The notes beneath the pieces are model-generated. The model did no database searches, had not been told where the DNA came from, and worked only from the letters and a program-made list of their open reading frames with translations. This document shows, piece after piece, positions 1 through 64,000 of a DNA stretch of 64,000 nucleotides; positions within the stretch are counted from its first letter, which is position 1; every line of letters starts with the position of its first letter. Source of the DNA: Litoreibacter ponti (GTDB lineage: Bacteria; Pseudomonadota; Alphaproteobacteria; Rhodobacterales; Rhodobacteraceae); contig NZ_QBKS01000002.1 in NCBI RefSeq assembly GCF_003054285.1, positions 223,207 through 287,206 on the forward strand, given 5' to 3'. The translations under genes were made by a program, and so were the position numbers.

Positions 1-1006
1 GCACTTTCATCCGGCGCCCCTCGAGCGAGCTTTCCATCAGCGCCTCGATCAACGCGTGCACCTTGAGAGCCTCGCGGCCTGTGAGCCGCGGCGGGCGGTC
101 TTCGTCCAGACTTGCGGCGAAATCCTCGATCACGCCCTGATGCCAGGCATGGGTGAAGGCCATCGGGTTGGCCCCGCCCCCGGTCGAGGCCAGGGCGCCG
201 TGGGTCTCCCGCCCGCCATCGCGCCAGTGGATGTCGAGCTGTGCCCGCGCCAACTGGGCCGAGCCCTTGGTGCCGTGCAGCGTGATGCTTTCCGCGCCGC
301 CCGGAAAGCTTGCGGTCGACGCTGTCAGCGTGCCGACCGCGCCGGAGGCAAAGTCGAGCCCCGCAGCCACGACATCTTCCGCCTCCATTTCGTGGAGCTT
401 TGACGTGCGCGCCATGGCCTGCACCTGCGTCACCGGCCCCGTGACCGACAGGGCCAGATCGAGCGTATGGATCGCCTGAGTGATCAGAACACCGCCACCA
501 TCCTGCGCAATCGTGCCGCGGCCCGGTTGGTCGTAATATTCCTGCCCGCGCCACCAGGGCACGGTGATCTCGACATGGCCGATCTCGCCCAAAGCGCCGT
601 CGGCGACCAGCGCCGTCAATCGTTCTGACACATCACGGAAGCGGTGCTGGAAGACCAGCCCAAGCGGCACGGACGCCCCTTCGCATTGCGCGACGATGGC
701 ACGCGCGGCAGCGAGGCTACGCTCGATCGGTTTTTCCATCAGGATCGGTTTGCGCGCCTGCACAAGCGCCGTGACGATCTCGGTCCGGGCGTTGGGTGGC
801 GTGGCGAGGATGACGAAGTCGATCTCCGGGTCGGCGGCGATCTCTGGCAGGGTCGCGGCGCTCAGCCCGTGGGCCGACGCGTATTCGGTCGCGCGTTCGG
901 GCCGTCGTGCGCAGATCGTCGTCAGTTCGACCGTTTCCGATGCCGCCAGCGCAAGGCGGTGCGTGTCCGCCACCATGCCAACCCCGATCAATGCCGCGCG
1001 TTTCAT
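1..1006 (-). CDS. Gfo/Idh/MocA family oxidoreductase (3' end runs off window start)
   Basis: Reverse-strand translation from ATG at 1006 gives MKRAALIGVGMVADTH... with an N-terminal Rossmann motif and Gfo/Idh/MocA-like C-terminal domain. Not in the ORF track because there is no stop within the window. Confidence 0.7.
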   Translation of the reverse strand, partial: MKRAALIGVGMVADTHRLALAASETVELTTICARRPERATEYASAHGLSAATLPEIAADPEIDFVILATPPNARTEIVTALVQARKPILMEKPIERSLAAARAIVAQCEGASVPLGLVFQHRFRDVSERLTALVADGALGEIGHVEITVPWWRGQEYYDQPGRGTIAQDGGGVLITQAIHTLDLALSVTGPVTQVQAMARTSKLHEMEAEDVVAAGLDFASGAVGTLTASTASFPGGAESITLHGTKGSAQLARAQLDIHWRDGGRETHGALASTGGGANPMAFTHAWHQGVIEDFAASLDEDRPPRLTGREALKVHALIEALMESSLEGRRMKV

Positions 1007-1318
1007 CCGCAAATCCCCCCGCAGCTACAGTTGCGGCAAGCGGGGACACGGGTCAACGCCAGAAGGCCCCGGCCCCGCATGAAATGCGGTCGAAACATGG
1101 GCTGAGGTCTCGATCTGGGATCAGGTCAGGGATGGCGGCGCCGCCAAGACGTGGCGTGTCGCTGGCACAGGGTTTTACCCCCGCATCCTGTGGACCCGGG
1201 CTCGCGCCCCGGCCGCTTCATCGCGCGATCAGATCGGATGCCCCGCATGTGCAGGATCCAGTCGTAACCACTGATTTGAGCTCAGGCGGCGTTTTACCCC
1301 GGAGCCGCTAACAGCGCG

Positions 1319-2224
1319 TTAACCCTGCGTGCGGTGCTCCGCCGCGCGGGTGCGCGCCCAGATCAACAGGCCAGAGCCGATGATAATCGCGGCCCCCAGC
1401 AGCGTCATCGCATCGGGGATGTGGCCCCAGATCGCGTAGCTCCAGAGCGTCAGGAAGATCAGGAAGGAATAGGTGTAAGGCATCAGCGTGTTCGCGGGCG
1501 CGAAACGGTGCGCGCGGGTCAGCACCTCATGCCCCGCCCAGCCCCAAAAACCCAACGCGATCATGATCAGCCAGTCCGTCAGGTTGGCCGGGTTGGTCCA
1601 GCTCCAGATCGCAAAAGGCAGCAGCGCGAAGGTTCCGAAAGCGCCCATGTAGAATTGCATCGTCTCGACCGCGACCACGCCCGACAGCTTGCGCGTCAGG
1701 ATCGAATAGAGCGCCAGCGCCACCGCATTGTGCAGCGACAGCAGCATCGCCCAGTGGAACTCCGACCCGAACGGCCGCATCACCACCAGCACGCCGACGA
1801 AGCCCACCGCGATGCCCGCCATGCGCCACGGGCCGACCCGCTCGCCCAGCAGGGGCCATCCCAAAAGACACACCAAGATGGGCGAGGTGAACATAATCGA
1901 CGCCGTCACCGTCAGTGGCAGGTACAACAGCGCGATGAAATTCAGCGCGGTCGAGGCCGCCAGAAGGTAGGCGCGCAGCAGCACCAGGACCGGACGCTCG
2001 GTCTTGAACCGCTCCAGATCCAGCCCGCCCCGTGCCACCAGCGCAGTCGAAATGAAGAAGTGCAAAAAGTAGCGCATGAAGGCCAGCTGCAGCGCAGGCA
2101 GCCCCGCCAATACCAGCCACTTCACCGAGGTGTCGATGAAGGAAAAGCACAGCCACGCCGCCAGCATCATCGCGATCCCGAGCGACGCCCGGTCCTCGAG
2201 CGCGTGAACGGCGACGCGCGACAC
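1319..2224 (-). CDS. DMT (EamA) family transporter
   Basis: 301-aa ORF with about 10 hydrophobic helices in a two-EamA-repeat architecture. GTG start overlaps the upstream gene's stop. Confidence 0.8.
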   Translation of the reverse strand: MSRVAVHALEDRASLGIAMMLAAWLCFSFIDTSVKWLVLAGLPALQLAFMRYFLHFFISTALVARGGLDLERFKTERPVLVLLRAYLLAASTALNFIALLYLPLTVTASIMFTSPILVCLLGWPLLGERVGPWRMAGIAVGFVGVLVVMRPFGSEFHWAMLLSLHNAVALALYSILTRKLSGVVAVETMQFYMGAFGTFALLPFAIWSWTNPANLTDWLIMIALGFWGWAGHEVLTRAHRFAPANTLMPYTYSFLIFLTLWSYAIWGHIPDAMTLLGAAIIIGSGLLIWARTRAAEHRTQG

Positions 2225-3105
2225 TAGGGCGTCATCAACTTGGCGTAGTAGTCCACCATCTGGCCCACCATCTCGTCACCATGGCCGGAATCCCGCGCGC
2301 CGGTCAGACCTTCGAGCGCCGAGCGCGACATGACGCTGGTCGCGCCCGCATCGCTCGCCATCTGCGCGTAGTAGCCCACGTCCTTGGCCGCGTTCTTGAT
2401 CGCGAAGGCCAGCTGGGTCGGGTCCCCATCGACCCCGTAGGCCTTGACGAAATCCATCATGCCGGAATGGAGCGGCCCCGCGCTCATCACCTCGTAGAGC
2501 TGCGCGCGCGAGACACCTTGCACGTCGGCCATCGCAAACGCCTCGGCCATCGCGTTGGCCACCGTCATGCCGAAGAAGTTGTTGATTAGCTTGATCGTAT
2601 GGCCCGAGCCCAGCGCGCCCAGGTGGAAGACATTCTCGCCCAGATCATCAAGCAGCGGCTTGACCTTGGCGAACGCCGCCTCGTCCCCCGCGCACATGAT
2701 GTTGAGCGCACCATCAAGGGCGTGGGACGGCGTGCGGCCCAGTGGCGCGTCGAGGTACTGTCCGCCCGCGGCAGCCACCTCGCCCCCCAGCGCGCGCGTC
2801 GAGGCGGGCAGCGACGTGCCGAAATCCAGCACAACCGCGCCGGGCCGCAGCCCCGCGATCACACCGTCGGCCCCACGCATCCGACCTTCGACCTGATCGG
2901 AGGTGCCCATGCACAGCATCACAACATCGCAGGTCTCGGCAACGGCGCGCGCACTGTCCGCCTCGACCGCCCCGCGCCCGATCGCGCGGTCCAGCGCGGT
3001 GCGGTCGCGATTGCCCAGCACGACCAGCTCGTGCCCTTTGTCCTGCAACCGCGACACCATCGCGCCGCCCATCAGGCCAAGGCCGATAAATCCCACTTTC
3101 GTCAT
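2224..3105 (-). CDS. NAD(P)-dependent beta-hydroxyacid dehydrogenase (HIBADH / 6PGDH NAD-binding family)
   Basis: MTKVGFIGLGLMGGAMV dinucleotide-binding motif and a typical 3-hydroxyisobutyrate dehydrogenase-like length of 293 aa. Confidence 0.8.
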   Translation of the reverse strand: MTKVGFIGLGLMGGAMVSRLQDKGHELVVLGNRDRTALDRAIGRGAVEADSARAVAETCDVVMLCMGTSDQVEGRMRGADGVIAGLRPGAVVLDFGTSLPASTRALGGEVAAAGGQYLDAPLGRTPSHALDGALNIMCAGDEAAFAKVKPLLDDLGENVFHLGALGSGHTIKLINNFFGMTVANAMAEAFAMADVQGVSRAQLYEVMSAGPLHSGMMDFVKAYGVDGDPTQLAFAIKNAAKDVGYYAQMASDAGATSVMSRSALEGLTGARDSGHGDEMVGQMVDYYAKLMTP

Positions 3106-4208
3106 GCGCTCACTCCAAGTCTTGTCTTTACCAATGCCGCGCCCAGGCGGCCGATCTCGTCACTGCACTTCGCCCCGGCCCCGTTGCCGCCCGCGCAGAT
3201 CGCGATGCGATCCGCGACCCAGCCGATCTCCGGCAGGCGGTCCTTGGTCCAGGTCGTCACGCAGGCATCCATCGTCACCCCGCGTATGTCGAGGTCGGGC
3301 ATCACCTCAAGCACCATCTTGTGCAGGTGGCCGCGTACCTCGGCATTGCCGCCGCCCTGGAACCAGTCCCGGATCGCATCGCCCCCCACCAGTGGGGCAT
3401 CTTCCGGGTCCCCGCCGAGTTTGAGGTAGATCTTGCCGTCCGGATACCGGATCGGCGGCAGCAGGTAGGGGTCCTCTGGCGTGTCGTAGACCAGCGTCGG
3501 CATCGTGGCGAGGCGCGCGGCCTCCTGCTCTGACACCTCGAACAGCGCGACCGTGCGGGCATAGACATCCATCTGTGGCGCGCGGCCCAGCACGTTGTCG
3601 GAGTTGTAGCCGCAGGCGATCAGCACCTGATCAAAACGGTGGGTACCGTCGGTGGTGGCCACCTCGACCATCGCGCCGCGCGGCTCGAGCCCCGTGACTT
3701 GCCGCTCCAGCAGCTTCGCGCCATGGCGCGTCGCGGCCTTTGTCTGCGCCGCCACCAAGCGGCGCGGGCTGATATGGCCCGCCCGCGTCGGCTCGTAATA
3801 CCCGGTGAAATCGCCAAGGCTGAAATAGGGGAACCGCTGCGCCAGCGCCTCCGGGCCCAGCTGCTCGCAGGGCACGTCATATTCTGCCCGGCCCTGCTCC
3901 ATCCGCGCCATGAACGCTGCCCCGCCCGCCATCATCGCGCCGGTCTCGGTGTAGAAGGCGATGCCGCTCTCCGCCTCGATCTCCGCATAGCGATCAATCG
4001 CGGCGGTGGAGACGCCCACCCAATAAGGATCAAGCGCGTTCTTGCGCGTGATCCGCCCCTCGTCCCAATGGGATGCGAAGACGCCGGTATGGCTGCGCTT
4101 GGCCGCGGGCTCCCCCGGACCGATCAGCGTCACATCCACACCAGCCTTTGCCAGATGCCGGGCCGCCGCCGACCCCCACAGGCCGCGACCGATGACGGCA
4201 ACGCTCAC
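3102..4208 (-). CDS. FAD-dependent oxidoreductase (DAO / sarcosine-oxidase-beta-like family)
   Basis: MSVAVIGRGLWGSAAARHLAKAG FAD-binding GxGxxG motif, 368 aa. Start and stop overlap the neighbouring genes (ATGA coupling). Confidence 0.75.
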   Translation of the reverse strand: MSVAVIGRGLWGSAAARHLAKAGVDVTLIGPGEPAAKRSHTGVFASHWDEGRITRKNALDPYWVGVSTAAIDRYAEIEAESGIAFYTETGAMMAGGAAFMARMEQGRAEYDVPCEQLGPEALAQRFPYFSLGDFTGYYEPTRAGHISPRRLVAAQTKAATRHGAKLLERQVTGLEPRGAMVEVATTDGTHRFDQVLIACGYNSDNVLGRAPQMDVYARTVALFEVSEQEAARLATMPTLVYDTPEDPYLLPPIRYPDGKIYLKLGGDPEDAPLVGGDAIRDWFQGGGNAEVRGHLHKMVLEVMPDLDIRGVTMDACVTTWTKDRLPEIGWVADRIAICAGGNGAGAKCSDEIGRLGAALVKTRLGVSA

Positions 4209-5095
4209 TCGGCCACCTCGAAGCTGCGGGCGCGCAGCTTCTTCTGGATCTCATAGATGGTGAAATTATCCGTCGGCAGCGGTGCCGGGATGCGCGCGCC
4301 AAGGCTCTCGACCCGAGGCTCCAGCGTGGGCGCGCCGCAAAGCATCCGTTCGTTATACTCCTCGATCCCGTTCCAGCGCGTCATCGAGCCCATCAGCGGG
4401 AAAGCATCGGCGGCCATCATCTCGTAGAACAGCAAGCGCCGGTCCCGGTCCGAGCGGTTCAGGGCCGAGCCATGCACGATCCGCCCGTGATGGATCGAAA
4501 TGCTGCCCGCAGGCCCGGTCAGCGGCACCGCGTCGGCCATATCAAACCCGCAAGCGGCAAGGTCCATCGCGCCTGCGAAAACCCCGTCCACATGGTGGTC
4601 GTGAATAGGCTCCAGATGCGAGCCGGGGAAGACCATCAGCGGGCCATTCTCCATCTCCATATCATCGAGCAGTACGGCGATCGCCAGAACGTCATCATTG
4701 CTGTGGGGGTAGAAGGCGAAGTCCTGATGCCACTCCACCGCCGCGCCAAAGCCCGCGGATTTCATGTTCAGCTTCGAGGTATGCAGCCGCAAATCCGGCC
4801 CGATCAGATCGCGCGCAGGCGCAAGGATATGGTCGGAATACATCAGCTCCCGCATCACCGCATTGTGGGTGTGGGGCAGCTTGATGCGCCGCAACCGGGG
4901 GGCGTCGGGGCTGTGGGTGTCCTCCAGATCAATCTCGTCGGTGCTTTCGGTCAGCCCGCGCGCCTGCTCGTGGTACTTGGCGACCTCGGCGTGCAGCTTG
5001 GCGAGGATATCTGCCGGGATGCGCCCGGGCAGAACCAGATGGCCCTGCTCGCGGTATTGCGATTTCTGGTCGGGGGTCAGCACCTCAAGGGTCAT
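4205..5095 (-). CDS. phytanoyl-CoA dioxygenase (PhyH) family Fe(II)/2-oxoglutarate oxygenase
   Basis: 296 aa with a HxD...H facial-triad pattern (WHQDFAF...HHGRIVHGS) typical of the PhyH family. Confidence 0.75.
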   Translation of the reverse strand: MTLEVLTPDQKSQYREQGHLVLPGRIPADILAKLHAEVAKYHEQARGLTESTDEIDLEDTHSPDAPRLRRIKLPHTHNAVMRELMYSDHILAPARDLIGPDLRLHTSKLNMKSAGFGAAVEWHQDFAFYPHSNDDVLAIAVLLDDMEMENGPLMVFPGSHLEPIHDHHVDGVFAGAMDLAACGFDMADAVPLTGPAGSISIHHGRIVHGSALNRSDRDRRLLFYEMMAADAFPLMGSMTRWNGIEEYNERMLCGAPTLEPRVESLGARIPAPLPTDNFTIYEIQKKLRARSFEVAE

Positions 5096-5910
5096 GGTCG
5101 CAAATCCTCCAGAAGCGGCAGGAAGTCTTCGGGCTCCACCTCCAGCCCGGTATAAGCGGCGAAGCTGCGGATCGCCATGTGGCGGAACAGATCGAAGCCG
5201 GTGAAGATCTGCAGGCCCGCCGCGCTGGCGGCCTGCAGAAAGGCCGTATCCGTCGGCGTGTAGACCGCATCAAACGCCCATCCCTGCCGGTCGAGCAGCG
5301 ACAGATCGAACGCCGCGCCGGGATATTCCGCCATGCCCAATGGCGTCGCGTTCACCAAGCCATCGGCGAGGCGCATCGCCTCGGCCAAGGCGTCAGACGG
5401 GATGGCGCGGGCGGGTGGGCCGAGGCTGAAAGCGAGGTCCTCCGCCCGCACGCGGTCCGTATCATAGATCGCGATATCGCGCGCGCCGCGTTTGACCAGC
5501 GCCGCCCCAAGCGCGCGCGCCACGCCCCCCGCACCCGCCATGACCACCGACCCGATCTCGTCCACCGGCTCCATCGCCGCCAGAAACCCGGTATAATCCG
5601 TGTTGAACCCCGTCACATATTCGCCAAAGACCAGCGTGTTGCACGCGCCCAGATGCTCCACCTCCGGGTGCATCCCGTCCTCGGCATAGCGCGCGGCGTT
5701 GGTCTTGAAGGGATGGGTCACCGTCACCCCGGTCCAGCCGCGATTGCGCAGCCCGTGGACCGTGGCATCGAAATCGAACTCGGATTTCTCCGCCGTGTCG
5801 ATCAGGTAGAACTCCAACCCCATCCCATGCTCGTCGCACAGGATCTGCAGCGCCGCGGGCAGCCGCGTCCGCGAAATGTGCGCCCCGATTAGCCCTGCAA
5901 TCAAGCTCAC
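5092..5910 (-). CDS. shikimate / quinate 5-dehydrogenase family protein (AroE-like paralog)
   Basis: 272 aa with the THPFK substrate motif and a GAGGVARA Rossmann motif. Embedded in a catabolic operon rather than the aro cluster. Confidence 0.75.
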   Translation of the reverse strand: MSLIAGLIGAHISRTRLPAALQILCDEHGMGLEFYLIDTAEKSEFDFDATVHGLRNRGWTGVTVTHPFKTNAARYAEDGMHPEVEHLGACNTLVFGEYVTGFNTDYTGFLAAMEPVDEIGSVVMAGAGGVARALGAALVKRGARDIAIYDTDRVRAEDLAFSLGPPARAIPSDALAEAMRLADGLVNATPLGMAEYPGAAFDLSLLDRQGWAFDAVYTPTDTAFLQAASAAGLQIFTGFDLFRHMAIRSFAAYTGLEVEPEDFLPLLEDLRP

Positions 5911-6914
5911 GCGGCAACCCTCCTTGGGGCAACGGCTGCCTCAAGCGCCAAAGTCGCTTCAAGCGACTTGCGCCCGTCCTCGGCGCTGACCAGCGGTGCA
6001 GCCCCCGCGCAGACATCGGCGAAATGCGCCAACTGCGCCACGAGCGGGATGTTGGGCGTAAAGCTCTCGCGCCGCACCCCGGGCTGTTGCGACCAGTCCG
6101 CCGCCCCCGACCAGACGGTGAGCGACGGAAAGGCAATCGCGCCCTCGGTGCCGCAGATGCGCAGGTAATCCTCGCCCGTCGTGGCGATGTTGGGGTTCTC
6201 CCCGGTGCCCGCCTCGAACCCGAAGGGCGAGGCGCAGGTGTCCGCAAAACTCACCGTTGCCGACACGCCCCCCGCAAAGCCCAGGATCGCCGCACCGCTT
6301 TCGACCCGCGCTGCGCCCCGCTGCGCGTTCGAGCCAAAGCCCGCCACCTCGACCACCTCGCCAAACAGATGCCGCAGCAGGTCCACCTCATGCACGAGGT
6401 TGATCATCACCGGCGAGCCGTCGGGTCCCGCGCGCCACGGCACCTCGAAATACGGATCGGGCTTCTTCATCGCCCAGATCATCGAGGCCAGCACCGGCGC
6501 GCCCACAACGCCTGCGTCGAGCAAGTCCTTCAGCCGCGCCACGGCTGCATGATGGCGACGATGATGACCCACCAAGGTCCGCACGCCCGCGCGATCCGCC
6601 GCGCGGATGATCCGGTCCGCGGCCTCCAGCGAATGGGCCACGGGCTTCTCGATCAGCATATGCCAGCCGCGCGCCGCCGCGGCCTCCGCATGATCGGCAT
6701 GAAGATGCGAGGGCGTGGCGATCAGAACCCCATCCGCCGCCAGATCCACGTCCTCGATCGTTGCAAAATGTGGCACATGATCCTGCGACAGGCTCGGGTC
6801 CACCACGGCAACCACCTCGATCCCCGGCATCTCCAGCGCATGGGCCAGATGCCGCGCGCCGATCAGACCTATCCCCGCGATCACCAGCCTCACATCACGG
6901 CCCCGATCTGCCAC
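5907..6914 (-). CDS. Gfo/Idh/MocA family oxidoreductase
   Basis: 335 aa with N-terminal VRLVIAGIGLIGARH Rossmann fold and EKP motif. GTG start. Confidence 0.75.
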   Translation of the reverse strand: MADRGRDVRLVIAGIGLIGARHLAHALEMPGIEVVAVVDPSLSQDHVPHFATIEDVDLAADGVLIATPSHLHADHAEAAAARGWHMLIEKPVAHSLEAADRIIRAADRAGVRTLVGHHRRHHAAVARLKDLLDAGVVGAPVLASMIWAMKKPDPYFEVPWRAGPDGSPVMINLVHEVDLLRHLFGEVVEVAGFGSNAQRGAARVESGAAILGFAGGVSATVSFADTCASPFGFEAGTGENPNIATTGEDYLRICGTEGAIAFPSLTVWSGAADWSQQPGVRRESFTPNIPLVAQLAHFADVCAGAAPLVSAEDGRKSLEATLALEAAVAPRRVAA

Positions 6915-8392
6915 GGCACGAATTCATAGTCACCTAACCCCTGCGCCTCGGATTTCGACGCCTCGCCGGAGGCCACCGCCAGGATCATCCGGTAAATCTC
7001 GCGCCCCTTCTCTTCCAGCGACACGCCGCCCGTCAGCATGTCGCCCGCGTTGATATCCATGTCGTCGGTCATGCGGTTGTACATCTCGGTGTTGGTCGAG
7101 ACCTTGATCGTCGGCGCGGGTTTGGACCCGAAGGCCGAGCCCCGCCCGGTCGTGAACACCACCACCTGACAGCCGCCCGCGATCTGGCCTGTGACGCTGG
7201 CAGGGTCGTAGCCGGGGCTGTCCATGAAGGTGAAGCCTTTCGCGGTCACGGGCTCGGCGTATTTGTAGACCCCGGTCAAAGGCGAGGTGCCGCCCTTGGC
7301 CGCTGCGCCCAGCGACTTTTCAAGGATCGTCGTCAGCCCGCCCTTCTTGTTGCCGGGCGACGGGTTGTTGTCCATCGAGCCGCGGTTGCGCTCGGTGTAA
7401 TCCTTCCACCACTCGATCAGCCCGATCAGCCGCTGGCCCACCTCGGGCGAGACCGCGCGGCGGGTCAGCAGATGCTCCGCGCCGTAGATTTCCGGCGTCT
7501 CGGCCAGCACGCCCGTGCCGCCCTGCGCGGCCAACAGATCGCAGGCGTAGCCCAGGGCCGGGTTCGCCGTGACCCCCGACCACGCATCCGAGCCGCCGCA
7601 TTGCAAAGCCACCTTCAGCTCCGACGCCGGGCATTCTGTGCGCCGCGCCTGATTGGCAATCGGCAGCATCGCTTCGACCTTTTTGATGCCCATCTCGATG
7701 GTCTTCGCCAGCCCCGCGACCCCTTGGATATTCATCACCTGAAAGGTGTCGGACTGCTTCAAGCCATACGCCTCCAGCAGCCAGTCGATCTGGTTCATCT
7801 CGCAGCCCAGCCCCACCATCAGCACGCCCGCGTGGTTGGGATGGCGCGCGTAGCCCCACATCACCCGCTGCAGCGCCTCGAACCCGTCGCCACTGTCGGC
7901 CATGCCGCATCCGGTGCAATGCACGAAAGCGCAAACGCCGTCGACATTTGGGTAGTCCGCCAGCCGCTCCGGCGTGAAGTGATCCGCGATACGCCGCGCC
8001 GCGGTGGCCGAGCAGTTCACGGAAGTGACGATGGCGATATAGTTGCGCGTCCCGACGCTGCCGTTGTCACGCCGGTAGCCCATGAACGTGTCGCCGGTCG
8101 CGGGGGTCACGGGCCGCTGATCCGTGCCGAACTCGTAATTCTGCGCGGTTGGAACGAAGTCGCAATTATGGGTGTGAACATGATCGCCCGGGGCAATGTC
8201 GCCGGAGGCGACGCCGATCATCTGGGCGTATTTGCGCACCTGCTCGCCCGCCGCCATGGCGCGGGTGGCGATCTTGTGGCCCGAGGGGATCAGCCCGGTG
8301 GTGGCCAGGCCCTCGACCGCGCTGCCCGCCTTCAAGGCGCGGGTGGCGGTGACGACATTGTCGTCGGGATCAAGGCGGATCGTGTCTTTCAT
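6890..8392 (-). CDS. UxaA-family dehydratase (altronate / galactarate dehydratase-like; SAF N-terminal domain)
   Basis: Track ORF 6890..8608 trimmed to internal ATG (MKDTIRLDPDDNVV...) at 8392, about 500 aa. Conserved UxaA-like blocks (GYRRDNGSVGTRNY, CGG..WSG). Confidence 0.8.
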   Translation of the reverse strand: MKDTIRLDPDDNVVTATRALKAGSAVEGLATTGLIPSGHKIATRAMAAGEQVRKYAQMIGVASGDIAPGDHVHTHNCDFVPTAQNYEFGTDQRPVTPATGDTFMGYRRDNGSVGTRNYIAIVTSVNCSATAARRIADHFTPERLADYPNVDGVCAFVHCTGCGMADSGDGFEALQRVMWGYARHPNHAGVLMVGLGCEMNQIDWLLEAYGLKQSDTFQVMNIQGVAGLAKTIEMGIKKVEAMLPIANQARRTECPASELKVALQCGGSDAWSGVTANPALGYACDLLAAQGGTGVLAETPEIYGAEHLLTRRAVSPEVGQRLIGLIEWWKDYTERNRGSMDNNPSPGNKKGGLTTILEKSLGAAAKGGTSPLTGVYKYAEPVTAKGFTFMDSPGYDPASVTGQIAGGCQVVVFTTGRGSAFGSKPAPTIKVSTNTEMYNRMTDDMDINAGDMLTGGVSLEEKGREIYRMILAVASGEASKSEAQGLGDYEFVPWQIGAVM

Positions 8393-8402
8393 GTCCGTAC
8401 TC

Positions 8403-9329
8403 TCATGCGCAATAGGGCGCGTCCGATTGCCAGCGGTGGATGTCGATATGCGAGGTTTCAGCCAAGCGCGCCCGCGCCTCTTCCCACATAGCACGCCAGG
8501 CGCGCCAATCGTGTAGTTCTGTCTCTGGGCGCGCGCGCGAACGGGCGACGAAATCCGGAAAATGCGACCGGCCCGTGGGCTGGCCCGTCTTGTTGAACCG
8601 CAGATCAAACGACCAGCGGATGCCGTCAGAGCGGTTGGGCAGTGACGCGTGGGGCACGAGCGGGTGGAAGATTACCGCCCCGCCAGAAGGCACCGGCAGC
8701 GGCACCGCGCCATCCTCGTCGATGAACGCGTCGGCAATCGCCGTCTGGGTCTTGGGGCAGTGCGGCAGCATCTCCGGCGTGCCTGAGAAGGGCTGTACTT
8801 TAAGGCAACCATTTTCCACCGTCGCATCCGTCACCGCCAGCCAGACGGTGATCATGTCGGTCTCGTCGGCTTCTTCCAGCGCCACGGCGCGGTCCTGATG
8901 CCAGTCGGTCGCGGTGATATGCGCGCGCACCTCGCCCGCGCGCAGATCAGGCGTGGGCGGCTTGATGCGCACATGCTGGATCGGATTGGCGGTGATCTCG
9001 CCGCCCAGCAGGTCCTCGGCCAGATCGAGCAGTCGCGTGTGCGTCGCCATCTCGAACACCGCGGGGCCGAAATGCATCGGTGTGTCCGCCGCGATCCGGT
9101 CGCCCGGCAGCGAGATGTCGAGCGGCTGGAACCAGTCGAACCCCGCGCGGTAGGCGGCGATCAGTTTCTCCTCGAACCCCGCGCCCTTGATGCCCCAGCC
9201 CTCGCAAAGCCCGTCCAGCAGCCCCGCATATTCCGTCCGAACCCGGTCAAGCGTGTCCTGCGGGACCACGTCCGGGACGACCAGATAGCCGTCCCGATGA
9301 AACGCCGATATCTGCGCGGCGCTCAGCAT
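8403..9329 (-). CDS. phytanoyl-CoA dioxygenase (PhyH) family protein
   Basis: 308 aa with WHQD...H motif. Second PhyH paralog in the same operon. Confidence 0.75.
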   Translation of the reverse strand: MLSAAQISAFHRDGYLVVPDVVPQDTLDRVRTEYAGLLDGLCEGWGIKGAGFEEKLIAAYRAGFDWFQPLDISLPGDRIAADTPMHFGPAVFEMATHTRLLDLAEDLLGGEITANPIQHVRIKPPTPDLRAGEVRAHITATDWHQDRAVALEEADETDMITVWLAVTDATVENGCLKVQPFSGTPEMLPHCPKTQTAIADAFIDEDGAVPLPVPSGGAVIFHPLVPHASLPNRSDGIRWSFDLRFNKTGQPTGRSHFPDFVARSRARPETELHDWRAWRAMWEEARARLAETSHIDIHRWQSDAPYCA

Positions 9330-10961
9330 CTACTTCAACAGGATCGTCACGATGGGCGGCCAGATCAGCAGCACCGACAACGCGCAGAGCTGGATGCAGA
9401 TGAATGGCAGGAAGCCCTTGAAGATATCCGTCAGAGAGATGTGCGCCGGGGCCACCGACTTGAGGTAGAAGGCCGCCGGGCCGAAGGGTGGTGACAGGAA
9501 CGACACCTGCATGTTCATACAAAACACCACCCCGAACCAGATCGCGATGTAGCGCGGCTCGAGCTGGCCGAGAAAGCCGATCTCCTCGATCGGCAGGCGC
9601 TGCACGATGGGCAGGAAGACGGGGATGATCAAAAGCACGATACCGACCCAGTCCATGAAGGCGCCCATGAACAACAGGATCAGCATCATGATCAGGATGA
9701 TGCCCATGGTCGGCAAGTCGGTGCCGAGGATCAGGTTCGCCACATAGGTCGGCCCGCCCGCGATCGTGTAGGCGCCCGCCAGCGCGGTTGCGCCGATGGT
9801 CACCCAGATGATCGTGCCGGTGGATTTCAGCGTGCGCATCAGGCTGTCCCAGACCAGATCAAAGCTCGCTTCGCCCCGGAAGATGGCGATCAGCAGCACG
9901 CTGATGGCACCCATGCCAGCGGCCTCGGTGATGCCGGTGATCCCGCCATAGATCGAGCCCAGCACGACCCCGATCACCACGATAGGCGGCACAAGGCCCT
10001 TGCCCAGCGCCCAGCCGCGGGCGGTGGTCTCGCGGCCGAAGACGAAGAAGATCAGCGCCAGTGAGATCGCAACCAGCCCCGCGAACCACGGCACATCGGC
10101 GGGCGTGCCCCAGAAGATCGGCTCGACCCCCTCGATGACGTCGTTCTGGCCGGTGACCGTGAAGAACAGCGCGCGCAGGCACAAGGCCGTGCTGAAGCCC
10201 GCTACGAGTACCGCCATGAAACCACCGAAGAGCTTTGCCTTCTCGGCCCCCACCGGCTCGCCCGGCTGCAGCTCTGGCAGCGGCGCGTCCTCTGGATGCA
10301 ACCGCGTGCGGATGATGATGTAGATGATGATGAACGAGGCCAGCATGAAGCCCGGCAGGAAGGCCGCCGTGAACAGCGCCTTGATCGAGGTCTCGGTGAT
10401 CAGCCCATAGATGATCAGCACGATCGAGGGCGGGATCATCGTCCCCAGCGACCCGGACGCACAGATCGTGCCGATGGCCAGGTTCTGATTGTAGCCCAGC
10501 CGCAGCATCTGCGGCAGCGCGATCAGGCCCAAAAGGACCACCTCGCCGCCGATGATGCCCGACATGGCGGCCATGATTACCGCCATGATCGAGGTGACGA
10601 TGGCGATGCCCCCGCGGGTGCGGTTCAGCCAGATGTTGAGCGAGGAATACATGTCCTTGGCGATGCCGGAGCGTTCCAGCAAAGCCGCCATGAAGATGAA
10701 CAAGGGTATTGATATGAGCACGTAACTCGTCATCACGTCGCCGTATATGCGTTGCGACAGAATGTTGAGCGGGCCGGAGCCCGGCCGGCCGGTCAGAATC
10801 CCCTCCCCCCACAGGGTCGGGTCCATGAGCAGCGCGGGCTCGAATTTCATCAACAGCACCACCACGGCCATGAAGGCAGAGGCGAAGCCAAGCGGCATAC
10901 CAATGGCCAGCAGGACCACGAGGCCCAGCATCAGCACCAGTGAGATCGTTCCGACGTCCAT
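9330..10961 (-). CDS. dctM: TRAP transporter large permease
   Basis: 543-aa polytopic membrane protein, typical DctM length and composition. 1-nt overlap with dctQ. Confidence 0.9.
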   Translation of the reverse strand: MDVGTISLVLMLGLVVLLAIGMPLGFASAFMAVVVLLMKFEPALLMDPTLWGEGILTGRPGSGPLNILSQRIYGDVMTSYVLISIPLFIFMAALLERSGIAKDMYSSLNIWLNRTRGGIAIVTSIMAVIMAAMSGIIGGEVVLLGLIALPQMLRLGYNQNLAIGTICASGSLGTMIPPSIVLIIYGLITETSIKALFTAAFLPGFMLASFIIIYIIIRTRLHPEDAPLPELQPGEPVGAEKAKLFGGFMAVLVAGFSTALCLRALFFTVTGQNDVIEGVEPIFWGTPADVPWFAGLVAISLALIFFVFGRETTARGWALGKGLVPPIVVIGVVLGSIYGGITGITEAAGMGAISVLLIAIFRGEASFDLVWDSLMRTLKSTGTIIWVTIGATALAGAYTIAGGPTYVANLILGTDLPTMGIILIMMLILLFMGAFMDWVGIVLLIIPVFLPIVQRLPIEEIGFLGQLEPRYIAIWFGVVFCMNMQVSFLSPPFGPAAFYLKSVAPAHISLTDIFKGFLPFICIQLCALSVLLIWPPIVTILLK

Positions 10962-11887
10962 CAGTTGTCGTCCTTCTTGGCTTTGGTCTGGGAGCCCTGA
11001 ATGGCCCCGCGGGTGACGTCCAGATCGCCGGTGCCCTCTGCGCCGACAGCGGCGCGCAGGCGGGCGATCTCGTCCTCGTCGATGTCGTCGGCGGCGGTGT
11101 GGATCACCGGCTCGGCGTTCCAGTCGGCGATCAGGTTGACCACCGCCTGCACGGCCACAAGCGCCACGATGAACAGCACCGCGGGCTTCACGGTGGCCGG
11201 AATGGGCGGATCAAAGGCGGTACCGAAGGTTTCCCAGCGGTAGAACTTGCTGAACGCCTCGCCGTAGCCGCCATAGATCAGGAAGAAGGCAAACGCGATG
11301 ATCAGCAGCGTGGAGATGCAGTCGAACAGCTTCTGCATCCACCACGGGCAGACGTCGTAGAGCAGGAAAATGCGGATATGGCTGCGCTGCTGCATGGCAT
11401 AGAGCCCCGCGGTCAGGAAGATGAAGCCCGCGATCCACAGCGACAGCTCGTTGGCCCAGAGCGTCGGCGCCTCGAACACGTAGCGCAAGAGCACCTCGTA
11501 GAGCATCACCAGCACCAAAAGCACGATCAGCATCATGGTGATACGTCCGATGAAGACCGACAGGCGGTCGGCGGTGCCCCAGGCCTCGAACTCCATGGGG
11601 GCGCGTCGCACGGTCATCACGCCGAGGACCAGAAAGACCGGCAGCAGCACCAGCGCCAGCCAGTCGATCGCGTCGGCATAGCCGCCGAAGAGCCCGCCCA
11701 TGTTGGGGGTCACGTCATTACGCAGGAAGATGCCCGCCAGGTTGTCGCGCGCGGACTGGTTTTCCGGCGGCGCCCAGTCGAGCGTGAAGGCCGGGATGTG
11801 CCATGTCACCCAGCCCGCGCAGATCACGAAGGCCAGCGGCACCAGCCATTCGATCGCGGTTCCGTGTTTGAGCTCTTGATCCTGCAT
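10961..11887 (-). CDS. dctQ: TRAP transporter small permease (unusually long, 308 aa)
   Basis: Four or more TM helices immediately upstream of dctM. Carries N-terminal extra helices and an acidic C-terminal tail relative to typical DctQ of about 170-200 aa. Confidence 0.75.
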   Translation of the reverse strand: MQDQELKHGTAIEWLVPLAFVICAGWVTWHIPAFTLDWAPPENQSARDNLAGIFLRNDVTPNMGGLFGGYADAIDWLALVLLPVFLVLGVMTVRRAPMEFEAWGTADRLSVFIGRITMMLIVLLVLVMLYEVLLRYVFEAPTLWANELSLWIAGFIFLTAGLYAMQQRSHIRIFLLYDVCPWWMQKLFDCISTLLIIAFAFFLIYGGYGEAFSKFYRWETFGTAFDPPIPATVKPAVLFIVALVAVQAVVNLIADWNAEPVIHTAADDIDEDEIARLRAAVGAEGTGDLDVTRGAIQGSQTKAKKDDN

Positions 11888-11911
11888 ACTCTCCCTCCCC
11901 TTGGTGTGGCG

Positions 11912-13084
11912 TCACGCGGCCACGGCGTAGTGTTCGATGAAGTCGCGGTCCGGCTCGACGCCGATCCCCGGTGCTGTCGGTATCGCGACGCGGCCGCCAT
12001 TGGCCTTGACCTGGCCCTGGATATCCAGCGGCTCGGCCAGCAGATCGTCGCGGAATTTGTTATCGGTGGTGTCAAATTCCAGCATCGGCTCCCACGGGTG
12101 TAGCCCGCCCGGCATGGGCGGCATGGCCGCCAGCAGTTGCAGGTTGGTGGCGACCGCGATGGCGGAGCCCCAGACATGGTTCACCACAGGCGTGAAATGC
12201 GCATGACACAGCGCCAGCACCCGCAGGTATTCCGACACGCCCCCCAGCGCGCAGACCTCGGGCTGGGCGATGTCGAGCCCGCGGTTCTCGAGGATTGCCC
12301 GCCAGCCCCAGCGGCCGAACTCGGCCTCGCCGCCGGAGATGTTGGTCTTCAGGCCCGCGCGCAACTCGCGGTAGCCATCGTGGTCTTCGGGCGCGACGGG
12401 CTCTTCGAACCAATAGGCCTCAAGCTCGTCCAGCGCGCGACCCACGTAGAAGGCGTCCGACGTCGTGTAGCAGTGGTTCGCATCCACCATGAATTTGAAC
12501 TCCGCGCCCACCCCGTCGCGGACGGCCTGACACAGCACCACGTCCTTGCGCGGGCCGAGGCCGGTTTTCATCTTGGTCGCCGTGAAGCCTGCGTCGCGAA
12601 TCGCGGCGGCCTCGTCGGCAAAGAGCGCGGCCAGCGAGGGCGCGTCCATGTCGGGGCGCAGCATCATGCCGTAGCCGTAGACCGGCACATCCGCGCGGTG
12701 CGCGCCGCCGATCAGCTTGTGCAGCGGCATGTCCGCCACCTTGCCCGCAATGTCCCACAGCGCGATATCGACGCCGGAGAGGGACTGCATCGGCATCCCC
12801 TTCTGGCCGTGGTCGCGCATCAGGTTGTAGACCTTGTGCCAGATCACGTCGCGGTCGAGCGGGTCCAGCCCAAGGATCATCGGCGCGATGACGCCTTCGA
12901 CGATACCCTTGTTGGCCAACGCAATGGCGCCGGGCCCAAAACATTCACCCCAGCCCGTCACGCCCTCATCGGTCGAGACCTCGACCAGATGCGCGGTGCG
13001 CTTGGCGTAGTATTGCTGCGAATAGCCCAAGACCTCGGGCATGTCGTATTGCAACACATGGCTGGTGATCGCGGTGATCTTCAT
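11912..13084 (-). CDS. enolase-superfamily enzyme (mandelate racemase / muconate lactonizing enzyme family; probable acid-sugar dehydratase)
   Basis: MKITAITSHV start, with KxK and D/E/D metal-ligand spacing typical of MR/MLE. Sits between dctP and dctQ. Confidence 0.8.
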   Translation of the reverse strand: MKITAITSHVLQYDMPEVLGYSQQYYAKRTAHLVEVSTDEGVTGWGECFGPGAIALANKGIVEGVIAPMILGLDPLDRDVIWHKVYNLMRDHGQKGMPMQSLSGVDIALWDIAGKVADMPLHKLIGGAHRADVPVYGYGMMLRPDMDAPSLAALFADEAAAIRDAGFTATKMKTGLGPRKDVVLCQAVRDGVGAEFKFMVDANHCYTTSDAFYVGRALDELEAYWFEEPVAPEDHDGYRELRAGLKTNISGGEAEFGRWGWRAILENRGLDIAQPEVCALGGVSEYLRVLALCHAHFTPVVNHVWGSAIAVATNLQLLAAMPPMPGGLHPWEPMLEFDTTDNKFRDDLLAEPLDIQGQVKANGGRVAIPTAPGIGVEPDRDFIEHYAVAA

Positions 13085-13160
13085 TCTGCGCCCGTCCAGA
13101 TGCAAAACGGGGCCATGGCGCATGGCCACGGCCCCGTCGATGAGCCTTCCCGTGGGAGGC

Positions 13161-14186
13161 TTACTCTTTCACGATACCCAGCTGCTTGAGGTAGGCGATG
13201 TGGCTGTCCACAAGCGCTTTGGCCTCGGGGGTCGTGGCGAACTCGGGCCAGGTGGCCTGCGCTGCGGCACGGAACTCGGCCAGATCCTCAGGCGCCCACT
13301 GCGAGATGGTCACGCCATCGGCGGTCAGCTTGGCCACGGCCTCTGCGTTGCGCTTCTCGAAGATCAGGGCGGATTTCAGAGCGATGTCGGAGACGGCGGT
13401 CTCCATGATCGCGCGGTGATGCGCGGGCATCGCGTCCCAGACGGCCTTGTTGCAGGCCAGGTGGTCGGACGGCATCGAGTGGAAACCCGGGTAGTTGGCG
13501 AACTTCGCGATGTCGTAGAGGCCGAGCCCGACGTTGTTGGAGATGTTCGAGGCGTCAGCACCGTCGATGATGCCGGTCTCCAGCGCGGTGAAGATCTCGG
13601 TGAAGTCCATCACGATGGGCGAGGCGCCGAGCTTTTCGAAGATCTTGGTTTCCATGCCCGGAGGCGAGCGGAATTTCCAGTCCTTCAGATCGTCAATGCC
13701 AGCGATCGGCTTGGTGGAGGCGAAGCTTTCCTGGCCGTAGACGATCCAGCCCACAAGCTGCATGTCATACTGGTTGTAGAGCGCCTGAGCCGCGTCGCGG
13801 CCACCGCCATAGTACAGCCAGCTGAGCTGCTGTGCGGGGGTCTCGTAGCCACCCATGATGTCGCCCACGAACTGGAAGGCGGGGTTCTTGCCGGTCTGGT
13901 AGCCGCCGCCTGTGGCGTCGCAATCCAGAATGCCGGAGGCTGCCGCGTCAAATGTCTCGACAGATTTGACGACGGAGGCCGAGTAGAACATCTCGATGTC
14001 GATCTCGCCGTTGGACATCAGCTCGATGTTTTCCATCAGCTCGGTCAGCAAGCCGCCGGACGTGGTTTCGGGGGCGTAGTGGGTTTGGATGCGCAGCTTG
14101 GTGGTGGCGTGGCCGTCGGCGATCGCGCCCGTGGCCAGCACAGCCAAAGCCGCAGCCGAACAAGCGGCCGTTTTCAGAAATTTCAT
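13161..14186 (-). CDS. dctP: TRAP transporter substrate-binding protein (DctP family)
   Basis: 341 aa with signal peptide MKFLKTAACSAAALAVLATGA. GGGAGGA ribosome-binding site upstream. Confidence 0.85.
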   Translation of the reverse strand: MKFLKTAACSAAALAVLATGAIADGHATTKLRIQTHYAPETTSGGLLTELMENIELMSNGEIDIEMFYSASVVKSVETFDAAASGILDCDATGGGYQTGKNPAFQFVGDIMGGYETPAQQLSWLYYGGGRDAAQALYNQYDMQLVGWIVYGQESFASTKPIAGIDDLKDWKFRSPPGMETKIFEKLGASPIVMDFTEIFTALETGIIDGADASNISNNVGLGLYDIAKFANYPGFHSMPSDHLACNKAVWDAMPAHHRAIMETAVSDIALKSALIFEKRNAEAVAKLTADGVTISQWAPEDLAEFRAAAQATWPEFATTPEAKALVDSHIAYLKQLGIVKE

Positions 14187-14219
14187 GGTGTCCTCCCAGA
14201 CGATTTTATTTCTTTGTGA

Positions 14220-14256
14220 CTGCGAGCATCCGGGCGTCGCCCGTTAGCGCTCGCAG
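14220..14256. promoter_or_regulatory. nested inverted repeat in the dctP 5' leader / gntR-dctP divergent region
   Basis: ctgcgagc..(cgggcg tc gcccg)..gctcgcag read directly. Confidence 0.35.
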
Positions 14257-14304
14257 GCGTAATAGGACCGTAGCAACCGAATCTGGACCTGCCAATCAAA
14301 ATCT

Positions 14305-14331
14305 AAAATTTCACAAAATTTCAAAATTTCC
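14305..14331. promoter_or_regulatory. three tandem AAAATTTCA/C repeats (AT-rich candidate operator or UP element)
   Basis: aaaatttcac aaaatttca aaatttcc in the divergent gntR/dctP promoter region of an otherwise 65% GC genome. Confidence 0.35.
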
Positions 14332-14378
14332 TCGCTTTTTCAGAAATTCCTCCACATGCTTACGGGTGAGGATGTGCC

Positions 14379-15056
14379 ATGCCAAGACGCGAAACCCCTG
14401 ATATTTATGACGATCTGCGCGCCCGCCTGATCGAGGGCGGCTTTGCGCCCGGCCGCAAGCTCAAGCCCGCAGAGCTGCAACAGGACTATGGCTGCTCGAC
14501 CAATACGGTGCGCGACGTGCTGTTGCGCCTTGCCGCCGAAGGGCTGGCCGAGTTTCGCGACCAGCGGGGATTCCGGATGCCCGAACGCTCCGCGCAAAAG
14601 CAGCACGAGGTCGCGCAGATGCGCATCCTGCTGGAGCAGGAAGGCGCCTGCCTGTCACTGCAGTATGGCGGCATCGACTGGGAAGGACGGCTGACCGCCG
14701 TGCATCACAAGCTCCTGCATCTCGAGAAGCGCATCCGCCACCACGAGAACCCCGACAGTCTCGTCGCGCACTGGCTGGAGGCCGAGGAGGAGTTTCACCA
14801 GACGCTGATCTCGGCCTGCGCGTCCGACACGCTGATCGGGCTGCACCGCCAGATCTACGCGCAGTTTCGCCAGCAGCACGTCGCGGTGGACCGGGCGTTT
14901 GCCTTTATCACCGAGAACATCGCCCAGCATCAGGCCATCGTCGACGCCGCGCTCGAGGGCGACCCGGGCAAGGTCCGCAGCCGCATCCACGCCCATCTCG
15001 AGCGCAACCTGTCGCCGCAGCATCCCAAGGTCGCGGAACTCGCCCGCCGAGGGTAG
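14379..15056 (+). CDS. GntR family transcriptional regulator (FadR/FCD subfamily)
   Basis: N-terminal winged HTH (STNTVRDVLLRLAAEGL) plus C-terminal all-helical FCD-like domain. Divergent from the TRAP operon. Confidence 0.85.
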   Translation: MPRRETPDIYDDLRARLIEGGFAPGRKLKPAELQQDYGCSTNTVRDVLLRLAAEGLAEFRDQRGFRMPERSAQKQHEVAQMRILLEQEGACLSLQYGGIDWEGRLTAVHHKLLHLEKRIRHHENPDSLVAHWLEAEEEFHQTLISACASDTLIGLHRQIYAQFRQQHVAVDRAFAFITENIAQHQAIVDAALEGDPGKVRSRIHAHLERNLSPQHPKVAELARRG

Positions 15057-15075
15057 GCTGACAGGCTGCGCCATC

Positions 15076-15100
15076 CCGTATTTTTGGAACAAAGAAAGAG
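15076..15100. repeat. short interspersed repeat motif R3, inverted copy
   Basis: ccgtatttttggaacaaagaaagag is the reverse complement of ctctttctttgttccaaaaatacgg seen at 54001 and 57399. Confidence 0.5.
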
Positions 15101-15116
15101 CCATCTGGCCCCTATG

Positions 15117-16091
15117 TTATGGGCCCGGCGCGTTGAGGTCGTCTTCGAGATAGACCTCGATGATCTCCTTGAAGCTGCTCTCCGCCTTGAAGCCCAGCGC
15201 CTTGGCGCGCTCCGGTGCGAAGTCGCGCGGCCAGCCTTCGACGATCTTCTCGATCACCGGGTCGGGCTGGCGTTTGATCAGTTTGACCGGATCGTTGCCC
15301 GCGACCTCGCGCAGCGCCTCGATCTGTTCGGCCACGGTGCAGCTGATGCCCGGCAGGTTGAGCGCGCGGCGGCCGCCGAGCGTTTCTGTGTCGAGGGTCG
15401 CGGCATGGGTCAGGAAGCCCGTGGCGGAGCGTGGGCTGGCATGCCAGTGGCGCACGGTGTCTGCGACCGGCAGGATCGCCTCCTGCCCATTCAAGGGCTC
15501 GCGGATGATGCCGGAAAAGAAGCCCGAGGCGGCGGCATTCGGCGCGCCGGGACGCACGCAGATCGTGGGCAGGCGGATCGAGATGCCATCGATATAGCCC
15601 TTGCGCGAGAAGTCCGAGATCATCGTCTCGCAGATCAGCTTCTGCGCGCCGTAGCTGGTCTGCGGGGCCTGCAGGAACGTGTCGCTGATCTTGTCGGGGT
15701 ACGGCCCGCCGAACACCGCGATGGACGAGGTGAAAACCAAGCGCGGGCAGTAGTCGGGATCGGCCTCGTGCTCTGCGCGCAGGGCCTCCAGCAGCGCCCA
15801 TGTGGGGTGCATGTTGACCGCCCAGCCCTTGGAGAAATTCGCCTCCGCCTCGCCCGAGACGATCGAGGCGAGGTGGAAGATCACATCCGGCCTGGTGCGC
15901 GCGAGCCGCGCGGCGGTGCCCGCATCGGCGATGGAGCCCACGATCTGGTTGACGCCCGGCAACGGCTGGGGCGGGAAAGCGATATCGTGCAGCGTCAATT
16001 CGACCGGCTCGCCGCCAAGTCCGTGAACCGACAGGTGCAAGGCCAGCTTCTGGCCGACCATCCCGCCGCCGCCGAGGACGAGCGCCCTCAT
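15117..16091 (-). CDS. NAD-dependent epimerase/dehydratase family protein (D-erythronate dehydrogenase DenD-like)
   Basis: MRALVLGGGGMVGQKL Rossmann motif, 324 aa. Confidence 0.7.
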   Translation of the reverse strand: MRALVLGGGGMVGQKLALHLSVHGLGGEPVELTLHDIAFPPQPLPGVNQIVGSIADAGTAARLARTRPDVIFHLASIVSGEAEANFSKGWAVNMHPTWALLEALRAEHEADPDYCPRLVFTSSIAVFGGPYPDKISDTFLQAPQTSYGAQKLICETMISDFSRKGYIDGISIRLPTICVRPGAPNAAASGFFSGIIREPLNGQEAILPVADTVRHWHASPRSATGFLTHAATLDTETLGGRRALNLPGISCTVAEQIEALREVAGNDPVKLIKRQPDPVIEKIVEGWPRDFAPERAKALGFKAESSFKEIIEVYLEDDLNAPGP

Positions 16092-16972
16092 GCGCTCAGA
16101 CCGTTGCGCGCGAGTAGCTCGAGATAGAGCCCGGAGTGGTCTTTATCCGCGCCGCCCATATTATTGGAAAACTCCGCGAAACGGTCGCGGGTCATCTGCG
16201 CGGTGGGCAGGGTCAGGCCAAGCTGGCCGCTTTCATTGAGCAGGTTGTCGAGGTCTTTCAGCTGGAATTTGGTGAGCCCGCCGGGCTCGAAATTGCCCTC
16301 CGTCATGCGCTCGCCATGCTGCTGCAGGATGGTGCTGTCGGCGAAGCCGCCCTTGAGCGCCGCGCGCACGGCAGCCGCGTCGGCGCCGCCTTGTTTGACG
16401 AGCAGCATCGCCTCGGCCACGGCGGCGATGGTGACGGCGACGATGGCCTGATTGGCGAGCTTGGAGAGCTGGCCCGCGCCCGACGGGCCAACATGGACCG
16501 GGCGGCCCATTGCTTCGAAGACAGGTTTCGCGCGGGCGAAGGCATCCGCGTCCCCGCCCACCATGATGGCGAGGCTTGCGGCCTCCGCCCCCTTGGTGCC
16601 GCCCGAGACCGGCGCGTCAAGATGGGCGAAGCCGAGCGCGCCCAGATGGGCCGATTGCGCGCGGGCTTCTTCGGGCTTGGCCGAGGACATGTCGATCCAT
16701 AGGGCGCCGTCCTTCATGGCCGATGTCACAGCTTCGTCCATGACAAGGCCGCCCACCACCACGCCGTCCGCCAGCATGGTAATAATCACATCCGCACCCG
16801 CGATGGCCTCCGCCACCGTGTCGTGAACGGTGGCGCCGTGATCTGCCAGCGGCTCTGCCTTGGCGCGGGAGCGGTTCCAGACCGACAGATCGAAACCCGC
16901 CTTGCGCAGATTGCGCGCCATCGGCGCGCCCATCAGCCCGGTGCCGAGCAGCGCGATTTTCGTGTTTGCCAT
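16088..16972 (-). CDS. HIBADH-family NAD-binding dehydrogenase (L-threonate dehydrogenase LtnD-like / 2-hydroxy-3-oxopropionate reductase-like)
   Basis: Track ORF trimmed to MANTKIALLGTGLMGAPMARNL at 16972, 294 aa. Confidence 0.75.
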   Translation of the reverse strand: MANTKIALLGTGLMGAPMARNLRKAGFDLSVWNRSRAKAEPLADHGATVHDTVAEAIAGADVIITMLADGVVVGGLVMDEAVTSAMKDGALWIDMSSAKPEEARAQSAHLGALGFAHLDAPVSGGTKGAEAASLAIMVGGDADAFARAKPVFEAMGRPVHVGPSGAGQLSKLANQAIVAVTIAAVAEAMLLVKQGGADAAAVRAALKGGFADSTILQQHGERMTEGNFEPGGLTKFQLKDLDNLLNESGQLGLTLPTAQMTRDRFAEFSNNMGGADKDHSGLYLELLARNGLSA

Positions 16973-17128
16973 GGGGTCCCCGTTCCTCGTCTTCATGCTG
17001 TTTGCGCAAACACTAGGGGAAGCGCCGGGCGGTGAAAAGCATTGAAGCCCGACTAAATTGACCTTAGGCAAGGGGCGTGTCGCGAGGCTGCGCGCGACGG
17101 ATACAACGAAAATATCGGGGGGATTACC

Positions 17129-17878
17129 TTGGCGCATCAAAGACTTGCCGGAAAACGTGCATTGGTAAGTGCGGCGGCTCAGGGCATCGGGCGCGCCTCG
17201 GCGCTGGCGATGGCCGATGAGGGCGCGCAGGTCTTTGCGACCGATGTGAACGCGGACGCCCTGGCCGAGCTGGAGCACCCCGGCATCGAGACCTTCGAGA
17301 TGGACGTGCGCGACGCGGATGCAGTGGCCGAGGGCGTGGCGCGGTCAAAGCCGGACGTGTTGTTCAACTGCGCGGGCTACGTGCACGCGGGCTCAATCCT
17401 GGACGCCTCGGACGACGAGTGGGACTTCGCCTTCGATCTGAACGTGCGTTCAATGATGCGGATGATGAAGGCGGCCCTGCCCGGCATGCTGGAGCGCGGC
17501 GGTGGCTCGATCATCAACATGTCGAGCGCGTGCTCTTCGGTCATCGGCGCGCCGAACCGCTTCATCTACGGCACCACCAAGGCCGCCGTGATCGGCATGA
17601 CGAAATCGGTGGCGGTGGACTACATCACGCAAGGGATTCGCTGCAATTGCATCTGCCCCGGCACGGTGGAGAGCCCCAGCTGGCACGACCGGGTGCGCGA
17701 GCTGGGCGAGAGCCTTGGCAGCTACGAGGCCGCGCTGGAGCAGTTCGTGTCCCGCCAGCCCATGGGGCGCGTCGCCAAGGCGGAAGAGATCGCGGCGCTG
17801 GTGGTGTATCTCGCCGGTGACGAGAGCGCCTTTACGACCGGGCAGGCCCATGTGATCGATGGCGGGTGGTCCGGTTAA
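17129..17878 (+). CDS. SDR family oxidoreductase
   Basis: TTG start. TGxxxGIG-like motif (VSAAAQGIGRA), NAG motif and YxxxK catalytic motif. 249 aa. Confidence 0.85.
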   Translation: MAHQRLAGKRALVSAAAQGIGRASALAMADEGAQVFATDVNADALAELEHPGIETFEMDVRDADAVAEGVARSKPDVLFNCAGYVHAGSILDASDDEWDFAFDLNVRSMMRMMKAALPGMLERGGGSIINMSSACSSVIGAPNRFIYGTTKAAVIGMTKSVAVDYITQGIRCNCICPGTVESPSWHDRVRELGESLGSYEAALEQFVSRQPMGRVAKAEEIAALVVYLAGDESAFTTGQAHVIDGGWSG

Positions 17879-17887
17879 GGCGGGTTT

Positions 17888-17956
17888 TTGAGTATTTTTG
17901 CCAAAACGAAGCATGAAAGCGCCCTTGCTTGGGATCGGGGCGCGTTAACCTTAATG
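17888..17956. repeat. interspersed intergenic repeat (motifs R1 + R2)
   Basis: ttgagtatttttgccaaaacgaagc (R1) followed by gcgcgttaaccttaatg (R2). Same pair at 45865-45929, R1 alone at 49493, R2 inverted at 53960 and 57196. Confidence 0.55.
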
Positions 17957-17966
17957 GAAGATTGAG

Positions 17967-19754
17967 ATGGCCGATAAGTCGAAGCTGAGATCGCAAAAGT
18001 GGTTCAACAACCCTGACAATCAGGAAATGACGGCGCTCTACCTGGAGCGCTACCTGAACTACGGCCTGACCCGCGAAGAGCTTCAGTCCGGCAAGCCGAT
18101 CATCGGCATCGCCCAGACCGGATCGGACCTGTCGCCCTGCAACCGGCATCATATCGAGCTGACCAAGCGGGTGCGCGACGGGGTGATCGCGGCGGGCGGC
18201 ACGGTGATCGAGATCCCCGTGCACCCGATCCAGGAGACCGGCAAGCGACCCACGGCGATGCTGGACCGCAACCTGGCCTATCTGTCGCTGGTGGAGACGC
18301 TGTTTGGCTACCCGATTGACGGCGTGGTGCTGAACATCGGCTGCGACAAGACCACCCCTGCCCTGCTGATGGCGGCGGCAACGGTGAACATTCCCGCCAT
18401 TGCGCTGAGCGTCGGGCCGATGTTGAACGGCTGGTTCAAGGGCGAGCGTACCGGCTCTGGCACCATCGTGTGGAAAGCGCGCGAGATGCAGGCGGCGGGC
18501 GAGATTGACGATGACGGGTTCATGGATCTGGTCGCCTCCTCGACCCCGTCGGTCGGCTATTGCAACACGATGGGCACGGCGACGACGATGAACTCGCTGG
18601 CCGAGGCGTTGGGGATGCAGCTGCCCGGCTCGGCCGCGATCCCGGCGCCCTACCGCGAGCGCGGCCAGATCAGCTACGAGACCGGCAAGCGCATCGTGGG
18701 CATGGTCGAAGAGGATCTGCGCCCCTCCGACATCATGACCCGCGAGGCGTTCGAGAATGCCATCGTGATCAACTCCGCCATCGGCGGGTCGACCAACGCG
18801 CCGATCCACCTCAACGGCGTGGCAAAGCACCTCGATGTGGCGCTCGGCAATGACGACTGGCAGGCGCTCGGCCATCGCGTGCCGCTACTGGTGAACCTGC
18901 AACCGGCGGGCAAGTATCTGGGCGAGGATTACCACCGCGCCGGCGGCGTGCCCGCGGTAATCGGCGAGCTGATCAAAGCCAACCTGCTGCCGCACCCGGA
19001 CGTGGTGACCGCCAATGGCAAGACGATGCGCGAGAATTGCGAAGGCATGCTGACGGGCAATTCGGATGTGATCTATTCCATCGACGCGCCGATTCTGAAG
19101 GATGCGGGCTTCATCAACCTCAAGGGCAACCTGTTCGATTCAGCAATCATGAAGACCAGCGTGATCTCCAAGGAATTTCGCGACCGGTACCTGTCGAACC
19201 CGGACGACCCCGACGCCTTCGAGGGGCGCGCGATTGTCTTCGACGGGCCGGAGGATTTCCACCACCGCATCGACGACGAAAGCCTCGGCATCGACGCGCA
19301 TTGCATCATGATCATGCGCGGCGCGGGGCCGAAGGGCTACCCGGGCGGGGCGGAGGTCGTGAACATGCGCCCGCCGTCTTACCTGCTGAAGAAGGGCATT
19401 CATGCCCTGCCCTGCGTGGGCGACGGGCGGCAGTCGGGCACATCTGGCTCGCCGTCGATCCTGAACGCCTCGCCCGAGGCCGCCGATGGGGGCGGGCTGG
19501 CGCTGGTGCAGACCGGCGACCGGGTGCGGATCGATCTTCGCAAATGCACCGCCGATATGCTGGTGGATGATGCCGAGCTGAAGGCACGGGCTGAAAAACT
19601 GGTAAACGGCTCCATTGAGGTGCCGGACAGCCAGACGCCGTGGCAAGAGATCTTCCGCCAGCTGGTGCGGCCCTTCAGCGAGGGCATGACACTCGACGGG
19701 GCGGCAAAATACCAAGACATCTCGCGCAAATACATGCCGCGCGACAATCATTAG
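17967..19754 (+). CDS. IlvD/EDD-family dehydratase (pentonate / aldonate dehydratase-like)
   Basis: 595 aa with CDKxxP-like Fe-S region ([12 protein letters not shown]) and SxGYC motif. Confidence 0.85.
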
Positions 19755-19765
19755 GGAGTTTTGAC

Positions 19766-20614
19766 ATGAAACTGGTTCGCTACGGAGACAAGGGCGCGGA
19801 GAAGCCCGGCATGATCGACGCCGACGGCCAGCTGCGCGACCTCAGCGGTCATGTGGCCGATATCGACGGCGCACATCTGGGCGACGCCGTGCTGCATTCC
19901 CTGGCCGGGATCGATCCGACCCACCTGCCCGCGGTCGGGGGCAACCCGCGGCTCGGGGCCTGCGTGGGCTCGATCGGGAAGTTCCTGTGCATTGGGCTGA
20001 ACTACTCCGACCACGCCGCCGAGACCGGCGCGGATATCCCCGAGCACCCGATCCTTTTCTTCAAGGCAAACTCCGCCATCGTGGGGGCCTATGATGACGT
20101 GATCATGCCCCGCGGCTCGACCCATACCGACTGGGAGGTGGAGCTGGGCGTGGTGATCGGCAAGGAGTGCAAATACGTCTCCGAGGCCGACGCGCTGGAT
20201 TACGTGGCGGGTTACTGCGTGGTCAATGACGTCTCCGAGCGGCATTTCCAGACCCAGCTGACCGGCCAGTGGACCAAGGGCAAAAGCTGCGACACGTTCG
20301 GCCCCACGGGCCCGTGGCTGGTGACCCGCGACGAGGTGCCGGACGTGCAAAACCTCGCCATGTCTCTCGACGTCAATGGCACGCGCATGCAGACCGGGAA
20401 CACCAACACGATGATCTTCACCGTGGCGCAGATTATCGAGCATTTGTCGGGGCTTATGACATTGCATCCGGGTGATGTCATCACCACCGGCACGCCCCCG
20501 GGCGTAGGCATGGGCATGAAGCCGGAACCTGTCTACCTGAAGAGGGGCGACGTGATGGAGCTGACCATCGAAGGGCTCGGCACCCAGCGCCAGACCGTGG
20601 GAGAAGACGCATGA
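19766..20614 (+). CDS. fumarylacetoacetate hydrolase (FAH) family protein (2-keto-3-deoxy-acid dehydratase / hydratase-like)
   Basis: MKLVRYGDKGAEKPGMIDADGQLRDL start, typical of FAH/KdaD-like proteins. 282 aa. Confidence 0.8.
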   Translation: MKLVRYGDKGAEKPGMIDADGQLRDLSGHVADIDGAHLGDAVLHSLAGIDPTHLPAVGGNPRLGACVGSIGKFLCIGLNYSDHAAETGADIPEHPILFFKANSAIVGAYDDVIMPRGSTHTDWEVELGVVIGKECKYVSEADALDYVAGYCVVNDVSERHFQTQLTGQWTKGKSCDTFGPTGPWLVTRDEVPDVQNLAMSLDVNGTRMQTGNTNTMIFTVAQIIEHLSGLMTLHPGDVITTGTPPGVGMGMKPEPVYLKRGDVMELTIEGLGTQRQTVGEDA

Positions 20615-21567
20615 GCCAGCCGGAAGTCCTGCAGATCGGCGGCGCGACAGACGAGATGCGTGCCCGGCTCGACGCCGAGTTCAAGGTCCACGTGATGTCG
20701 GAGATCGACGATTTCGACGCCTGGGCGGCGGAGCACGGCGCGGGCGTGGAAGCGGTTATGACCAACGGCCATGACGGGGTGCCTGCGAAAGTGATGGAGG
20801 CGCTGCCAAACCTCAAGGTCGTCTCTGGCTACGGCGTGGGCTACGACGCGGTCGACACCGACGCCTGCGTGGCGCGCGGCATCAAGGTCTCGCACACCCC
20901 CGACGTACTGAATGGCGAGGTCGCCAACACGGCGCTGCTCTTGCTGCTCGCGGGCCTGCGCAACTTCCGCCATGACGAGGCCTGGGCGCGCTCGGGTGAT
21001 TGGGAAACAAGCGGCAATGCGCCCTTGTCCACCTCGCCCGACGGCAAGACCATCGGCATCCTGGGGCTGGGTCGCATCGGTCAGGAAATCGCCGACCGGA
21101 TGGCGATTTTCAATCCGACGATCGTCTATCACACGCGCTCGAAAAAGGACGTTCCGTACACGTATTACGGCGATCTGGTCGAAATGGCCGCCGCCTGTGA
21201 CGTGCTGATCTGTATCACGCCCGGGGGCCCGTCCACGAATAAAATCGTGAACAAACAGGTGCTTGAGGCGCTTGGCCCATCGGGCATGCTAATCAATGTC
21301 TCCCGCGGCTCGGTCGTCGATGAGGCGGCGCTGATCGAGGCCCTCGACAGCGGCAAGCTGGGCCTTGCTGGCCTCGATGTGTTCGAGAAAGAACCCCACA
21401 TCCCCGACGCGCTGAAGACGTCTGATCGGACTGTGCTGCTGCCCCATGTAGGCTCCGGCACGCATGAGACGCGGGCGGCGATGGGCAAATTGACGGTGGA
21501 CAATCTGCTTCAGTGGAAGGCCGACGGCACGGTCAAAACCCCGGTGCCGGAATGCGCGCATCTATGA
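20611..21567 (+). CDS. D-isomer-specific 2-hydroxyacid dehydrogenase (GhrA / hydroxypyruvate reductase-like)
   Basis: GxGxxG motif ([13 protein letters not shown]) with catalytic R/E/H positions. ATGA overlap with the upstream gene. Confidence 0.85.
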
Positions 21568-22652
21568 AGATCGCGTCTGTTGAGGCGCGTTTGTTCAACG
21601 TGCCTTTGGACGAGGTTCTGGTGGACGCCAAACATGGCGACCACCACTTTTTTCAGCTGGTCTGCGCGACGGTCCGGCTGGAAAATGGCACCGAGGGCGT
21701 CGGCTACACATACACGGGCGGCAAGGGCGGCACGGCCATTCTGGCGATGATCCGGGACGATCTGGGCCCGTTCCTTGTGGGTCAAAACGCTGAAAACGTT
21801 GAAGACTTATACGATGCGATGCAATGGCACGTGCATTACGTAGCGCGCGGCGGAATCGCGTCTTTCGCGATCTCCGCGGTCGATATCGCGCTGTGGGATT
21901 TGCGGGGCAAGGCATCGGGTCAGCCTTTGTACAAGATGGCCGGCGGAGCGGCGGACAGGTGCCGGGCCTATTGTGGCGGGATCGATCTGGGGTTTGACCT
22001 GCCAAAGCTTTTGGACAGTGTGCAGGGCTACCTCGACCGCGGCTTCAACGGGGTGAAGATCAAGATCGGACGCCCCGATGATCTTGAGCGTATTCAAGCG
22101 GTTAGAAAGCTCATCGGGCCGGATATCGCATTCGCCGTGGATGCCAATTATTCGCTGGATGTTGATCAGGCGATAGCACTCGCAAAAGGCTTCGCGGAGC
22201 ACGATATCATGTGGTTCGAAGAGCCGATTATTCCCGATAATTATCAAGGTTTTGCGCAGATTGCGGACGCCACGGGCGTGCCGCTCGCCATGGGGGAGAA
22301 CCTGCACACGGTGCATGAGTTCGAATATGCCCGCGATCAGGCGAAGTTAAGTTTTGTACAACCTGACGCGTCCAATTGCGGCGGCATCACAGGCTGGCTT
22401 CAGGCGGCTGACGTCTTTGATAACACGGGCGTTTCCGTCTGCTCCCACGGGATGCAGGAGCTGCATGTCTCGCTGGTGTCAGGCCACGATCCAAAGGGCT
22501 GGATCGAGGTGCACTCCTTCCCCATCGACCGCTACACAACCCGGCCGCTGATGGTCGAGGATCACATGGCGGTGGCGCCGGACGTGCCCGGGACGGGGGT
22601 GGAATTCCGCTGGGACATGCTCGCCCCGTTCGAGCAGCGCGCGGTCGTTTAG
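21564..22652 (+). CDS. enolase-superfamily enzyme (MR/MLE family; acid-sugar dehydratase-like)
   Basis: Track ORF trimmed to [11 protein letters not shown] at 21564. KIKIG / D..E..D metal-site spacing. Confidence 0.8.
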
Positions 22653-22748
22653 ACGTCTAACGCGCTCGGGGCCCGGTTAGGTGCTGGGTCTTGGCGGGTT
22701 TTTCGCTTTCGCGGGGATCACAGTGCGTCCGTCAAGCAATAAAGAGCT

Positions 22749-23726
22749 TCAGGCAACCCCCGCCATCTTCGCCCTGAGCCGGATCAACGCCAGCACGGTG
22801 TCCACGGTGGGCGTCGGGTGGCCGGTGAGGGTGCCGAGTTCGGAGACGGCGCCGACGAGGGCCTCGATCTCCATGGGGCGGCCGGCGTCGAGGTCCTGCC
22901 ACATGGATGTGCGGTGCGCGCCGACGGCGGCGCCGCCGTCGATACGGCGGTCGACATCGATGGGGAACTTCACGCCCAGCGCCTCGGCGATGGTTTGCGC
23001 CTCGACCATCATACCGCGCGCCACGGCGCGGGTGCCGGGGTCGGTGCAGAGCACATCGAGCGTCGCGTGGGTCAGCGCGGAGATCGGGTTGAACGACAGG
23101 TTGCCCCAGAGCTTCACCCAAATCTCGTCGCGGATGCGCGGGCGCACCGGGGCCTTCAGGCCCGCGGAGGACAGCGCCTTTGACAAGGCCAGAGCGCGGT
23201 CGGATTTGGAACCGTCAGGCTCGCCCAAACTAAAGCGGTTGCCCTCGATATGCTTGATCGTGCCGGGCTCTGACACCTCGGCGGCGGGGTAGACGACGCA
23301 GCCCAGGACCCTGTCGGGGCCGAAGCCGTCCCACTGGGCGTTGCCGGGGTCGACGCTTTCCAGCCTTGTGCCCTCGTAGGGGCCGTCGAGCTTGTGGAAA
23401 TACCACCACGGCACCCCGTTTACACCGGAGACAATCGTGGTGTCGGGGCCGATGAGCGGCTGCATATGGGGCACCACGCCGGGGACCGAATGGGCCTTGA
23501 GCGTGACGATCACATAGTCCTGCGGGCCGAGATCAGCGGGGTTGTCGGAGGCGGTGACGGCGACGTTGGTTGTCTCGCCGCCCTCCTCGATCAGGGTCAG
23601 GCCCTTCTCCTGCATGGCGGCCAGGTGCGGGCCGCGGGCCACGAGGGACACATCGGCCCCGGCCTGCGCCAGTTTGACACCCATATAGCCGCCGATGGCC
23701 CCGGCGCCGAAGATACAGATTTTCAT
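22749..23726 (-). CDS. 2-dehydropantoate 2-reductase family protein (PanE/ApbA)
   Basis: MKICIFGAGAIGGYMG Rossmann motif plus ApbA C-terminal domain. 325 aa. Confidence 0.8.
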   Translation of the reverse strand: MKICIFGAGAIGGYMGVKLAQAGADVSLVARGPHLAAMQEKGLTLIEEGGETTNVAVTASDNPADLGPQDYVIVTLKAHSVPGVVPHMQPLIGPDTTIVSGVNGVPWWYFHKLDGPYEGTRLESVDPGNAQWDGFGPDRVLGCVVYPAAEVSEPGTIKHIEGNRFSLGEPDGSKSDRALALSKALSSAGLKAPVRPRIRDEIWVKLWGNLSFNPISALTHATLDVLCTDPGTRAVARGMMVEAQTIAEALGVKFPIDVDRRIDGGAAVGAHRTSMWQDLDAGRPMEIEALVGAVSELGTLTGHPTPTVDTVLALIRLRAKMAGVA

Positions 23727-23738
23727 GGTGCGTCCCCC

Positions 23739-25265
23739 TCAGGCAGGCTCGACCAGACCCAGCTTCTCGGCCATGCCGATCCGCTGCATCTTGCCAGTAG
23801 CGCCCTTCGGGATCTCGTCGAGGATCACCACTTTGCGCGGCGCCTTGAAGTCGGCCATGCGGGATTTGGCGAAGTCGCGGATGGTGGCCTCGGTCGCGTC
23901 GGAACCTTCGGTCAGGACCACGGCGGCGGCGACCTCTTCGCCCAACTTCGGGTGCGGCAGGGCGAAGGTGACGACCTGCGCCACGTCGGGGCTGTCCAAG
24001 AGCACCGCGTCGACCTCCAGCGGGGACACCTTTTCGCCGCCGCGATTGATGATCTCTTTCAGGCGGCCGGTCAGCGACAGGTAGCCCTCGGCGTCAAACG
24101 AGCCCTGATCGCCGGTGCGGAACCAGCGTTTGCCCTCGGCCTCGAAGAAGTTCTTCTCGTTGGCCTCGGGGTTGCCCTCGTAGCCGGGGGTGACATTGGG
24201 ACCGGAGATGCAGATTTCGCCGGTGCCGTCGATCAGGCGGTTCTCGACCTCGTGGGCGATGCGCACCTCTGGGCCTGCGGGCACGCCGACGGAGCCGGGC
24301 TTTTGCGCGCGGGGCGGCAGCGGGTTGGAGGCCATCTGGTGCGTCGCCTCGGTCATGCCGTAGCCCTCGATCACGGGGGCGTTGAAGGTCTCGACCAGCT
24401 TGGTGAAGACCGGCGGCGGCAGAGAGGCCGAGGACGAGCGCAGGAAGCGCAGCGGCACCTCGGCGATGGTGTCGGCGTTGCGGGACGCGCGTGACAAGAT
24501 CGCCTGATGCATTGTGGGCACGGCGGTATACCACGTGGGCTCGGCATCCGACATCCAGCTGAAGAACTTCAGCGCATCAAAGCCCGGCGCGCACCAAACC
24601 TGCCCGCCCGCCTTGAGCGTGGCGGAGACGGCGGCGATCAGCCCGTGGATATGGAAGAGCGGCATCACGTTGAGGCAGCGATCCTCGGGCGTCAGGGCGA
24701 GGCTCTCGGCGATGTTGGCCGCCGAGGCCGCGACGTTGGATTGCAAAAGCGGCACGATCTTCGGGCGCGACGTGGTGCCGGAGGTGTGCAGGATCAGTGC
24801 GACATCATCGGGTTCGGGATCGCTCGTGTCAGCGCCCTCGTCCGCCTCGAAGGTCAGGGTGAACATGCCCGCAGGGTCCGACGCGTTGGCGCTCAGGCGC
24901 AGGATCTTCAGACCCGCCGCACGCGCCGCAAGGAAGGCCGGGCCGTCATAGCCCTCGGCCAGCACGATGGCCTTGGCCTGCAGATCGCCGAGATAGAAGG
25001 CGTATTCGTCCTCGCGGTAGGCCGGGTTCAGCGGCGCGGTGGTGCAGGTCTGCGCGATGGTCACGAAGGCCGACGCCATCTCGGGGCCGTTGGGCAGCAC
25101 GATGGCCACCCGGTCGCCGCGCCCGACCCCTGCGGTGTTGAGCTGGACGCGCACGGACTGGCTGAGATCGCGCAGGGCGCCGTAATTCATCCACGGGCGA
25201 TCCGGCGCACCGATTGCGTTGGCGTCCGCGGGATGGGACGCGATGAGGGAAGCGAAAGTGGTCAT
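23739..25265 (-). CDS. AMP-dependent synthetase / ligase (acyl-CoA synthetase)
   Basis: 508 aa. AMP-binding signature TSGTTSRPK and EGYGMTE, with C-terminal GEKV / GK motif. Confidence 0.85.
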   Translation of the reverse strand: MTTFASLIASHPADANAIGAPDRPWMNYGALRDLSQSVRVQLNTAGVGRGDRVAIVLPNGPEMASAFVTIAQTCTTAPLNPAYREDEYAFYLGDLQAKAIVLAEGYDGPAFLAARAAGLKILRLSANASDPAGMFTLTFEADEGADTSDPEPDDVALILHTSGTTSRPKIVPLLQSNVAASAANIAESLALTPEDRCLNVMPLFHIHGLIAAVSATLKAGGQVWCAPGFDALKFFSWMSDAEPTWYTAVPTMHQAILSRASRNADTIAEVPLRFLRSSSASLPPPVFTKLVETFNAPVIEGYGMTEATHQMASNPLPPRAQKPGSVGVPAGPEVRIAHEVENRLIDGTGEICISGPNVTPGYEGNPEANEKNFFEAEGKRWFRTGDQGSFDAEGYLSLTGRLKEIINRGGEKVSPLEVDAVLLDSPDVAQVVTFALPHPKLGEEVAAAVVLTEGSDATEATIRDFAKSRMADFKAPRKVVILDEIPKGATGKMQRIGMAEKLGLVEPA

Positions 25266-25287
25266 GGGTCTGTCCTTCTCGTCTCGC

Positions 25288-26805
25288 TTATTCTGCCGGG
25301 GTCATGCCGCGGCGGCGCGAAGTTCTGAGGTATTTAAATAGCGGCAGCAGGAAGAAAACCAGTGCCAAGCCGATGAAAGTGGCCGAGAGCGGGCGCTCGA
25401 CGAAGGCCAGGATGTTGCCCTGCTCGCCAATCAGCGTCTGCCGGAAGCTCTTTTCCATGAGCGGGCCGAGCACCAGTGCCAGCACGAGCGGGGCCAGCGG
25501 GTAGTCCGCCTTGCGCAGCAGGTAGCCCGCCACGCCGAAGCCCGCGATCAGGTAGACGTCATGCATCTTCTGGGACGGCGCAAAGCCCCCCACGATGCAC
25601 AGCACCAGCACGACCGAGCAGAGCACGGTGAACGGCATCCGCAGCGCGTAGACAAAGAGCGGGATCAGCGCGAGGTTGATCAGCACGGCGGCCACATTGG
25701 CCGTGTAGAGCGACGAGATAAGGCCCCAGACGAAATCCGGCTGCTCGATAAACAGCATCGGGCCGGGCACGAGGCCCCACATCACCATGCCGCCCAGAAG
25801 CAGGGCGGTGGTGGGCGAACCGGGAATGCCCAGCGTCAGCATCGGCAGCAGCGAGCCGGTGGAGGCGGCGTTGTTGGCCGTCTCCGGCGCGACCACGCCT
25901 TCCATGTTGCCCTTGCCGAAGCTGTCGGGATCCTTGGAGGTGGAGCGCGCCATGCCGTAAGCCATCAGGGCCGCGGGCGTGGCGCCTGCGGCGGGCAACA
26001 TGCCCACGAAGAAGCCCAGGAACGAGCCAAGTGACATGGATTTCCACATCTTGTTGATCAGCTTCAGGCTTGCGCCCAGCTCGCGGAAGCTGAGCCGCGC
26101 GGGCGTGACCGAGGGGTTCGACTTGGACGTCTCGATCGTGTGCAGCACCTCGCCGATGCCGTAGACGCCGATGGCCAGCACCAGGAAGGAGATGCCCGAA
26201 TAAAAGCCCGGCATGTCGCCGAAGATCAGCCGCGGCTGGCCGGAGATCAGATCAAGCCCCACCGTGGACAGCGCCAGTCCCAGCGCGATCATCACTATGG
26301 TTTTCAGCACGTCGTCACCGCCCAGGCCCACAAAGGTCGTGAACGCCAGCAGCACCAGCGCGAACTCCTCCGCCGGGCCGAATTTCAGGGCCAGATCGGC
26401 CAGCGGGGCCGCGAACAGCGTGAACAGGATCACCGCGATGGTGCCCCCGATGAACGACGCCGTCGCGGCAGCAATCAGCGCCAGCCCGGCCTTGCCTTGT
26501 TGAGCCATGGGACGGCCATCAAAGGTGGTGGCCACCGCCGTAGACGCGCCGGGAATGCCAAGCAAGATCGAGCTGACGGCCCCGCCATACATCGCGCCGT
26601 AATAGATTGCGGCGAGCAAGATGATGGCAGAGGACGGGGGGACGATGAATGTCAGCGGCAGCACGATGGCCACCCCGTTGACCGAGCCCAGGCCCGGCAT
26701 CGCCCCAATGAAAAGTCCCGCGGTCACCCCGATGACCACGATGAAGATATTGAACCACGACAGCGATGTGGCAAAGCCGTCGGCGAGAAGTGCGAGGGTT
26801 TCCAT
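25288..26805 (-). CDS. tctA: tripartite tricarboxylate transporter permease TctA
   Basis: 505-aa polytopic membrane protein, TctA-like. GGGAGG ribosome-binding site. Confidence 0.9.
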   Translation of the reverse strand: METLALLADGFATSLSWFNIFIVVIGVTAGLFIGAMPGLGSVNGVAIVLPLTFIVPPSSAIILLAAIYYGAMYGGAVSSILLGIPGASTAVATTFDGRPMAQQGKAGLALIAAATASFIGGTIAVILFTLFAAPLADLALKFGPAEEFALVLLAFTTFVGLGGDDVLKTIVMIALGLALSTVGLDLISGQPRLIFGDMPGFYSGISFLVLAIGVYGIGEVLHTIETSKSNPSVTPARLSFRELGASLKLINKMWKSMSLGSFLGFFVGMLPAAGATPAALMAYGMARSTSKDPDSFGKGNMEGVVAPETANNAASTGSLLPMLTLGIPGSPTTALLLGGMVMWGLVPGPMLFIEQPDFVWGLISSLYTANVAAVLINLALIPLFVYALRMPFTVLCSVVLVLCIVGGFAPSQKMHDVYLIAGFGVAGYLLRKADYPLAPLVLALVLGPLMEKSFRQTLIGEQGNILAFVERPLSATFIGLALVFFLLPLFKYLRTSRRRGMTPAE

Positions 26806-26819
26806 GTCTCAGCCCCTCC

Positions 26820-27317
26820 CTAAAAGAATGCCGCGTAGAGCGGGAAGAACCACGGCTCCGTCCAGCCCTTGGGCAGCAGGATCTTGAGCGTGACCTCGAA
26901 AAAGAAGAACAGGAAGACCGGCGTCGTGAGGCACAGGCTCAGGGTCAGCACCCAGCCGTGGCCGCCGAACATCTTGAGATACCAGAACATGAACAGCGGC
27001 AGCGCGATGTAGGCGCCCAGGTAGGGCATGGCGACGATGCACGCGATCAGCGCGCCCGCCACCGAAGCCACCGAGGTGATGGTGGTGCGGTCAAAGAAGC
27101 GGCCGTCCTCGGACGTCATCTGATGGTCGGCCTGGAAAGAGCGGATGAAGATGCCTCCCGCGGCGAGCAGCATGATGGCCGACAGCCAGAACGGGAAGGC
27201 CCCGCCGCCGGGGCCCTCGCCCTCGACCCAGCCGATGGGCAGGACGGTGGCGTGCCACATGAAATAGATGGATAGCGCCATGATCGACGCCGCAATTGTG
27301 CGGTCTGCGGTCAGCAT
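26820..27317 (-). CDS. tctB: tripartite tricarboxylate transporter TctB family protein
   Basis: Four TM helices, about 165 aa from ATG at 27317 (GGGGGG ribosome-binding site). Track ORF extends to 27347. Confidence 0.65.
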   Translation of the reverse strand: MLTADRTIAASIMALSIYFMWHATVLPIGWVEGEGPGGGAFPFWLSAIMLLAAGGIFIRSFQADHQMTSEDGRFFDRTTITSVASVAGALIACIVAMPYLGAYIALPLFMFWYLKMFGGHGWVLTLSLCLTTPVFLFFFFEVTLKILLPKGWTEPWFFPLYAAFF

Positions 27318-27407
27318 AGCTGGCCCCCCAAGAGATAGATGAAACAAGGTCGGGCAAGGCGACGTCGCGCCTTGCCCTATCGTGTCAGAAGTCTCTCCCG
27401 AGCGTCC

Positions 27408-28391
27408 TTACGATCCGGCGTTCTCGCCCATCGAGGTCAGGATATCGCTGTGCAGGGCGCGCTCTTGCAGGAAGTAGGCCTGCAGATCATCGCCGGTCAG
27501 GAAGTCGGGCATCAGCGCCTTCTCGGACGTGTAAGTCTGCCACTCTTCCGTCTCGCTCAGCTTCTGGAACATGTCGGTGTAATAGGCCACGGCCTCTGCC
27601 GGCATGTCCTTGGGGGCCACGAAGCTGCGCTGCATGGTGTAGACCAACTCGTGGCCCAGCTCGCCCATGGTGGGGACATCGGGGAAGGCTTCGATCCGCT
27701 CGGCGGTGAAGGCCGCGATCGGACGCGACTTGCCGGCCTGGTAGAAGCCCATCTGCTCGGACGGGTTGTTCACGGTGCTGTCGATGTGACCGCCCACGAG
27801 GTTCTTGGCCACGGTGCCGCCGCCTTTGAAGGGCACGTAGGTGTGCTTGATGCCGAACTCTTTCTCCAGCATCGCGGTCACGAGGCTGTCTTCCGCGCCG
27901 GTGCCGGTGCCACCCATCTTCCAGCTTCCGCCAGCGGCCTTCACGGCGGCGACGTAGTCATCAAGCGTCTGGATGTCGCTGTCGGCATTCACCCACAGCA
28001 CGAACGTGTCGAGCGCCATGCGCGCGATCGGGGTGTATTCCTCGATATCGACGCCAATGTCGGTGCGCAGCGGCGTGGTGTAGTAGCTGTTGAGCGTCGC
28101 CATGATCGTGTGGGCGTCGCCTTCCTTGTCTTTGAGGTATCGCAGGGCCTCCGCGCCGGAGCCGCCGCCCTTGTTGATCGGCAGGACGGGCATCTGCGCG
28201 AGGTTCTCTTTCTGGATGATCGACTGGAACAGGCGCGCCAGACGGTCTGCGCCACCCCCGGTGCCGGCCATGATGACCATCTCGATGGGCTTGTTGGGCT
28301 TCCAGCCCTCGGCGGCTGCCGGGACGGCTGTGGCAAGCGCCGCGGTGGCGGCGAGCGCGATCATTGCGCGGCGGGTCAGTGAGTAAGTCAT
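27408..28391 (-). CDS. tctC: tripartite tricarboxylate transporter substrate-binding protein TctC (Bug family)
   Basis: Signal peptide MTYSLTRRAMIALAATAALATAVPAAA, Bug-family length. GGGAGGA ribosome-binding site. Confidence 0.85.
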   Translation of the reverse strand: MTYSLTRRAMIALAATAALATAVPAAAEGWKPNKPIEMVIMAGTGGGADRLARLFQSIIQKENLAQMPVLPINKGGGSGAEALRYLKDKEGDAHTIMATLNSYYTTPLRTDIGVDIEEYTPIARMALDTFVLWVNADSDIQTLDDYVAAVKAAGGSWKMGGTGTGAEDSLVTAMLEKEFGIKHTYVPFKGGGTVAKNLVGGHIDSTVNNPSEQMGFYQAGKSRPIAAFTAERIEAFPDVPTMGELGHELVYTMQRSFVAPKDMPAEAVAYYTDMFQKLSETEEWQTYTSEKALMPDFLTGDDLQAYFLQERALHSDILTSMGENAGS

Positions 28392-28550
28392 GTAAAGTCC
28401 TCCCATGGCGCTCGTTCATGCACTGGCGTCTTCAGACTGACCATTTTCCCGGCACGAGCAGTTTCGATGCGCATTTACCTACCCATACGAAATTAAATTA
28501 CACGAAAAAGCGCGTTTCTGTGTTATGTGGAAAGATAACAGATGAATAAT

Positions 28551-28570
28551 CTGTAAACTTGTAAACAAAC
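28551..28570. promoter_or_regulatory. direct repeat TGTAAAC-N2-TGTAAAC in the scfR / tctC divergent region (candidate operator)
   Basis: ctgtaaacttgtaaacaaac read directly. An AT-rich island lies between the divergent ATG codons. Confidence 0.3.
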
Positions 28571-28583
28571 TGCATACCAAGGC

Positions 28584-30005
28584 ATGCCTATGGACACGAC
28601 CCGCAAGACCCTCGTCGGCCCCTCCCTGAGACAGCTGCGCCGCGACAATCGCGAAACGCAGGCCCAGATGGCCAAGCGGCTGGGGATAAGTGCGGCCTAT
28701 GTGAACCTGTTGGAAAACAACCAGCGCGCCCTGTCGGTGCAAGTCCTTATGGCCATTACGGAAACCTATGGCGTGGATTGGCGCGACCTGATCGCCGACA
28801 ATGACGCGGCCCGGCTGGCCGATCTGCGCGCGGCGCTGCGCGACCCGGTTTTTGGCCCCGAGATCCCCGACCTGCAGGAGCTGCGCGCCGCGCTTGATCA
28901 CGCGCCCCGGCTGGTGGAGAAGTTCCTGTCCCTGCATCGCTCGCACCGCATGACGATGGACCGGGTGATGGCGCTTGGCAGCGATGAAGGCGCATCCGGG
29001 CTGATCGCGACCTCGCCCGAGACCGCGATCCACGACTACTTCCGCAACCACGGGAATCACTTCGACACGCTGGAACGCCGCGCCGAGGCGATCCGGGGGG
29101 AGATCGGCGGCGGACCCGATGATCTTTACGCCGGGCTGAAAGCGCGGCTGGGCGCGCGGCACGGGGTCGTCGTGCAGATCGGGCGCATCCATGACATAGG
29201 CGCGCGGCTGCGCGACTACGATCAGGCGGCGGGCAAGGTCATCCTGTCGGAAGCGCTCGATCACCCCAACCGGGTCTTTCAACTCTGCCACGTGCTGGCG
29301 CTGCTCGAGGTCTCGGGCGAGATCGACCTGCTGCTCGAAGACGCAGCCATCGCCGACGAGGCGGGCGCGGCGCGCTGCCGGGTGGAGCTGGCCAACTACG
29401 CCGCCGCGGCGATCCTGATGCCTTATATGGAGGTGCTGGAGCTGGCCGAAAGCACGCGCTACGACCTCGACCGGATCGCCGCGGGCTTCGGCGTGAGCTT
29501 CGAGCAGGTCTGCCACCGGCTGACCACCTTGCAGCGCGATGGCGCGCGCGGTGTGCCGTTCTTCTTCCTGCGCACCGACAAGGCGGGCAATGTCACCAAG
29601 CGGTTCAACTCGACCTCCTTCACCCTCGCCGAGCAGGGCGGCGCCTGCCCGGTCTGGAACATCCACGGGGCCTTCCGGACACCCGGGGTGATCCTGCCGC
29701 AATTCGTCGAGTTGCCCGAGGGCGGGCAGTTCTTCACCCTCTCGCGCACCTCCGACCGCCCGGTCTTTTCGCGCGCCACGCAGGACCGGCGGCTGGTGGT
29801 CACGCTGGGCTGCGAACGCACCCACGCAGAACGGATCGGCTATGCGGCGCCCTTCAACATAAGCGAGCGCGACCTGTTCGACCCCATCGGGATCAACTGC
29901 CATCTGTGCCCGCGCCAGGCCTGCTCCCAGCGCGCCCACCGCCCGCTTCATGTCAATCTTCCGCTCGATGCCAACCGGCGCGGATCGACCCGCTACGAGA
30001 GCTGA
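28584..30005 (+). CDS. short-chain fatty acyl-CoA regulator (ScfR / RamB / PccR-type; XRE HTH + C-terminal effector domain)
   Basis: N-terminal XRE HTH (LRQLRRDNRETQAQMAKRLGISAAYVNLLENNQR) followed by a roughly 400-aa domain, as in RamB/PccR regulators. 473 aa. Confidence 0.7.
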   Translation: MPMDTTRKTLVGPSLRQLRRDNRETQAQMAKRLGISAAYVNLLENNQRALSVQVLMAITETYGVDWRDLIADNDAARLADLRAALRDPVFGPEIPDLQELRAALDHAPRLVEKFLSLHRSHRMTMDRVMALGSDEGASGLIATSPETAIHDYFRNHGNHFDTLERRAEAIRGEIGGGPDDLYAGLKARLGARHGVVVQIGRIHDIGARLRDYDQAAGKVILSEALDHPNRVFQLCHVLALLEVSGEIDLLLEDAAIADEAGAARCRVELANYAAAAILMPYMEVLELAESTRYDLDRIAAGFGVSFEQVCHRLTTLQRDGARGVPFFFLRTDKAGNVTKRFNSTSFTLAEQGGACPVWNIHGAFRTPGVILPQFVELPEGGQFFTLSRTSDRPVFSRATQDRRLVVTLGCERTHAERIGYAAPFNISERDLFDPIGINCHLCPRQACSQRAHRPLHVNLPLDANRRGSTRYES

Positions 30006-30154
30006 ACCCATTAAAATTGTACGATAATTCGCAACGCTCTGTTTCCAAAGCGGAGACTTGATGCCCCAGAATCGCCCCAATGTTCGGTCATTAACCTTTG
30101 CATATTATTGGGCGATCCCCCCGCTCAGAGCTGTAACACGTAAGGAGCATTCTT

Positions 30155-30580
30155 ATGCGTAAATTTGCGATCATGACCGCTTGTGCGGTTGCCATGACTT
30201 CCGGCGCCGCTTTGGCCGTCGACACTGAAGACGAAGAACTCAATGGCATCGGCGATCCGCTGACCACGTCCCGGATCGACATCCGCGGCGGCGTGTTCTT
30301 CCCGCCCATGGTGATGGCGGAAGTCGGCAAGACCTACTTCATCCGCAACAACGAAGAGATCGTGCACAATGCGACCGCCATCGATGGCAGCTGGTCCACC
30401 GGCGACATCCAGCCCGGCGGCCAGGCGGTTGTGCATCTGACGGCCAGCATGACGCGCTGCTTCGAGTCCACCGTGAACCCGGAATACAAGGGCGCCTTCG
30501 GCGATGCCCTGTCCGGCGAAGCGCCTGAGTGCTTCGAGCTGTCCGGCGCAGGCGAGACCGACGCGGCCAACAACCAGTAA
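30155..30580 (+). CDS. small secreted protein, cupredoxin-like fold suspected (no complete Cu site)
   Basis: Signal peptide MRKFAIMTACAVAMTSGAALA. GKTYFIRNNEEIVHN resembles pseudoazurin / plastocyanin strand-turn-HN, but the C-terminal Cys is not followed by His/Met ligands. Confidence 0.55.
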   Translation: MRKFAIMTACAVAMTSGAALAVDTEDEELNGIGDPLTTSRIDIRGGVFFPPMVMAEVGKTYFIRNNEEIVHNATAIDGSWSTGDIQPGGQAVVHLTASMTRCFESTVNPEYKGAFGDALSGEAPECFELSGAGETDAANNQ

Positions 30581-30606
30581 GCCATTCCGCTTGACTGACT
30601 GCGACA

Positions 30607-30634
30607 GGCCCTGCCGGATCCGGCGGGGCCTTTT
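30607..30634 (+). terminator. rho-independent terminator
   Basis: ggccctgccgg atc cggcggggcc followed by tttt. Confidence 0.55.
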
Positions 30635-30646
30635 GCTGTGGGATTG

Positions 30647-31324
30647 CTACACCTCGATCGGCGTGATCAGCTCCGGCCCCGCGGCCCGGTTCGAATTTAC
30701 CGCTGTGCCGACGCGGTGAAACGCCAGCCGGTCCTCAGGGGCGTGGGTCATCAGCTTCGCCGCCCCCTTACCCGCCTCCCCCAGCCAGAGCGGCCAGTCT
30801 TGCGGCGCGAGCGTCACGGGCTCACGGTGATGGATCGCCTGCATCTTGGGCGAGGCCTCCGTCGTGACAATGGCGCAGGTCACATGCTCGACCTCCGCGC
30901 CTTTCTCCTGCCCCTTCCAATGCTGATAGATGCCCGCGAAGGCGAGCGTGCCGCCGTCATCGGGGTGGATGTACCACGGCAAGCGGTTGCCATCCGCATC
31001 CTTGGTCCATTCGTAAAAGCCCGTCGCCGGGATCAGGCAGCGCTGGTGGCGCACGGCGGCGCGGAAAGCGGGCTTCTCGGCCACCGTCTCGCCCCGCGCG
31101 TTGATCAGGAGCGGGCCGTCACCGGGCGTCTTGTACCAATACGGGATGAAGCCCCAGCGCAGCGACACGATCCGCCGATGCCCCTGCTCCGAGGTCACGG
31201 CGCAGACCTGATTGGTCGGGCAGATGTTGTAATTGGGCAGGTTCGGCAGATCATTGCCCGGCGCCGCATCAAACAGCGCCGCCATCGCTTCCGCCGGGGT
31301 GGTCATGGAAAATCGTCCGCACAT
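30647..31324 (-). CDS. SOS-response-associated peptidase (SRAP / YedK-like abasic-site processing protein)
   Basis: Trimmed to MCGRFS start (catalytic Cys2) at 31324. 225 aa with the characteristic WKxAxxxRRCLIPA-like core. Confidence 0.8.
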   Translation of the reverse strand: MCGRFSMTTPAEAMAALFDAAPGNDLPNLPNYNICPTNQVCAVTSEQGHRRIVSLRWGFIPYWYKTPGDGPLLINARGETVAEKPAFRAAVRHQRCLIPATGFYEWTKDADGNRLPWYIHPDDGGTLAFAGIYQHWKGQEKGAEVEHVTCAIVTTEASPKMQAIHHREPVTLAPQDWPLWLGEAGKGAAKLMTHAPEDRLAFHRVGTAVNSNRAAGPELITPIEV

Positions 31325-31435
31325 GGGGGCAAAGATTAGGGCCCCTCGCCCGGCTGCGCCAGTTCGAACCGCCCCGGCGACGCCGAGTACGCAAAGGTAG
31401 ACCGCCCGAGGTCTCCCCCCGGGCGGTCCCATCTT

Positions 31436-32566
31436 TCAGTCGCGGAGCCGGACGATGTCGTTCATCAGCCCATCCGTCCCGCTGTGCACGGTCAGGCGCT
31501 CCACTTTGCCCGCGATGGCTTCCAGAGCTTCCAGCTCTTTCAGCCGCAGCATCACGGGGTTCTCGGCCATCACCTTGGCGGTGTTCAGAAGCGAACGGGT
31601 TGCGTTCGTTTCTTCCCGACGCCGGATGACGTTGGCCTCGGCCGCTTTCTCGGCAGCGACAACACCCGTCAGGATGTCACGCATCTCGCCGGGCAGGATC
31701 ACGTCTTTCAACGTGATGGCCCCCACCTCGACCCCGAGCTCGGCCATCTCGGCGCGGACCGCATCTGCGGCCTCGGCATCGACGGCCAGTTTGTCGGCGA
31801 GCAACGCATCCAGGGTCAGCGCCCCCAGCGTTTTGCGGAAGGCGAGGCCCAGGGCACGGTGCAGCGCGTCCTCGAAGTCGCGGACGGCGGTGACCGCCCG
31901 GACGGGGTCGACCACCCGGAAGTCAGCGGCAAGGTTCACCCGCAGCGACACCCGGTCCCGGGTCAGGATTTCGTGGCCGGTCACGTCATGGGCCCGCCAG
32001 CGCAGATCCACCCGCTTGACCACGATGGTCCGGCCAGCGGTCCAGAACCGGTGCACGCCCGCCTCCAGCACCTCGGCCAAGGCCCCGTCGACGAACATCA
32101 GCGCGACATCCGCCTCAGCCACCTCGACCACGGTCATGGCGTGGGTCATGCGTGCCCGGGTCAGCCGATCGCCCAAGGCCCGGTCCACGGCGAACCCGTC
32201 AGACAGGTCCACCCGCGTCACGGCCCAGGGCCCCGCATCGGTCCAGAGCAGGCGCCGGGTCTCGGGCGCGAGCACCTCGAAGAGCCGCCCGTCCCGCTCG
32301 ATCACCGCGATCTCGCCCGCATCGGTCCGCATCTCGGTGAGATGCGCCCACGCCAGCTCCGCGTGCCCCCGCATCAAAGCCTCCGCCAGAGGAGAGGTGA
32401 AGACGGGGTCGCCCAGATCGTGCCGCTCCAGCACGTCGCGCGCCCAGATGCGGTGCTCGCCCGCGCCCAGGATCGCATGGATCCGACCTTTGCGCAGCAC
32501 GATGGCCCGCTCGGTCTCGGACACGGTCACTTTCCGCATCCCGGTCAAAATATTCAGCAACCACAT
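31436..32566 (-). CDS. SPFH / band-7 domain protein
   Basis: Trimmed to MWLLNILTGMRKV at 32566 (AAAGGAGA ribosome-binding site 7 nt upstream). SPFH core followed by long Ala/Glu-rich helical region. Confidence 0.8.
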   Translation of the reverse strand: MWLLNILTGMRKVTVSETERAIVLRKGRIHAILGAGEHRIWARDVLERHDLGDPVFTSPLAEALMRGHAELAWAHLTEMRTDAGEIAVIERDGRLFEVLAPETRRLLWTDAGPWAVTRVDLSDGFAVDRALGDRLTRARMTHAMTVVEVAEADVALMFVDGALAEVLEAGVHRFWTAGRTIVVKRVDLRWRAHDVTGHEILTRDRVSLRVNLAADFRVVDPVRAVTAVRDFEDALHRALGLAFRKTLGALTLDALLADKLAVDAEAADAVRAEMAELGVEVGAITLKDVILPGEMRDILTGVVAAEKAAEANVIRRREETNATRSLLNTAKVMAENPVMLRLKELEALEAIAGKVERLTVHSGTDGLMNDIVRLRD

Positions 32567-32923
32567 TGTCTTATCTCCTTTTCTGTCGGTGCTTGTCGTC
32601 GTCGCAAGGGCGACCTCCTTGGGGTTGGGGGGCCATGGATGGCCCGGTTGAAAACGCGTGTGGGTGGAGACCCAGAGCGCACGCCCTGTCCTGCCCGGCG
32701 CGGACCCTTGAAGAGCGGCGTGGCGCACCCCCCCCCGCGGGGCGGTGCGCGATCGAAACCCCGCACCCCCGGCCGGGGTGGCGCCACATCGCGGCCCCAA
32801 GGGCCGGCCCCGGACGGGGCGGTTGGCATGTCACTCGCGCAGGAGCGCACGCGCCCCCGGTCCAGAACGCGCCGCGCGCGGGCGGGCCCTGGGCCTCCGT
32901 TGAGATGGTTGAAACCGTGTTAA

Positions 32924-32963
32924 TGACGGCGGGGAGTCGAACCCCAGGCATCCCTGCCTGACC
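32924..32963 (-). other. orphan tRNA 3'-half-like fragment (extra-arm + T-arm + acceptor 3' strand)
   Basis: Minus strand reads GGCAGGGATGCC (stem-loop) then TGGGG TTCGACT CCCCG then CCGTCA. Sits immediately 3' of the tRNA-like element. Confidence 0.3.
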
Positions 32964-32965
32964 CA

Positions 32966-33036
32966 TTGTGATGGCAGGAGTCGAACCTGCTCCTTTGGAT
33001 TAATCGTCCAATGCTTTACCGATCAGCTACATCAAA
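32966..33036 (-). tRNA. tRNA-like element, possibly degenerate (atypical anticodon loop CGATTAA, weak D-stem, no encoded CCA)
   Basis: Minus strand has a 6/7-bp acceptor stem (TTTGATG / CATCACA), a perfect T-arm GCAGG-TTCGACT-CCTGC and anticodon stem TTGGA / TCCAA. However position 33 is G and the D-stem has only 3 bp. Confidence 0.35.
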
Positions 33037-33327
33037 TACGTTCCAAAAACGTACCCCTTCAGCCTGTGCGCCCTTGGCATACATACGCGGCAGCGCCGCG
33101 ATGTACCGGGGCAGTTGATCACCTGCCACCGCTATGGTGCGCCCTTGCATTCGGGAGGTGCGGTGTAGCCGCAGGGGGTGATTCCGATCTACCGGAGAAA
33201 ATTCGGGGGGATTGGGCCTGTGGCGCGGGCGCAACAAAATTGCGCACTTGGGTAATATTTGAAAAGGCTGTGGCGAATTGAACGGCCATTCACTGATTGC
33301 CAAAGCGATTTGACCTTGCGGAAAGTT

Positions 33328-33819
33328 TCACACCAGCCGGTCGCCCATCAGGTCCTCGACGAACAGGCTGAGCAGCTGCGCCCGCCCGCTAACCCCGGCC
33401 TTGCGGTAAATGGCGTTGGTCTGCGCCTTCACGGTGCCCTCGCTGGTCTCGCGCAGGGTGGCGATTTCCTGCAGCGACAGCCCCTTGATCGAAAACAGCG
33501 CCACATCACGTTCGGCGGGGGTCAGGGCCCATTCCTCGAACCGCTCATTGAGCAGCTCGGCAAAGGCGCCTGAGGCCAGCCGCAGCTGGCCTTCGACGTG
33601 ATCTGCACGGGCGCGGATGGCGCGCAGGGCGACTGCCCCCATGACCACGCCCAGGATCAGCCCGACCGAGGCGCCGATCTCGATCAGCTCGCGCAGCTGC
33701 CAGTTGATCGGGTTGACGGACAGCCCCAGGACGGAAATTGCGATCTCCGAGACGAAGAAGATCGCACAAAACAACTGCAGCGCCAGAATGGCAAAGAACG
33801 CCGCCCGCGATTTCAGCAT
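33328..33819 (-). CDS. membrane-anchored LuxR-family (HTH LuxR-type) transcriptional regulator
   Basis: 163 aa with two N-terminal TM helices (AAFFAILALQLFCAIFFV and IGASVGLILGVVMGAVAL) and a C-terminal LuxR HTH (LTPAERDVALFSIKGLSLQEIATL...TVKAQTNAIYRKAG). Start lies 6 nt after the upstream stop. Confidence 0.7.
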   Translation of the reverse strand: MLKSRAAFFAILALQLFCAIFFVSEIAISVLGLSVNPINWQLRELIEIGASVGLILGVVMGAVALRAIRARADHVEGQLRLASGAFAELLNERFEEWALTPAERDVALFSIKGLSLQEIATLRETSEGTVKAQTNAIYRKAGVSGRAQLLSLFVEDLMGDRLV

Positions 33820-33825
33820 GGGGGC

Positions 33826-34302
33826 TTAGTCGTCATCGTCGTCATCCCCGCCGCCGCCGCTGCCGCTGTTACCACTCCCGCTATTTCCGCTGCCGCTGTT
33901 GTCGTCATCATCATCGTCGTCGTCGTCGTCATCATCATCGTCGTCGTCATCGTCGTCATCGTCGTCATCATCGTCGGAGCTTCCACGCCCGGAGTTGCCG
34001 CTCGATCCACCAAGAAGCTCGGGGCCGGACGCCCCATTGCCGAGCCGCTGCGTGAAATCGCGCAAGATGACGCCGGTCGATGGGTTAACGACGATTTCAC
34101 GGCTGAGATCACCGCGCTGCGCCGTGATCCGCACGCGGCCCAGCAGCGTGCGCGCGCTAGAGGTCACCTTGAAGCCCTGACGGGCGAGCTGGCGCTCCAC
34201 CGAGGCTTCAACGCTCTGTGCTACCGCCAGCCCTGGCAAAGCTGTGGCCAGCGCGAGACTGGCCAGTCCAAGTGCGACGCGGCGTCGGGTTACTCGTGTC
34301 AT
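33826..34302 (-). CDS. secreted PepSY-domain protein with poly-aspartate tail (D26, then (NSGSG)x3, GGGG, D6)
   Basis: Start MTRVTRRRVALGLASLALATALPGLAVAQS (signal peptide, RRR n-region) with GAGGA ribosome-binding site. A PepSY-like core of about 60 aa is followed by an uninterrupted run of 26 Asp. Confidence 0.7.
   Translation of the reverse strand: MTRVTRRRVALGLASLALATALPGLAVAQSVEASVERQLARQGFKVTSSARTLLGRVRITAQRGDLSREIVVNPSTGVILRDFTQRLGNGASGPELLGGSSGNSGRGSSDDDDDDDDDDDDDDDDDDDDDDDDDNSGSGNSGSGNSGSGGGGDDDDDD
33901..33978. repeat. (GAC/GAT)n triplet simple-sequence repeat, 78 bp, encoding poly-Asp
   Basis: gtcgtcatcatcatcgtcgtcgtc... read directly. Confidence 0.9.
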
Positions 34303-34317
34303 CGGGTCCTCACGTGA

Positions 34318-34344
34318 CCTCTTGCCCGGCACGCGGGCAAGAGG
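34318..34344 (-). promoter_or_regulatory. perfect 11-bp-stem hairpin between the two PepSY / poly-Asp genes (intercistronic attenuator or processing site)
   Basis: cctcttgcccg gcacg cgggcaagagg with no U-tract. Confidence 0.4.
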
Positions 34345-34362
34345 TGTTGGTGTGTACAGCGA

Positions 34363-34851
34363 TCAGTCGTCATCCTCGTCGTCGTCGTCGTCGTCATCAT
34401 CGTCATCGTCATCGTCGCTGTCATCATCGTCATCATCATCGTCGTCGTCATCGTCGTCGCTGTCGTTGTCATCATCGTCGCGATCGTCATTGTCATCATC
34501 GTCATCGTCACGATCGTCACGATCGTCGTCATCATCGTCGTCGTCCTCATCATCGTCGAGGAAATTCTCGTTGCGCGCCTGGATCTCGACGCCCGCGCGC
34601 CCGATCTCGTCGGCCTCGGCCCGTTCCTGTTCCTGCTTCAGGATCTGCCCGGTGGCATTGTCGTAGATCAGTTCCAGCTTTTGCGCGCCGTTGATGGCCT
34701 CGACCTTGGTTTGGCTCGGGCCGTTCTTGATCTCGATGAATCCAAAGCCGCGCGATTGCAGGGTCTCGACGATCTGCTCGTTCATCGTCGCCGCCATCGC
34801 AGCGCCAGTGAGGGAGGTGGATGCCAGCAGGGCAAGGGTGATGCGTTTCAT
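34363..34851 (-). CDS. secreted PepSY-domain protein with roughly 70-residue poly-aspartate tail
   Basis: Signal peptide MKRITLALLASTSLTGAAMAA, AAAGGAGA ribosome-binding site. A PepSY-like core (IVETLQSRGFGFIEIKNG...KLELIYDNATGQILK) is followed by a tail that is almost entirely D with sparse R/N/S/E. Confidence 0.75.
   Translation of the reverse strand: MKRITLALLASTSLTGAAMAATMNEQIVETLQSRGFGFIEIKNGPSQTKVEAINGAQKLELIYDNATGQILKQEQERAEADEIGRAGVEIQARNENFLDDDEDDDDDDDDRDDRDDDDDDNDDRDDDDNDSDDDDDDDDDDDDDSDDDDDDDDDDDDDEDDD
34366..34558. repeat. (GAC/GAT)n-rich triplet repeat tract of about 190 bp encoding the poly-Asp tail
   Basis: gtcgtcgtcgtcatcatcgtcatcgtc... read directly. Confidence 0.9.
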
Positions 34852-35015
34852 GATCAGGTCTCCTTTCGATCCGCTCGAACCGCAGGGTGCGGTCGATGCG
34901 GTGAAGGATCGGGGGCCCGCGCGCCGATGCCCATGAGCTAAAGGTTTAGGCGCGCTCGCGTAAACCGGGGCAAGATAGGAATAAACCCCAGTTTATGGGG
35001 GTGTCAGGGTCCAGA

Positions 35016-35048
35016 CGAAAAAAGAGCGCCGATCCGGCGCTCTTTTGA
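35016..35048 (-). terminator. rho-independent terminator downstream of trpB (bidirectional shape)
   Basis: aaaaaagagcgccg atc cggcgctctttt. Confidence 0.6.
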
Positions 35049-35073
35049 CGTGTGGTCCTGTCTTGGAACGTGA

Positions 35074-36306
35074 CTAGGCGAACTCGCCCATCTCGAAATC
35101 GAGCGCGCGCGCCACGGTGAAGATGTCCTTGTCGCCGCGGCCGCACATGTTCATGCAGATGATGTGATCTTCCGGCAGCTCCGGCGCAATCTTCATCACA
35201 TGGGCCAGCGCATGGGACGGCTCGAGCGCGGGGATAATCCCTTCGAGCTTGCAGCACAGCTGGAACGCCTCCAGCGCCTCGACATCGGTGATGGCCACGT
35301 ATTTGGCCCGCCCAATCTCGTGCAGCCAGCTGTGCTCCGGCCCGATGCCGGGATAGTCGAGCCCGGCGGAAATCGAGAAGCCCTCGAGGATCTGGCCGTA
35401 ATCGTCCTGCAGAAGGTAGGTGCGGTTCCCGTGGAGCACGCCGGGACGCCCGCCGGTGAGCGAGGCGCAATGCTCCATCTTGGCGTTGACTCCCTTGCCG
35501 CCCGCCTCGACCCCGATGATGTTGACCTCCTTGTCGTCGAGGAACGGGAAGAACAGCCCCATCGCGTTGGAGCCGCCGCCGATAGCCGCTATGATCGTGT
35601 CGGGCAGGCGGCCCTCGGCCTCTTGCATCTGTTCTTTCGTCTCTTTGCCGATGATGGCCTGGAAATCGCGGACCATGGCCGGGTACGGATGCGGGCCCGC
35701 GACCGTGCCGATGCAGTAGAACGTGTCGCGCACATTGGTAACCCAGTCGCGCAGGGCGTCGTTCATTGCGTCCTTGAGCGTGCCACGGCCCGACGTGACG
35801 GGCACCACTTCCGCGCCCAGCAGGCGCATGCGGAAGACGTTGGGGGCCTGACGCTCCACGTCATGGGCGCCCATGTAGACGACGCATTTCAGCCCGAACT
35901 TGGCGCAGACAGTGGCAGTGGCCACGCCGTGCTGGCCCGCACCAGTTTCCGCGATGATACGGGTCTTGCCCATGCGGCGCGCAAGGATGATCTGGCCCAG
36001 CACATTGTTGATCTTGTGCGCGCCGGTGTGGTTCAGCTCGTCGCGCTTCATGTAAATCTTCGCGCCACCCAGATGCTCGGTCAGACGCTCGGCGTGATAA
36101 AGCGGGCTGGGGCGGCCGACATAGTGCTTCCAGAGGAAATCCATCTCGTCCCAAAAGCTCTGGTCGGTCTTGGCGTGCTCGTACTGAGCCTCGAGCTCGA
36201 GGATCAGCGGCATCAGGGTCTCGGACACGAACCGCCCACCGAAATCGCCAAACCGGCCATTCTCGTCCGGGCCGGTCATGAAGGAATTCAGAAGATCGTC
36301 AGGCAT
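35074..36306 (-). CDS. trpB: tryptophan synthase beta chain
   Basis: [12 protein letters not shown]-lysine motif and GGGSNA. 410 aa from ATG at 36306. Confidence 0.95.
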
Positions 36307-36460
36307 AGTGGTGCTCCCTTGGCGTGCGAGGGAGAGGAATATCAACGTGCTGCGCGTGGGACAAGCGAAAGGCGGATTGATCCGCCTTTATGACGCAGCC
36401 GCGCGGCAGCGTTGAAAGCCGCGTCGACGCGGCTTTTTCAAAGGGCCTTCGAAGGCCCTT

Positions 36461-36691
36461 TTACCGCACCCGGCGGATCGGCAGCTGATTGCAGAACACA
36501 ACGAAATGCCGGCCATTCTCGACCGCCTGAAAGCCACGCGCCTCCAACGCGGCATAGAACAACGCGCGCCCCGCCAGCCGTTCCACATCGCGCACCTGGC
36601 GCTTCACGATCCCGCCGCGGCGCGCTTCGGTCGATGAGAAGATTTGATCAAGCCAGAGTTCGGGCGTCAAGTATTCGGGTAAGGTCGCCAT
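36461..36691 (-). CDS. small hypothetical protein (76 aa) between trpF and trpB
   Basis: MATLPEYLTPELWLDQIF..., in-frame ATG with coding-like codon bias. Family not recognised. Confidence 0.45.
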   Translation of the reverse strand: MATLPEYLTPELWLDQIFSSTEARRGGIVKRQVRDVERLAGRALFYAALEARGFQAVENGRHFVVFCNQLPIRRVR

Positions 36692-36725
36692 TGGGCGAGT
36701 GTCGCCCCGCTGGGTTAAAAGTCGC

Positions 36726-37364
36726 TTAACCAGCCGCGGCCGCGATAAAATCCGCAATGAGCGCCGCATCCTTGACGCCGGGCGCACGTTCGACGCCGGA
36801 CGAGACATCGACCTGATCCGCCCCGGTGAGCTTGATTGCCTCGGCGACATTCGCCGCCGTCAATCCGCCCGCCAGCATCCAAGGCACCGACCAGCGGCGA
36901 CCCGCAATCAGGCGCCAGTCGAAGGACAGCCCGTTGCCGCCCGGCAGATTGCCGCCCGTCGGCGGCTTGGCATCGACGAGAAGCTGATCTGACACCGCGG
37001 CATAATCCGCGAGCGCGGGCAGATCCTCTTCGCCAGCGACCCCCACCGCCTTCATCACGGGCAGCCCGAAGCGGGCGCGGATCTCGGACACGCGGTCGGG
37101 GCTTTCCTTGCCGTGGAGCTGCAGCATGTCGAGCGGAACCCGGTCAACCAGCCCGTCCAGCATCTCGTCGGACGCATCCACCGTCAGCGCGACCTTGGCG
37201 ATGCCCAGCGGCACGTCCAAGGCCAGCGTCCGCGCCGTCTCGAAGCTGACATTGCGCGGAGATTTCTCAAAAAACACGAAGCCGACATATCCGGCCCCCG
37301 CTTGCGCGCAGGCGGCCACATCCTCAGGGCGGCTCAGGCCGCAAATTTTTACCCGAACGGACAT
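36726..37364 (-). CDS. trpF: phosphoribosylanthranilate isomerase
   Basis: [16 protein letters not shown]..., a (beta/alpha)8 PRAI signature. 212 aa. Confidence 0.85.
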
Positions 37365-37371
37365 GGGAGGA

Positions 37372-37731
37372 TCAGCGCGCGGGCGCGCTGTCGTCGAGCA
37401 GGGCGAGGACCTCGTCCTTGCCCTCGTTGTTCTTGCGCTTGAGGCCTTTGACCTCGCGGGCGAGCTGCTCTTTCTCGCGGCGCTGCGCGCGGGCCTCGGC
37501 ACGGTGCTTGTGCTCGCGGAACCACTCCCAGACGAAGCCGATGAGCAAGCCAATGACGATGGCCGCGAAGATGATCACGAAAAGCGGCAATTCATAGGAC
37601 AGGGGCTGGCCCAAATAGGCGGCCATCTCGGACGGCAGCACCTTGATGGTGACCATGCCGCGATTGGCCAGCGCCACGAGGATCAGGCAGATGCCCACGA
37701 GGGCCAAAAACAGGTAGCGCAGGTATTTCAT
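37372..37731 (-). CDS. LapA-family / DUF1049 inner-membrane protein
   Basis: Two TM helices plus a charged coiled-coil tail. Conserved position between ihfB and trpF in alphaproteobacteria. Confidence 0.65.
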
Positions 37732-37765
37732 CAGCTCTCGAGCCTCAAGGTTGGACGTCTCGGTC

Positions 37766-38050
37766 TCAGTCGTGCCCGTTCAGTCGGTCGCGCAGCAGCT
37801 TGCCGGTCTTGAAAAAGGGCACATGTTTCTCTTCGACATGAACGCTCTCGCCGGTGCGGGGGTTCCGGCCAACGCGCGCATCGCGCTTCTTGACGGAAAA
37901 GGCCCCGAAGCCGCGCAGCTCGACCCGGTTGCCGGAGGCGACGGCGTCGATGATCTCTTCGAAGATGGTGTTCACGATACGCTCGACATCACGTTGGTAC
38001 AAATGCGGGTTCTCATCGGCGATCTTCTGGATCAGCTCGGAGCGTATCAT
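37766..38050 (-). CDS. ihfB: integration host factor subunit beta
   Basis: [36 protein letters not shown]...GRNPRTGE, classic HU/IHF fold sequence. Confidence 0.9.
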
Positions 38051-38303
38051 CAATCATCCTCCCCAGGACTTTGCGTTTGGCAGCGACCCTTGTCCGAGCC
38101 GTCTGTCCGGGGACTATAGGCCGAATAATCGAGCGGCGGAAGGCGTTTAGAGCCTCCCTGCCCCCCCATCATCGGGGAAAAGAGCGTGAAAAAATCGCAT
38201 CTCGACGCGGGTGGCCCAAGAATAAGGCAGCGCAAAGGACGCCCGACCCCGCCACCCGGGATGCGATTCGGCGCGCGCGGACGGCATGCGGTCCGTATTG
38301 CGC

Positions 38304-39125
38304 TCACCCGCGTGCAAGCGCGGCGTAGAGCCGGGTCAACACCCGCCGAACCTCCGGCAGATGACGGTCATCGTGGTGAGTGACGACCCATTGATCATGG
38401 GCCAGCTCCGGCACCGTGTCGCCCACGCGGACGAGCCCGGGTTCGCGATCGCCGATGAAGGTCGGCAGCAGTGCCTTGCCTCGGCCCGCGCGCACGATAT
38501 CGAGAGAGTTGCGCGGGGCGGTCACCTCGAAAATGGCGTCGCGCCCCACTCTGGCGTCCAACCATCGGGCCGACGGCGTGTCGGCCAGCACCTTGACCCA
38601 AGGGCGGTCCTCGGCGCCCTTCAAGGCGTAGGGCGCGAATTCGTTGCGAGCGGTCTTGCGCCCGGCGAGGCTGGCCTCGCGCGGACGCTGATTGCGGATA
38701 CCGATCACCACTTCGCGGTGGGCAATATCCAGCGCGGCCTCGGCGGCGGCGAAGCGCAGACGCAGGTCCGGCGGGGTGCCGGTGAGGGCATCAAGCAAGT
38801 CCAATAGGTGCAGCACCGTCCAGCTTCCGGCGGAGATCTTGACCAGCGGCAGCGTCTCTGCCGCCGGGCGCGCGGTGATTTGGGTGATGCGGGTTTCGAC
38901 CTCGGCCAGCTCATCGCGCATCGCGCGGCCCTCGTCCGTCAGGGCGTAGCCGCGGTCATGGCGGGCGAACAGCTCGCGGCCCAACGCGCGTTCCAGCGCG
39001 AGCATCCGGCGGCCCAACGTCGCCGGGCTGCGTCCGGTGGCGCGCGCGGCCGGCGACAGCCCGCCATCGCGGGCGACGGCGAGGAACAGGTTCAGGTCAT
39101 CCCAGGATACATCCTTTTCATTCAT
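38304..39125 (-). CDS. LysR family transcriptional regulator
   Basis: N-terminal HTH (WDDLNLFLAVARDGGLSPAAR) plus LysR substrate-binding domain. Confidence 0.85.
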   Translation of the reverse strand: MNEKDVSWDDLNLFLAVARDGGLSPAARATGRSPATLGRRMLALERALGRELFARHDRGYALTDEGRAMRDELAEVETRITQITARPAAETLPLVKISAGSWTVLHLLDLLDALTGTPPDLRLRFAAAEAALDIAHREVVIGIRNQRPREASLAGRKTARNEFAPYALKGAEDRPWVKVLADTPSARWLDARVGRDAIFEVTAPRNSLDIVRAGRGKALLPTFIGDREPGLVRVGDTVPELAHDQWVVTHHDDRHLPEVRRVLTRLYAALARG

Positions 39126-39218
39126 GAAATGATCACTTCATTTCCGCTCATTTCGTTGCACCCCCAACTGGCGGTATCACCGAAGCGAAGTCAAGCACCC
39201 CTAATGATGGAGAGCCCT

Positions 39219-39476
39219 ATGCCCGAGCATCTGAAGACGGACCAATCTTTCCCGAACCCGCGCCCAAGTGCGGCGGCACAAAAGGCGCAGGCCTTCTACG
39301 AGCTGCATGGCGGCCATGGGCCTGTGTTGATCTTCTGGCTGGTGGATCGGCTCTATCGCGCGATCCGGCGCATTGAGACGCCCCCGCCCGAGACGACACT
39401 GCCGTGGGACCGCGTGCGTGCCGCCAAGGCAGGCGCGCCAGACTTTTTGGAAAAGTCTGGGGGCAAATCCTTCTAA
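39219..39476 (+). CDS. small hypothetical protein divergent from LysR (about 85 aa)
   Basis: MPEHLKTDQSFPNP... with GGAGAG ribosome-binding site. No family recognised. Confidence 0.4.
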   Translation: MPEHLKTDQSFPNPRPSAAAQKAQAFYELHGGHGPVLIFWLVDRLYRAIRRIETPPPETTLPWDRVRAAKAGAPDFLEKSGGKSF

Positions 39477-39487
39477 AGGATTTGGTC

Positions 39488-39510
39488 GCAATTTCTTTTC
39501 AAGAAATTGC
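39488..39510. promoter_or_regulatory. perfect 10-bp palindrome gcaatttctt ttc aagaaattgc
   Basis: Read directly. AT-rich and unusual for this genome. Confidence 0.3.
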
Positions 39511-39516
39511 CCCCTC

Positions 39517-39552
39517 AAAAAGAAAAAGGCCCCGCTGTCTCCAGCAGGGCCT
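39517..39552 (-). terminator. rho-independent terminator downstream of rpsA (bidirectional)
   Basis: ggccctgctgg aga cagcggggcc flanked by A/T runs on both sides. Confidence 0.6.
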
Positions 39553-39577
39553 CCAGACTTCATATCGCGACAGGCGC

Positions 39578-41257
39578 TTAGTCGTCGTCGGATTTCAGCG
39601 CTGCACCCAGGATATCGCCGAGCGATGCACCGGAGTCGGAGGAGCCATACTGCTCGACCGCCTCTTTCTCTTCGGCGATCTCGCGGGCCTTGATCGACAG
39701 GCCCAGACGGCGGGTCTTGGCGTCAACATTGGTCACGCGCACGTCGACCTTGTCGCCCACCTGGAAGCGCTCGGGGCGCTGCTCTGCCCGGTCACGCGAC
39801 AGGTCGGAGCGGCGGATGAAGGACTTGGCGCCCTCGTATTCCACCTCGATGCCGCCATCCTCGATCGAGGTGACCTCGACGGTGATGATAGAGCCGCGCT
39901 TCACGCCCTCGGTTGCCGTGTCGAAGGAGCCGTCCAGCGCCTTGATCGACAGGGAGATGCGCTCCTTCTCGACATCCACCTCGGTGACCACGGCCTTGAC
40001 CATGTCGCCTTTGCGGAAGTCCTGCAGGGCGTCTTCGCCCCGGCCTTCCCAGGTGATGTCGGACAGGTGCACCATGCCGTCGATGTCGTTGTCGAGACCC
40101 ACGAACAGACCGAACTCGGTGATGTTCTTGACCTCGCCTTCGATCTCGGTGCCGACGGGGTTGTTCTCGGCGAAGACTTCCCACGGGTTGCGCATGGTCT
40201 GCTTGAGACCAAGGGAGACGCGGCGCTTGGCGCTGTCGATCTCCAGGACCATGACTTCCACTTCCTGCGAGGTGGACACGATCTTGCCGGGGTGCACGTT
40301 CTTCTTGGTCCAGGACATCTCGGAGACGTGGACCAGACCTTCGACACCGGGCTCCAGCTCCACGAATGCACCGTAATCGGTGATGTTGGTGACGCGGCCC
40401 TGATGCGTGCTGTCGAGCGCGTATTTGGCGGCTACGGCCTCCCACGGATCGTCCTGCAGCTGCTTCATGCCAAGGCTGATGCGGTGGGTCTCCTTGTTGA
40501 TCTTGATGACCTGCACCTTGACCGTCTCGCCGATCGACAGGATCTCGCGCGGGTCGTTGACCCGGCGCCATGCCATGTCAGTGACGTGCAGCAGGCCGTC
40601 CACACCGCCCAGGTCGACGAAAGCGCCGTACTCGGTGATATTCTTGACCACGCCGTCGACCGCCTGGCCTTCAGTGAGGTTGCCGATGACCTCGGCCCGC
40701 TGCTCGGCGCGGGACTCTTCGAGGATCGCGCGACGCGACACCACGATGTTGCCGCGGCGGCGGTCCATCTTGAGGATCTGGAAGGGCTGCTTCATGCCCA
40801 TCAGGGGGCCCGCGTCGCGCACGGGGCGCACGTCAACCTGGGAGCCGGGCAGGAAGGCCACGGCGCCGCCAAGATCGACGGTAAAGCCGCCTTTGACGCG
40901 GCCGAAGATGGCGCCATCGACGCGCTCTTCGTCGGCATAGGCCTTCTCGAGACGGTCCCAGGCTTCCTCGCGGCGGGCCTTGTCACGGCTGATCGAGGCC
41001 TCGCCCCGGGCGTTCTCGACACGGTCAAGGAACACCTCGACCTCGTCGCCCACGGACAGATCGGCGCTCTCGCCGGGTTCTGCGAATTCTTTGAGATCGA
41101 CGCGGCCTTCCATTTTGTAGCCGATGTCGATGATGGCCTGACCGGCCTCGACCGCGATGACGCGGCCTTTGACAACCGAACCTTCGTCCGGGGTGTCCAT
41201 TTCGAAGCTTTCGTTCAGGAGGGCTTCGAATTCCTCCATGGATGCGTTTTGAGCCAA
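39578..41257 (-). CDS. rpsA: 30S ribosomal protein S1
   Basis: 559 aa with six S1 repeats and typical MAQNASMEEFEALLNESFE start. Confidence 0.95.
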   Translation of the reverse strand: MAQNASMEEFEALLNESFEMDTPDEGSVVKGRVIAVEAGQAIIDIGYKMEGRVDLKEFAEPGESADLSVGDEVEVFLDRVENARGEASISRDKARREEAWDRLEKAYADEERVDGAIFGRVKGGFTVDLGGAVAFLPGSQVDVRPVRDAGPLMGMKQPFQILKMDRRRGNIVVSRRAILEESRAEQRAEVIGNLTEGQAVDGVVKNITEYGAFVDLGGVDGLLHVTDMAWRRVNDPREILSIGETVKVQVIKINKETHRISLGMKQLQDDPWEAVAAKYALDSTHQGRVTNITDYGAFVELEPGVEGLVHVSEMSWTKKNVHPGKIVSTSQEVEVMVLEIDSAKRRVSLGLKQTMRNPWEVFAENNPVGTEIEGEVKNITEFGLFVGLDNDIDGMVHLSDITWEGRGEDALQDFRKGDMVKAVVTEVDVEKERISLSIKALDGSFDTATEGVKRGSIITVEVTSIEDGGIEVEYEGAKSFIRRSDLSRDRAEQRPERFQVGDKVDVRVTNVDAKTRRLGLSIKAREIAEEKEAVEQYGSSDSGASLGDILGAALKSDDD

Positions 41258-41495
41258 GTTTTTAGTGTCCTAACTTAGGGTTTATGCGGGCCGAGCGGTT
41301 GTCTCCGCCGGTCTTTGGGTTTCGGTTGGTCCGGGTGGCGTTTTCAAAACAAAGAGGGCCGGTGTGACCGACCCTGCTCGCCTTGCTGCTTATACCGCTG
41401 CCTAGACAGGCGCGCGTATAGCGTGGGCTGGCGGAAAGGGCAAGCCTTGCACGCCCTTCATCCAAGATCAGACAGCGCGCATACGCAACCACCAG

Positions 41496-42206
41496 TCAGC
41501 TTTCGCCACAGGAGATATAGTCGCCGGTTTCCTGCAGCACCTGTCCCTTGCACCAGATCTGGGTCGCGCGCACGTAGATGCCCTTCTGGCGCGAGGCGCG
41601 CTCGAGCCCCGGCAAGGCCAGATTGGCCGCATCCGCACTGTCGAAATAGACCACCGTGCGGTACCAGCCGTCGCGGCGCAGAATATCGGTAGAGGTGCCG
41701 GGCAGCCGGTCTTCGATGAATTGCTGCTCGTCCTGCGCGGCCTCCAGCGTGCGGTCCGCGCCCAGGACCACCAGCCAGTCCGGAATCACGACGGGGGCGT
41801 TGCCGGGCACGGCCGCGACGGACACCTCGCCATCCTCGGTCGTGGTCACGCTAAGCTGATCCTCGGATCTGAGGTAGCCGGTGACATTCTCGATCTCCAG
41901 CAGCGCGGCCAGCTGCTCCATCTCCTCGGCGTCGCAGTTGGCATCGCTCAGACACCCGCCGCTGATCTTCACCTCATCAAGGACCGAGCTCTGATCCGTC
42001 AGCTCCTTGACCTCCTGCGGGGAGATGTTGAAGCCAAGGGCCGCGATCTTGATGTTGATATTGTGGTCCTGAAAGGCCTTGAAGAACGCCCCTGCCCGCT
42101 CTGCGGTCAGGTCGGGCCGCACGAAGAGCGAGACGATCAGCACCAGGATCGCCGCATAGACCAGGGTTTGCAGACCAAGCTTGATGGCTTCGAACGTCTC
42201 TTTCAT
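41496..42206 (-). CDS. membrane-anchored hypothetical protein (single N-terminal TM, periplasmic domain with Cys pair)
   Basis: 236 aa, directly downstream of the RTX gene. No recognised family. Confidence 0.55.
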   Translation of the reverse strand: MKETFEAIKLGLQTLVYAAILVLIVSLFVRPDLTAERAGAFFKAFQDHNINIKIAALGFNISPQEVKELTDQSSVLDEVKISGGCLSDANCDAEEMEQLAALLEIENVTGYLRSEDQLSVTTTEDGEVSVAAVPGNAPVVIPDWLVVLGADRTLEAAQDEQQFIEDRLPGTSTDILRRDGWYRTVVYFDSADAANLALPGLERASRQKGIYVRATQIWCKGQVLQETGDYISCGES

Positions 42207-42281
42207 GGGGGCCTCTTTCGCGCTGTCTTTGCAGGCAGCTTAGCGCAAATGCCCCGGAAGCCGGGCGTGAAATGGCATTGG

Positions 42282-42314
42282 GGCCGCGGGCGGGAACGAA
42301 CCCCGCCCGCGGCC
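42282..42314 (-). promoter_or_regulatory. 13-bp-stem GC hairpin immediately 3' of the RTX gene
   Basis: ggccgcgggcggg aacgaac cccgcccgcggcc with no U-tract. Confidence 0.4.
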
Positions 42315-42326
42315 AGCGCCCAGAAA

Positions 42327-44231
42327 TCAGAGCAGCAGGTCGTTGGCTGCCAGTTCGTTGACCCATTTCAGCTCGACGCCCATATCCGCCGTGCCGTCGC
42401 CGGTCTCGTCGATCCACAAGATGTCGCCATCAAACATCACCTCGCCCGCGCCGCCGCCCGACAGGGCGTCGACCAGGGTGAGACCGCCGAAGCTCGTCAG
42501 ATCGATGCGGTCCTCGCGACTCTCGAAGCCGTAGACCACGTCCATCTCGCCCGCGACCGTGCCGCTGTCGCCGGAGCGGAAGACGAAGGTGTCGCGCGCG
42601 TCGTCCTTGTCCCATCCCTTGATCTCGTCGACCCCGGCCCCGCCGATCAGGATGTCGCGCCCGTTGCCGCCGGTGACCTCGTCATTGCCCGCGCCGCCAT
42701 CGACCGTATCATTGCCGTCGCCGCCATGAACCGCGTCATTGCCAAGGCCACCTTGGACCGTGTCGGCATGATCCCCGGCCCAGACCGTGTCGTCGCCGTC
42801 GCCCGCGTCGATCGTGTCACGGCCGGCATCACCGCCGATCGTGTCGTTGCCCGCGCCGCCCTGCACGGTGTCTGAACCCTTGCCGGCCCAGATGGTATCG
42901 TCGCCCGCGCCGCCGTCGAGCGTGTCACCGCCATCGCCGCCACCCAGCGTGTCATTTCCTGCGTCGCCGCTGATCTGGTCCGCGCCCTTGCCGCCCCACA
43001 GCTTGTCGGAACCATCTCCGCCCGACATCACGTCGCGCCCGGTGTCGCCGCCCATCTCGTCGTCGCCCGCGCCGCCATCCATGGTGTCATGGCCCGCGCC
43101 GCCCCAGAGCTTGTCCGCACCGTCGCCGCCCGACATCAGATCGTCGCCCCTGTGGCCGCCGAGCGTGTCGTCATCGGCCCCGCCATCGAGCGTGTCCGCG
43201 CCGTTGCCGCCCCAAAGCGCGTCGGCCCCCTCGCCGCCGGTCAGGCTGTCGGCGCCATTGCCGCCACCGAGCTCGTCATTGCCCGCGCCGCCCTCGATCG
43301 CGTCATCGCCGTTGCCGCCCCAGAGCTTGTCGGCGCCTTCACCGCCGCGCAAGGTGTCGGCCCCATTGCCGCCGCCAAGCTCATCATCACCCGTGCCGCC
43401 CTCGATCTCGTCATCGCCCTGGTTGCCCCAAAGCTTGTCATTGCCGTCGCCGCCCGACAGGGCGTCATTGCCCCGGCCACCGCCCAGCGTGTCGTTGCCA
43501 TCACCGCCGTCGAGCGTGTCGTCGCCAATCTCGCCCCACAGCTTGTCATTGCCGGCCTCGCCCATCAGCGTGTCGTTGCCGCGGCCCCCGCCGGAGGTGT
43601 CGTCGCCTTCGCCGCCATAGACCGTATCATCACCGTCCCCGGCCCAGATCTTGTCATTGCCCGCGCCCGCCTCGAAAACCTCATTGGCAGCGGCGGACAG
43701 GCTGTCGGAGTATTTGCCGGAATGCAGCGTCTCTCCCGCGTCGGTGCCGAAGACCACATTCTCGCCGTTCACGTAGTAGTTCAGCCAGCCCGCGATGTCG
43801 TCGACCCGCTCGTTCTGGTTGCCGTCCTCGTTGACGAAGCGGCCGTCGCGGTATTCGAACCCGATGTGGTAGATCGCGTCGGCCACGGTGTTGATGAAGG
43901 CGCGGCCCTGGAATTTCAGCGTACCGCCATCGCCCTGGACAAGGTGGAAGCCGGTCTCCTCATTGCCATCGTCGTCGCCGTGGCCTTCGACGAATTTCGC
44001 GTAGAGATCGGGGTCGGCGCGGATGTAGTCGGAGATCGCGCGCACATCATCGGGGCTGAGCCGCCCGTCGGTGTTGACCCCGGTGGCGGCCATCGCCTCG
44101 GCGATGACCTCGTTCATCAGGCGGGCCGCGGCCACACCACCGGCGATATCCTCATCGCTGGTGCGTCGCTGCAGACCGGGGTCCGAAGCCGTGTCGAGGG
44201 CGATCTGGTCGAGGGTTGGAATTGTCTGCAT
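42327..44231 (-). CDS. RTX-type calcium-binding repeat protein (hemolysin-type nonapeptide GGxGxDxUx repeats, about 40 copies)
   Basis: 634 aa. N-terminal non-repeat domain, then a long run of GGAGNDTLxGG-type repeats, then a C-terminal non-repeat segment typical of T1SS substrates. GGAGGA ribosome-binding site. Confidence 0.85.
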   Translation of the reverse strand: MQTIPTLDQIALDTASDPGLQRRTSDEDIAGGVAAARLMNEVIAEAMAATGVNTDGRLSPDDVRAISDYIRADPDLYAKFVEGHGDDDGNEETGFHLVQGDGGTLKFQGRAFINTVADAIYHIGFEYRDGRFVNEDGNQNERVDDIAGWLNYYVNGENVVFGTDAGETLHSGKYSDSLSAAANEVFEAGAGNDKIWAGDGDDTVYGGEGDDTSGGGRGNDTLMGEAGNDKLWGEIGDDTLDGGDGNDTLGGGRGNDALSGGDGNDKLWGNQGDDEIEGGTGDDELGGGNGADTLRGGEGADKLWGGNGDDAIEGGAGNDELGGGNGADSLTGGEGADALWGGNGADTLDGGADDDTLGGHRGDDLMSGGDGADKLWGGAGHDTMDGGAGDDEMGGDTGRDVMSGGDGSDKLWGGKGADQISGDAGNDTLGGGDGGDTLDGGAGDDTIWAGKGSDTVQGGAGNDTIGGDAGRDTIDAGDGDDTVWAGDHADTVQGGLGNDAVHGGDGNDTVDGGAGNDEVTGGNGRDILIGGAGVDEIKGWDKDDARDTFVFRSGDSGTVAGEMDVVYGFESREDRIDLTSFGGLTLVDALSGGGAGEVMFDGDILWIDETGDGTADMGVELKWVNELAANDLLL

Positions 44232-44472
44232 GGGATTGGCTCCTCCGCCATTCTTGGGTCCTAGAGTGAGTCCGATCTGCCTGCGCCCCCTCTAGCAAAG
44301 CGCGCGGCGGCGCGGCTAGGACCCCCGCGCGGCTCGGCAGGAACCCGAGCATGGCGCGCCCGGGTGGCGGCAAAATCCCGCCCGCCGCTCACCAAGTCGT
44401 TGGGTGCACGTGAGGATCGGCTGGTCCATGCTCAGCGCAGTGCGAAACACCGCCGCCTTTCCGGAGCCGCCC

Positions 44473-45840
44473 ATGACCCTGTCCCGCCGCCAATTTGGAA
44501 CCTCGCTTGCCGCCGCCGCGGCGCTCGCCCCCGCCGCGTTGCGCGCGCAGGGCAAAACCCTTGCCGCGTTGCAAAGGGACCTGCTCTCGGGCGACGGGGA
44601 CATCTTCTACCCCGCGGTGCACGCGCTGGAAGATCGCGGCAATCCGGACATGGCCGCTTCGCTGATCGTGGCGCTGCGCTTCTCCAACGGTGCGAAGGGC
44701 GAGATCGTGAAGGCGCTGCGCACCGTCACCGGAGCCAATCCCGGGCGCGACTGGTTCGACTGGATGCTCTGGCAGGAGGCCAACCCGCAGATCAAGCCGC
44801 ATCCGAGCTTCATTGCCTTCAAGCGCGACACGTTGATCCGCATCGATCCCAACTTCGCCGACTTCCTGAAGCCGCGATACCTGAAGCCAGAGCGCATGGG
44901 CATCCGGCTGGAAGAGATCACCTGGGGCGGGGTGCGCAAGGACGGCATCCCCAGCCTCGACAACCCGCGCCTGATCCCCGCGGCGGACGCGATCTACATG
45001 CGCGACGATGACCTGATCTTCGGGGTCGCGATCAATGGCGATGTGCGCGCCTACCCGCTGCGCATCATGGGCTGGCACGAGATGTTCAATGAGACCATCG
45101 GCGGCGTTCCCGTGGCGCTGGCCTATTGCACGCTGTGCGGCTCCGGCATCCTGTTCGAGACGAAGGTGCGCGGGCGGGCGCGGCCGCTGGTCTTCGGCTC
45201 CAGCGGGTTTCTCTACCGCTCCAACAAGCTGATGTTCGACCGGCAGACCAATTCGCTGTGGAACCAGTTCACCGGCAGGCCCGTGGTCGGGCGGCTGGCC
45301 TCGTCGGGCCTTGAGCTGAAGCAGCGCCCGGTGGTGATCACGTCCTGGGCGGAATGGCGGCGCGACAACCCGAGGACCAAGATCCTGTCGCTCGATACCG
45401 GGCACAGGCGGGACTACGGCTCGGGCGTGGTCTACGCGGAATATTTCGGCTCCAACGAGCTGATGTTTCCCACCAATGTGGACCAGCGCAGGCACCGCCA
45501 GAAGGACTACGTCTTCGGCATCCGCAAGTTTGGCGGCGCGAAGGCGTGGCCGCTGACGGCCTTCCGGCGCAAGAAGGTGATCAATGACGGGATGCTCGAC
45601 ACCCCGCTGGTGCTGGTGGGCGACACGACCACCCGCACCGTGCGCGCCTATGAGCGCGGCACTCTCACCTTCCGCCAGAAGGGTGGCGGGTTGGTGTCCA
45701 ATGACGGGCGCAGCTGGCAGGTCAGCGAGGACGGTCTGGTGTCCGGCACCACCGTGCTGCCGCGCGTGGCGGGGCATGTGGCGTATTGGTTTGCGTGGGA
45801 CGGGTATCTTGGGGCGCGCAGCGAGCTGTACAAGGGCTAG
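44473..45840 (+). CDS. Tat-signal DUF3179-family protein
   Basis: MTLSRRQFGTSLAAAAALAPAALRA twin-arginine motif. About 455 aa. Confidence 0.65.
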   Translation: MTLSRRQFGTSLAAAAALAPAALRAQGKTLAALQRDLLSGDGDIFYPAVHALEDRGNPDMAASLIVALRFSNGAKGEIVKALRTVTGANPGRDWFDWMLWQEANPQIKPHPSFIAFKRDTLIRIDPNFADFLKPRYLKPERMGIRLEEITWGGVRKDGIPSLDNPRLIPAADAIYMRDDDLIFGVAINGDVRAYPLRIMGWHEMFNETIGGVPVALAYCTLCGSGILFETKVRGRARPLVFGSSGFLYRSNKLMFDRQTNSLWNQFTGRPVVGRLASSGLELKQRPVVITSWAEWRRDNPRTKILSLDTGHRRDYGSGVVYAEYFGSNELMFPTNVDQRRHRQKDYVFGIRKFGGAKAWPLTAFRRKKVINDGMLDTPLVLVGDTTTRTVRAYERGTLTFRQKGGGLVSNDGRSWQVSEDGLVSGTTVLPRVAGHVAYWFAWDGYLGARSELYKG

Positions 45841-45864
45841 GCGCTTTCGGCTGGTTTTGGGATT

Positions 45865-45929
45865 TTGAGTATTTTTTGCCAAAACGAAGCCAAGGCGATT
45901 TGCTGGCGGCGGGCGCGTTAACCTTAATG
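45865..45929. repeat. interspersed intergenic repeat (R1 + R2), second copy
   Basis: ttgagtattttttgccaaaacgaagc ... gcgcgttaaccttaatg. Confidence 0.55.
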
Positions 45930-45934
45930 TCGGG

Positions 45935-46540
45935 TTAAAGCTTGGCCTTGATGTGAGCGACCGCCTCGGCCACGGCATCCTCGATGCTCAAGTCTGACGT
46001 GTCGATCAGGACGGCATCGTCTGCGGCCGTCATCGGGGCAGCATCACGCTGGCTGTCGCGCGCGTCGCGTTCCTGCAGATCGCGCAAGACGCCCTCGCGG
46101 CTGACGTCCTGGCCCTTGCCGCTGAGTTCCAGATAGCGCCGCTCGGCCCGCACGGCGTCCGAGGCGGTGACGAACAGCTTAACCTCCGCATCGGGGCAGA
46201 TCACCGTTCCGATATCGCGCCCGTCGAGCACCGCGCCGCCCTCGCGCCGTGCGAAGTCGCGCTGAAACTGAACGAGCGCCGCGCGCACCTCCGCGATGGC
46301 GGCGACGCGGGAGGCGGCTTGGGCCACCTGCGACGTGCGCAGATCCTCGCGGGCGGTGTCCTCTGGCGCGAGCGCGCGGGCGGCGGCGACCGGATCGGCC
46401 CCCTCCAAAACCTTCGCGCCCGTGGCGCGGTAAAGCAGCCCGGTGTCGAGATGGGCGAAGCCGAACGCCTCTGCCACGCGCTTGGACAGCGTGCCCTTGC
46501 CCGCCGCCGCCGGGCCGTCGATTGCCACCGTGAATTTCAT
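45935..46540 (-). CDS. cmk: cytidylate kinase
   Basis: [34 protein letters not shown]... P-loop. Confidence 0.9.
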
Positions 46541-46938
46541 AGCACCTGCGTCGTCATGTTCGGATCATCCGCGGGGGCCTGCGGCGTGCCATCGGCGATC
46601 TCGTAATAATCGCCCTTGTCGGCGCAAAAGATATGCCCCGCCAGCGCCAGCCCCGATGCGTCATCGAGCGTGCCCGCGAAGATCGACAGGTTCACGCCCG
46701 GGCCATCCCAAAACAGCTGGCTGCCGCAGGTCCCGCAAAAGCCCCGCCGCGCGGCGGGCGACGAGGCGTACCATGTGGGGGTTCCGGTGATCGTGACGTC
46801 CTCCCGACGGGCGGAGGTCGCGGCGACGTGGTGCCCGCTGGTCTTGCGGCACTGCTGGCAGTGGCAGGCAATCACCGGGCGCAGGGGGCCTCGCACCTCG
46901 TAGGTGATCGCGCCGCACACGCAACTTCCGTTAGGCAT
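46537..46938 (-). CDS. GFA-family protein (glutathione-dependent formaldehyde-activating enzyme / CENP-V-like)
   Basis: Cys-rich motifs [10 protein letters not shown] ... CHCQQCRK ... CGTCGSQL. Confidence 0.8.
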
Positions 46939-47449
46939 GGGCTCTTCGTCCTTTCAACCCGCCAAGACATAGCGCCGGCCCGGCCACGGCAAGGCTCGCG
47001 AATTTCGCCTGCGTGGCCCAGCGAAACCCGTCGATGAACTCGGCATATCCGGTCTCGACGCGGGGCACCATCAGCGCTGTGACCGCTTGGTTTTCGATCA
47101 GATCGAACGCGGCGTAGGCCAGCGCCGCGCCCGCCGCGACAAGGCCCACCACGCCGCGCACTCTGCTGGCCGCGCCGAGGATCAAAAGCGCAAGCGCGAT
47201 CAGAAACACCGTGTCGAGTGGCTTGAGCCAATTGGTGTAGTAGAGCCGGCCTGCGGGCGTCAGGGCGTCGAGATACGCGACCCCCTCGGCCCCGCCCATG
47301 CCCAACGGGCGCATGTCGAAGCCAAGCATCCCGCCCGCGTGTGAGGGCAGAGTCACGTAAGAGCCATAGGCCAACACCGCGTAGAGCGCCGCGGTCAACG
47401 CCGCCCACGTCCACAGCAGCGGCTTAGGCGCCGTAGGCAATCGGCTCAC
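46931..47449 (-). CDS. hypothetical integral membrane protein
   Basis: 172 aa with four or five predicted TM helices. Confidence 0.5.
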   Translation of the reverse strand: MSRLPTAPKPLLWTWAALTAALYAVLAYGSYVTLPSHAGGMLGFDMRPLGMGGAEGVAYLDALTPAGRLYYTNWLKPLDTVFLIALALLILGAASRVRGVVGLVAAGAALAYAAFDLIENQAVTALMVPRVETGYAEFIDGFRWATQAKFASLAVAGPALCLGGLKGRRAHA

Positions 47450-48005
47450 TCATCGCGACGGTCTCGCCGCCTGCGACCCGTGCGGCGAGCGCGCTTGGCT
47501 TGGCCTCGAAATCATAGGCGTCGTCTGCATGCAGCGCCGCGTCCATCAGCCCTTCGACCGCATTCAGCGTGGCCCCGCCCCGCTCGGCGTCGCTCAGGAT
47601 CACCCGCATCGCGTGGATCGCGTTGTCGGCCTTCACACCCACCAACGCCACCTCGCCGCCGCCAGACGCCACCGCCATGTCCACCAGCGCCATCTTGCAG
47701 CCGGTCTCGGGCAGCGCATTGGGCAGCTCGCCCGGGTAGGGGTCGCCCGCGATCAGGCGGCCGGGCTGGATGTCCATCGCCTTGACCGGGCCAAGGTTGA
47801 TGGGCGCATCGAAGTCGCCCTCCTCGAAGGCGTCAAGCAGCGCCGCGCGGCGCAGCAGCAGTAGGGTCTGGTCGTCCTGCTCCAGCGCCAGCATCAGCCC
47901 CATCAGGAACTGGTTGTTGCTCTCCGCATGGCCCACAAAGATGCGGGAGTTGGCGTCGAGATCCCCCTCGCCCTTCAGCACGACGCTGGCAAAATACTTC
48001 TGCAT
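47424..48005 (-). CDS. conserved hypothetical protein (193 aa)
   Basis: Coupled to the aroA stop. Family not recognised. Confidence 0.5.
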   Translation of the reverse strand: MQKYFASVVLKGEGDLDANSRIFVGHAESNNQFLMGLMLALEQDDQTLLLLRRAALLDAFEEGDFDAPINLGPVKAMDIQPGRLIAGDPYPGELPNALPETGCKMALVDMAVASGGGEVALVGVKADNAIHAMRVILSDAERGGATLNAVEGLMDAALHADDAYDFEAKPSALAARVAGGETVAMSEPIAYGA

Positions 48006-48011
48006 AATCCC

Positions 48012-49358
48012 CTAATCCCTCGAAATATGTGCGCCCAAGCCGCGCATCAGGTCCTCAAAAATCGGGAAGGACGTGGCAATCGGCCCCCCGTCGTCAATCC
48101 GCACCGGGCGCTGCGCGGCAAAGCCCAGCACCATGAAGGACATGGCGATCCGGTGGTCCAGATGGGTCGCGCAGGTGCCGCCCCCCGGCACGCCGCCCGC
48201 GCCCATCCCGTGCACGATGAACGTATCCTCGTCTTCCTCGACTGTCACCCCGCAGGCCTCCAGCCCGCGCGCCATCGCGTCGATGCGGTCGCTTTCTTTC
48301 ACGCGCAGCTCCTTGACGCCGCGCATCACCGTCTTGCCGGTGGCGCAGGCGGCCACGACGCTGAGCACCGGGTATTCGTCGATCATCGAGGCCGCGCGCT
48401 CGGGCGGCACCTCAATCCCTTTCATGGTGTCGGAAAAGCGCGCGCGCAGATCGGCAACCGGCTCGCCGCCTTCCTCGCGCATATTCTCGAATGTCAGGTC
48501 CGCGCCCATCTCCTGCAGCGTGGTGAACAGCCCCGCGCGGGTCGGGTTCAGGCCAATGCCCGGCACCAGCACGTCGGAGCCTTCGGCGACCAGCCCCGCA
48601 CAGACCGGGAAGGCGGCGGAGCTGGGGTCGCGCGGCACAGTGATGGTCTGCGGCTTAAGCTCCGGCTGGCCGGACAGGGTGATGACGCGGCCCTCGCGGG
48701 TCTCGTCCAGCGTGACGGTCGCGCCGAAGCCCGCAAGCATGCGTTCAGAATGATCGCGGGTCGCCTCTTTCTCGATCACCACGGTATCGCCCGGGGCGTT
48801 CAGCCCCGCCAGCAGCACCGCGGATTTCACCTGTGCAGACGGCATCGGCACGGTGTAGCGCACGGGCACGGGGGATTTCGCGCCGACCAGCGTCATGGGC
48901 AGGCGGCCCCCTTTTCGCCCGTAGCTCTGCGTGCCAAACAGCGCCAGCGGGTCGGTGACCCGCCCCATGGGGCGGCCATTGAGCGACGCGTCGCCAGTGA
49001 AGGTAGCGGTGATGGGCGAGGTCGCCATCGCGCCCATGATCAGGCGCACGCCAGTGCCGGAATTGCCGCAATCGATGACCTGGGACGGCTCGGCAAAGCC
49101 GCCGACGCCGACGCCGTGCACAGACCAATTGCCGCCGCCATGGTTGACCACTTCGGCACCGAAAGCCTGCATCGCGCGGCCGGTGTCGAGCACGTCCTGG
49201 CCCTCCAGCAAACCGGAGACCCTGGTCTCGCCTACCGCCATCGCGCCCAGGATCAGTGAGCGATGCGAGATCGACTTGTCGCCGGGCACATGGGCCTCCC
49301 CTGTCAGCGGTCCGCCTTTGGCGGAGGTCATCGGGATGGGCTCACCGTGGGCGGACAT
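48012..49358 (-). CDS. aroA: 3-phosphoshikimate 1-carboxyvinyltransferase (EPSP synthase)
   Basis: 448 aa with [10 protein letters not shown] motif. Confidence 0.95.
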
Positions 49359-49439
49359 GGGCGTGATCTCTTCGTTAGCAGTGACGTCGGGATGGTGTAG
49401 ACGAGCCAGCCGGGGGCGTCCATTGGACTTCGCATATTG

Positions 49440-49517
49440 GCTTCGTTTTGGCCCAAATACTCAATCTCTGCGCCTGTAACATGTGACGGACTTTGAGTAT
49501 TTTTGCCAAAACGAAGC
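49440..49517. repeat. inverted pair of R1 repeat units flanking a 28-bp core (MITE / REP-like)
   Basis: gcttcgttttggcccaaatactcaa ... 28 bp ... ttgagtatttttgccaaaacgaagc. Confidence 0.55.
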
Positions 49518-49566
49518 TTGAGGCGCCAAATAAAGAATAGCGGGCGGCGACAGCCGCTCAATCGGG

Positions 49567-50289
49567 TCAGTCCCGCGTAAAGGTCAGGTAATGGGGCGTG
49601 CGGCCCTCGCGCAGGGCCTTCTGCTCGTAACGCGTCGACAGCCAGTCGGTCCAGGGCTGCCGCCAATCCTGCGCCCGCTCCGCGGTCCAGGTGAAGCCCG
49701 CGCGCGGAACCTCTTCGAGCGTCTGGCGCACGTAATCCTCGATATCGGTCGCCACACGGAACGTCGTGCCGGGCTTCATCTTCTTGGCCAGTGGCCCCAG
49801 ATGTTCCTCGGTCACGAAGCGGCGGCGGTGGTGGCGGGCCTTGGGCCACGGATCGGGATAGAGCAGAAAGGCCCGGTCAAGGCAGGCGGGCGGCAGTACG
49901 TCGAACAGGTCGCGCGCGTCGCCGGGGTGGACGAGGATGTTCTCGACCCCTTGACGCCGGATCTTGCCCAGCAGCGCCGCGGTGCCATTGATATAGGGCT
50001 CGCAGCCGATGAAGAGCGTGTCCGGGTTCGCCTGTGCCTGATGCACGATATGCTCGCCCGCGCCAAAGCCCACCTCCAGCCAGAGCGGGCGGCCTTGGGT
50101 CAGCGCGGCAATGTCCAGCAGCGTGCGGTCGGGGTTCTCCTCCCACGTCACATTGGCCAGGCGGACCTTCGGCAGGACCTCTTCAAGGTCCTTTTCCTGA
50201 CGCGGGTGCAGCGCCTTGCCCTTCATGCGACCGTAGAAGTTGCGCCACGTGCGAGTGTCGGGGGCGTTGGGGTCTTTGGGTGTGCTCAT
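49567..50289 (-). CDS. trmB: tRNA (guanine46-N7)-methyltransferase
   Basis: Trimmed to MSTPKDPNAP at 50289. SAM-binding LEVGFGAGEH motif. 240 aa. Confidence 0.8.
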   Translation of the reverse strand: MSTPKDPNAPDTRTWRNFYGRMKGKALHPRQEKDLEEVLPKVRLANVTWEENPDRTLLDIAALTQGRPLWLEVGFGAGEHIVHQAQANPDTLFIGCEPYINGTAALLGKIRRQGVENILVHPGDARDLFDVLPPACLDRAFLLYPDPWPKARHHRRRFVTEEHLGPLAKKMKPGTTFRVATDIEDYVRQTLEEVPRAGFTWTAERAQDWRQPWTDWLSTRYEQKALREGRTPHYLTFTRD

Positions 50290-50321
50290 GGGCCGCGCTT
50301 TACCCGCCCTGCCCGGCCAAC

Positions 50322-51194
50322 TCAACCGACGAACAGCGCCGCGCGCGTCTTGCAATGGGCCACCAGCATCGAGCGGAAGGCCGCAAGCTTCGCCCCCGGC
50401 CACACATCGGGATGCCCCACGACCCAGATATCGGGGTAGGGCTGCGGCTCCAGCACCGGCACCTGCTGCAATCCTTCGGTGGTGCGGCCCAGAAACATCG
50501 GCATGCGGATCACTCCCAACCCCGCCTTCGCCGCGCCGATCATCGCCACCATGTCGTCGAGCCTGAGCCGTACCCGATGGTTGGGATAGCGCGCCGAGCG
50601 CGCCTGCGGCGGGTCCGGGTAGGCATCATAGACGACCCAGTCGATCATCGCCTGCGGCTCCGCCTCGATCCGCGCGGCCCATGCGGGGCTGGCAAAGCTC
50701 GCGCTGTCCTGGGCCAGCAGGCGCAGCCCCGTGAGCGTGTCGCCGGGGTCGCGGCTGATGCGCACGGCGAGGTCCGCCTCCCGCCGGGCGAGGTCCAGCC
50801 GCTGGTTGGTCGCACGCACGGTCAGCTCAACCTCCGGGTGGGCGCTGGTGAACTGATCAATGACGGGCGCCAGCAGCGAGGCGATCAGCAATTGCGGCGC
50901 GGTGATCGTCAGCGGCCCCGACAACGCGGTCTCCGCCCCGCGCAACTGCCGCATCAGCCCGTGCTCGGCAGCCTCCATCTGCTCGGCCTTGGCCGCGATG
51001 AGATGGGCGGTATCCGTGGGGTGGTAGCCGTCGGGCAAGCGCTCGAAGATCGGCTGGCCAAGCGCGTCTTCCGCGCGGCGCACCCGGCGCGCCACGGTGG
51101 TGTAGTTCACCCCCAGCGCCTGCGCCGCCCCCGCCAGCGAGCCGTGGCGCACCAGCACCATCACCGTGCGCAGATCGTCCCATGCCATATCCAT
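50322..51194 (-). CDS. LysR family transcriptional regulator (start uncertain: 51188, 51194 or 51203)
   Basis: HTH MAWDDLRTVMVLVRHGSLAGAAQALGVNYTTVARR. A TGCA-N4-TGCA palindrome lies in the divergent region. Confidence 0.8.
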   Translation of the reverse strand: MDMAWDDLRTVMVLVRHGSLAGAAQALGVNYTTVARRVRRAEDALGQPIFERLPDGYHPTDTAHLIAAKAEQMEAAEHGLMRQLRGAETALSGPLTITAPQLLIASLLAPVIDQFTSAHPEVELTVRATNQRLDLARREADLAVRISRDPGDTLTGLRLLAQDSASFASPAWAARIEAEPQAMIDWVVYDAYPDPPQARSARYPNHRVRLRLDDMVAMIGAAKAGLGVIRMPMFLGRTTEGLQQVPVLEPQPYPDIWVVGHPDVWPGAKLAAFRSMLVAHCKTRAALFVG

Positions 51195-51292
51195 GATATG
51201 CATTTTTGCACGCCATACCTGCAAATACACGCGTTTTCGCAGATATCTCCCTGCCGTAAGTTCATCGCATCATTCAAATATGGAGACCCCAG

Positions 51293-51574
51293 ATGATCTA
51301 CGCTTACGCCGCCCTTACCGTCACCAACCCCGAAGCGCTTGCCGCGTACCGCGATGTCGCGGGTGCTGCGCTGGCCAAGCACGGCGGCAAGGTCGAGACG
51401 GCCACGCCCGATTTCACCGTGCTCGACGGCGCGCCTGACGCGCCGAATGTGGCAGCGCTGTTGAGTTTTCCCGACAAGGACTCGGCGCTCGCATGGGCCC
51501 ATGACGCGGAGCTGGAGGACGTGCACGCCCTGCGCCGCTCCGCCGGGGCGTCGGACATTCTGCTCCTCGGCTAG
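51293..51574 (+). CDS. DUF1330 domain protein
   Basis: 93 aa, MIYAYAALTVTNPEALAAYRD..., a dimeric alpha+beta barrel-type small protein divergent from LysR. Confidence 0.7.
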   Translation: MIYAYAALTVTNPEALAAYRDVAGAALAKHGGKVETATPDFTVLDGAPDAPNVAALLSFPDKDSALAWAHDAELEDVHALRRSAGASDILLLG

Positions 51575-51622
51575 GGCCACGCCGACACCGCACACCATTG
51601 ACCCCACCGCAATCCTGCGCGA

Positions 51623-52546
51623 TTGCGGGGGATGCAGCCCAAATCCCATATCGACGCCTTCGGCGCGGCTTGCCTGATCGGCTTCTCGCTGTTGCTGGCC
51701 TTCAATCAGGTGGTGATCAAGTTCTCCGGCGAGGGCTTCGGCCCGGTCTTCATGGCCGGGCTGCGCTCGGCGGGGGCGACGGTCTGCATCGTGGCATGGA
51801 TGATGGCCCGCGGCATCCCGCTTGCCCTGCCCCGCGCCGTGCTGCCATCGGCGATCCTGGTCGGTCTGGTGTTCTGCGCCGAGTTCATCTTCCTGTTCAC
51901 CGCGCTCGATCTCACGACGGTTTCCCGCGCCTCCGTCATCTTCTATTCCATGCCTTTATGGCTGGCCCTGATGGCCCATGTCTTCCTGCCCGGCGACCAT
52001 CTGACCGCGCGCAAGAGCGTGGGGTTACTGGTGGCCTTTGCCGGGGTCGCCTGGGCCATTCTTGACCGCTCCGGCGGGGGCGAGGCATCCCTGATCGGCG
52101 ATCTGTGCGCCCTGGGCGCGGCCATCGGCTGGGCCGCGACGGCATTGCTGGTCAAGGCCACGCCGCTCAAGACCGTCCCCCCCGAGGTGCAGCTGTTGTG
52201 GCAGGTGCTGATCTCCGCCCCGATCCTGCTGCTGGCCGCGCCGCTCTTTGGCGATCTGATGCGCGCGCCGGAGCCCATTCACTACGCCGCGCTGGCCTTC
52301 CAGACGGTCGTGGTGGTGAGCATGGGCTTCGTGTTCTGGCTGTGGCTGATGACGCTCTACCCCGCCTCGGGCGTGGCGAGCTTCAGCTTCCTGTCGCCGG
52401 TCTTCTCGGTGCTTCTGGGCTGGCTGCTGCTGGGCGAGCAGGTCGGCCTGTCGATCTGGGGCGCGCTGGCACTGGTGGCCATCGGCATCGTGCTGATCAA
52501 CCGTCCCGCCAAATCGCCGGGCCCTCAGGTCCCACAGAAGGTCTGA
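51623..52546 (+). CDS. DMT (EamA) family transporter
   Basis: 307 aa, about 10 TM helices with two EamA repeats. Confidence 0.8.
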
Positions 52547-53943
52547 CGCACGATCTGCTGCTCGGTGGGCGCCGCTTCCAGCGCGGCATGCTCCGGCTGA
52601 TCCTCATAGGGCCGCTGCAAGACCTCCACCAGCCGCTCGAACGACGCGAAGTCACCGCGATTGCCCGCCTGAATGGCCTCTTCCACGCGGTGGTTGCGCG
52701 GGATGAAGGCCGGGTTCGCCGCCCGCATCACGGCCTCGTCCCCCTGCCAACCCTTGGCCCACGCATCAAAGGCGGTCGGGTCCACGAACTGTTCCCGCGC
52801 GCCCGCGCCGCGCGCCATGGCGCGGAAGGTCAGGGTAAAGTCAGCCTGGTTCTCGGCCATCCGGGTCAGCAGGTCCTGCACCAGCGCCACTTCGTCATCG
52901 CCGCCCTCGGACAGCCCGATCTTGGCGAAGAACACCCGCTTCCAGGCCTCGGTATAAAGCTCCCCGAAGCCGCCCAGCACCTCTTGCGCATCCTCGATGG
53001 CCTGCTCTGCATCCTCGCCCATCAACGGCAGAAGGCAGGACGCCAGCTGCGCCAGGTTCCACACGAGGATCTGCGGCTGCGCCTGATAGGCATAGCGCCC
53101 CATCTGGTCGATGGACGAAAACACCTGCGCCGGGTGGTAGGCATCCATGAAGGCGCAGGGCCCGTAATCAATCGTCAGCCCGCCCACATGAGTGTTGTCG
53201 GTGTTCATCACGCCGTGGATAAAGCCCAGCCCCATCCAGCGCGCCACCAGATCCGCCTGTGCGGCGACCACCGCCTGCAGGAACCCCAGCGCGTCGCCTT
53301 CCGCCAGCTCCGGGTAATGCCGGCCTCGCGCCTCCTCCATCAGCAGCGCCAACGCCTCGACATCCTGCCGCGCGGCGAAATATTGGAATGTGCCTACCCG
53401 GATATGCGAGCGTGCCGCCCGCGTCAAAACCGCCCCCGGCAGGCGCGCCTCGCGCAGCACCTCTTCGCCGGTGCTGACCGCGGCCAGCGCCCGCGTGGTC
53501 GGCACGCCCAGCGCGTGCATCGCTTCCGAGACGATGTATTCCCGCAAAACCGGCCCCAAAGCCGCCCGCCCGTCCCCCATCCGAGAATAGGGCGTCGGGC
53601 CAGAGCCCTTCAATTGCACGTCCCACCGTCCAGAAGGCCCGATCACTTCACCCAAAACATTCGCGCGCCCATCGCCCAGTTGCGGTGACCAGCCCCCGAA
53701 CTGATGCCCGGCATAGGCCTGCGCCAGCGGCTGCGCGCCATCGGGCATCACGTTCCCAGCCAACATCGCAATCCCCGCCTCCGAGCGCAGCCAACCCGCA
53801 TCCAGCCCCATCTCGGCCGCCAGCCCATCATTCAAGGCGATCAACGCGGGCGCTACCACGGGGGCCGGGTCCAGCCGCGTGTAGAACCGCTCCGGCAGGC
53901 GGGCATAGGCATTGTCAAAGACCGGCGCAGACAGCTCGCTCAT
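52525..53943 (-). CDS. selO: protein adenylyltransferase SelO (YdiU)
   Basis: 472 aa, conserved SelO blocks ([17 protein letters not shown]). Confidence 0.9.
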
Positions 53944-53959
53944 GGTAAATTTTATTCCC

Positions 53960-54023
53960 CATTAAGGTTAACGCGGCCCCACAAAGTGCACCGCCCCACC
54001 CTTTCTTTGTTCCAAAAATACGG
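53960..54023. repeat. interspersed repeat (R2 inverted + R3)
   Basis: cattaaggttaacgcggcc ... ctttctttgttccaaaaatacgg. Confidence 0.5.
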
Positions 54024-54054
54024 ACATCCCGACCGAAGCCGCAAGCGTCAGATC

Positions 54055-54987
54055 TCACAGGCGCGCCAACCGCTCCACCAGCAGCGCAAAAAAACCATCC
54101 GCATCCACATCGCCCATGAACATCGCATTGGGCGCCCGCCCGCTCACCCGCCACCAGTCGGCAACGGTCATGCCCAGCGTCAGCTCCGACCCGCACTCGA
54201 TCTCGACATTCACAAACCGGCCAGAGAACAGCTCCGGCCGCAGCAGGTAGGCGATCACGCACGGGTCATGCAGTGGTGCCCCGGCAGAGCCGTATTTCTC
54301 CTTGTCGAACCGCTCGAAGAAATTCGTCCATTCCGCCACCATGCGCCCGACCTCGGTACCCATGTCGCGGAATGCGTCGACCCTGGCTTGCGTCGTCAGC
54401 GCCTTATGGGTCACGTCCAGCGGCATCACGGTGATCTTGACGCCAGAGCCAAAGACAATCCGCGCCGCCTCCGGGTCCACATAGATGTTGAACTCCGCCG
54501 CGGGGGTGATGTTGCCCACCTGAAAATACGCGCCGCCCATCAGCACGATCTCTTCGACCCGCTCGACGATATCCGGCGCTCGCTCGAAGGCCGTTGCGAT
54601 ATTGGTCAGCGGCCCCAGCGGGCACAGCGTCACGCCATCCTGCGCGCGCACCGTCTCGATGATGAAATCCACCCCGTGCTGTTCCTGCAGCGCCATGGTC
54701 GGCTCCGGCAGCTGCGGGCCGTCCAGCCCGGTCTTGCCATGCACATGCTCGGCCGTGACCAGCTTGCGCACCATCGGCGCGTCGCAGCCCGCGAAGACGC
54801 GCATATCCGGCCGCCCCGCCAGCTCGCAGACGATGCGGGCATTCTTCTCGGTCAGCGGCAGCGGCACATTACCCGCCACGGCCACCACGCCCAGAACGTC
54901 CAGCTCGGGCGAGGCCAGCGCCAGAAGGATCGCCACCGCGTCATCCTGCCCCGGGTCGGTGTCGATAATGATCTTGCGCGCGCTCAC
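54055..54987 (-). CDS. nucleoside hydrolase (IU-NH family)
   Basis: N-terminal DTDPGQDD aspartate cluster signature. Confidence 0.85.
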   Translation of the reverse strand: MSARKIIIDTDPGQDDAVAILLALASPELDVLGVVAVAGNVPLPLTEKNARIVCELAGRPDMRVFAGCDAPMVRKLVTAEHVHGKTGLDGPQLPEPTMALQEQHGVDFIIETVRAQDGVTLCPLGPLTNIATAFERAPDIVERVEEIVLMGGAYFQVGNITPAAEFNIYVDPEAARIVFGSGVKITVMPLDVTHKALTTQARVDAFRDMGTEVGRMVAEWTNFFERFDKEKYGSAGAPLHDPCVIAYLLRPELFSGRFVNVEIECGSELTLGMTVADWWRVSGRAPNAMFMGDVDADGFFALLVERLARL

Positions 54988-56291
54988 AGCGGGCGCACTT
55001 TCAGCTTGGTCAGGCGGTTTTGCTGCCGCTCCACCACCTCGAACCGAAACCCGTGGAAGGAGAACACCTGCCCCACCGTCGGGATCGACTGCGCCTCGTG
55101 GATCACCAGCCCTGCGACGGTGTTGGCCTCGTCATCAGGAAGCGACCAGTCGGCCATGCGGTTGAGGTCCCGGATCGTCATCGCCCCGTCAATGCGGTAG
55201 CTGCCGTCACTCTCGGGGCGCAGGGCATCCACCTCGGCCACGTCGAATTCGTCGGTGATCTCGCCCACGATCTCCTCGAGGATATCCTCCAGCGTGATCA
55301 GACCCTGCAGCGCCCCGTACTCGTCCACAACGAGGGCAAAATGCGTGTGCAGCTTCAAGAACTGCCGCATCTGGTCATCAAGCGCGGTGGTTTCCGGCAC
55401 GAAATACGGCTTGCGCACCACGTCCATGATGTCGAACCCGCTCAGATCACCCTGGATGCCGTCGGGGCCGCGCAGGGTCTTGTCCACGGCGCGCAGCAGG
55501 TCCTTGGCGTGCATGACACCCACGATATTCTCCTGCTCGCCCTCGAAAACCGGCAGGCGGGTGAACCGGCTGTTCAGGCACTGGCTCAGCACCGCCTCGG
55601 GCGGATCGGCGACATTGATCATCTCGATCTCGGAGCGGTGGAGCATGATCTCCTCCACATCCCGGTCCGCAAGGTCGAGCGCGCCCAGCAGCCGGTCGCG
55701 CTGCTCCTTTTGCACGACGCCTTCCTCGTGGCCCAGCGCCAGCGCGCCCGCAATTTCCTCGTGCACCGACAGGATCTGGCTGTCGGGGTCGATATCGACG
55801 CCAAAGACCCGCAGCATGCCGCGCACCAGCGCGCGCACCGCTGTCACGACCGGCGCAAACACCAGCACCACGACGGAAATCGGGGCCGAAACAAGCGCCG
55901 CCGCCCGCTCCGAATTGGTGATCGCGTAGGTCTTGGGCAGCACTTCGGCGAAGATCAGCACCAGCAGGGTCATGACCAAGGTGGCCAGCGCGACGCCGCT
56001 CTCGCCGAACGCCTTGGTGAACAGCGACGTCGCCAACGAGGCCGCGAGGATGTTGACCAGGTTGTTGCCCAGCAGCACCGATCCGATCAGCCGCTCATTG
56101 TCCTCGGTGATCCGCAACGCCCGTTGCGCCCCGCTCGAGCCCTTGTCCGCCTGGCTGCGCAGCTTGCCGCGCGAGGCCGCAGTCAGCGCTGTCTCGGAGC
56201 CGGAGAAAAAGCCCGAGAAGGCCAAAAGCACCAGGATGCCCCCCGCGGTCAGCCAGAATGCGCTGTCATAAATCGTCGAGGGGTCGTCCAT
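54984..56291 (-). CDS. HlyC/CorC family transporter (DUF21 / CNNM TM domain + CBS pair + CorC_HlyC)
   Basis: Trimmed to MDDPSTIY start. TM N-terminus, tandem CBS domains and C-terminal transporter-associated domain. Confidence 0.85.
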   Translation of the reverse strand: MDDPSTIYDSAFWLTAGGILVLLAFSGFFSGSETALTAASRGKLRSQADKGSSGAQRALRITEDNERLIGSVLLGNNLVNILAASLATSLFTKAFGESGVALATLVMTLLVLIFAEVLPKTYAITNSERAAALVSAPISVVVLVFAPVVTAVRALVRGMLRVFGVDIDPDSQILSVHEEIAGALALGHEEGVVQKEQRDRLLGALDLADRDVEEIMLHRSEIEMINVADPPEAVLSQCLNSRFTRLPVFEGEQENIVGVMHAKDLLRAVDKTLRGPDGIQGDLSGFDIMDVVRKPYFVPETTALDDQMRQFLKLHTHFALVVDEYGALQGLITLEDILEEIVGEITDEFDVAEVDALRPESDGSYRIDGAMTIRDLNRMADWSLPDDEANTVAGLVIHEAQSIPTVGQVFSFHGFRFEVVERQQNRLTKLKVRPL

Positions 56292-56371
56292 CTGGGTTCT
56301 CAAGCCTTTGTTTGACAGGTTAAAGGGAGGTTATGGGGCTCCATGCCCCCTGCTTCAAGGGAAACCGCCAA

Positions 56372-57169
56372 ATGACTGCACCCCGCATCCGCGATCTCGG
56401 GCCCCTGAGCGGCACCATCCTGCTCTTCGGCGGTGCCTATTCCAACCTGCAGGCTCTCGATGCGCTGCTCGGCTTGGGCGTCCCACCCGAGCGCGCGATC
56501 TTCACCGGCGACGTGGTGGCCTACGGCGCGGATGCGCTGGCCTGTGCCGAACGGCTGGCCGATTACGGCTGCCCCGCGATCCTGGGCAATTGCGAGGCGC
56601 AGCTCTTAGCAGGCGCGTCCGAGTGCGGCTGCGGGTTCGAAAGCGGCACCGCCTGCGACATCGCCGCAAAGACGTGGTTCGAGCATGCCAGCAACCAGAT
56701 CGGTCCCCGCGCGCAGCGGTTCTGGGCCGACACGCCCGACTGGCTGACCTTCACCCACGGGGCCAAACGCTACGCGGTGATCCATGGCGGCGCGCGCGAC
56801 ATCGCGCGGTTCATCTGGCCCTCGGACCCCGACGAGATGTTCGAGGCGGAATTCACCACGATCGAGGCCCAGACCGGCCCCATCGACGGCGTTATCGCAG
56901 GCCATTGCGGCATCGCGTTTGAGCGCCGCATCGGCGCGCGCCACTGGATCAATGCGGGCGTGATCGGCATGCCGCCCCATGACGGCCGCCCGGAGGCCCG
57001 CTATGCGACCCTCGCGGACGATGGGATACGCTTTCACAGCCTCAGCTACGATTTCAAAGCTGCCGCCCGCGCGATGGAGGTCGCAGGCCTTACCCAAGGC
57101 TACGAGACCGCGCTGCGCACCGGCCTCTGGCCGTCCGAGGACGTGCTGCCCCGTCCGTTGCGCAGGTAG
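56372..57169 (+). CDS. metallophosphoesterase (calcineurin-like) family protein
   Basis: GD / GNCE / H motifs (FTGDVVAYG, ILGNCE). 265 aa. Confidence 0.65.
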   Translation: MTAPRIRDLGPLSGTILLFGGAYSNLQALDALLGLGVPPERAIFTGDVVAYGADALACAERLADYGCPAILGNCEAQLLAGASECGCGFESGTACDIAAKTWFEHASNQIGPRAQRFWADTPDWLTFTHGAKRYAVIHGGARDIARFIWPSDPDEMFEAEFTTIEAQTGPIDGVIAGHCGIAFERRIGARHWINAGVIGMPPHDGRPEARYATLADDGIRFHSLSYDFKAAARAMEVAGLTQGYETALRTGLWPSEDVLPRPLRR

Positions 57170-57195
57170 CGCCCCGCCGCACGCAGCCCTAACGC

Positions 57196-57423
57196 AACCT
57201 TAACGCGGCCCGCATTAAACCCCTCCGCGGACGTCCACCCGCCCCGTCACACCAAACGGGGCACACCCAGAGCAGATCAGGTGCCGAAGACAGCCCCCAC
57301 ACGTATCGGGCCAAGGCACCGCCTGCCGCGCAAAAGGCCCGGGGGAGGTAAACCCCCGGTGGTCAGTCTCGACCACAAGCCCACCCGAGAAGCCACTCCT
57401 CTTTCTTTGTTCCACAAATACGG
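57196..57423. repeat. R2(inverted)-R3 repeat pair split by about 180 bp of highly structured GC-rich sequence
   Basis: aaccttaacgcggcccgcattaaa at 57196 and ctctttctttgttccacaaatacgg at 57399. Copy at 53960 has the same two motifs only 20 bp apart. Confidence 0.45.
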
Positions 57424-57491
57424 CGGGGGTCTGGGGGCGGAGCCCCCAGCGGATCGACGCGGGCGCAGCCCGCGGCGACACTCACCGGTGC

Positions 57492-58445
57492 TCAGCGGTC
57501 GTCTTTTGCGAGCGGGTGATGCTCCAGCACCAACTCCTTCAACCGCTCATCCAGAACATGGGTGTAAATCTCGGTGGTCGAGATATCGGCATGGCCCAAC
57601 AGGGTCTGGATCGCCCGCAGATCGGCCCCGTTCGCCAGCAGATGGGTCGCGAAAGCGTGGCGCAAGGTGTGGGGTGTGACCTTCGACGGGTCGACCCCGC
57701 CCGCCACGGCCAGCTCCTTGATCAGCATGTAGAAGCGATGCCGCGTCAGATGTCCCGCCTTGCCCCGCGACGGGAACAGGAATTTCGAGGCAGGCTTCCC
57801 TTTCTCTTGCGCCGCCGCGTCCAGCGCATCGCGGGTCTCGATCCAGACCGCGAGCGCGTCGCGCGCGGACGCCGCCAGGGGCACCATCCGCTCCTTGCCG
57901 CCCTTGCCGCGCACCAGCAGCATGCGCGGATCGCCGCGCGCGGCGGACACCGGCAGGGTCACCAGCTCTGACACCCGCATCCCCGTGGCATAGAGCAGCT
58001 CCATCAGGCAGGTGTTGCGCAGCCGGTCGTCAAGACTGCGCGCAGAGCTCTGCGCGGCGCCAAGCAGCCGGTCCACCTCCTCGACGCTCAGGGTCTTGGG
58101 CAGGGATTTCTTGCGCCCCGGTCCCTTGATCTGGATCGCCGGGTTGTCCTCGCGCCAGCCCTCCTCATAGGCGAACCGGTAGAGCTGCTTGATCGCCGAG
58201 AGCCGCCGCGCGCGGGTCGATTGCGCCAGCCCCTGGGCGTCGCAATGAATGAGATAGGCTTCCACATCGGCGCGTTGCAGCGTCTCGAAACGCAAGCCCT
58301 GGTCCTGCGCCCAACCTGCCACGTCGATCAGGTCGCGGCCGTAGGCCAGCCGCGTGTTCTCGGAGGCATCGAGCTCGGCCGCCTGCGCATCGAGAAACGT
58401 CTCGATCCAGCGCGCCATCCCAGGCGCAAGCCCCACGGCGCTCAC
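57492..58445 (-). CDS. xerD: site-specific tyrosine recombinase XerC/XerD family (housekeeping dimer-resolution recombinase, probably XerD)
   Basis: R..H..R..Y catalytic residues (RHAFATHLL...TEIYTHV). Conserved neighbourhood with aroK-aroB. Confidence 0.8.
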   Translation of the reverse strand: MSAVGLAPGMARWIETFLDAQAAELDASENTRLAYGRDLIDVAGWAQDQGLRFETLQRADVEAYLIHCDAQGLAQSTRARRLSAIKQLYRFAYEEGWREDNPAIQIKGPGRKKSLPKTLSVEEVDRLLGAAQSSARSLDDRLRNTCLMELLYATGMRVSELVTLPVSAARGDPRMLLVRGKGGKERMVPLAASARDALAVWIETRDALDAAAQEKGKPASKFLFPSRGKAGHLTRHRFYMLIKELAVAGGVDPSKVTPHTLRHAFATHLLANGADLRAIQTLLGHADISTTEIYTHVLDERLKELVLEHHPLAKDDR

Positions 58446-60001
58446 GCGCGCGTCCCGGTAATCAGCACGAAAAGCGCGAGGCGGCGGGCGGCGTCATTGA
58501 AGCCTAGATGCAGCAGGGTGCGCAGCCCGTCTGACAGCGCCTTGGGGTCCGCGTCCGCCCCGTCCTCCAGCCGCTTGATCGCGTGCAGGCTCGCAAGCCC
58601 CAGATTGCCCGCCTCGATCAGCGCGCGGTCCTCATCGGCGGGTCCGGGCGTGGTGAAGGCCGCCGCAATGGCGGCGCGCGTGGCCCCTTGATCGTCGCGC
58701 AGCGCCGCGCCGAGCGCCTGCGCATCCCCGGTGGCCACAGCGCCGTGCAGATCGAATTCCTCCGGCAGCCCGGACTGTGCGGCCTGCTCGTAGACCGGCG
58801 AGAGCAGCATCAGCCGCGTCGCATCCTGCCCCGCCGCGCCCGGCAGTTGCAGCCCGATCAGCGCTTCGCCGAAAAGGCTCGCCAAGGCAGGCTCCAGCCC
58901 CGCCCGGCGCATGGCGCGCACAGCGTCCCGCAAGCGCGCGGCGATGGCGGCGGTGTCCGCCCCGGCAAGCGCCGCTTCCAGGCCCTGTACTGCGGCGGCC
59001 CGGTCCCACACCCCGCCAGAGGCCGCAGGCTTGCGCTCGGAATAGATCGCCAGCAGGCGCGCGGGCGAGATCGCTCCGCTGCGCGCCAGACGTTCGGCGG
59101 CGCTGATCCGGGCCTTCCAGCCGACCGTGTCGGACAGTTGCGTAAACGAAAACGCATTGGGCAGGCTCGCGGGGTTCAGCGGCTCGCCAATCGCCTCGTG
59201 CATGCGGAAGTTCAAGGGCGTGATCCGCGCGGGCAGCGGCAGCGGCGGCTCGCCCTCGAAAAGCTCCGGGTCGAGGAAGCGGGCGATCAGCGCATCCTCG
59301 CGCTCGGAAATCACGCCAAGGGTCTTGGCGGTGTTCAGCGTCAGTGCCGCGCGCTCCCACGCGCCCGCCCGCGCCATGCAGAAGATGCGCGCGGGATAGG
59401 TCGGCGACAGGTTCGGCTTGGCCAGCATGTCGCGGCAGGCGTCATCGGTCTCGCCCACCAGCAGGCTGACATCGAACCAGCGCCGAAACAGCGCGGGCGA
59501 GGTCGGTCCGGCCCGCTCCAAAAGCGCGCGGGCCTGCTCCAGCGCGCCGAGGCTCAGAAGCATGTCGACCCGCGCCTGGAACAGCACGGCCTCCGCGGAG
59601 GTATCGAGCGGCGGGTCCAGCTCCGCCAGCAGGATCATCCGCACCAGATCGGACAGGGGCGGCGGCAGGTCGGGGCGCAGATCCATCAGCGCCGCCGCCA
59701 GATCGGCGCTGCGGGTGGTGCCCCAGAAGCGTGCGGGCAGCCCGGTCACGCCGACGGGCCGCAGCCCCACCGCGTCGCGGCTTGGGGCGCCCAGCGTGGT
59801 CTGGATGACGGGCTCGGGCACCGCGCTTGTCGCCACATCATCGGCGGGCTTGACCCCGTCGATCACCGGGGGGGCCACCACGACGGGCGTGGCGACTACA
59901 TCCGACAGCCAGTCAATCGCGGAAAGCGGCTCTTCGGACAGGGCCGGGCCGGCAAGGGAAAGGGCTAAAAAGGAGGAGAGAGCGACGCGTCTAGTTGACA
60001 T
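58442..60001 (-). CDS. secreted hypothetical protein (519 aa, Ala/Leu-rich)
   Basis: Signal peptide MSTRRVALSSFLALSLAGPALS. No family recognised. Confidence 0.55.
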   Translation of the reverse strand: MSTRRVALSSFLALSLAGPALSEEPLSAIDWLSDVVATPVVVAPPVIDGVKPADDVATSAVPEPVIQTTLGAPSRDAVGLRPVGVTGLPARFWGTTRSADLAAALMDLRPDLPPPLSDLVRMILLAELDPPLDTSAEAVLFQARVDMLLSLGALEQARALLERAGPTSPALFRRWFDVSLLVGETDDACRDMLAKPNLSPTYPARIFCMARAGAWERAALTLNTAKTLGVISEREDALIARFLDPELFEGEPPLPLPARITPLNFRMHEAIGEPLNPASLPNAFSFTQLSDTVGWKARISAAERLARSGAISPARLLAIYSERKPAASGGVWDRAAAVQGLEAALAGADTAAIAARLRDAVRAMRRAGLEPALASLFGEALIGLQLPGAAGQDATRLMLLSPVYEQAAQSGLPEEFDLHGAVATGDAQALGAALRDDQGATRAAIAAAFTTPGPADEDRALIEAGNLGLASLHAIKRLEDGADADPKALSDGLRTLLHLGFNDAARRLALFVLITGTRA

Positions 60002-60125
60002 CCAGGGTTACCGGTTGGTTCACCTCAACCCGGTTCGGGGTCAGGTCTCCGAGGTAGGCATAACCGATAATGCCTACGATTCCCACCACGATGAGAAAAA
60101 CCAAAGCTTTGAAAAGCCTAAACAC
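59989..60125 (-). CDS. possible 44-aa single-TM micro-protein overlapping the start of the 519-aa gene
   Basis: GTG start with GAGG 6 nt upstream. Product MFRLFKALVFLIVVGIVGIIGYAYLGDLTPNRVEVNQPVTLDVN. Its stop overlaps the downstream ATG (ATGTCAACTAG). Below the ORF-track size cutoff. Confidence 0.3.
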
Positions 60126-60263
60126 GCTGCCTCTGCCTTATTCGTTATGCGTCGGGCTCCGGTCGACCTGGTGCCGCTCTTTACGCCCTTGCTGCGATTC
60201 ATATATGGAATTTTGGGCGAGTTCACGCCATTGAGGCAAGAAATTAGTAAATTGAGCGAGAGA

Positions 60264-60821
60264 ATGCCGTCACCCGCCCAGACCTTGATCAAACCGGTCG
60301 TGCTTGTGGGCATGATGGGGGCCGGAAAGACCGCGATCGGCGGTGCCATGGCCCGCGCATTGGGGGTGCCGTTTCTCGACAGTGACGAAGCGCTGGTGGA
60401 GGCCGCCAATTGCTCCATCGCGGAGATATTCGAGCGTGACGGCGAGGAATTTTTCCGCGCCCGCGAAAGCGAGGTGATCGCGCGGCTGCTTGACGGGGCT
60501 CCGGCGGTTTTGTCCACGGGCGGCGGCGCGTATCTGAGCGCCGACAACCGCGCCATGATCGCCAAGCGGGCCACGACGGTCTGGCTGAAGGCCGATCTGG
60601 CACTTTTGTGGGAGCGGGTGCGCCACAAGACGACCCGGCCACTGCTGCGCACGGGCGACCCCTATGCCACGCTCAAGGACATCTACGAGGCCCGCACGCC
60701 AATCTATGCCAAGGCCGATCTGGCGGTGGAGGCCCATGCCAGCTACTCCATCGACCAGATGGCCGCCCGGGTGATCGATGCGCTGGCGGGCGCGAACCTA
60801 TTGAAGGACAAAGCCTCGTGA
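60264..60821 (+). CDS. aroK: shikimate kinase
   Basis: P-loop VVLVGMMGAGKTAIG. An alternative upstream ATG at 60147 would add 39 aa. Confidence 0.85.
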   Translation: MPSPAQTLIKPVVLVGMMGAGKTAIGGAMARALGVPFLDSDEALVEAANCSIAEIFERDGEEFFRARESEVIARLLDGAPAVLSTGGGAYLSADNRAMIAKRATTVWLKADLALLWERVRHKTTRPLLRTGDPYATLKDIYEARTPIYAKADLAVEAHASYSIDQMAARVIDALAGANLLKDKAS

Positions 60822-61927
60822 CCGAACGCAACGTGCATGTGCCGCTGGGCGAGCGGAGCTACAACATCGACATCGGCGCGGGGCTTTTGGCCGAGGCAGG
60901 CGCGCGTATCGCGCCGATGCTGTCGCGCCCGCGCGTGGCGGTAATCACCGACGAGACCGTCGCGCGGCTGCATCTCGACAGCCTGCGTGCCGGGCTGGCC
61001 GCGGCGGGCATCGAGATGACCCATATGGCCCTGCCCGCGGGCGAGGCCACCAAGAGCTGGCCCTATCTGAGCCAATCGGTGGAATGGCTGCTTGACCAGC
61101 AGATCGAGCGCGGCGACATGGTGATCGCCTTCGGCGGCGGGGTGATCGGCGATCTGGTGGGCTTTGCCGCCGCGATCCTGCGCCGCGGCGTGCGCTTCGT
61201 GCAGATCCCAACCTCGCTGCTGGCGCAGGTCGACAGCTCTGTGGGTGGCAAGACTGCGATCAACGCGCCGCAGGGCAAGAACCTGATAGGGGCCTTCCAC
61301 CAACCGTCCCTGGTGCTGATCGACGTCTCCGTGCTGGGCACCCTGACCGAGCGCGACTTCCTCGCAGGCTACGGCGAGGTGGTGAAATACGGCCTGCTGG
61401 GGGATGCGTCCTTCTTCGAATGGCTCGAGCAGAACGCCGCCGCCATGGCCGCGGGTGATGTCGACAAGCGGATCGAGGCGGTGCGCTGGTCGTGCCAGAT
61501 GAAATCCGACATCGTCGCCCGCGACGAGACCGAACAGGGCGACCGCGCGCTTTTGAACCTCGGCCACACGTTCGGGCACGCGCTGGAGGCCGCGACGGGC
61601 TATTCCGACCGGCTGCTCCACGGCGAGGGCGTCGCCATCGGCTGCGCGCTGGCCTTTGAGGTCTCGCAGCGGCTGGGGCTGTGCAGCCAGGAGGCGCCGA
61701 GCCGCGTGCGCGCCCATCTCAAGGCGATGGGCATGAAAACCGACCTGCGCGACATTCCGGGCGATCTGCCCGATGCGGACGGGCTGATCACTCTGATGGG
61801 TCAGGACAAGAAGGTGACCCAAGGCACGCTGAACTTCATCATGGCCCGCGGCATCGGCGAGGCCTTTGTCACGTCGGATGTGGATATTGATGTGGTGCGC
61901 ACGGTTCTGACGGACGCGCTGGCCTGA
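60818..61927 (+). CDS. aroB: 3-dehydroquinate synthase
   Basis: GTG start overlapping aroK stop (GTGA). GGGVIGD and conserved His / Zn motifs. Confidence 0.9.
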   Translation: MTERNVHVPLGERSYNIDIGAGLLAEAGARIAPMLSRPRVAVITDETVARLHLDSLRAGLAAAGIEMTHMALPAGEATKSWPYLSQSVEWLLDQQIERGDMVIAFGGGVIGDLVGFAAAILRRGVRFVQIPTSLLAQVDSSVGGKTAINAPQGKNLIGAFHQPSLVLIDVSVLGTLTERDFLAGYGEVVKYGLLGDASFFEWLEQNAAAMAAGDVDKRIEAVRWSCQMKSDIVARDETEQGDRALLNLGHTFGHALEAATGYSDRLLHGEGVAIGCALAFEVSQRLGLCSQEAPSRVRAHLKAMGMKTDLRDIPGDLPDADGLITLMGQDKKVTQGTLNFIMARGIGEAFVTSDVDIDVVRTVLTDALA

Positions 61928-62037
61928 TCCAAATGCGCGGCTGCGCCGCTCGCGATCTATTTGCGTTCTTTGAGAGACGCTGTCTCTCAGCCACGCGGGC
62001 AAACTCTCTGGAGTATTTCAGACCAAATGGAGAGCTG

Positions 62038-62652
62038 TCAGCTGCCCAGGATCTTGCGCACGTAATTGCGCGTCTCGCGGTAAGGCGGGATGCCGCCATG
62101 CTTTTCGACCGCGCCGGGGCCGGCATTATAGGCGGCCAGTGCGAGGCGCCACGAGCCGAACTTACGGTACATCTGTTTGAGATAACGCGCGCCGCCTTCG
62201 AGGTTCTGTTTCGGATCGCGCGGGTTCACCCGCAGCTTGCGCGCGGTGGCGGGCATCAGCTGCGCCAGACCGATGGCACCCGCGTGCGACACGGCTCCGG
62301 GGCGCCACGCGCTTTCCTGCTGCACGAGTGCGAGGAACAGATCCTGCGGAATGCCGTGGCGGCGGGCGGCGGCCTTGGCGTCGTCGAGATAGACGCTGCG
62401 CTGCGAGCCGCGGTAGCGCGGGATGGCGGTGCTGGAACGATCGAGCGACGCGACCTTGCTTTTCGGTCTGAGCTTGCCGGAGGCTTTGTACTGCGATGAC
62501 AGGCGCCCATCGAGCAGCCGGGCCTGCGAGTTGAACACCTTGGAGCGCGAGCTGGTCGAGCCGGATGACACCAGCCCTTCGGCCAAGGTCACGCTTGGCG
62601 TGGCAGGCACCATAAGCGCCGCGGCCAACACCCATCCCAATCGGTTTCGCAT
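62038..62652 (-). CDS. lytic transglycosylase domain (SLT) protein
   Basis: Trimmed to [21 protein letters not shown] (signal peptide). SLT motif ES...GLAQLMP..A. Confidence 0.75.
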
Positions 62653-62833
62653 CTCTTTCAGCCCCAGCTGGTCGTGATCTCGTCTCGGTTGTGGCGGCAA
62701 TATAGCCGCTTTGGCCGATTGCGCCAGCCCCCCGTGTCGAGCAGAGACACTACACAGTGTGGTTGTACATCTGCCGTTAACCAAATACCGCTGATATAAC
62801 GCAGTCAGACACAAGATTCGGGGGAGGCCCGCC

Positions 62834-63343
62834 ATGGCCGGTTCAGTCAACAAAGTCATTCTCATCGGCAATCTCGGGCGCGACCCGGAAGTGCGCACGT
62901 TCCAGAACGGCGGCAAGGTGTGCAATCTGCGCATCGCCACCTCCGAGAACTGGAAGGACCGCAACACCGGGGAGCGGCGCGAGCGCACCGAGTGGCACTC
63001 GGTCGCCATCTTCTCGGAGCCGCTGGCCCGCGTGGCCGAGCAGTATCTCAAGAAGGGCTCGAAAGTGTATATCGAGGGCCAGCTGGAGACCCGCAAATGG
63101 CAGGACCAGTCCGGCCAGGATCGCTACTCTACGGAAGTGGTGCTGCGGCCCTACACCTCGACCCTGACCATGCTGGACGGTCGCGGCGAAGGTGGCGGCG
63201 GCGGCGGTGACAGCTACGGCGGTGGCGGTGGAGGCGGCTATGACAGCGGCCCCTCGGGCGGCGGCGGATATGGTGGTGGCAGCGGCGGTGGCGGCAGCCA
63301 GCCGGGCCCGTCCAGCGACATCGACGACGAAATCCCGTTCTAA
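62834..63343 (+). CDS. ssb: single-stranded DNA-binding protein
   Basis: OB-fold N-terminus [21 protein letters not shown], Gly-rich linker and acidic tip DIDDEIPF. Confidence 0.95.
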
Positions 63344-63348
63344 GTCTC

Positions 63349-63378
63349 AAGGCCCCTCCCGAAGGGGCCTTATTTCAT
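63349..63378 (+). terminator. rho-independent terminator after ssb
   Basis: aaggcccctc ccga aggggcctt atttcat. Confidence 0.6.
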
Positions 63379-63401
63379 CGGGCGGTCGCGACTGAGCAAC
63401 G

Positions 63402-64000
63402 ATGCAGATTCTGGAAAGCTCGAGTTTTGGTGTGCGCAGCGCGATCTGGACCCTCGCCAGTCCCGATGCGGCCCGCACGGTCATGCTGTGCCCCATGGTT
63501 CATGTTGCGGAGCGCGGCTTCTATGACGCCGTCGCCGAGCGGCTGGACGGGTGCGACACGATCCTGCTCGAAGGTGTCGGCGGGCGGACCGCGGCGCGCC
63601 TGTCACGCGGATATGGACAGTTGGCCCGCGCGCCACGCCTAGGTCTGGTGTCGCAGCGGGAGATGCCGCTCGAGGCCGTGCGGGACCGGATCATCCGGCT
63701 TGAGGCGGACGCGGATTTCGACGCCCAGTGGCGCGGGCTGCCATGGGCCATACGATCCTTTCTGCCCATCGTAAGCCATGGGTACTTCACCTACCTGCGC
63801 CATTTCGGAACGCGGGCCATGCTGGCGCGGCATCTCGAGGTAGAGCTGCTCGCGGCGCGGGGCGATATTCTGGATGAGACGTTCAAGGACGTGGACACGG
63901 TAATCCTGGATCGGCGCGATGCGCATTTGTGCGCGGCGCTGGACGAGCATCTCGCGCAACCCGCCGGGCCGCGCGGGTGTATCGGGGTGGTCTATGGCGC
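63402..64000 (+). CDS. hypothetical protein, 5' part only (possible TraB/GumN-like)
   Basis: ATG at 63402 opens a frame with no stop up to the window end (MQILESSSFGVRSAIWTLASP...). Absent from the track because it is open-ended. Family call is tentative. Confidence 0.4.
   Translation, partial: MQILESSSFGVRSAIWTLASPDAARTVMLCPMVHVAERGFYDAVAERLDGCDTILLEGVGGRTAARLSRGYGQLARAPRLGLVSQREMPLEAVRDRIIRLEADADFDAQWRGLPWAIRSFLPIVSHGYFTYLRHFGTRAMLARHLEVELLAARGDILDETFKDVDTVILDRRDAHLCAALDEHLAQPAGPRGCIGVVYG

Follow-up and report, generated by a model that had tools for sequence, protein, structure and literature searches.

The locus lies on a contig of the marine bacterium Litoreibacter ponti within a 64-kb window (the whole stretch of DNA that was analysed) and consists of a reverse-strand operon, a divergent regulator gene and the 198-bp intergenic region between tctC and the regulator gene. 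The operon begins with tctC (27408–28391), encoding a Bug-family periplasmic binding protein of 327 residues (Pfam TctC, 110 bits) that is the presumed oxalate receptor. The small and large TTT membrane subunits follow, encoded by tctB (26820–27317; 165 residues; Pfam TctB, 59.7 bits) and tctA (25288–26805; Pfam TctA, 483 bits). The next gene (23739–25265; Pfam AMP-binding and AMP-binding_C) specifies an AMP-forming ligase of the AAE3/Pcs60 type, a candidate oxalyl-CoA synthetase, and the last (22749–23726; Pfam ApbA and ApbA_C) a PanE2-type reductase that is a candidate oxalyl-CoA reductase. Gaps between the operon genes range from 12 to 90 nt. The regulator gene (28590–30005, forward strand) encodes an ScfR/IsaR-family protein with HTH_3, Peptidase_M78 and ScfRs domains. 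A control cassette in the intergenic region (28501–28567), recognized by motif conservation, is presumed to hold the operator and promoter elements for tctC and the regulator gene.

Pfam searches and independent gene calls reproduced the six genes, coordinates and families given in a first-pass annotation of this DNA, and the divergent region is AT-rich as described there (GC 0.52, against ~0.65 in the surroundings). The longest open reading frame for tctB extends to 27347, and the earlier regulator start, 28584, corresponds to another ATG in the same frame, two codons 5′ of the called start. The window contains no frc, oxc or oxlT, and glyoxylate-assimilation genes were not found in it.

Ligase, reductase and transporter

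The best relatives of the ligase with solved structures are all oxalate–CoA ligases (5ie0, 419 bits; 6qjz, 390 bits; 8aff, 363 bits), and its match to malonyl-CoA synthetase scores just 193 bits. The protein shares 47.6% identity over 479 residues with Arabidopsis AtAAE3 and retains Ser289 and His319, the oxalate-contacting pair that distinguishes oxalyl-CoA synthetases, together with His216, Met314 and Lys500. Three of the eight residues of the AAE3 pocket are changed conservatively (V to I, C to S and A to G). The ligase does not reach the cut-off of any NCBIfam equivalog; it scores 402 for the FadD7 family (cut-off 650) and 275 for malonyl-CoA synthase (cut-off 558). Homology and the conserved specificity residues indicate that it is most likely an oxalyl-CoA synthetase. 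It would be a bacterial counterpart of AAE3 from plants and Pcs60 from yeast; in plants the oxalyl-CoA made by AAE3 is decarboxylated, whereas in L. ponti it is predicted to be reduced. The plant enzymes favour oxalate over other acids by orders of magnitude in kcat/Km. In the searchable literature, formyl-CoA transferase is the sole means described for oxalate activation in bacteria.

The reductase aligns over its full length with PanE2 of Methylobacterium extorquens (56.5% identity over 322 residues, E = 1.6e-125; the reference was translated from Supplementary Table 12 of PMC12686821). PanE2 from strain AM1 is a characterised oxalyl-CoA reductase (PMC12686821), and ApbA2 of Cupriavidus necator, with 51% identity to PanE2, is required for normal growth on oxalate (PMC7486775). 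The L. ponti enzyme is therefore closer to PanE2 than is ApbA2, a protein with a genetic oxalate phenotype. Its NCBIfam label is the 2-dehydropantoate 2-reductase subfamily and nothing narrower. In Phyllobacterium a PanE2 homolog adjoins gcl-hyi, pntAB, frc and oxc, and in both Methylobacterium bullatum and a Rhodobacteraceae plasmid PanE2 is adjacent to a ligase of the same type. Identity and gene context suggest that the enzyme is most likely an oxalyl-CoA reductase with glyoxylate as product. It shares the KPR fold and the association with oxalate genes with PanE2 and ApbA2, but these act downstream of Frc and Oxc, whereas the L. ponti gene shares an operon with TTT genes and with one for a ligase that consumes ATP.

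All three TTT families are encoded together, each above its Pfam cut-off. TctA is 60–64% identical to TctA proteins encoded inside frc/fhs/oxc operons beside orthologous regulators, and TctC is 56–57% identical to the TctC of oxc-frc-fhs operons. We infer that TctCBA imports oxalate; we know of no TTT system that has been shown to transport this substrate.

The regulator and its clade

The regulator is 100% identical to L. ponti C8N43_3053. It contains an HTH_3 domain (residues 15–69, 39 bits), an IrrE/M78-like Peptidase_M78 domain (67 bits) and a GAF-like ScfRs domain (DUF2083), which covers the whole 157-position profile with 197 bits (cut-off 24). This three-domain architecture (XRE HTH, IrrE/M78-like, ScfRs/DUF2083) is also that of PccR, the class 2 RamB of P. 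denitrificans and M. tuberculosis PrpR (MtPrpR), to which the regulator aligns with 198 bits. Cys353, Cys437, Cys440 and Cys445 (CHLCPRQAC) align with PrpR Cys363 and the C447-X2-C450-X4-C455 motif, and these four [4Fe-4S] ligands are invariant in 88 sequences. Four of the six CoA contacts of MtPrpR are identical (F230, the histidine of VCHRL, R328 and K337, corresponding to PrpR F240, H319, R338 and K347), and a fifth, K410, is replaced by arginine. The ScfR-type assignment of the first-pass annotation is borne out by the domain, the four cysteines and the retention of most CoA contacts; a search directed at the C-terminal ScfR domain found it present. Position divergent from presumed target pathway genes is a further feature in common with PccR, RamB and PrpR.

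In a neighbour-joining tree without support values, 81 orthologs (59–70% identical) form one monophyletic clade apart from the PccR, RamB2 and MccR references, which were labelled by gene context and to which the regulator is 35–40% identical. The regulator, whose placement relative to PccR, RamB and MccR had been raised earlier, belongs to none of these three clades; it comes from a previously unnamed, oxalate-associated branch of the ScfR/IsaR family. Its ligand-selectivity position is occupied by Glu144, which is invariant across the clade. Propionyl-CoA sensors have Phe, Tyr or Trp here, class 2 RamB references have Val or Gln, and M. tuberculosis RamB has His, used for succinyl-CoA. The neighbours also differ, being, in many other Alphaproteobacteria as well, oxalate and glyoxylate genes rather than pcc, aceAB or prp.

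Assignment to PccR, RamB and MccR/PrpR was considered and rejected. The regulator lies on a branch separate from PccR and is 37% identical to the S. meliloti pSymB regulator divergent from pccB-pccA-mcm; no pcc genes lie near the L. ponti gene, Glu replaces Tyr/Trp and the intergenic region has no TTTGCAAA. It likewise branches apart from RamB, with 35–40% identity to four regulators divergent from aceB/icl, and it scores 372 bits against NF038139, the NCBIfam RamB equivalog, below the cut-off of 700. For MccR/PrpR, its identity to a P. yeei regulator that adjoins prpDCB is 37%, and Glu replaces Phe. As regards IbcR, branched-chain acyl-CoA genes occur in none of the 81 ortholog loci.

Ortholog neighbourhoods and the control cassette

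Divergent pairing of regulator and operon is conserved in about 15 genomes, all Rhodobacteraceae, that occupy two distinct branches in the tree of regulators. The co-conservation foreseen in the first-pass annotation is thus found in these genomes, but most orthologs are paired differently, with an unnamed 350-residue reductase (here c1) and glyoxylate or oxalate genes. At least 59 of 80 ortholog regulators adjoin c1, which hhalign places as a distant homolog of PanE2 over the full length (96.7%). Other neighbours are a BhcA-like glyoxylate aminotransferase (27 loci), the hydroxypyruvate reductase gene hprA (16 loci), and glyA, frc, fhs and oxc; frc, fhs or oxc lie within the 8-kb flanks at 3–4 of the 80 loci. 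Many c1-type loci, for example in Rhodospirillales, have no further oxalate gene nearby, and a few ortholog loci have neither the operon nor c1 within the flanks.

The divergent region was described earlier as carrying a TGTAAAC direct repeat with a two-base spacer. The repeat is there, at 28552–28558 and 28560–28566, with a spacer of one base and a start-to-start distance of 8. It is the sole match in the 64-kb window even at three mismatches (0.05 expected), its degenerate form gave no match in 100 shuffles, and its position and geometry are kept upstream of the regulator gene in 72–75 of the 80 orthologs examined; because of this uniqueness and conservation we regard it as beyond chance. 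Conservation across orthologs identifies it as part of a clade-wide operator-like element rather than a feature of this locus alone. In L. ponti the cassette comprises CAC (28501–28503), GCGCGTTTCTGTGTTAT (28510–28526), ATAACA (28535–28540) and the two TGTAAAC boxes, which lie 24–38 nt before the regulator start codon. A gap-free consensus, CAC-N6-tcGgGTTtatGTGtT..(N11)..aaCa-N9-aT.TGTaAa.TTGTaAA, describes 75 of the 80 orthologous loci. Every neighbourhood type retains the ~65-bp cassette with its terminal tandem TGTwA-N3-TGTwA boxes, and a motif scan of 1.4 Mb returned 77 matches, nearly all at the cassette position. A search of the intergenic region for a sigma-70-like promoter found none.

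At loci where c1 lies apart from the regulator gene, the entire cassette is duplicated upstream of c1. Since no regulator gene follows it there, the cassette appears to serve the leftward gene. On the La6 plasmid the box motif was not found at oxc, which has a GntR regulator directly upstream, so oxalate decarboxylation may lie outside the regulon.

Repeats of TTG(C/T)AAA-type boxes make up the operators of PccR, RamB and PrpR and, presumably, that of the regulator described here. The MtPrpR site, TTTGCAAA-N1-TTTGCgAA, has a similar tandem-box layout with a 9-bp period, whereas the period of the present cassette is 8 bp. The PccR operator is reportedly, after Carter and Alber, a TTTGCAAA pair with an 18-bp spacer. 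The same arrangement forms the RamB2 operator (PMC10370305), in contrast to the TGTwA-N3-TGTwA boxes set in a longer fixed cassette here.

Proposed pathway and effector

As the ligase and reductase are homologs of AAE3 and PanE2, the substrate of the operon is most likely oxalate and its product glyoxylate. The carboxylate route that the first-pass annotation had left uncharacterised can thus be assigned by homology, and the locus is probably a module for oxalate assimilation with a dedicated regulator that senses acyl-CoA. Periplasmic oxalate would be bound by TctC and imported through TctBA. The ligase would convert oxalate, ATP and CoA to oxalyl-CoA, from which the reductase would form glyoxylate and release CoA at the expense of NAD(P)H, and glyoxylate would enter central metabolism through genes outside the locus. 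The tandem TTGTAAA-type boxes of the intergenic cassette are most likely the site at which the Fe–S regulator binds. If it behaves like PccR, PrpR and P. denitrificans RamB, it would switch on the tctC promoter once oxalyl-CoA occupies its CoA cavity, and the proximity of the boxes to the regulator start codon would permit autoregulation. The sequence analysis itself establishes gene content, family membership, the separateness of the clade, co-localisation and the conservation of the motif; the substrates, the direction of regulation and the effector are those that we infer.

The CoA ester formed by the ligase, suggested earlier as effector, remains a reasonable candidate. Oxalyl-CoA is proposed because it alone among CoA esters links the enzyme sets beside the regulator: it would be formed by the ligase in the ligase–PanE2 contexts and belongs to Frc/Oxc chemistry in the subset of c1 loci with frc or oxc in the flanks. 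The best reading is that the clade comprises oxalyl-CoA-responsive ScfR proteins controlling oxalate use. It is unlikely, but conceivable, that the enzymes act as proposed while the regulator senses formyl-CoA, the balance of free CoA and acetyl-CoA or another glyoxylate-linked acyl-CoA, as a general glyoxylate/C2 regulator. The invariant Glu is an odd match for an anionic acyl group such as oxalyl (M. tuberculosis RamB has His for succinyl-CoA), and most orthologs flank c1, the glyoxylate aminotransferase gene and hprA with no oxalyl-CoA-forming enzyme. P. denitrificans RamB, moreover, responds to esters from a pathway other than the one it controls (PMC10370305). Formyl-CoA, however, is not a product of the ligase–PanE2 module, oxalyl-CoA chemistry is common to both contexts, and the homology of c1 to PanE2 points to an acyl-CoA reductase as partner in both settings.

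That the operon handles another small carboxylate (malonate, glycolate/glyoxylate or a 2-oxo acid), its ligase and PanE-like enzyme having diverged in specificity, is quite improbable. The sub-threshold NCBIfam scores of the ligase, the broad label of the reductase and the three altered pocket residues would fit such a divergence; retention of Ser289 and His319, an oxalate-ligase score more than twice that for malonyl-CoA synthetase, the embedding of the reductase family in frc/oxc/gcl loci and the ligase-adjacent homolog in Methylobacterium, the genus in which PanE2 was characterised, argue for oxalate. Incidental adjacency, with the regulator controlling itself or distant genes and another factor running the tct operon, is very improbable: the divergent layout recurs in ~15 genomes on two tree branches, and the cassette recurs upstream of c1 with no regulator gene behind it, even though just a short distance separates the boxes from the start codon of the regulator itself, PanE2 homologs elsewhere adjoin GntR regulators and the ligase–PanE2 pair of plasmid pSC52_2 is accompanied by a FadR-type regulator and an ABC transporter.

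Oxalyl-CoA as central intermediate links the proposed pathway to classical oxalotrophy (OxlT antiporter, Frc and Oxc), as does the position of regulator orthologs beside frc and oxc in other Rhodobacterales. The differences are the predicted TTT uptake, the ATP cost of activation and the lack of oxlT, frc and oxc in the window. Taken together, an undescribed oxalyl-CoA-sensing ScfR/IsaR subclass, a new c1 family of oxalyl-CoA reductases and an ATP-driven oxalate assimilation independent of Frc/Oxc form a tentative proposal, to which we give slightly less than even weight. If it is correct, the subclass governs oxalate use in marine and soil Alphaproteobacteria and is marked by an operator cassette of its own and by the invariant selectivity Glu, c1 is a very divergent oxalyl-CoA reductase family and the subclass's usual partner, and TTT, AAE3-type ligase and PanE2 constitute a bacterial route of oxalate assimilation that bypasses Frc and Oxc. 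Surveys of oxalotrophy use frc, oxc, oxlT and oxdC as markers (PMC10192776) and would miss such a module. Elsewhere, the ligase–reductase pair can also be accompanied by other transporters and other regulators.

Enzymes and transporter of the divergent operon

The six-gene content proposed by the first-pass annotation is borne out by Pfam matches and independent gene calls. In transcription order, the reverse strand encodes TctC (27408–28391), TctB (26820–27317), TctA (25288–26805), an AMP-forming ligase (23739–25265) and a PanE/ApbA-family reductase (22749–23726), with 12–90 nt separating the operon genes. The 471-aa regulator is encoded divergently on the forward strand (28590–30005) and contains HTH_3, Peptidase_M78 and ScfRs domains. 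The 198-bp intergenic region is AT-rich, as had been claimed, with a GC fraction of 0.52 versus ~0.65 nearby. Within the operon, the tctC–tctB gap contains a GC-rich hairpin with a 10-bp stem (GGGCAAGGCG..CGCCTTGCCC; 27352–27377, reverse strand), which could lower read-through or stabilize the tctC transcript and so yield more binding protein than membrane subunits.

The best solved relatives of the ligase are all oxalate–CoA ligases: Arabidopsis AAE3 (419 bits, E 4e-124), the grass pea enzyme (390 bits) and yeast Pcs60 (363 bits). Malonyl-CoA synthetase is the next class among solved relatives, at 193 bits. The ligase and AAE3 share 47.6% identity over 479 positions. The oxalate pocket of AAE3 is shaped by eight residues, and two of these, Ser289 and His319, reportedly set oxalyl-CoA synthetases apart (PMC8905533). 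The window ligase keeps both of these together with His216, Met314 and Lys500, and the remaining three positions carry the conservative substitutions V→I, C→S and A→G.

The reductase is 56.5% identical over 322 residues (E 1.6e-125) to Methylobacterium extorquens PanE2, for which the reference was a translation of the panE2 cassette in Supplementary Table 12 of PMC12686821. PanE2 was used in that study as the M. extorquens oxalyl-CoA reductase and is cited likewise in PMC7486775, where the Cupriavidus necator homolog ApbA2 (51% identical to PanE2) is described; its deletion slows growth on oxalate. A ‘PanE’ encoded beside a CoA-sensing regulator could also be read as CoA/pantothenate feedback, with pantoate under control, a reading set aside in view of the identity to PanE2 and the AAE3-like ligase. 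[quoted passage not shown] We infer all functions assigned here from homology and gene context.

The same two enzymes occur in other settings. Methylobacterium bullatum (L092) encodes a PanE2 ortholog with 80% identity to the M. extorquens enzyme, and directly after it comes the gene for a ligase 59% identical to that of the window. On plasmid pSC52_2 of a Rhodobacteraceae strain (CP049030.1; L089, 3831–10504), a ligase–PanE2 pair 72% and 81% identical to the window enzymes comes after genes for a FadR-type regulator and an ABC transporter. These parts take the place of the tripartite tricarboxylate transporter (TTT) and the ScfR regulator; evidently, the ligase–PanE2 module has been joined to more than one kind of uptake and control part. 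In Phyllobacterium (L091), a PanE2 homolog adjoins gcl–hyi, pntAB, frc and a TPP enzyme.

For the transporter, gene context supports an oxalate-related cargo. TTT genes 56–64% identical to those of the window occur inside (oxc)–frc–formyltransferase–(fhs)–usp–tctC–tctB–tctA operons, and in several Rhodobacterales these operons adjoin orthologs of the regulator. The methionyl-tRNA-formyltransferase-like gene between frc and fhs is conserved in the oxc operons (16462–17379, reverse strand, in L082; also L043, L047, L048 and L059). It scores 132 bits with the Fmt model, below the cut-off of 201, and might connect formyl-CoA or formate with the folate pool.

Genes looked for across the 64-kb window were oxc, frc, fhs, glyA, glyoxylate aminotransferase, hprA, mtkAB and ppc; the sole match was hprA-like, at 29% identity. 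Convergent on the reductase gene is a four-gene cluster (17967–22652, forward strand) encoding an IlvD/Edd-family dehydratase, an FAH-family hydrolase, a D-2-hydroxyacid dehydrogenase and an MR/MLE enolase-superfamily enzyme; it resembles an operon for sugar-acid catabolism, with no link to the oxalate module. The FAH-family gene was considered as a module component but is not counted, since it belongs to this cluster and is only 30–36% identical to the FAH genes near PanE2 homologs (L089, L091 and L092). The 96-bp gap between the converging MR/MLE and reductase genes holds a terminator-like hairpin (22666–22694, forward strand) that may terminate both transcripts.

A separate regulator clade and its gene neighborhoods

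The regulator protein is identical to Litoreibacter ponti C8N43_3053. Its assignment to the ScfR type is upheld by its three domains; the ScfRs domain scores 197 bits, where the cut-off is 24. The Fe–S ligands are kept (C353 and C437-X2-C440-X4-C445, aligned to PrpR C363 and C447/450/455), as are the CoA contacts F240, H319, R338 and K347 in PrpR numbering. Scanning one genome per species gave 80 ortholog loci at 59–70% identity, spanning Rhodobacterales, Rhodospirillales, Kiloniellaceae, Hyphomicrobiales and others. Among 72,556 plasmids there was one match, at 59% identity, and the remaining 227 records fell at or below about 40%, which gives the clade a sharp boundary.

Reference regulators taken from plasmids and labeled by gene context represent the PccR, RamB class 2 and MccR types. 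Identity to the window regulator is 37% for the Sinorhizobium meliloti pSymB protein (PccR type, divergent from pccB–pccA–mcm), 35–40% for four RamB class 2 proteins (divergent from aceB/icl or aceA) and 37% for the P. yeei protein (MccR type, beside prpDCB). In a neighbor-joining tree, calculated without support values, all 82 clade members including the window regulator group together and are parted by a long branch from every context-labeled reference. With the NCBIfam RamB equivalog the score is 372, short of the 700 cut-off. Comparison with the context-labeled references rules out membership in PccR, RamB or MccR.

The clade is also distinguished at the position that, according to the PrpR paper, sets ligand choice. 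This residue is Phe155 in PrpR, Trp in Rhodobacter sphaeroides PccR and His in MtRamB; among our references it is Phe (MccR), Tyr (PccR) and Val, Val, Val and Gln (RamB class 2). In 82 of 82 clade members it is Glu (E144 in the window regulator). The 26 clade-specific positions include Arg152 and Arg262, near E144 in sequence. An invariant Glu is unexpected for an anionic acyl-CoA effector.

Co-conservation of regulator and operon holds in part. The divergent tctCBA–ligase–PanE2 operon is present at only about 15 of the 80 loci, all in Rhodobacteraceae (L001–L007, L052, L063–L065, L067, L070 and L072). In most of the others, the regulator adjoins an unnamed gene of roughly 350 codons, c1, which is the commonest neighbor of the clade (at least 59 of 80 loci; for example 7796–8848, reverse strand, in L082 and 9471–10535 in L009, with 57 others). 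The c1 product has only a weak ApbA N-terminal Pfam match and no NCBIfam family. Alignment of its profile with that of PanE2 (hhalign) covers 299 columns at 96.7% probability, which points to a very distant full-length member of the PanE2 fold and makes c1 a candidate second, divergent oxalyl-CoA reductase family. The two genes are never found together beside the regulator among the 80 loci.

Genes following c1 include a class V aminotransferase in 27 loci, hprA in 16 and glyA in some. Among named families, the aminotransferase comes closest to aspartate–glyoxylate aminotransferase BhcA, with 593 bits where the cut-off is 650. Locus flanks span 8 kb, which makes the numbers of frc, oxc and fhs minimum values. 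The fullest gene set surrounds the regulator on the annotated plasmid pLA6_002, with c1–glyA–aminotransferase–hprA–...–folD on one side, oxc–frc–formyltransferase–fhs–usp–tctCBA on the other, and formate dehydrogenase, ppc and malate-thiokinase-like genes farther out. This gene set matches the one with which M. extorquens reportedly assimilates oxalate via the serine cycle (Schneider et al. 2012).

The putative control cassette

A TGTAAAC direct repeat had been noted in the divergent region; it is present, at 28552–28558 and 28560–28566, but its spacer is one base and not two. The pair is unique in the window with three mismatches allowed, and its degenerate form did not occur in 100 shuffles. 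When upstream regions are aligned on the boxes, 75 of 80 fit without gaps to CAC-N6-tcGgGTTtatGTGtT..(N11)..aaCa-N9-aT.TGTaAa.TTGTaAA, a consensus matched in the window at 28501–28567. In this alignment, the boxes end 13–66 nt before the regulator start codon.

Scanning 1.4 Mb of related loci with up to one mismatch gave 77 sites, nearly all upstream of the regulator at the cassette position. In L009, L043 and others, c1 ends the TTT operon instead of diverging from the regulator; there, a second complete cassette lies upstream of c1 in unchanged orientation relative to that gene. This second copy argues that the cassette serves the leftward gene and not just the promoter of the regulator. The same scan found no cassette in the ligase/PanE2 loci with other regulators (L089–L092). 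The region preceding oxc on pLA6_002 likewise has none; a GntR gene occupies that place. A sigma-70 scan of the intergenic region gave no consensus promoter, and −35/−10 hexamers placed by hand in the cassette are unconvincing.

The cassette core, TTGTAAA, is one base off the TTGCAAA core of PrpR and RamB sites. Its tandem layout is like that of the PrpR site TTTGCAAA-N1-TTTGCgAA, with a period of 8 here and 9 there, and differs from that of class 2 RamB sites, which are reported as pairs 18 bp apart. The PccR operator is said to be TTTGCAAA-N18-TTTGCAAA (Carter & Alber 2015).

A proposed oxalate-responsive circuit

In the circuit we propose, basal TTT and ligase activity would convert incoming oxalate to oxalyl-CoA, which would fill the CoA cavity of the regulator. 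The cassette-bound regulator would then raise tctCBA–ligase–PanE2 transcription, and PanE2 would close the loop by draining oxalyl-CoA to glyoxylate. That regulation is by activation and not de-repression is assumed, solely by analogy with PccR, PrpR and Paracoccus denitrificans RamB. Oxalyl-CoA is chosen as the effector because it is the ester common to both types of neighboring enzyme set; the main caution comes from the Glu found throughout the clade at the selectivity position.

Each part is of a known kind: an ScfR/IsaR regulator, an AAE3-type ligase, a PanE2-type reductase and a TTT transporter. Two features appear new. One is an ScfR clade that stands apart, is associated with oxalate/glyoxylate genes and has an operator and a selectivity residue of its own; the other is a bacterial operon that lacks frc, oxc and oxlT and joins TTT uptake to ATP-dependent activation and direct reduction. 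The literature we searched describes no CoA-ester-sensing or oxalate-linked ScfR regulator for oxalate metabolism and no bacterial oxalyl-CoA synthetase, and a 2024 review notes that control of bacterial oxalate metabolism is hardly studied (PMC13409138). The PrpR paper mentions ‘several unresolved pathways’ within the family, so the clade may have been noticed before and left unnamed.

If the proposal is correct, oxalyl-CoA, a C2 dicarboxyl ester, would join the effector range of ScfR/IsaR regulators, and the clade would be a natural test of the role of the PrpR Phe155 position in ligand choice. Judging by the operon, roseobacter-group bacteria seem to import and assimilate oxalate without the frc, oxc and oxlT markers used to map oxalotrophy, and marine oxalate turnover may therefore be underestimated. 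The two steps from oxalate to glyoxylate assigned to the ligase–reductase pair have also been built into yeast by engineering (PMC12686821), and a natural bacterial counterpart that comes with transporter and sensor could find use as a part set or biosensor.

Downstream of the regulator, a 141-aa ORF (30155–30580, forward strand) with a signal-peptide-like N-terminus is placed outside the system because it lacks both a Pfam match and a homolog in the related loci. In some tct-type loci the regulator is followed by a gene for a YbgC/4HBT-like acyl-CoA thioesterase of ~156 aa (5980–6450 in L001 and 9408–9878 in L003, both forward strand; also L004 and L006), which has no counterpart in the window. 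In P. yeei, the first gene of the prp operon next to the MccR-type regulator likewise encodes an acyl-CoA thioesterase.

Follow-up and report, generated by a model that had tools for sequence, protein, structure and literature searches.

The window, by which we mean the whole 64-kb stretch of Litoreibacter ponti DNA that was analysed, contains three adjacent minus-strand genes, A, B and a regulator gene. The first two share the orientation of the third and directly precede it, and the stop codon of B is separated from the regulator start by a 6 nt spacer. Unless called unstranded, the features located below are on the minus strand. The anatomy proposed in the initial annotation, two exported PepSY-like small proteins with polyacidic tails in tight coupling with a LuxR-type regulator carrying two transmembrane segments, was borne out by the analysis.

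Gene A (34363-34851) encodes 162 amino acids, and a ribosome-binding site AAGGAG can be read from the sequence at 34860..34865, 8 nt ahead of its ATG. The protein starts with a signal-like segment (residues 1-21, 34789-34851) ending in AMA/AT, continues with an acidic PepSY_2-like domain of about 77 amino acids that has one extra strand (residues 22-98, 34558-34788), and ends with a 64-residue poly-Asp tail (residues 99-162, 34366-34557) composed of 54 D, 2 E, 3 R, 2 N and 2 S, with a net charge of -54. The match of the window's A protein to Pfam PepSY_2 (PF13670) was below the cut-off (15.1 bits, E 0.023, cut-off 24.3), and 26 of 31 A-family members matched the same profile, the best with an E value of 1.9e-7. 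The A domain was net negative in 100% of the sequences. The acidic tail is kept in the A slot even at loci where no PepSY-type domain is recognised and Pfam gives no domain (e.g. L001, L004, L040 and L078). In Aestuariibius insulae (L013) two EF-hand loops scoring above the Pfam cut-off replace the PepSY domain and are followed by a poly-Asp tail like that of other A proteins. These EF-hand matches emerged after removal of the tail; L013 was the only locus scanned tail-free, nine other A-slot proteins were scanned at full length, and the full-length scan of A-slot proteins gave no EF-hand match. For the Ca2+ or mineral sensing suggested in the initial annotation, which stays a candidate role, the EF-hand pair is one independent hint, coming from a single locus.

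Gene B (33826-34302) encodes 158 amino acids from its ATG; an upstream GTG start would give 168. Its signal-like segment (residues 1-28, 34219-34302) contains TRRR and ends in AVA/QS. It is followed by an Arg-rich PepSY-like domain of about 59 amino acids (residues 29-87, 34042-34218), a Gly/Ser linker, a run of consecutive Asp residues (33901-33975), (NSGSG)n repeats and a C-terminal D6 (33829-33846). The pure Asp run noted in the initial annotation is present, with a length of 25 rather than 26 residues. Searched alone against Pfam, the window's B protein had no match. Among 76 B relatives 33 matched PepSY (PF03413) and 27 PepSY_2, all weakly (best E 1.4e-3). B domains have on average 8.4 Arg per 59 residues and are net positive in 75% of the sequences. 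A twin-arginine-like RRxFL motif was found by pattern matching in 48 of 82 B relatives, and in two of eight B relatives tested TIGR01409 scored 16.2-16.3 bits, against a cut-off of 16.7.

The AlphaFold2 models of the two proteins, built from shallow alignments, have the same order of secondary structure elements, H-E-E-E-E. Block-mean pLDDT was 83-91 in A, with a low-confidence tail, and above 90 over residues 31-80 of B, and both are predicted to consist of a helix and a four-stranded sheet, an arrangement that may correspond to the PepSY fold of one helix packed against four antiparallel strands. Pairwise BLASTP between the A and B domains detected no similarity, and alignment of the A profile with the B profile by hhalign gave a probability of 98.6% (E 5.5e-16). 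The paralogy claimed for A and B thus holds at the profile level and fails at the pairwise level, and the claim of PepSY identity fares similarly: it is carried by the A family, whereas the window's own A is sub-threshold and its B matches nothing in Pfam. Both PepSY membership and A/B paralogy appear to hold only at the level of families and profiles. Judged from their N-terminal hydrophobic signal-like segments with AxA sites, A and B are probably both extracytoplasmic.

Tail sequence is not conserved; what is conserved is a low-complexity and usually acidic composition. In B tails, Asp and Glu together make up a median fraction of 0.45, and 52 of 82 tails terminate in DD; the median net charge of the tails is -26, and 76% of the database relatives have a net charge no higher than -10. 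There are also B tails rich in Gly/Ser and poor in acids (L037, L042 and L069), with a D+E fraction down to 0.07 and in one case a charge of +7, which argues that a polyanion is not strictly required. Some others (L065) resemble DSS repeats.

Such tails raise the question whether the two ORFs are genes at all or GAC/GAT simple-sequence DNA or an assembly artefact. TRF reports period-3 repeats at the locus, a short-read assembly of L. ponti is interrupted within the Asp run of B, and the exact A and B sequences of the window are absent from a collection of 15 billion proteins. Against this stand the mixed use of GAC and GAT codons in the poly-Asp tracts, the 1,665 representative clusters of B relatives in the database and the preservation of reading frame, signal peptide, folded domain and acidic tail across dozens of genera although the DNA of the tails differs. 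The artefact explanation, to which we assign a practically negligible probability, is rejected by this conservation and the existence of the genes stands, in agreement with the initial annotation; only for the precise length of the tails does the quality of the assembly still matter.

When the two domains were used as queries in word-indexed protein searches, A gave only 2 matches and B 8, and the window's own proteins were missed. Because A and B proteins are under-represented in this database, conservation was assessed in genome loci of relatives, in which ORFs were called anew. Some predicted relatives resemble frameshifted A-B fusions. Of the 86 loci examined, nearly all labelled Rhodobacterales and together spanning many genera, all 86 had gene B directly upstream of this LuxR-type gene; gene A was usually present, and the three genes usually followed trpF-trpB. 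A recurrence of this extent is far beyond chance and supports the view that the triad is a single conserved module. Profile matches exist for the families named in the initial annotation, and the triad is intact in relatives, with no sign of pseudogenisation.

The regulator gene (33328..33819) encodes 163 amino acids, and its product matches the L. ponti LuxR family protein WP_107846599.1 with 100% identity. Kyte-Doolittle analysis with a 19-residue window identified two hydrophobic segments, TM1 at approximately residues 6-33 (33721-33804, hydropathy peak 2.41) and TM2 at approximately residues 45-68 (33616-33687, peak 2.17), joined by SVNPINWQLRE, a loop of roughly 11 residues that is predicted to lie outside. 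A linker helix connects TM2 to the HTH (residues 99-151, 33367-33525), which matches Pfam GerE (PF00196) with 26.6 bits, above the cut-off of 23.5; the LuxR assignment with a C-terminal HTH and two membrane segments was thereby confirmed. PF00196 is recorded for nearly all among the 120 homologues listed. The best curated-family match of linker plus HTH was NCBIfam NF047608, the Leptospira 'LIC13292 family transcriptional regulator' (E 3.7e-16, 59.7 bits), whose profile length of 166 is near the size of the regulator. Membership in NF047608 was rejected, since its cut-off of 200 bits is far above this score and just the C-terminal 75 residues align. Architecturally, the protein fits the transmembrane transcription regulators, defined as single polypeptides that carry, along with a DNA-binding domain, one or more predicted transmembrane segments (PMC10269533); the words 'LuxR' and 'GerE' each occur 0 times in that paper, which does not discuss the regulator's family.

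Searches of Pfam and NCBIfam revealed no receiver, ligand-binding or autoinducer-binding domain in the regulator, whose N-terminal 70 residues are made up of the two hydrophobic segments; response-regulator models align only to its HTH part, and there are no Response_reg or HisKA genes among the neighbours in the three loci inspected for them (L001, L003 and L004). Assignment to the NarL/FixJ-type response regulators was rejected on these grounds. This domain content also bears on the idea that the protein is an orphan AHL quorum-sensing receptor with two unrelated small genes beside it. Membership in the LuxR/GerE HTH family and the large number of LuxR genes mentioned for Roseobacters in PMC3824088 speak for such a receptor, but the N-terminal half of the protein consists of two membrane segments, with no autoinducer-binding domain, and linkage with B is universal. 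We regard an AHL receptor as extremely improbable and, by domain content, as effectively refuted. Lacking a receiver, a ligand-binding domain and a sizeable periplasmic domain, the regulator would be unable to sense the periplasm alone. Its membrane region is nevertheless as conserved as the HTH, with invariant Q15, F21, F22, G32, P37, W40 and E44, and this conservation around so short a loop argues that the hairpin itself may be a functional interface.

The remark in the initial annotation that the locus lies where trpA would be expected after trpB holds as conserved synteny only. None of the eight window ORFs of 272-296 amino acids that were tested matched the trpA (tryptophan synthase alpha) family, and a terminator parts trpB from the triad, which has its own promoter region. 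This terminator, a GC-rich hairpin read from the sequence (AAAAGAGCGCCGGATCGGCGCTCTTTTTT, 35019..35048), is overlaid by a sub-threshold Rfam match to an sRNA terminator. Between it and gene A lies an unstranded operator-like 20-bp palindrome, CCATAAAC-TGGG-GTTTATTC (34979..34998), with the family consensus cgCATAAAC-N4-GTTTATgc. A k-mer motif search was first swamped by GAC/GAT codons, and the palindrome emerged when the search was limited to the trpB-A intergenic region. It is exclusive to the triad promoter in the DNA examined: TAAAC-N4-GTTTA has its sole match in the 64-kb window at this site, and the 61 copies present across 641 kb of related loci are all upstream of gene A (59 were placed between trpB and gene B by a script criterion and two upstream of A from their coordinates). 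By consensus and information content the half-sites TAAAC/GTTTA are invariant, as is the recognition helix of the regulator (TVKAQTNAIYRK) among its relatives; the match of invariant helix to invariant half-sites was counted for autoregulation.

A second conserved element, the unstranded GGTTTA-N12-TAAACC (34943..34966), begins 33 bp after the palindrome and is conserved with fixed spacing across about 55 loci; it may be either a second operator or core promoter elements. It is followed by a conserved cAATGG-like box, which reads TCATGG in the window (34931-34936). A promoter consensus scan detected no credible sigma-70 site upstream of A. Between A and B there is a GC-rich stem-loop (34317..34345) with a 12-bp stem and no T-run after it (dG -24.5 kcal/mol, z -2.84). 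In 56 loci a hairpin occupies this position, with a median of -25.4 vs -16.9 for shuffles and z < -2 in 86%, and is followed by a T-rich stretch in only 8 of the 56. This hairpin would fit a separate, stronger expression of A.

We found nothing specific in the literature on the triad, on poly-Asp PepSY proteins or on membrane LuxR regulators in Roseobacters. The pairing of PepSY proteins with envelope regulators is an established theme (PMC12714742). In the DbfQ-DbfRS system of Vibrio cholerae and the BqsPQ-BqsRS system of Pseudomonas aeruginosa, as described there, one or two small single-domain PepSY proteins with signal peptides are likewise encoded immediately upstream of a membrane regulator, with which they are apparently co-transcribed. 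DbfQ, whose gene precedes that of the sensor, was shown experimentally to bind and control DbfS, so that there an accessory protein controls a sensor from the periplasm, and the use of a PdbfQRS reporter is consistent with autoregulation; for BqsS, such control by PA2658 is predicted, with PA2659 next to it as the other gene of the PepSY tandem (BqsP/Q). As in DbfQRS, a small periplasmic PepSY protein lies within a few genes of the regulator, for B in 86 of 86 loci. The differences lie in the partner and in the tails. DbfQRS and BqsRS use a histidine kinase with a periplasmic sensor domain together with a response regulator, whereas the triad has a one-component membrane LuxR protein and its flanks lack kinase and receiver domains in the three loci mentioned above. 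A and B carry polyacidic tails of 60-70 residues, and the available text of PMC12714742 mentions none for DbfQ. What is new in the triad is thus the poly-Asp tails and the one-component membrane LuxR partner; PepSY accessories beside an envelope regulator were already known.

Further comparisons concern the components. UipA of Microbacterium, which binds uranyl and Fe3+, and the lanpepsy protein LanP of Methylobacillus, which binds lanthanides, are PepSY proteins that bind hard cations via carboxylates. Each has two PepSY domains with acidic residues on their folded surfaces, whereas in the triad the charge resides in a predicted disordered C-terminal tail and the B domain is basic. ToxR-ToxS, VtrA-VtrC (PMC9214523) and the transmembrane regulators (PMC10269533) combine an inner-membrane DNA-binding protein with a co-encoded periplasmic partner, the co-component arrangement proposed here for the triad. 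ToxR and VtrA each combine an OmpR-type winged helix at the N-terminus with one transmembrane segment and a folded periplasmic domain, and their partners are lipocalin-like; the triad has a C-terminal LuxR/GerE HTH, two transmembrane segments, no periplasmic domain and PepSY-like partners. A ToxR/ToxS-type assignment was rejected on HTH type, number of membrane segments, loop and partner fold. Extended low-complexity tracts made almost wholly of Asp, or of Asp and Ser, are otherwise familiar from eukaryotic proteins that are exported or luminal and bind Ca2+ or minerals, such as the C-terminal tail of calsequestrin, aspein/asprich and the DSS repeats of phosphophoryn. The likeness is one of composition, not homology, and the bacterial periplasm and the coupling to a transcription factor are absent from the eukaryotic systems.

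Taken together, the triad is probably a module for envelope sensing, and we consider that there is about an even chance that it is an autoregulated co-component envelope-signalling operon of Rhodobacterales with a one-component membrane LuxR regulator. In the envisaged mechanism, the regulator would be held in the inner membrane by its two-helix hairpin, and B, on the periplasmic side, would act as its partner by docking on the hairpin's conserved outer face (D/E25, P37, W40, E44 and E47) and setting regulator activity. A would be an exported acidic protein, more abundant and more variable, which modulates B or the signal. The disordered polyanionic tails would serve as the sensing or titrating element, binding multivalent cations, most likely Ca2+ or Mg2+, with other hard metal ions or polycations as possible ligands, and cation binding would change the engagement of the regulator by the PepSY domains. 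The active regulator dimer would bind CATAAAC-N4-GTTTATG in its own promoter and probably other genomic targets as well. Contact between B and the regulator, binding of the operator and the identity of the signal are what we infer; for the last, multivalent cations such as Ca2+ are possibly the answer and the most likely candidate.

The systematic charge pattern, with an Arg-rich B domain, an acidic A domain and polyanionic tails, was counted in favour of the co-component mechanism, as were the universal linkage of B to the regulator, the conserved membrane region, the PepSY character of A and B and the DbfQ and BqsRS precedents. Several points count against it. The very small outside loop offers little surface for docking of a PepSY domain, and the palindrome could be bound by another transcription factor. 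Across 51 pairs, the top mutual information between B and the membrane region of the regulator was 0.256, no better than the 0.239 for B and the TrpF control or the 0.327 for B and the cytoplasmic part. The acid-poor B tails, the hairpin between A and B and the restriction of the EF-hand replacement to one locus were also counted on this side. Seawater contains about 10 mM Ca2+ and 50 mM Mg2+; poly-Asp would be largely saturated there, making simple Ca/Mg sensing less obvious. The carboxylate chemistry of UipA and lanpepsy and the EF-hand pair of A. insulae were counted for the cation link. A more specific version, which we consider unlikely to be correct as it stands, makes the triad a new type of periplasmic ion sensor in which the Arg-rich face of B's PepSY domain is contested by two poly-Asp tails, that of A and that of B itself. 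Ca2+, Mg2+ or another multivalent cation would neutralise the tails and free B, which would then dock on the acidic outer face (D/E25, E44 and E47) of the membrane-tethered LuxR dimer and thereby switch transcription from the dedicated palindromic operator.

Two other explanations have to be weighed. A and B could themselves be the output, serving in the periplasm as polyanions for the buffering or storage of cations, for metal detoxification or as a source of fixed negative charge in a Donnan or osmotic role, with the membrane LuxR protein just a local regulator sensing something else, e.g. the state of the membrane via its hairpin. The retention of the acidic tail in A slots with no recognised PepSY-type domain, the existence of simple metal-binding PepSY proteins (UipA, lanpepsy) and the restriction of the operator to the triad promoter within the DNA examined are all compatible with such a role, and the conserved hairpin after A, suggesting higher or independent expression of A, suits an effector function of A as well. 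On the other hand, the universal retention of B with its domain and its tight coupling to the regulator form the pattern of a stoichiometric partner rather than cargo, the regulator itself lacks a sensing domain, and two small proteins would be an inefficient buffer for millimolar cations; on balance we find an effector role possible, if somewhat unlikely. A still less probable explanation, rather improbable in our judgement, is that the PepSY proteins report perturbation of the outer membrane or LPS with no cation involved, as in DbfQ-DbfRS, and that the tails are disordered spacers, solubility tags or bristles repelling LPS or peptidoglycan, with no specific ligand. DbfQRS responds to LPS mutations and membrane-damaging antimicrobials according to PMC12714742, and the lack of tail sequence conservation, with compositions from pure Asp to Gly/Ser-rich, would agree with spacers. 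The strong and widespread Asp bias evident from the D+E fraction, the DD ends and the net charges given above speaks against this explanation, as does the EF-hand pair in the A slot of one species.

If the co-component mechanism holds, the newly recognised control of envelope sensors by small periplasmic PepSY proteins would no longer be confined to two-component systems but would include membrane transcription factors of the one-component kind, and extreme poly-aspartate tracts would acquire a concrete role in bacteria. Through its conserved operator, the regulon is open to direct testing. Should the tails compete for B as in the more specific version, the Roseobacter/Rhodobacter lineage would possess, in its core genome, a sensor of cations or the ionic environment whose components are a one-component membrane transcription factor, a PepSY domain and a disordered polyanion. 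Few bacterial lineages of the sea are as abundant or as well studied as this group, and every relative sampled carries the module, whose function has so far gone undescribed.

Three consecutive minus-strand genes occupy positions 33328-34851, and their anatomy had been described correctly in the initial annotation, with all ORFs as given there. Gene A (34363-34851) is a 162 aa ORF whose N-terminus, read from the sequence as MKRITLALLASTSLTGAAMA-AT with cleavage before AT, is followed by a domain of about 77 residues and a 64-residue C-terminal tail containing 54 Asp (net charge -54). Gene B (33826-34302; 158 aa counted from ATG) begins with MTRVTRRRVALGLASLALATALPGLAVA-QS, the cleavage site being read before QS, and continues with a domain some 59 residues long, a Gly/Ser linker, a run of 25 Asp (previously counted as 26), an (NSGSG)n stretch and a terminal DDDDDD. 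Six nucleotides separate the B stop codon from the start of the regulator gene (33328-33819), a 163 aa ORF with 100% identity to the 'regulatory LuxR family protein' of Litoreibacter ponti. Hydrophobic segments at approximately residues 6-33 and 45-68 of the regulator are connected by the short loop SVNPINWQLRE, and residues 99-151 match Pfam GerE (26.6 bits, threshold 23.5). Long ORFs at 33598-34317 (+), 34244-34666 (+), 33813-34112 (-) and 34299-34553 (-) were rejected as codon-repeat by-products; alternative-frame or opposite-strand ORFs across the GAC/GAT tracts would encode poly-Ser, poly-Val/Ile or poly-Thr/Met.

The triad is genuine and not an artefact. Three relatives inspected via LuxR orthologues (Litoreibacter roseus, Actibacterium lipolyticum and a Roseobacter strain) have the same gene order (HU-family DNA-binding gene, lapA, trpF, trpB, two small genes, LuxR), and in each of them the two small genes code for proteins with a signal peptide and a poly-Asp tail. 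Scanning a single genome per species yielded 80 further loci, nearly all labeled Rhodobacterales/Paracoccaceae. The arrangement recurred in this neighbourhood comparison, which the initial annotation had proposed: by ORF and motif analysis (RTLLGRxRI...REIxxNPxTG.ILRD), the B domain lies immediately 5' of the regulator in 86/86 loci, three motif variants accepted by eye included. A gene in the A slot, between trpB and B, was present in most loci whose upstream DNA suffices. When 1.84 billion proteins were searched with a profile of the B domain, 1,665 representative clusters were returned, the relatives being usually 120-180 aa long. Tails of at least 20 residues were found in 141 of the best 146 matches, and 76% of these tailed proteins had a net charge of -10 or below.

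PF13670 was matched by 26 of the 31 A-family members (best E 1.9e-7), so that the A family is, judged by profile matching, a divergent PepSY_2 family. Matches of B members to PepSY or PepSY_2 were weak. The PepSY assignment made initially holds at the level of the family profiles; the window's own A and B proteins each remained below the Pfam thresholds, and the regulator passed that for GerE. The proposed paralogy of A and B was upheld at the profile level: the two profiles matched with 98.6% probability (E 5.5e-16), which makes them distant paralogues. AF2 models of both proteins consist of one helix on a four-stranded sheet, with block means above 90 for B (residues 31-80), 83-91 for A and low confidence in the tails. 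The B domain is rich in Arg (mean 8.4 per 59 residues, R31 and R43 invariant) and carries a net positive charge in 75% of the sequences; the A domain is net negative in all. A twin-arginine-like RRxFL signal pattern occurs in 48/82 B proteins, with TIGR01409 scores near threshold, and the A signal is of the Sec type.

The A slot is evolutionarily plastic. In several genera no PepSY-type domain was recognised in the A-slot protein. A Silicimonas sp. protein (L054:2580-3374) carries two tandem PepSY_2-like domains in one chain, and other variants (L018 and L079 among the loci listed) have tails of DDDRW, DDDR or DRDRDD repeats, not pure Asp. In Aestuariibius insulae (L013:2787-3272) PepSY is replaced: a signal peptide and a poly-Asp tail accompany two canonical EF-hand loops, DSNGDGELSFAE and DDDNDGRVSLAE (EF-hand_1, 31.6 bits after tail removal, cut-off 25.4).

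Tail sequence is unconserved, the forms including pure poly-D, DDDR, DDH, DDY, (GD)n, (GGDD)n, (SD)n and Gly/Ser-rich; the usual constant is a low-complexity acidic composition, often ending in DD (52/82 B tails). B tails have a median length of 70 residues, a median D+E fraction of 0.45 and a median net charge of -26, and a few are Gly/Ser-rich with scarce acidic residues. Whether tail length varies had been asked in the initial annotation, and it does: two Celeribacter halophilus strains (loci L056 and L074) have tails of unequal length, which indicates that these tracts change quickly. The repeats also pose technical problems. The short-read (Logan) L. ponti assembly stops within the B poly-Asp run, and the exact A and B proteins of the window were not found in a 15-billion-protein collection, whereas the adjacent regulator was. 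Some database relatives of B (P0181, P0240) resemble A-B fusions reading through the repeat in the wrong frame. Poly-Asp genes such as those at 33826-34851 and in locus L086 appear to be under-represented or mis-called in databases.

Upstream of gene A, a hairpin with a T-run ending trpB (35019-35048, read from the sequence) is followed downstream by a 20-bp palindrome, CCATAAAC-TGGG-GTTTATTC (34979-34998), and by GGTTTA-N12-TAAACC (34943-34966), which begins 33 bp after the palindrome. The palindrome core, TAAAC-N4-GTTTA, is found at a single place in the 64-kb window; the 641 kb of related loci contain 61 copies, all of them upstream of gene A. Since dimer sites of LuxR-family regulators classically take the form of a 20-bp palindrome, we infer that the triad is probably autoregulated by its own regulator through this element. 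A GC-rich stem-loop lies between A and B (34317-34345; -24.5 kcal/mol, z -2.84). Hairpins at the matching position in 56 loci had a median best energy of -25.4 versus -16.9 for shuffles, with z < -2 in 86% of the loci and a T-run after the hairpin in few, which suggests that the expression level of A may differ from that of B and the regulator.

A tRNA gene (32966-33036, minus strand; Rfam tRNA, 54.4 bits) lies downstream of the regulator at a distance of about 290 bp and was called tRNA-Asn with anticodon ATT by ARAGORN. Its anticodon loop reads CGATTAA, with G in place of the nearly universal U33, and there is one mismatch in its acceptor stem; this could be a degenerate or tRNA-like element. 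In related genomes its place is taken by a convergent DUF2237 gene. Further downstream in L. ponti are genes for a Band_7/SPFH protein (31436-32560, minus), also near the triad in a few relatives (L008, L009, L068, L082), an SRAP-domain protein (30647-31306, minus) and an HTH_3/Peptidase_M78 (ImmA/IrrE-like) regulator (28584-30005, plus). No functional link between these neighbours and the triad was evident.

Matching to Pfam and other families found neither an autoinducer-binding nor a receiver domain in the regulator, ruling it out as a quorum-sensing LuxR and as a response regulator, respectively. By its predicted architecture it qualifies as a transmembrane transcription regulator. Conservation across 25 orthologues (63-77% identity) is as high in the membrane hairpin as in the HTH; the invariant residues include Q15, F21, F22, G32, P37, W40 and E44, acidic residues occur at positions 25, 44 and 47, and the recognition helix TVKAQTNAIYRK is invariant.

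The nearest precedent is the PepSY/two-component module. According to PMC12714742, DbfQ, a periplasmic PepSY protein of 12 kDa whose gene precedes dbfRS, binds the DbfS sensor domain; bqsRS of P. aeruginosa is preceded by two tandem PepSY genes, and PepSY/two-component neighbourhoods are enriched more than 60-fold over chance. The triad shares this logic but has neither kinase nor receiver. It also shares the logic of ToxR-ToxS and VtrA-VtrC, membrane transcription factors with periplasmic co-components (PMC9214523), but its regulator has no winged helix and no periplasmic domain. A further shared logic is that of UipA and lanpepsy, PepSY proteins that bind hard cations via carboxylates, but in the triad it is a disordered tail that carries the acidic charge. 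The triad fails the defining features of all three families, and a literature search found no description of it.

We give about even chances to the triad being an autoregulated co-component sensor, in which B, aided or tuned by A, would act from the periplasm to control the membrane LuxR, with the poly-Asp tails as the element responsive to multivalent cations. The weakest link of this model is the cation part, which, taken by itself, is doubtful; it rests on tail composition, the PepSY metal-binding precedents and the single EF-hand replacement. The main rival explanation, which we consider unlikely, treats A and B as effectors, namely polyanions of the periplasm that are merely controlled by the regulator. 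A coevolution test between B and the membrane region of the regulator (51 pairs) gave no signal above the TrpF control.

The triad is a conserved, apparently undescribed signalling operon. It is compositionally extreme, universal among the sampled members of an ecologically important lineage and under-represented in protein databases, and its putative operator now makes it directly testable.
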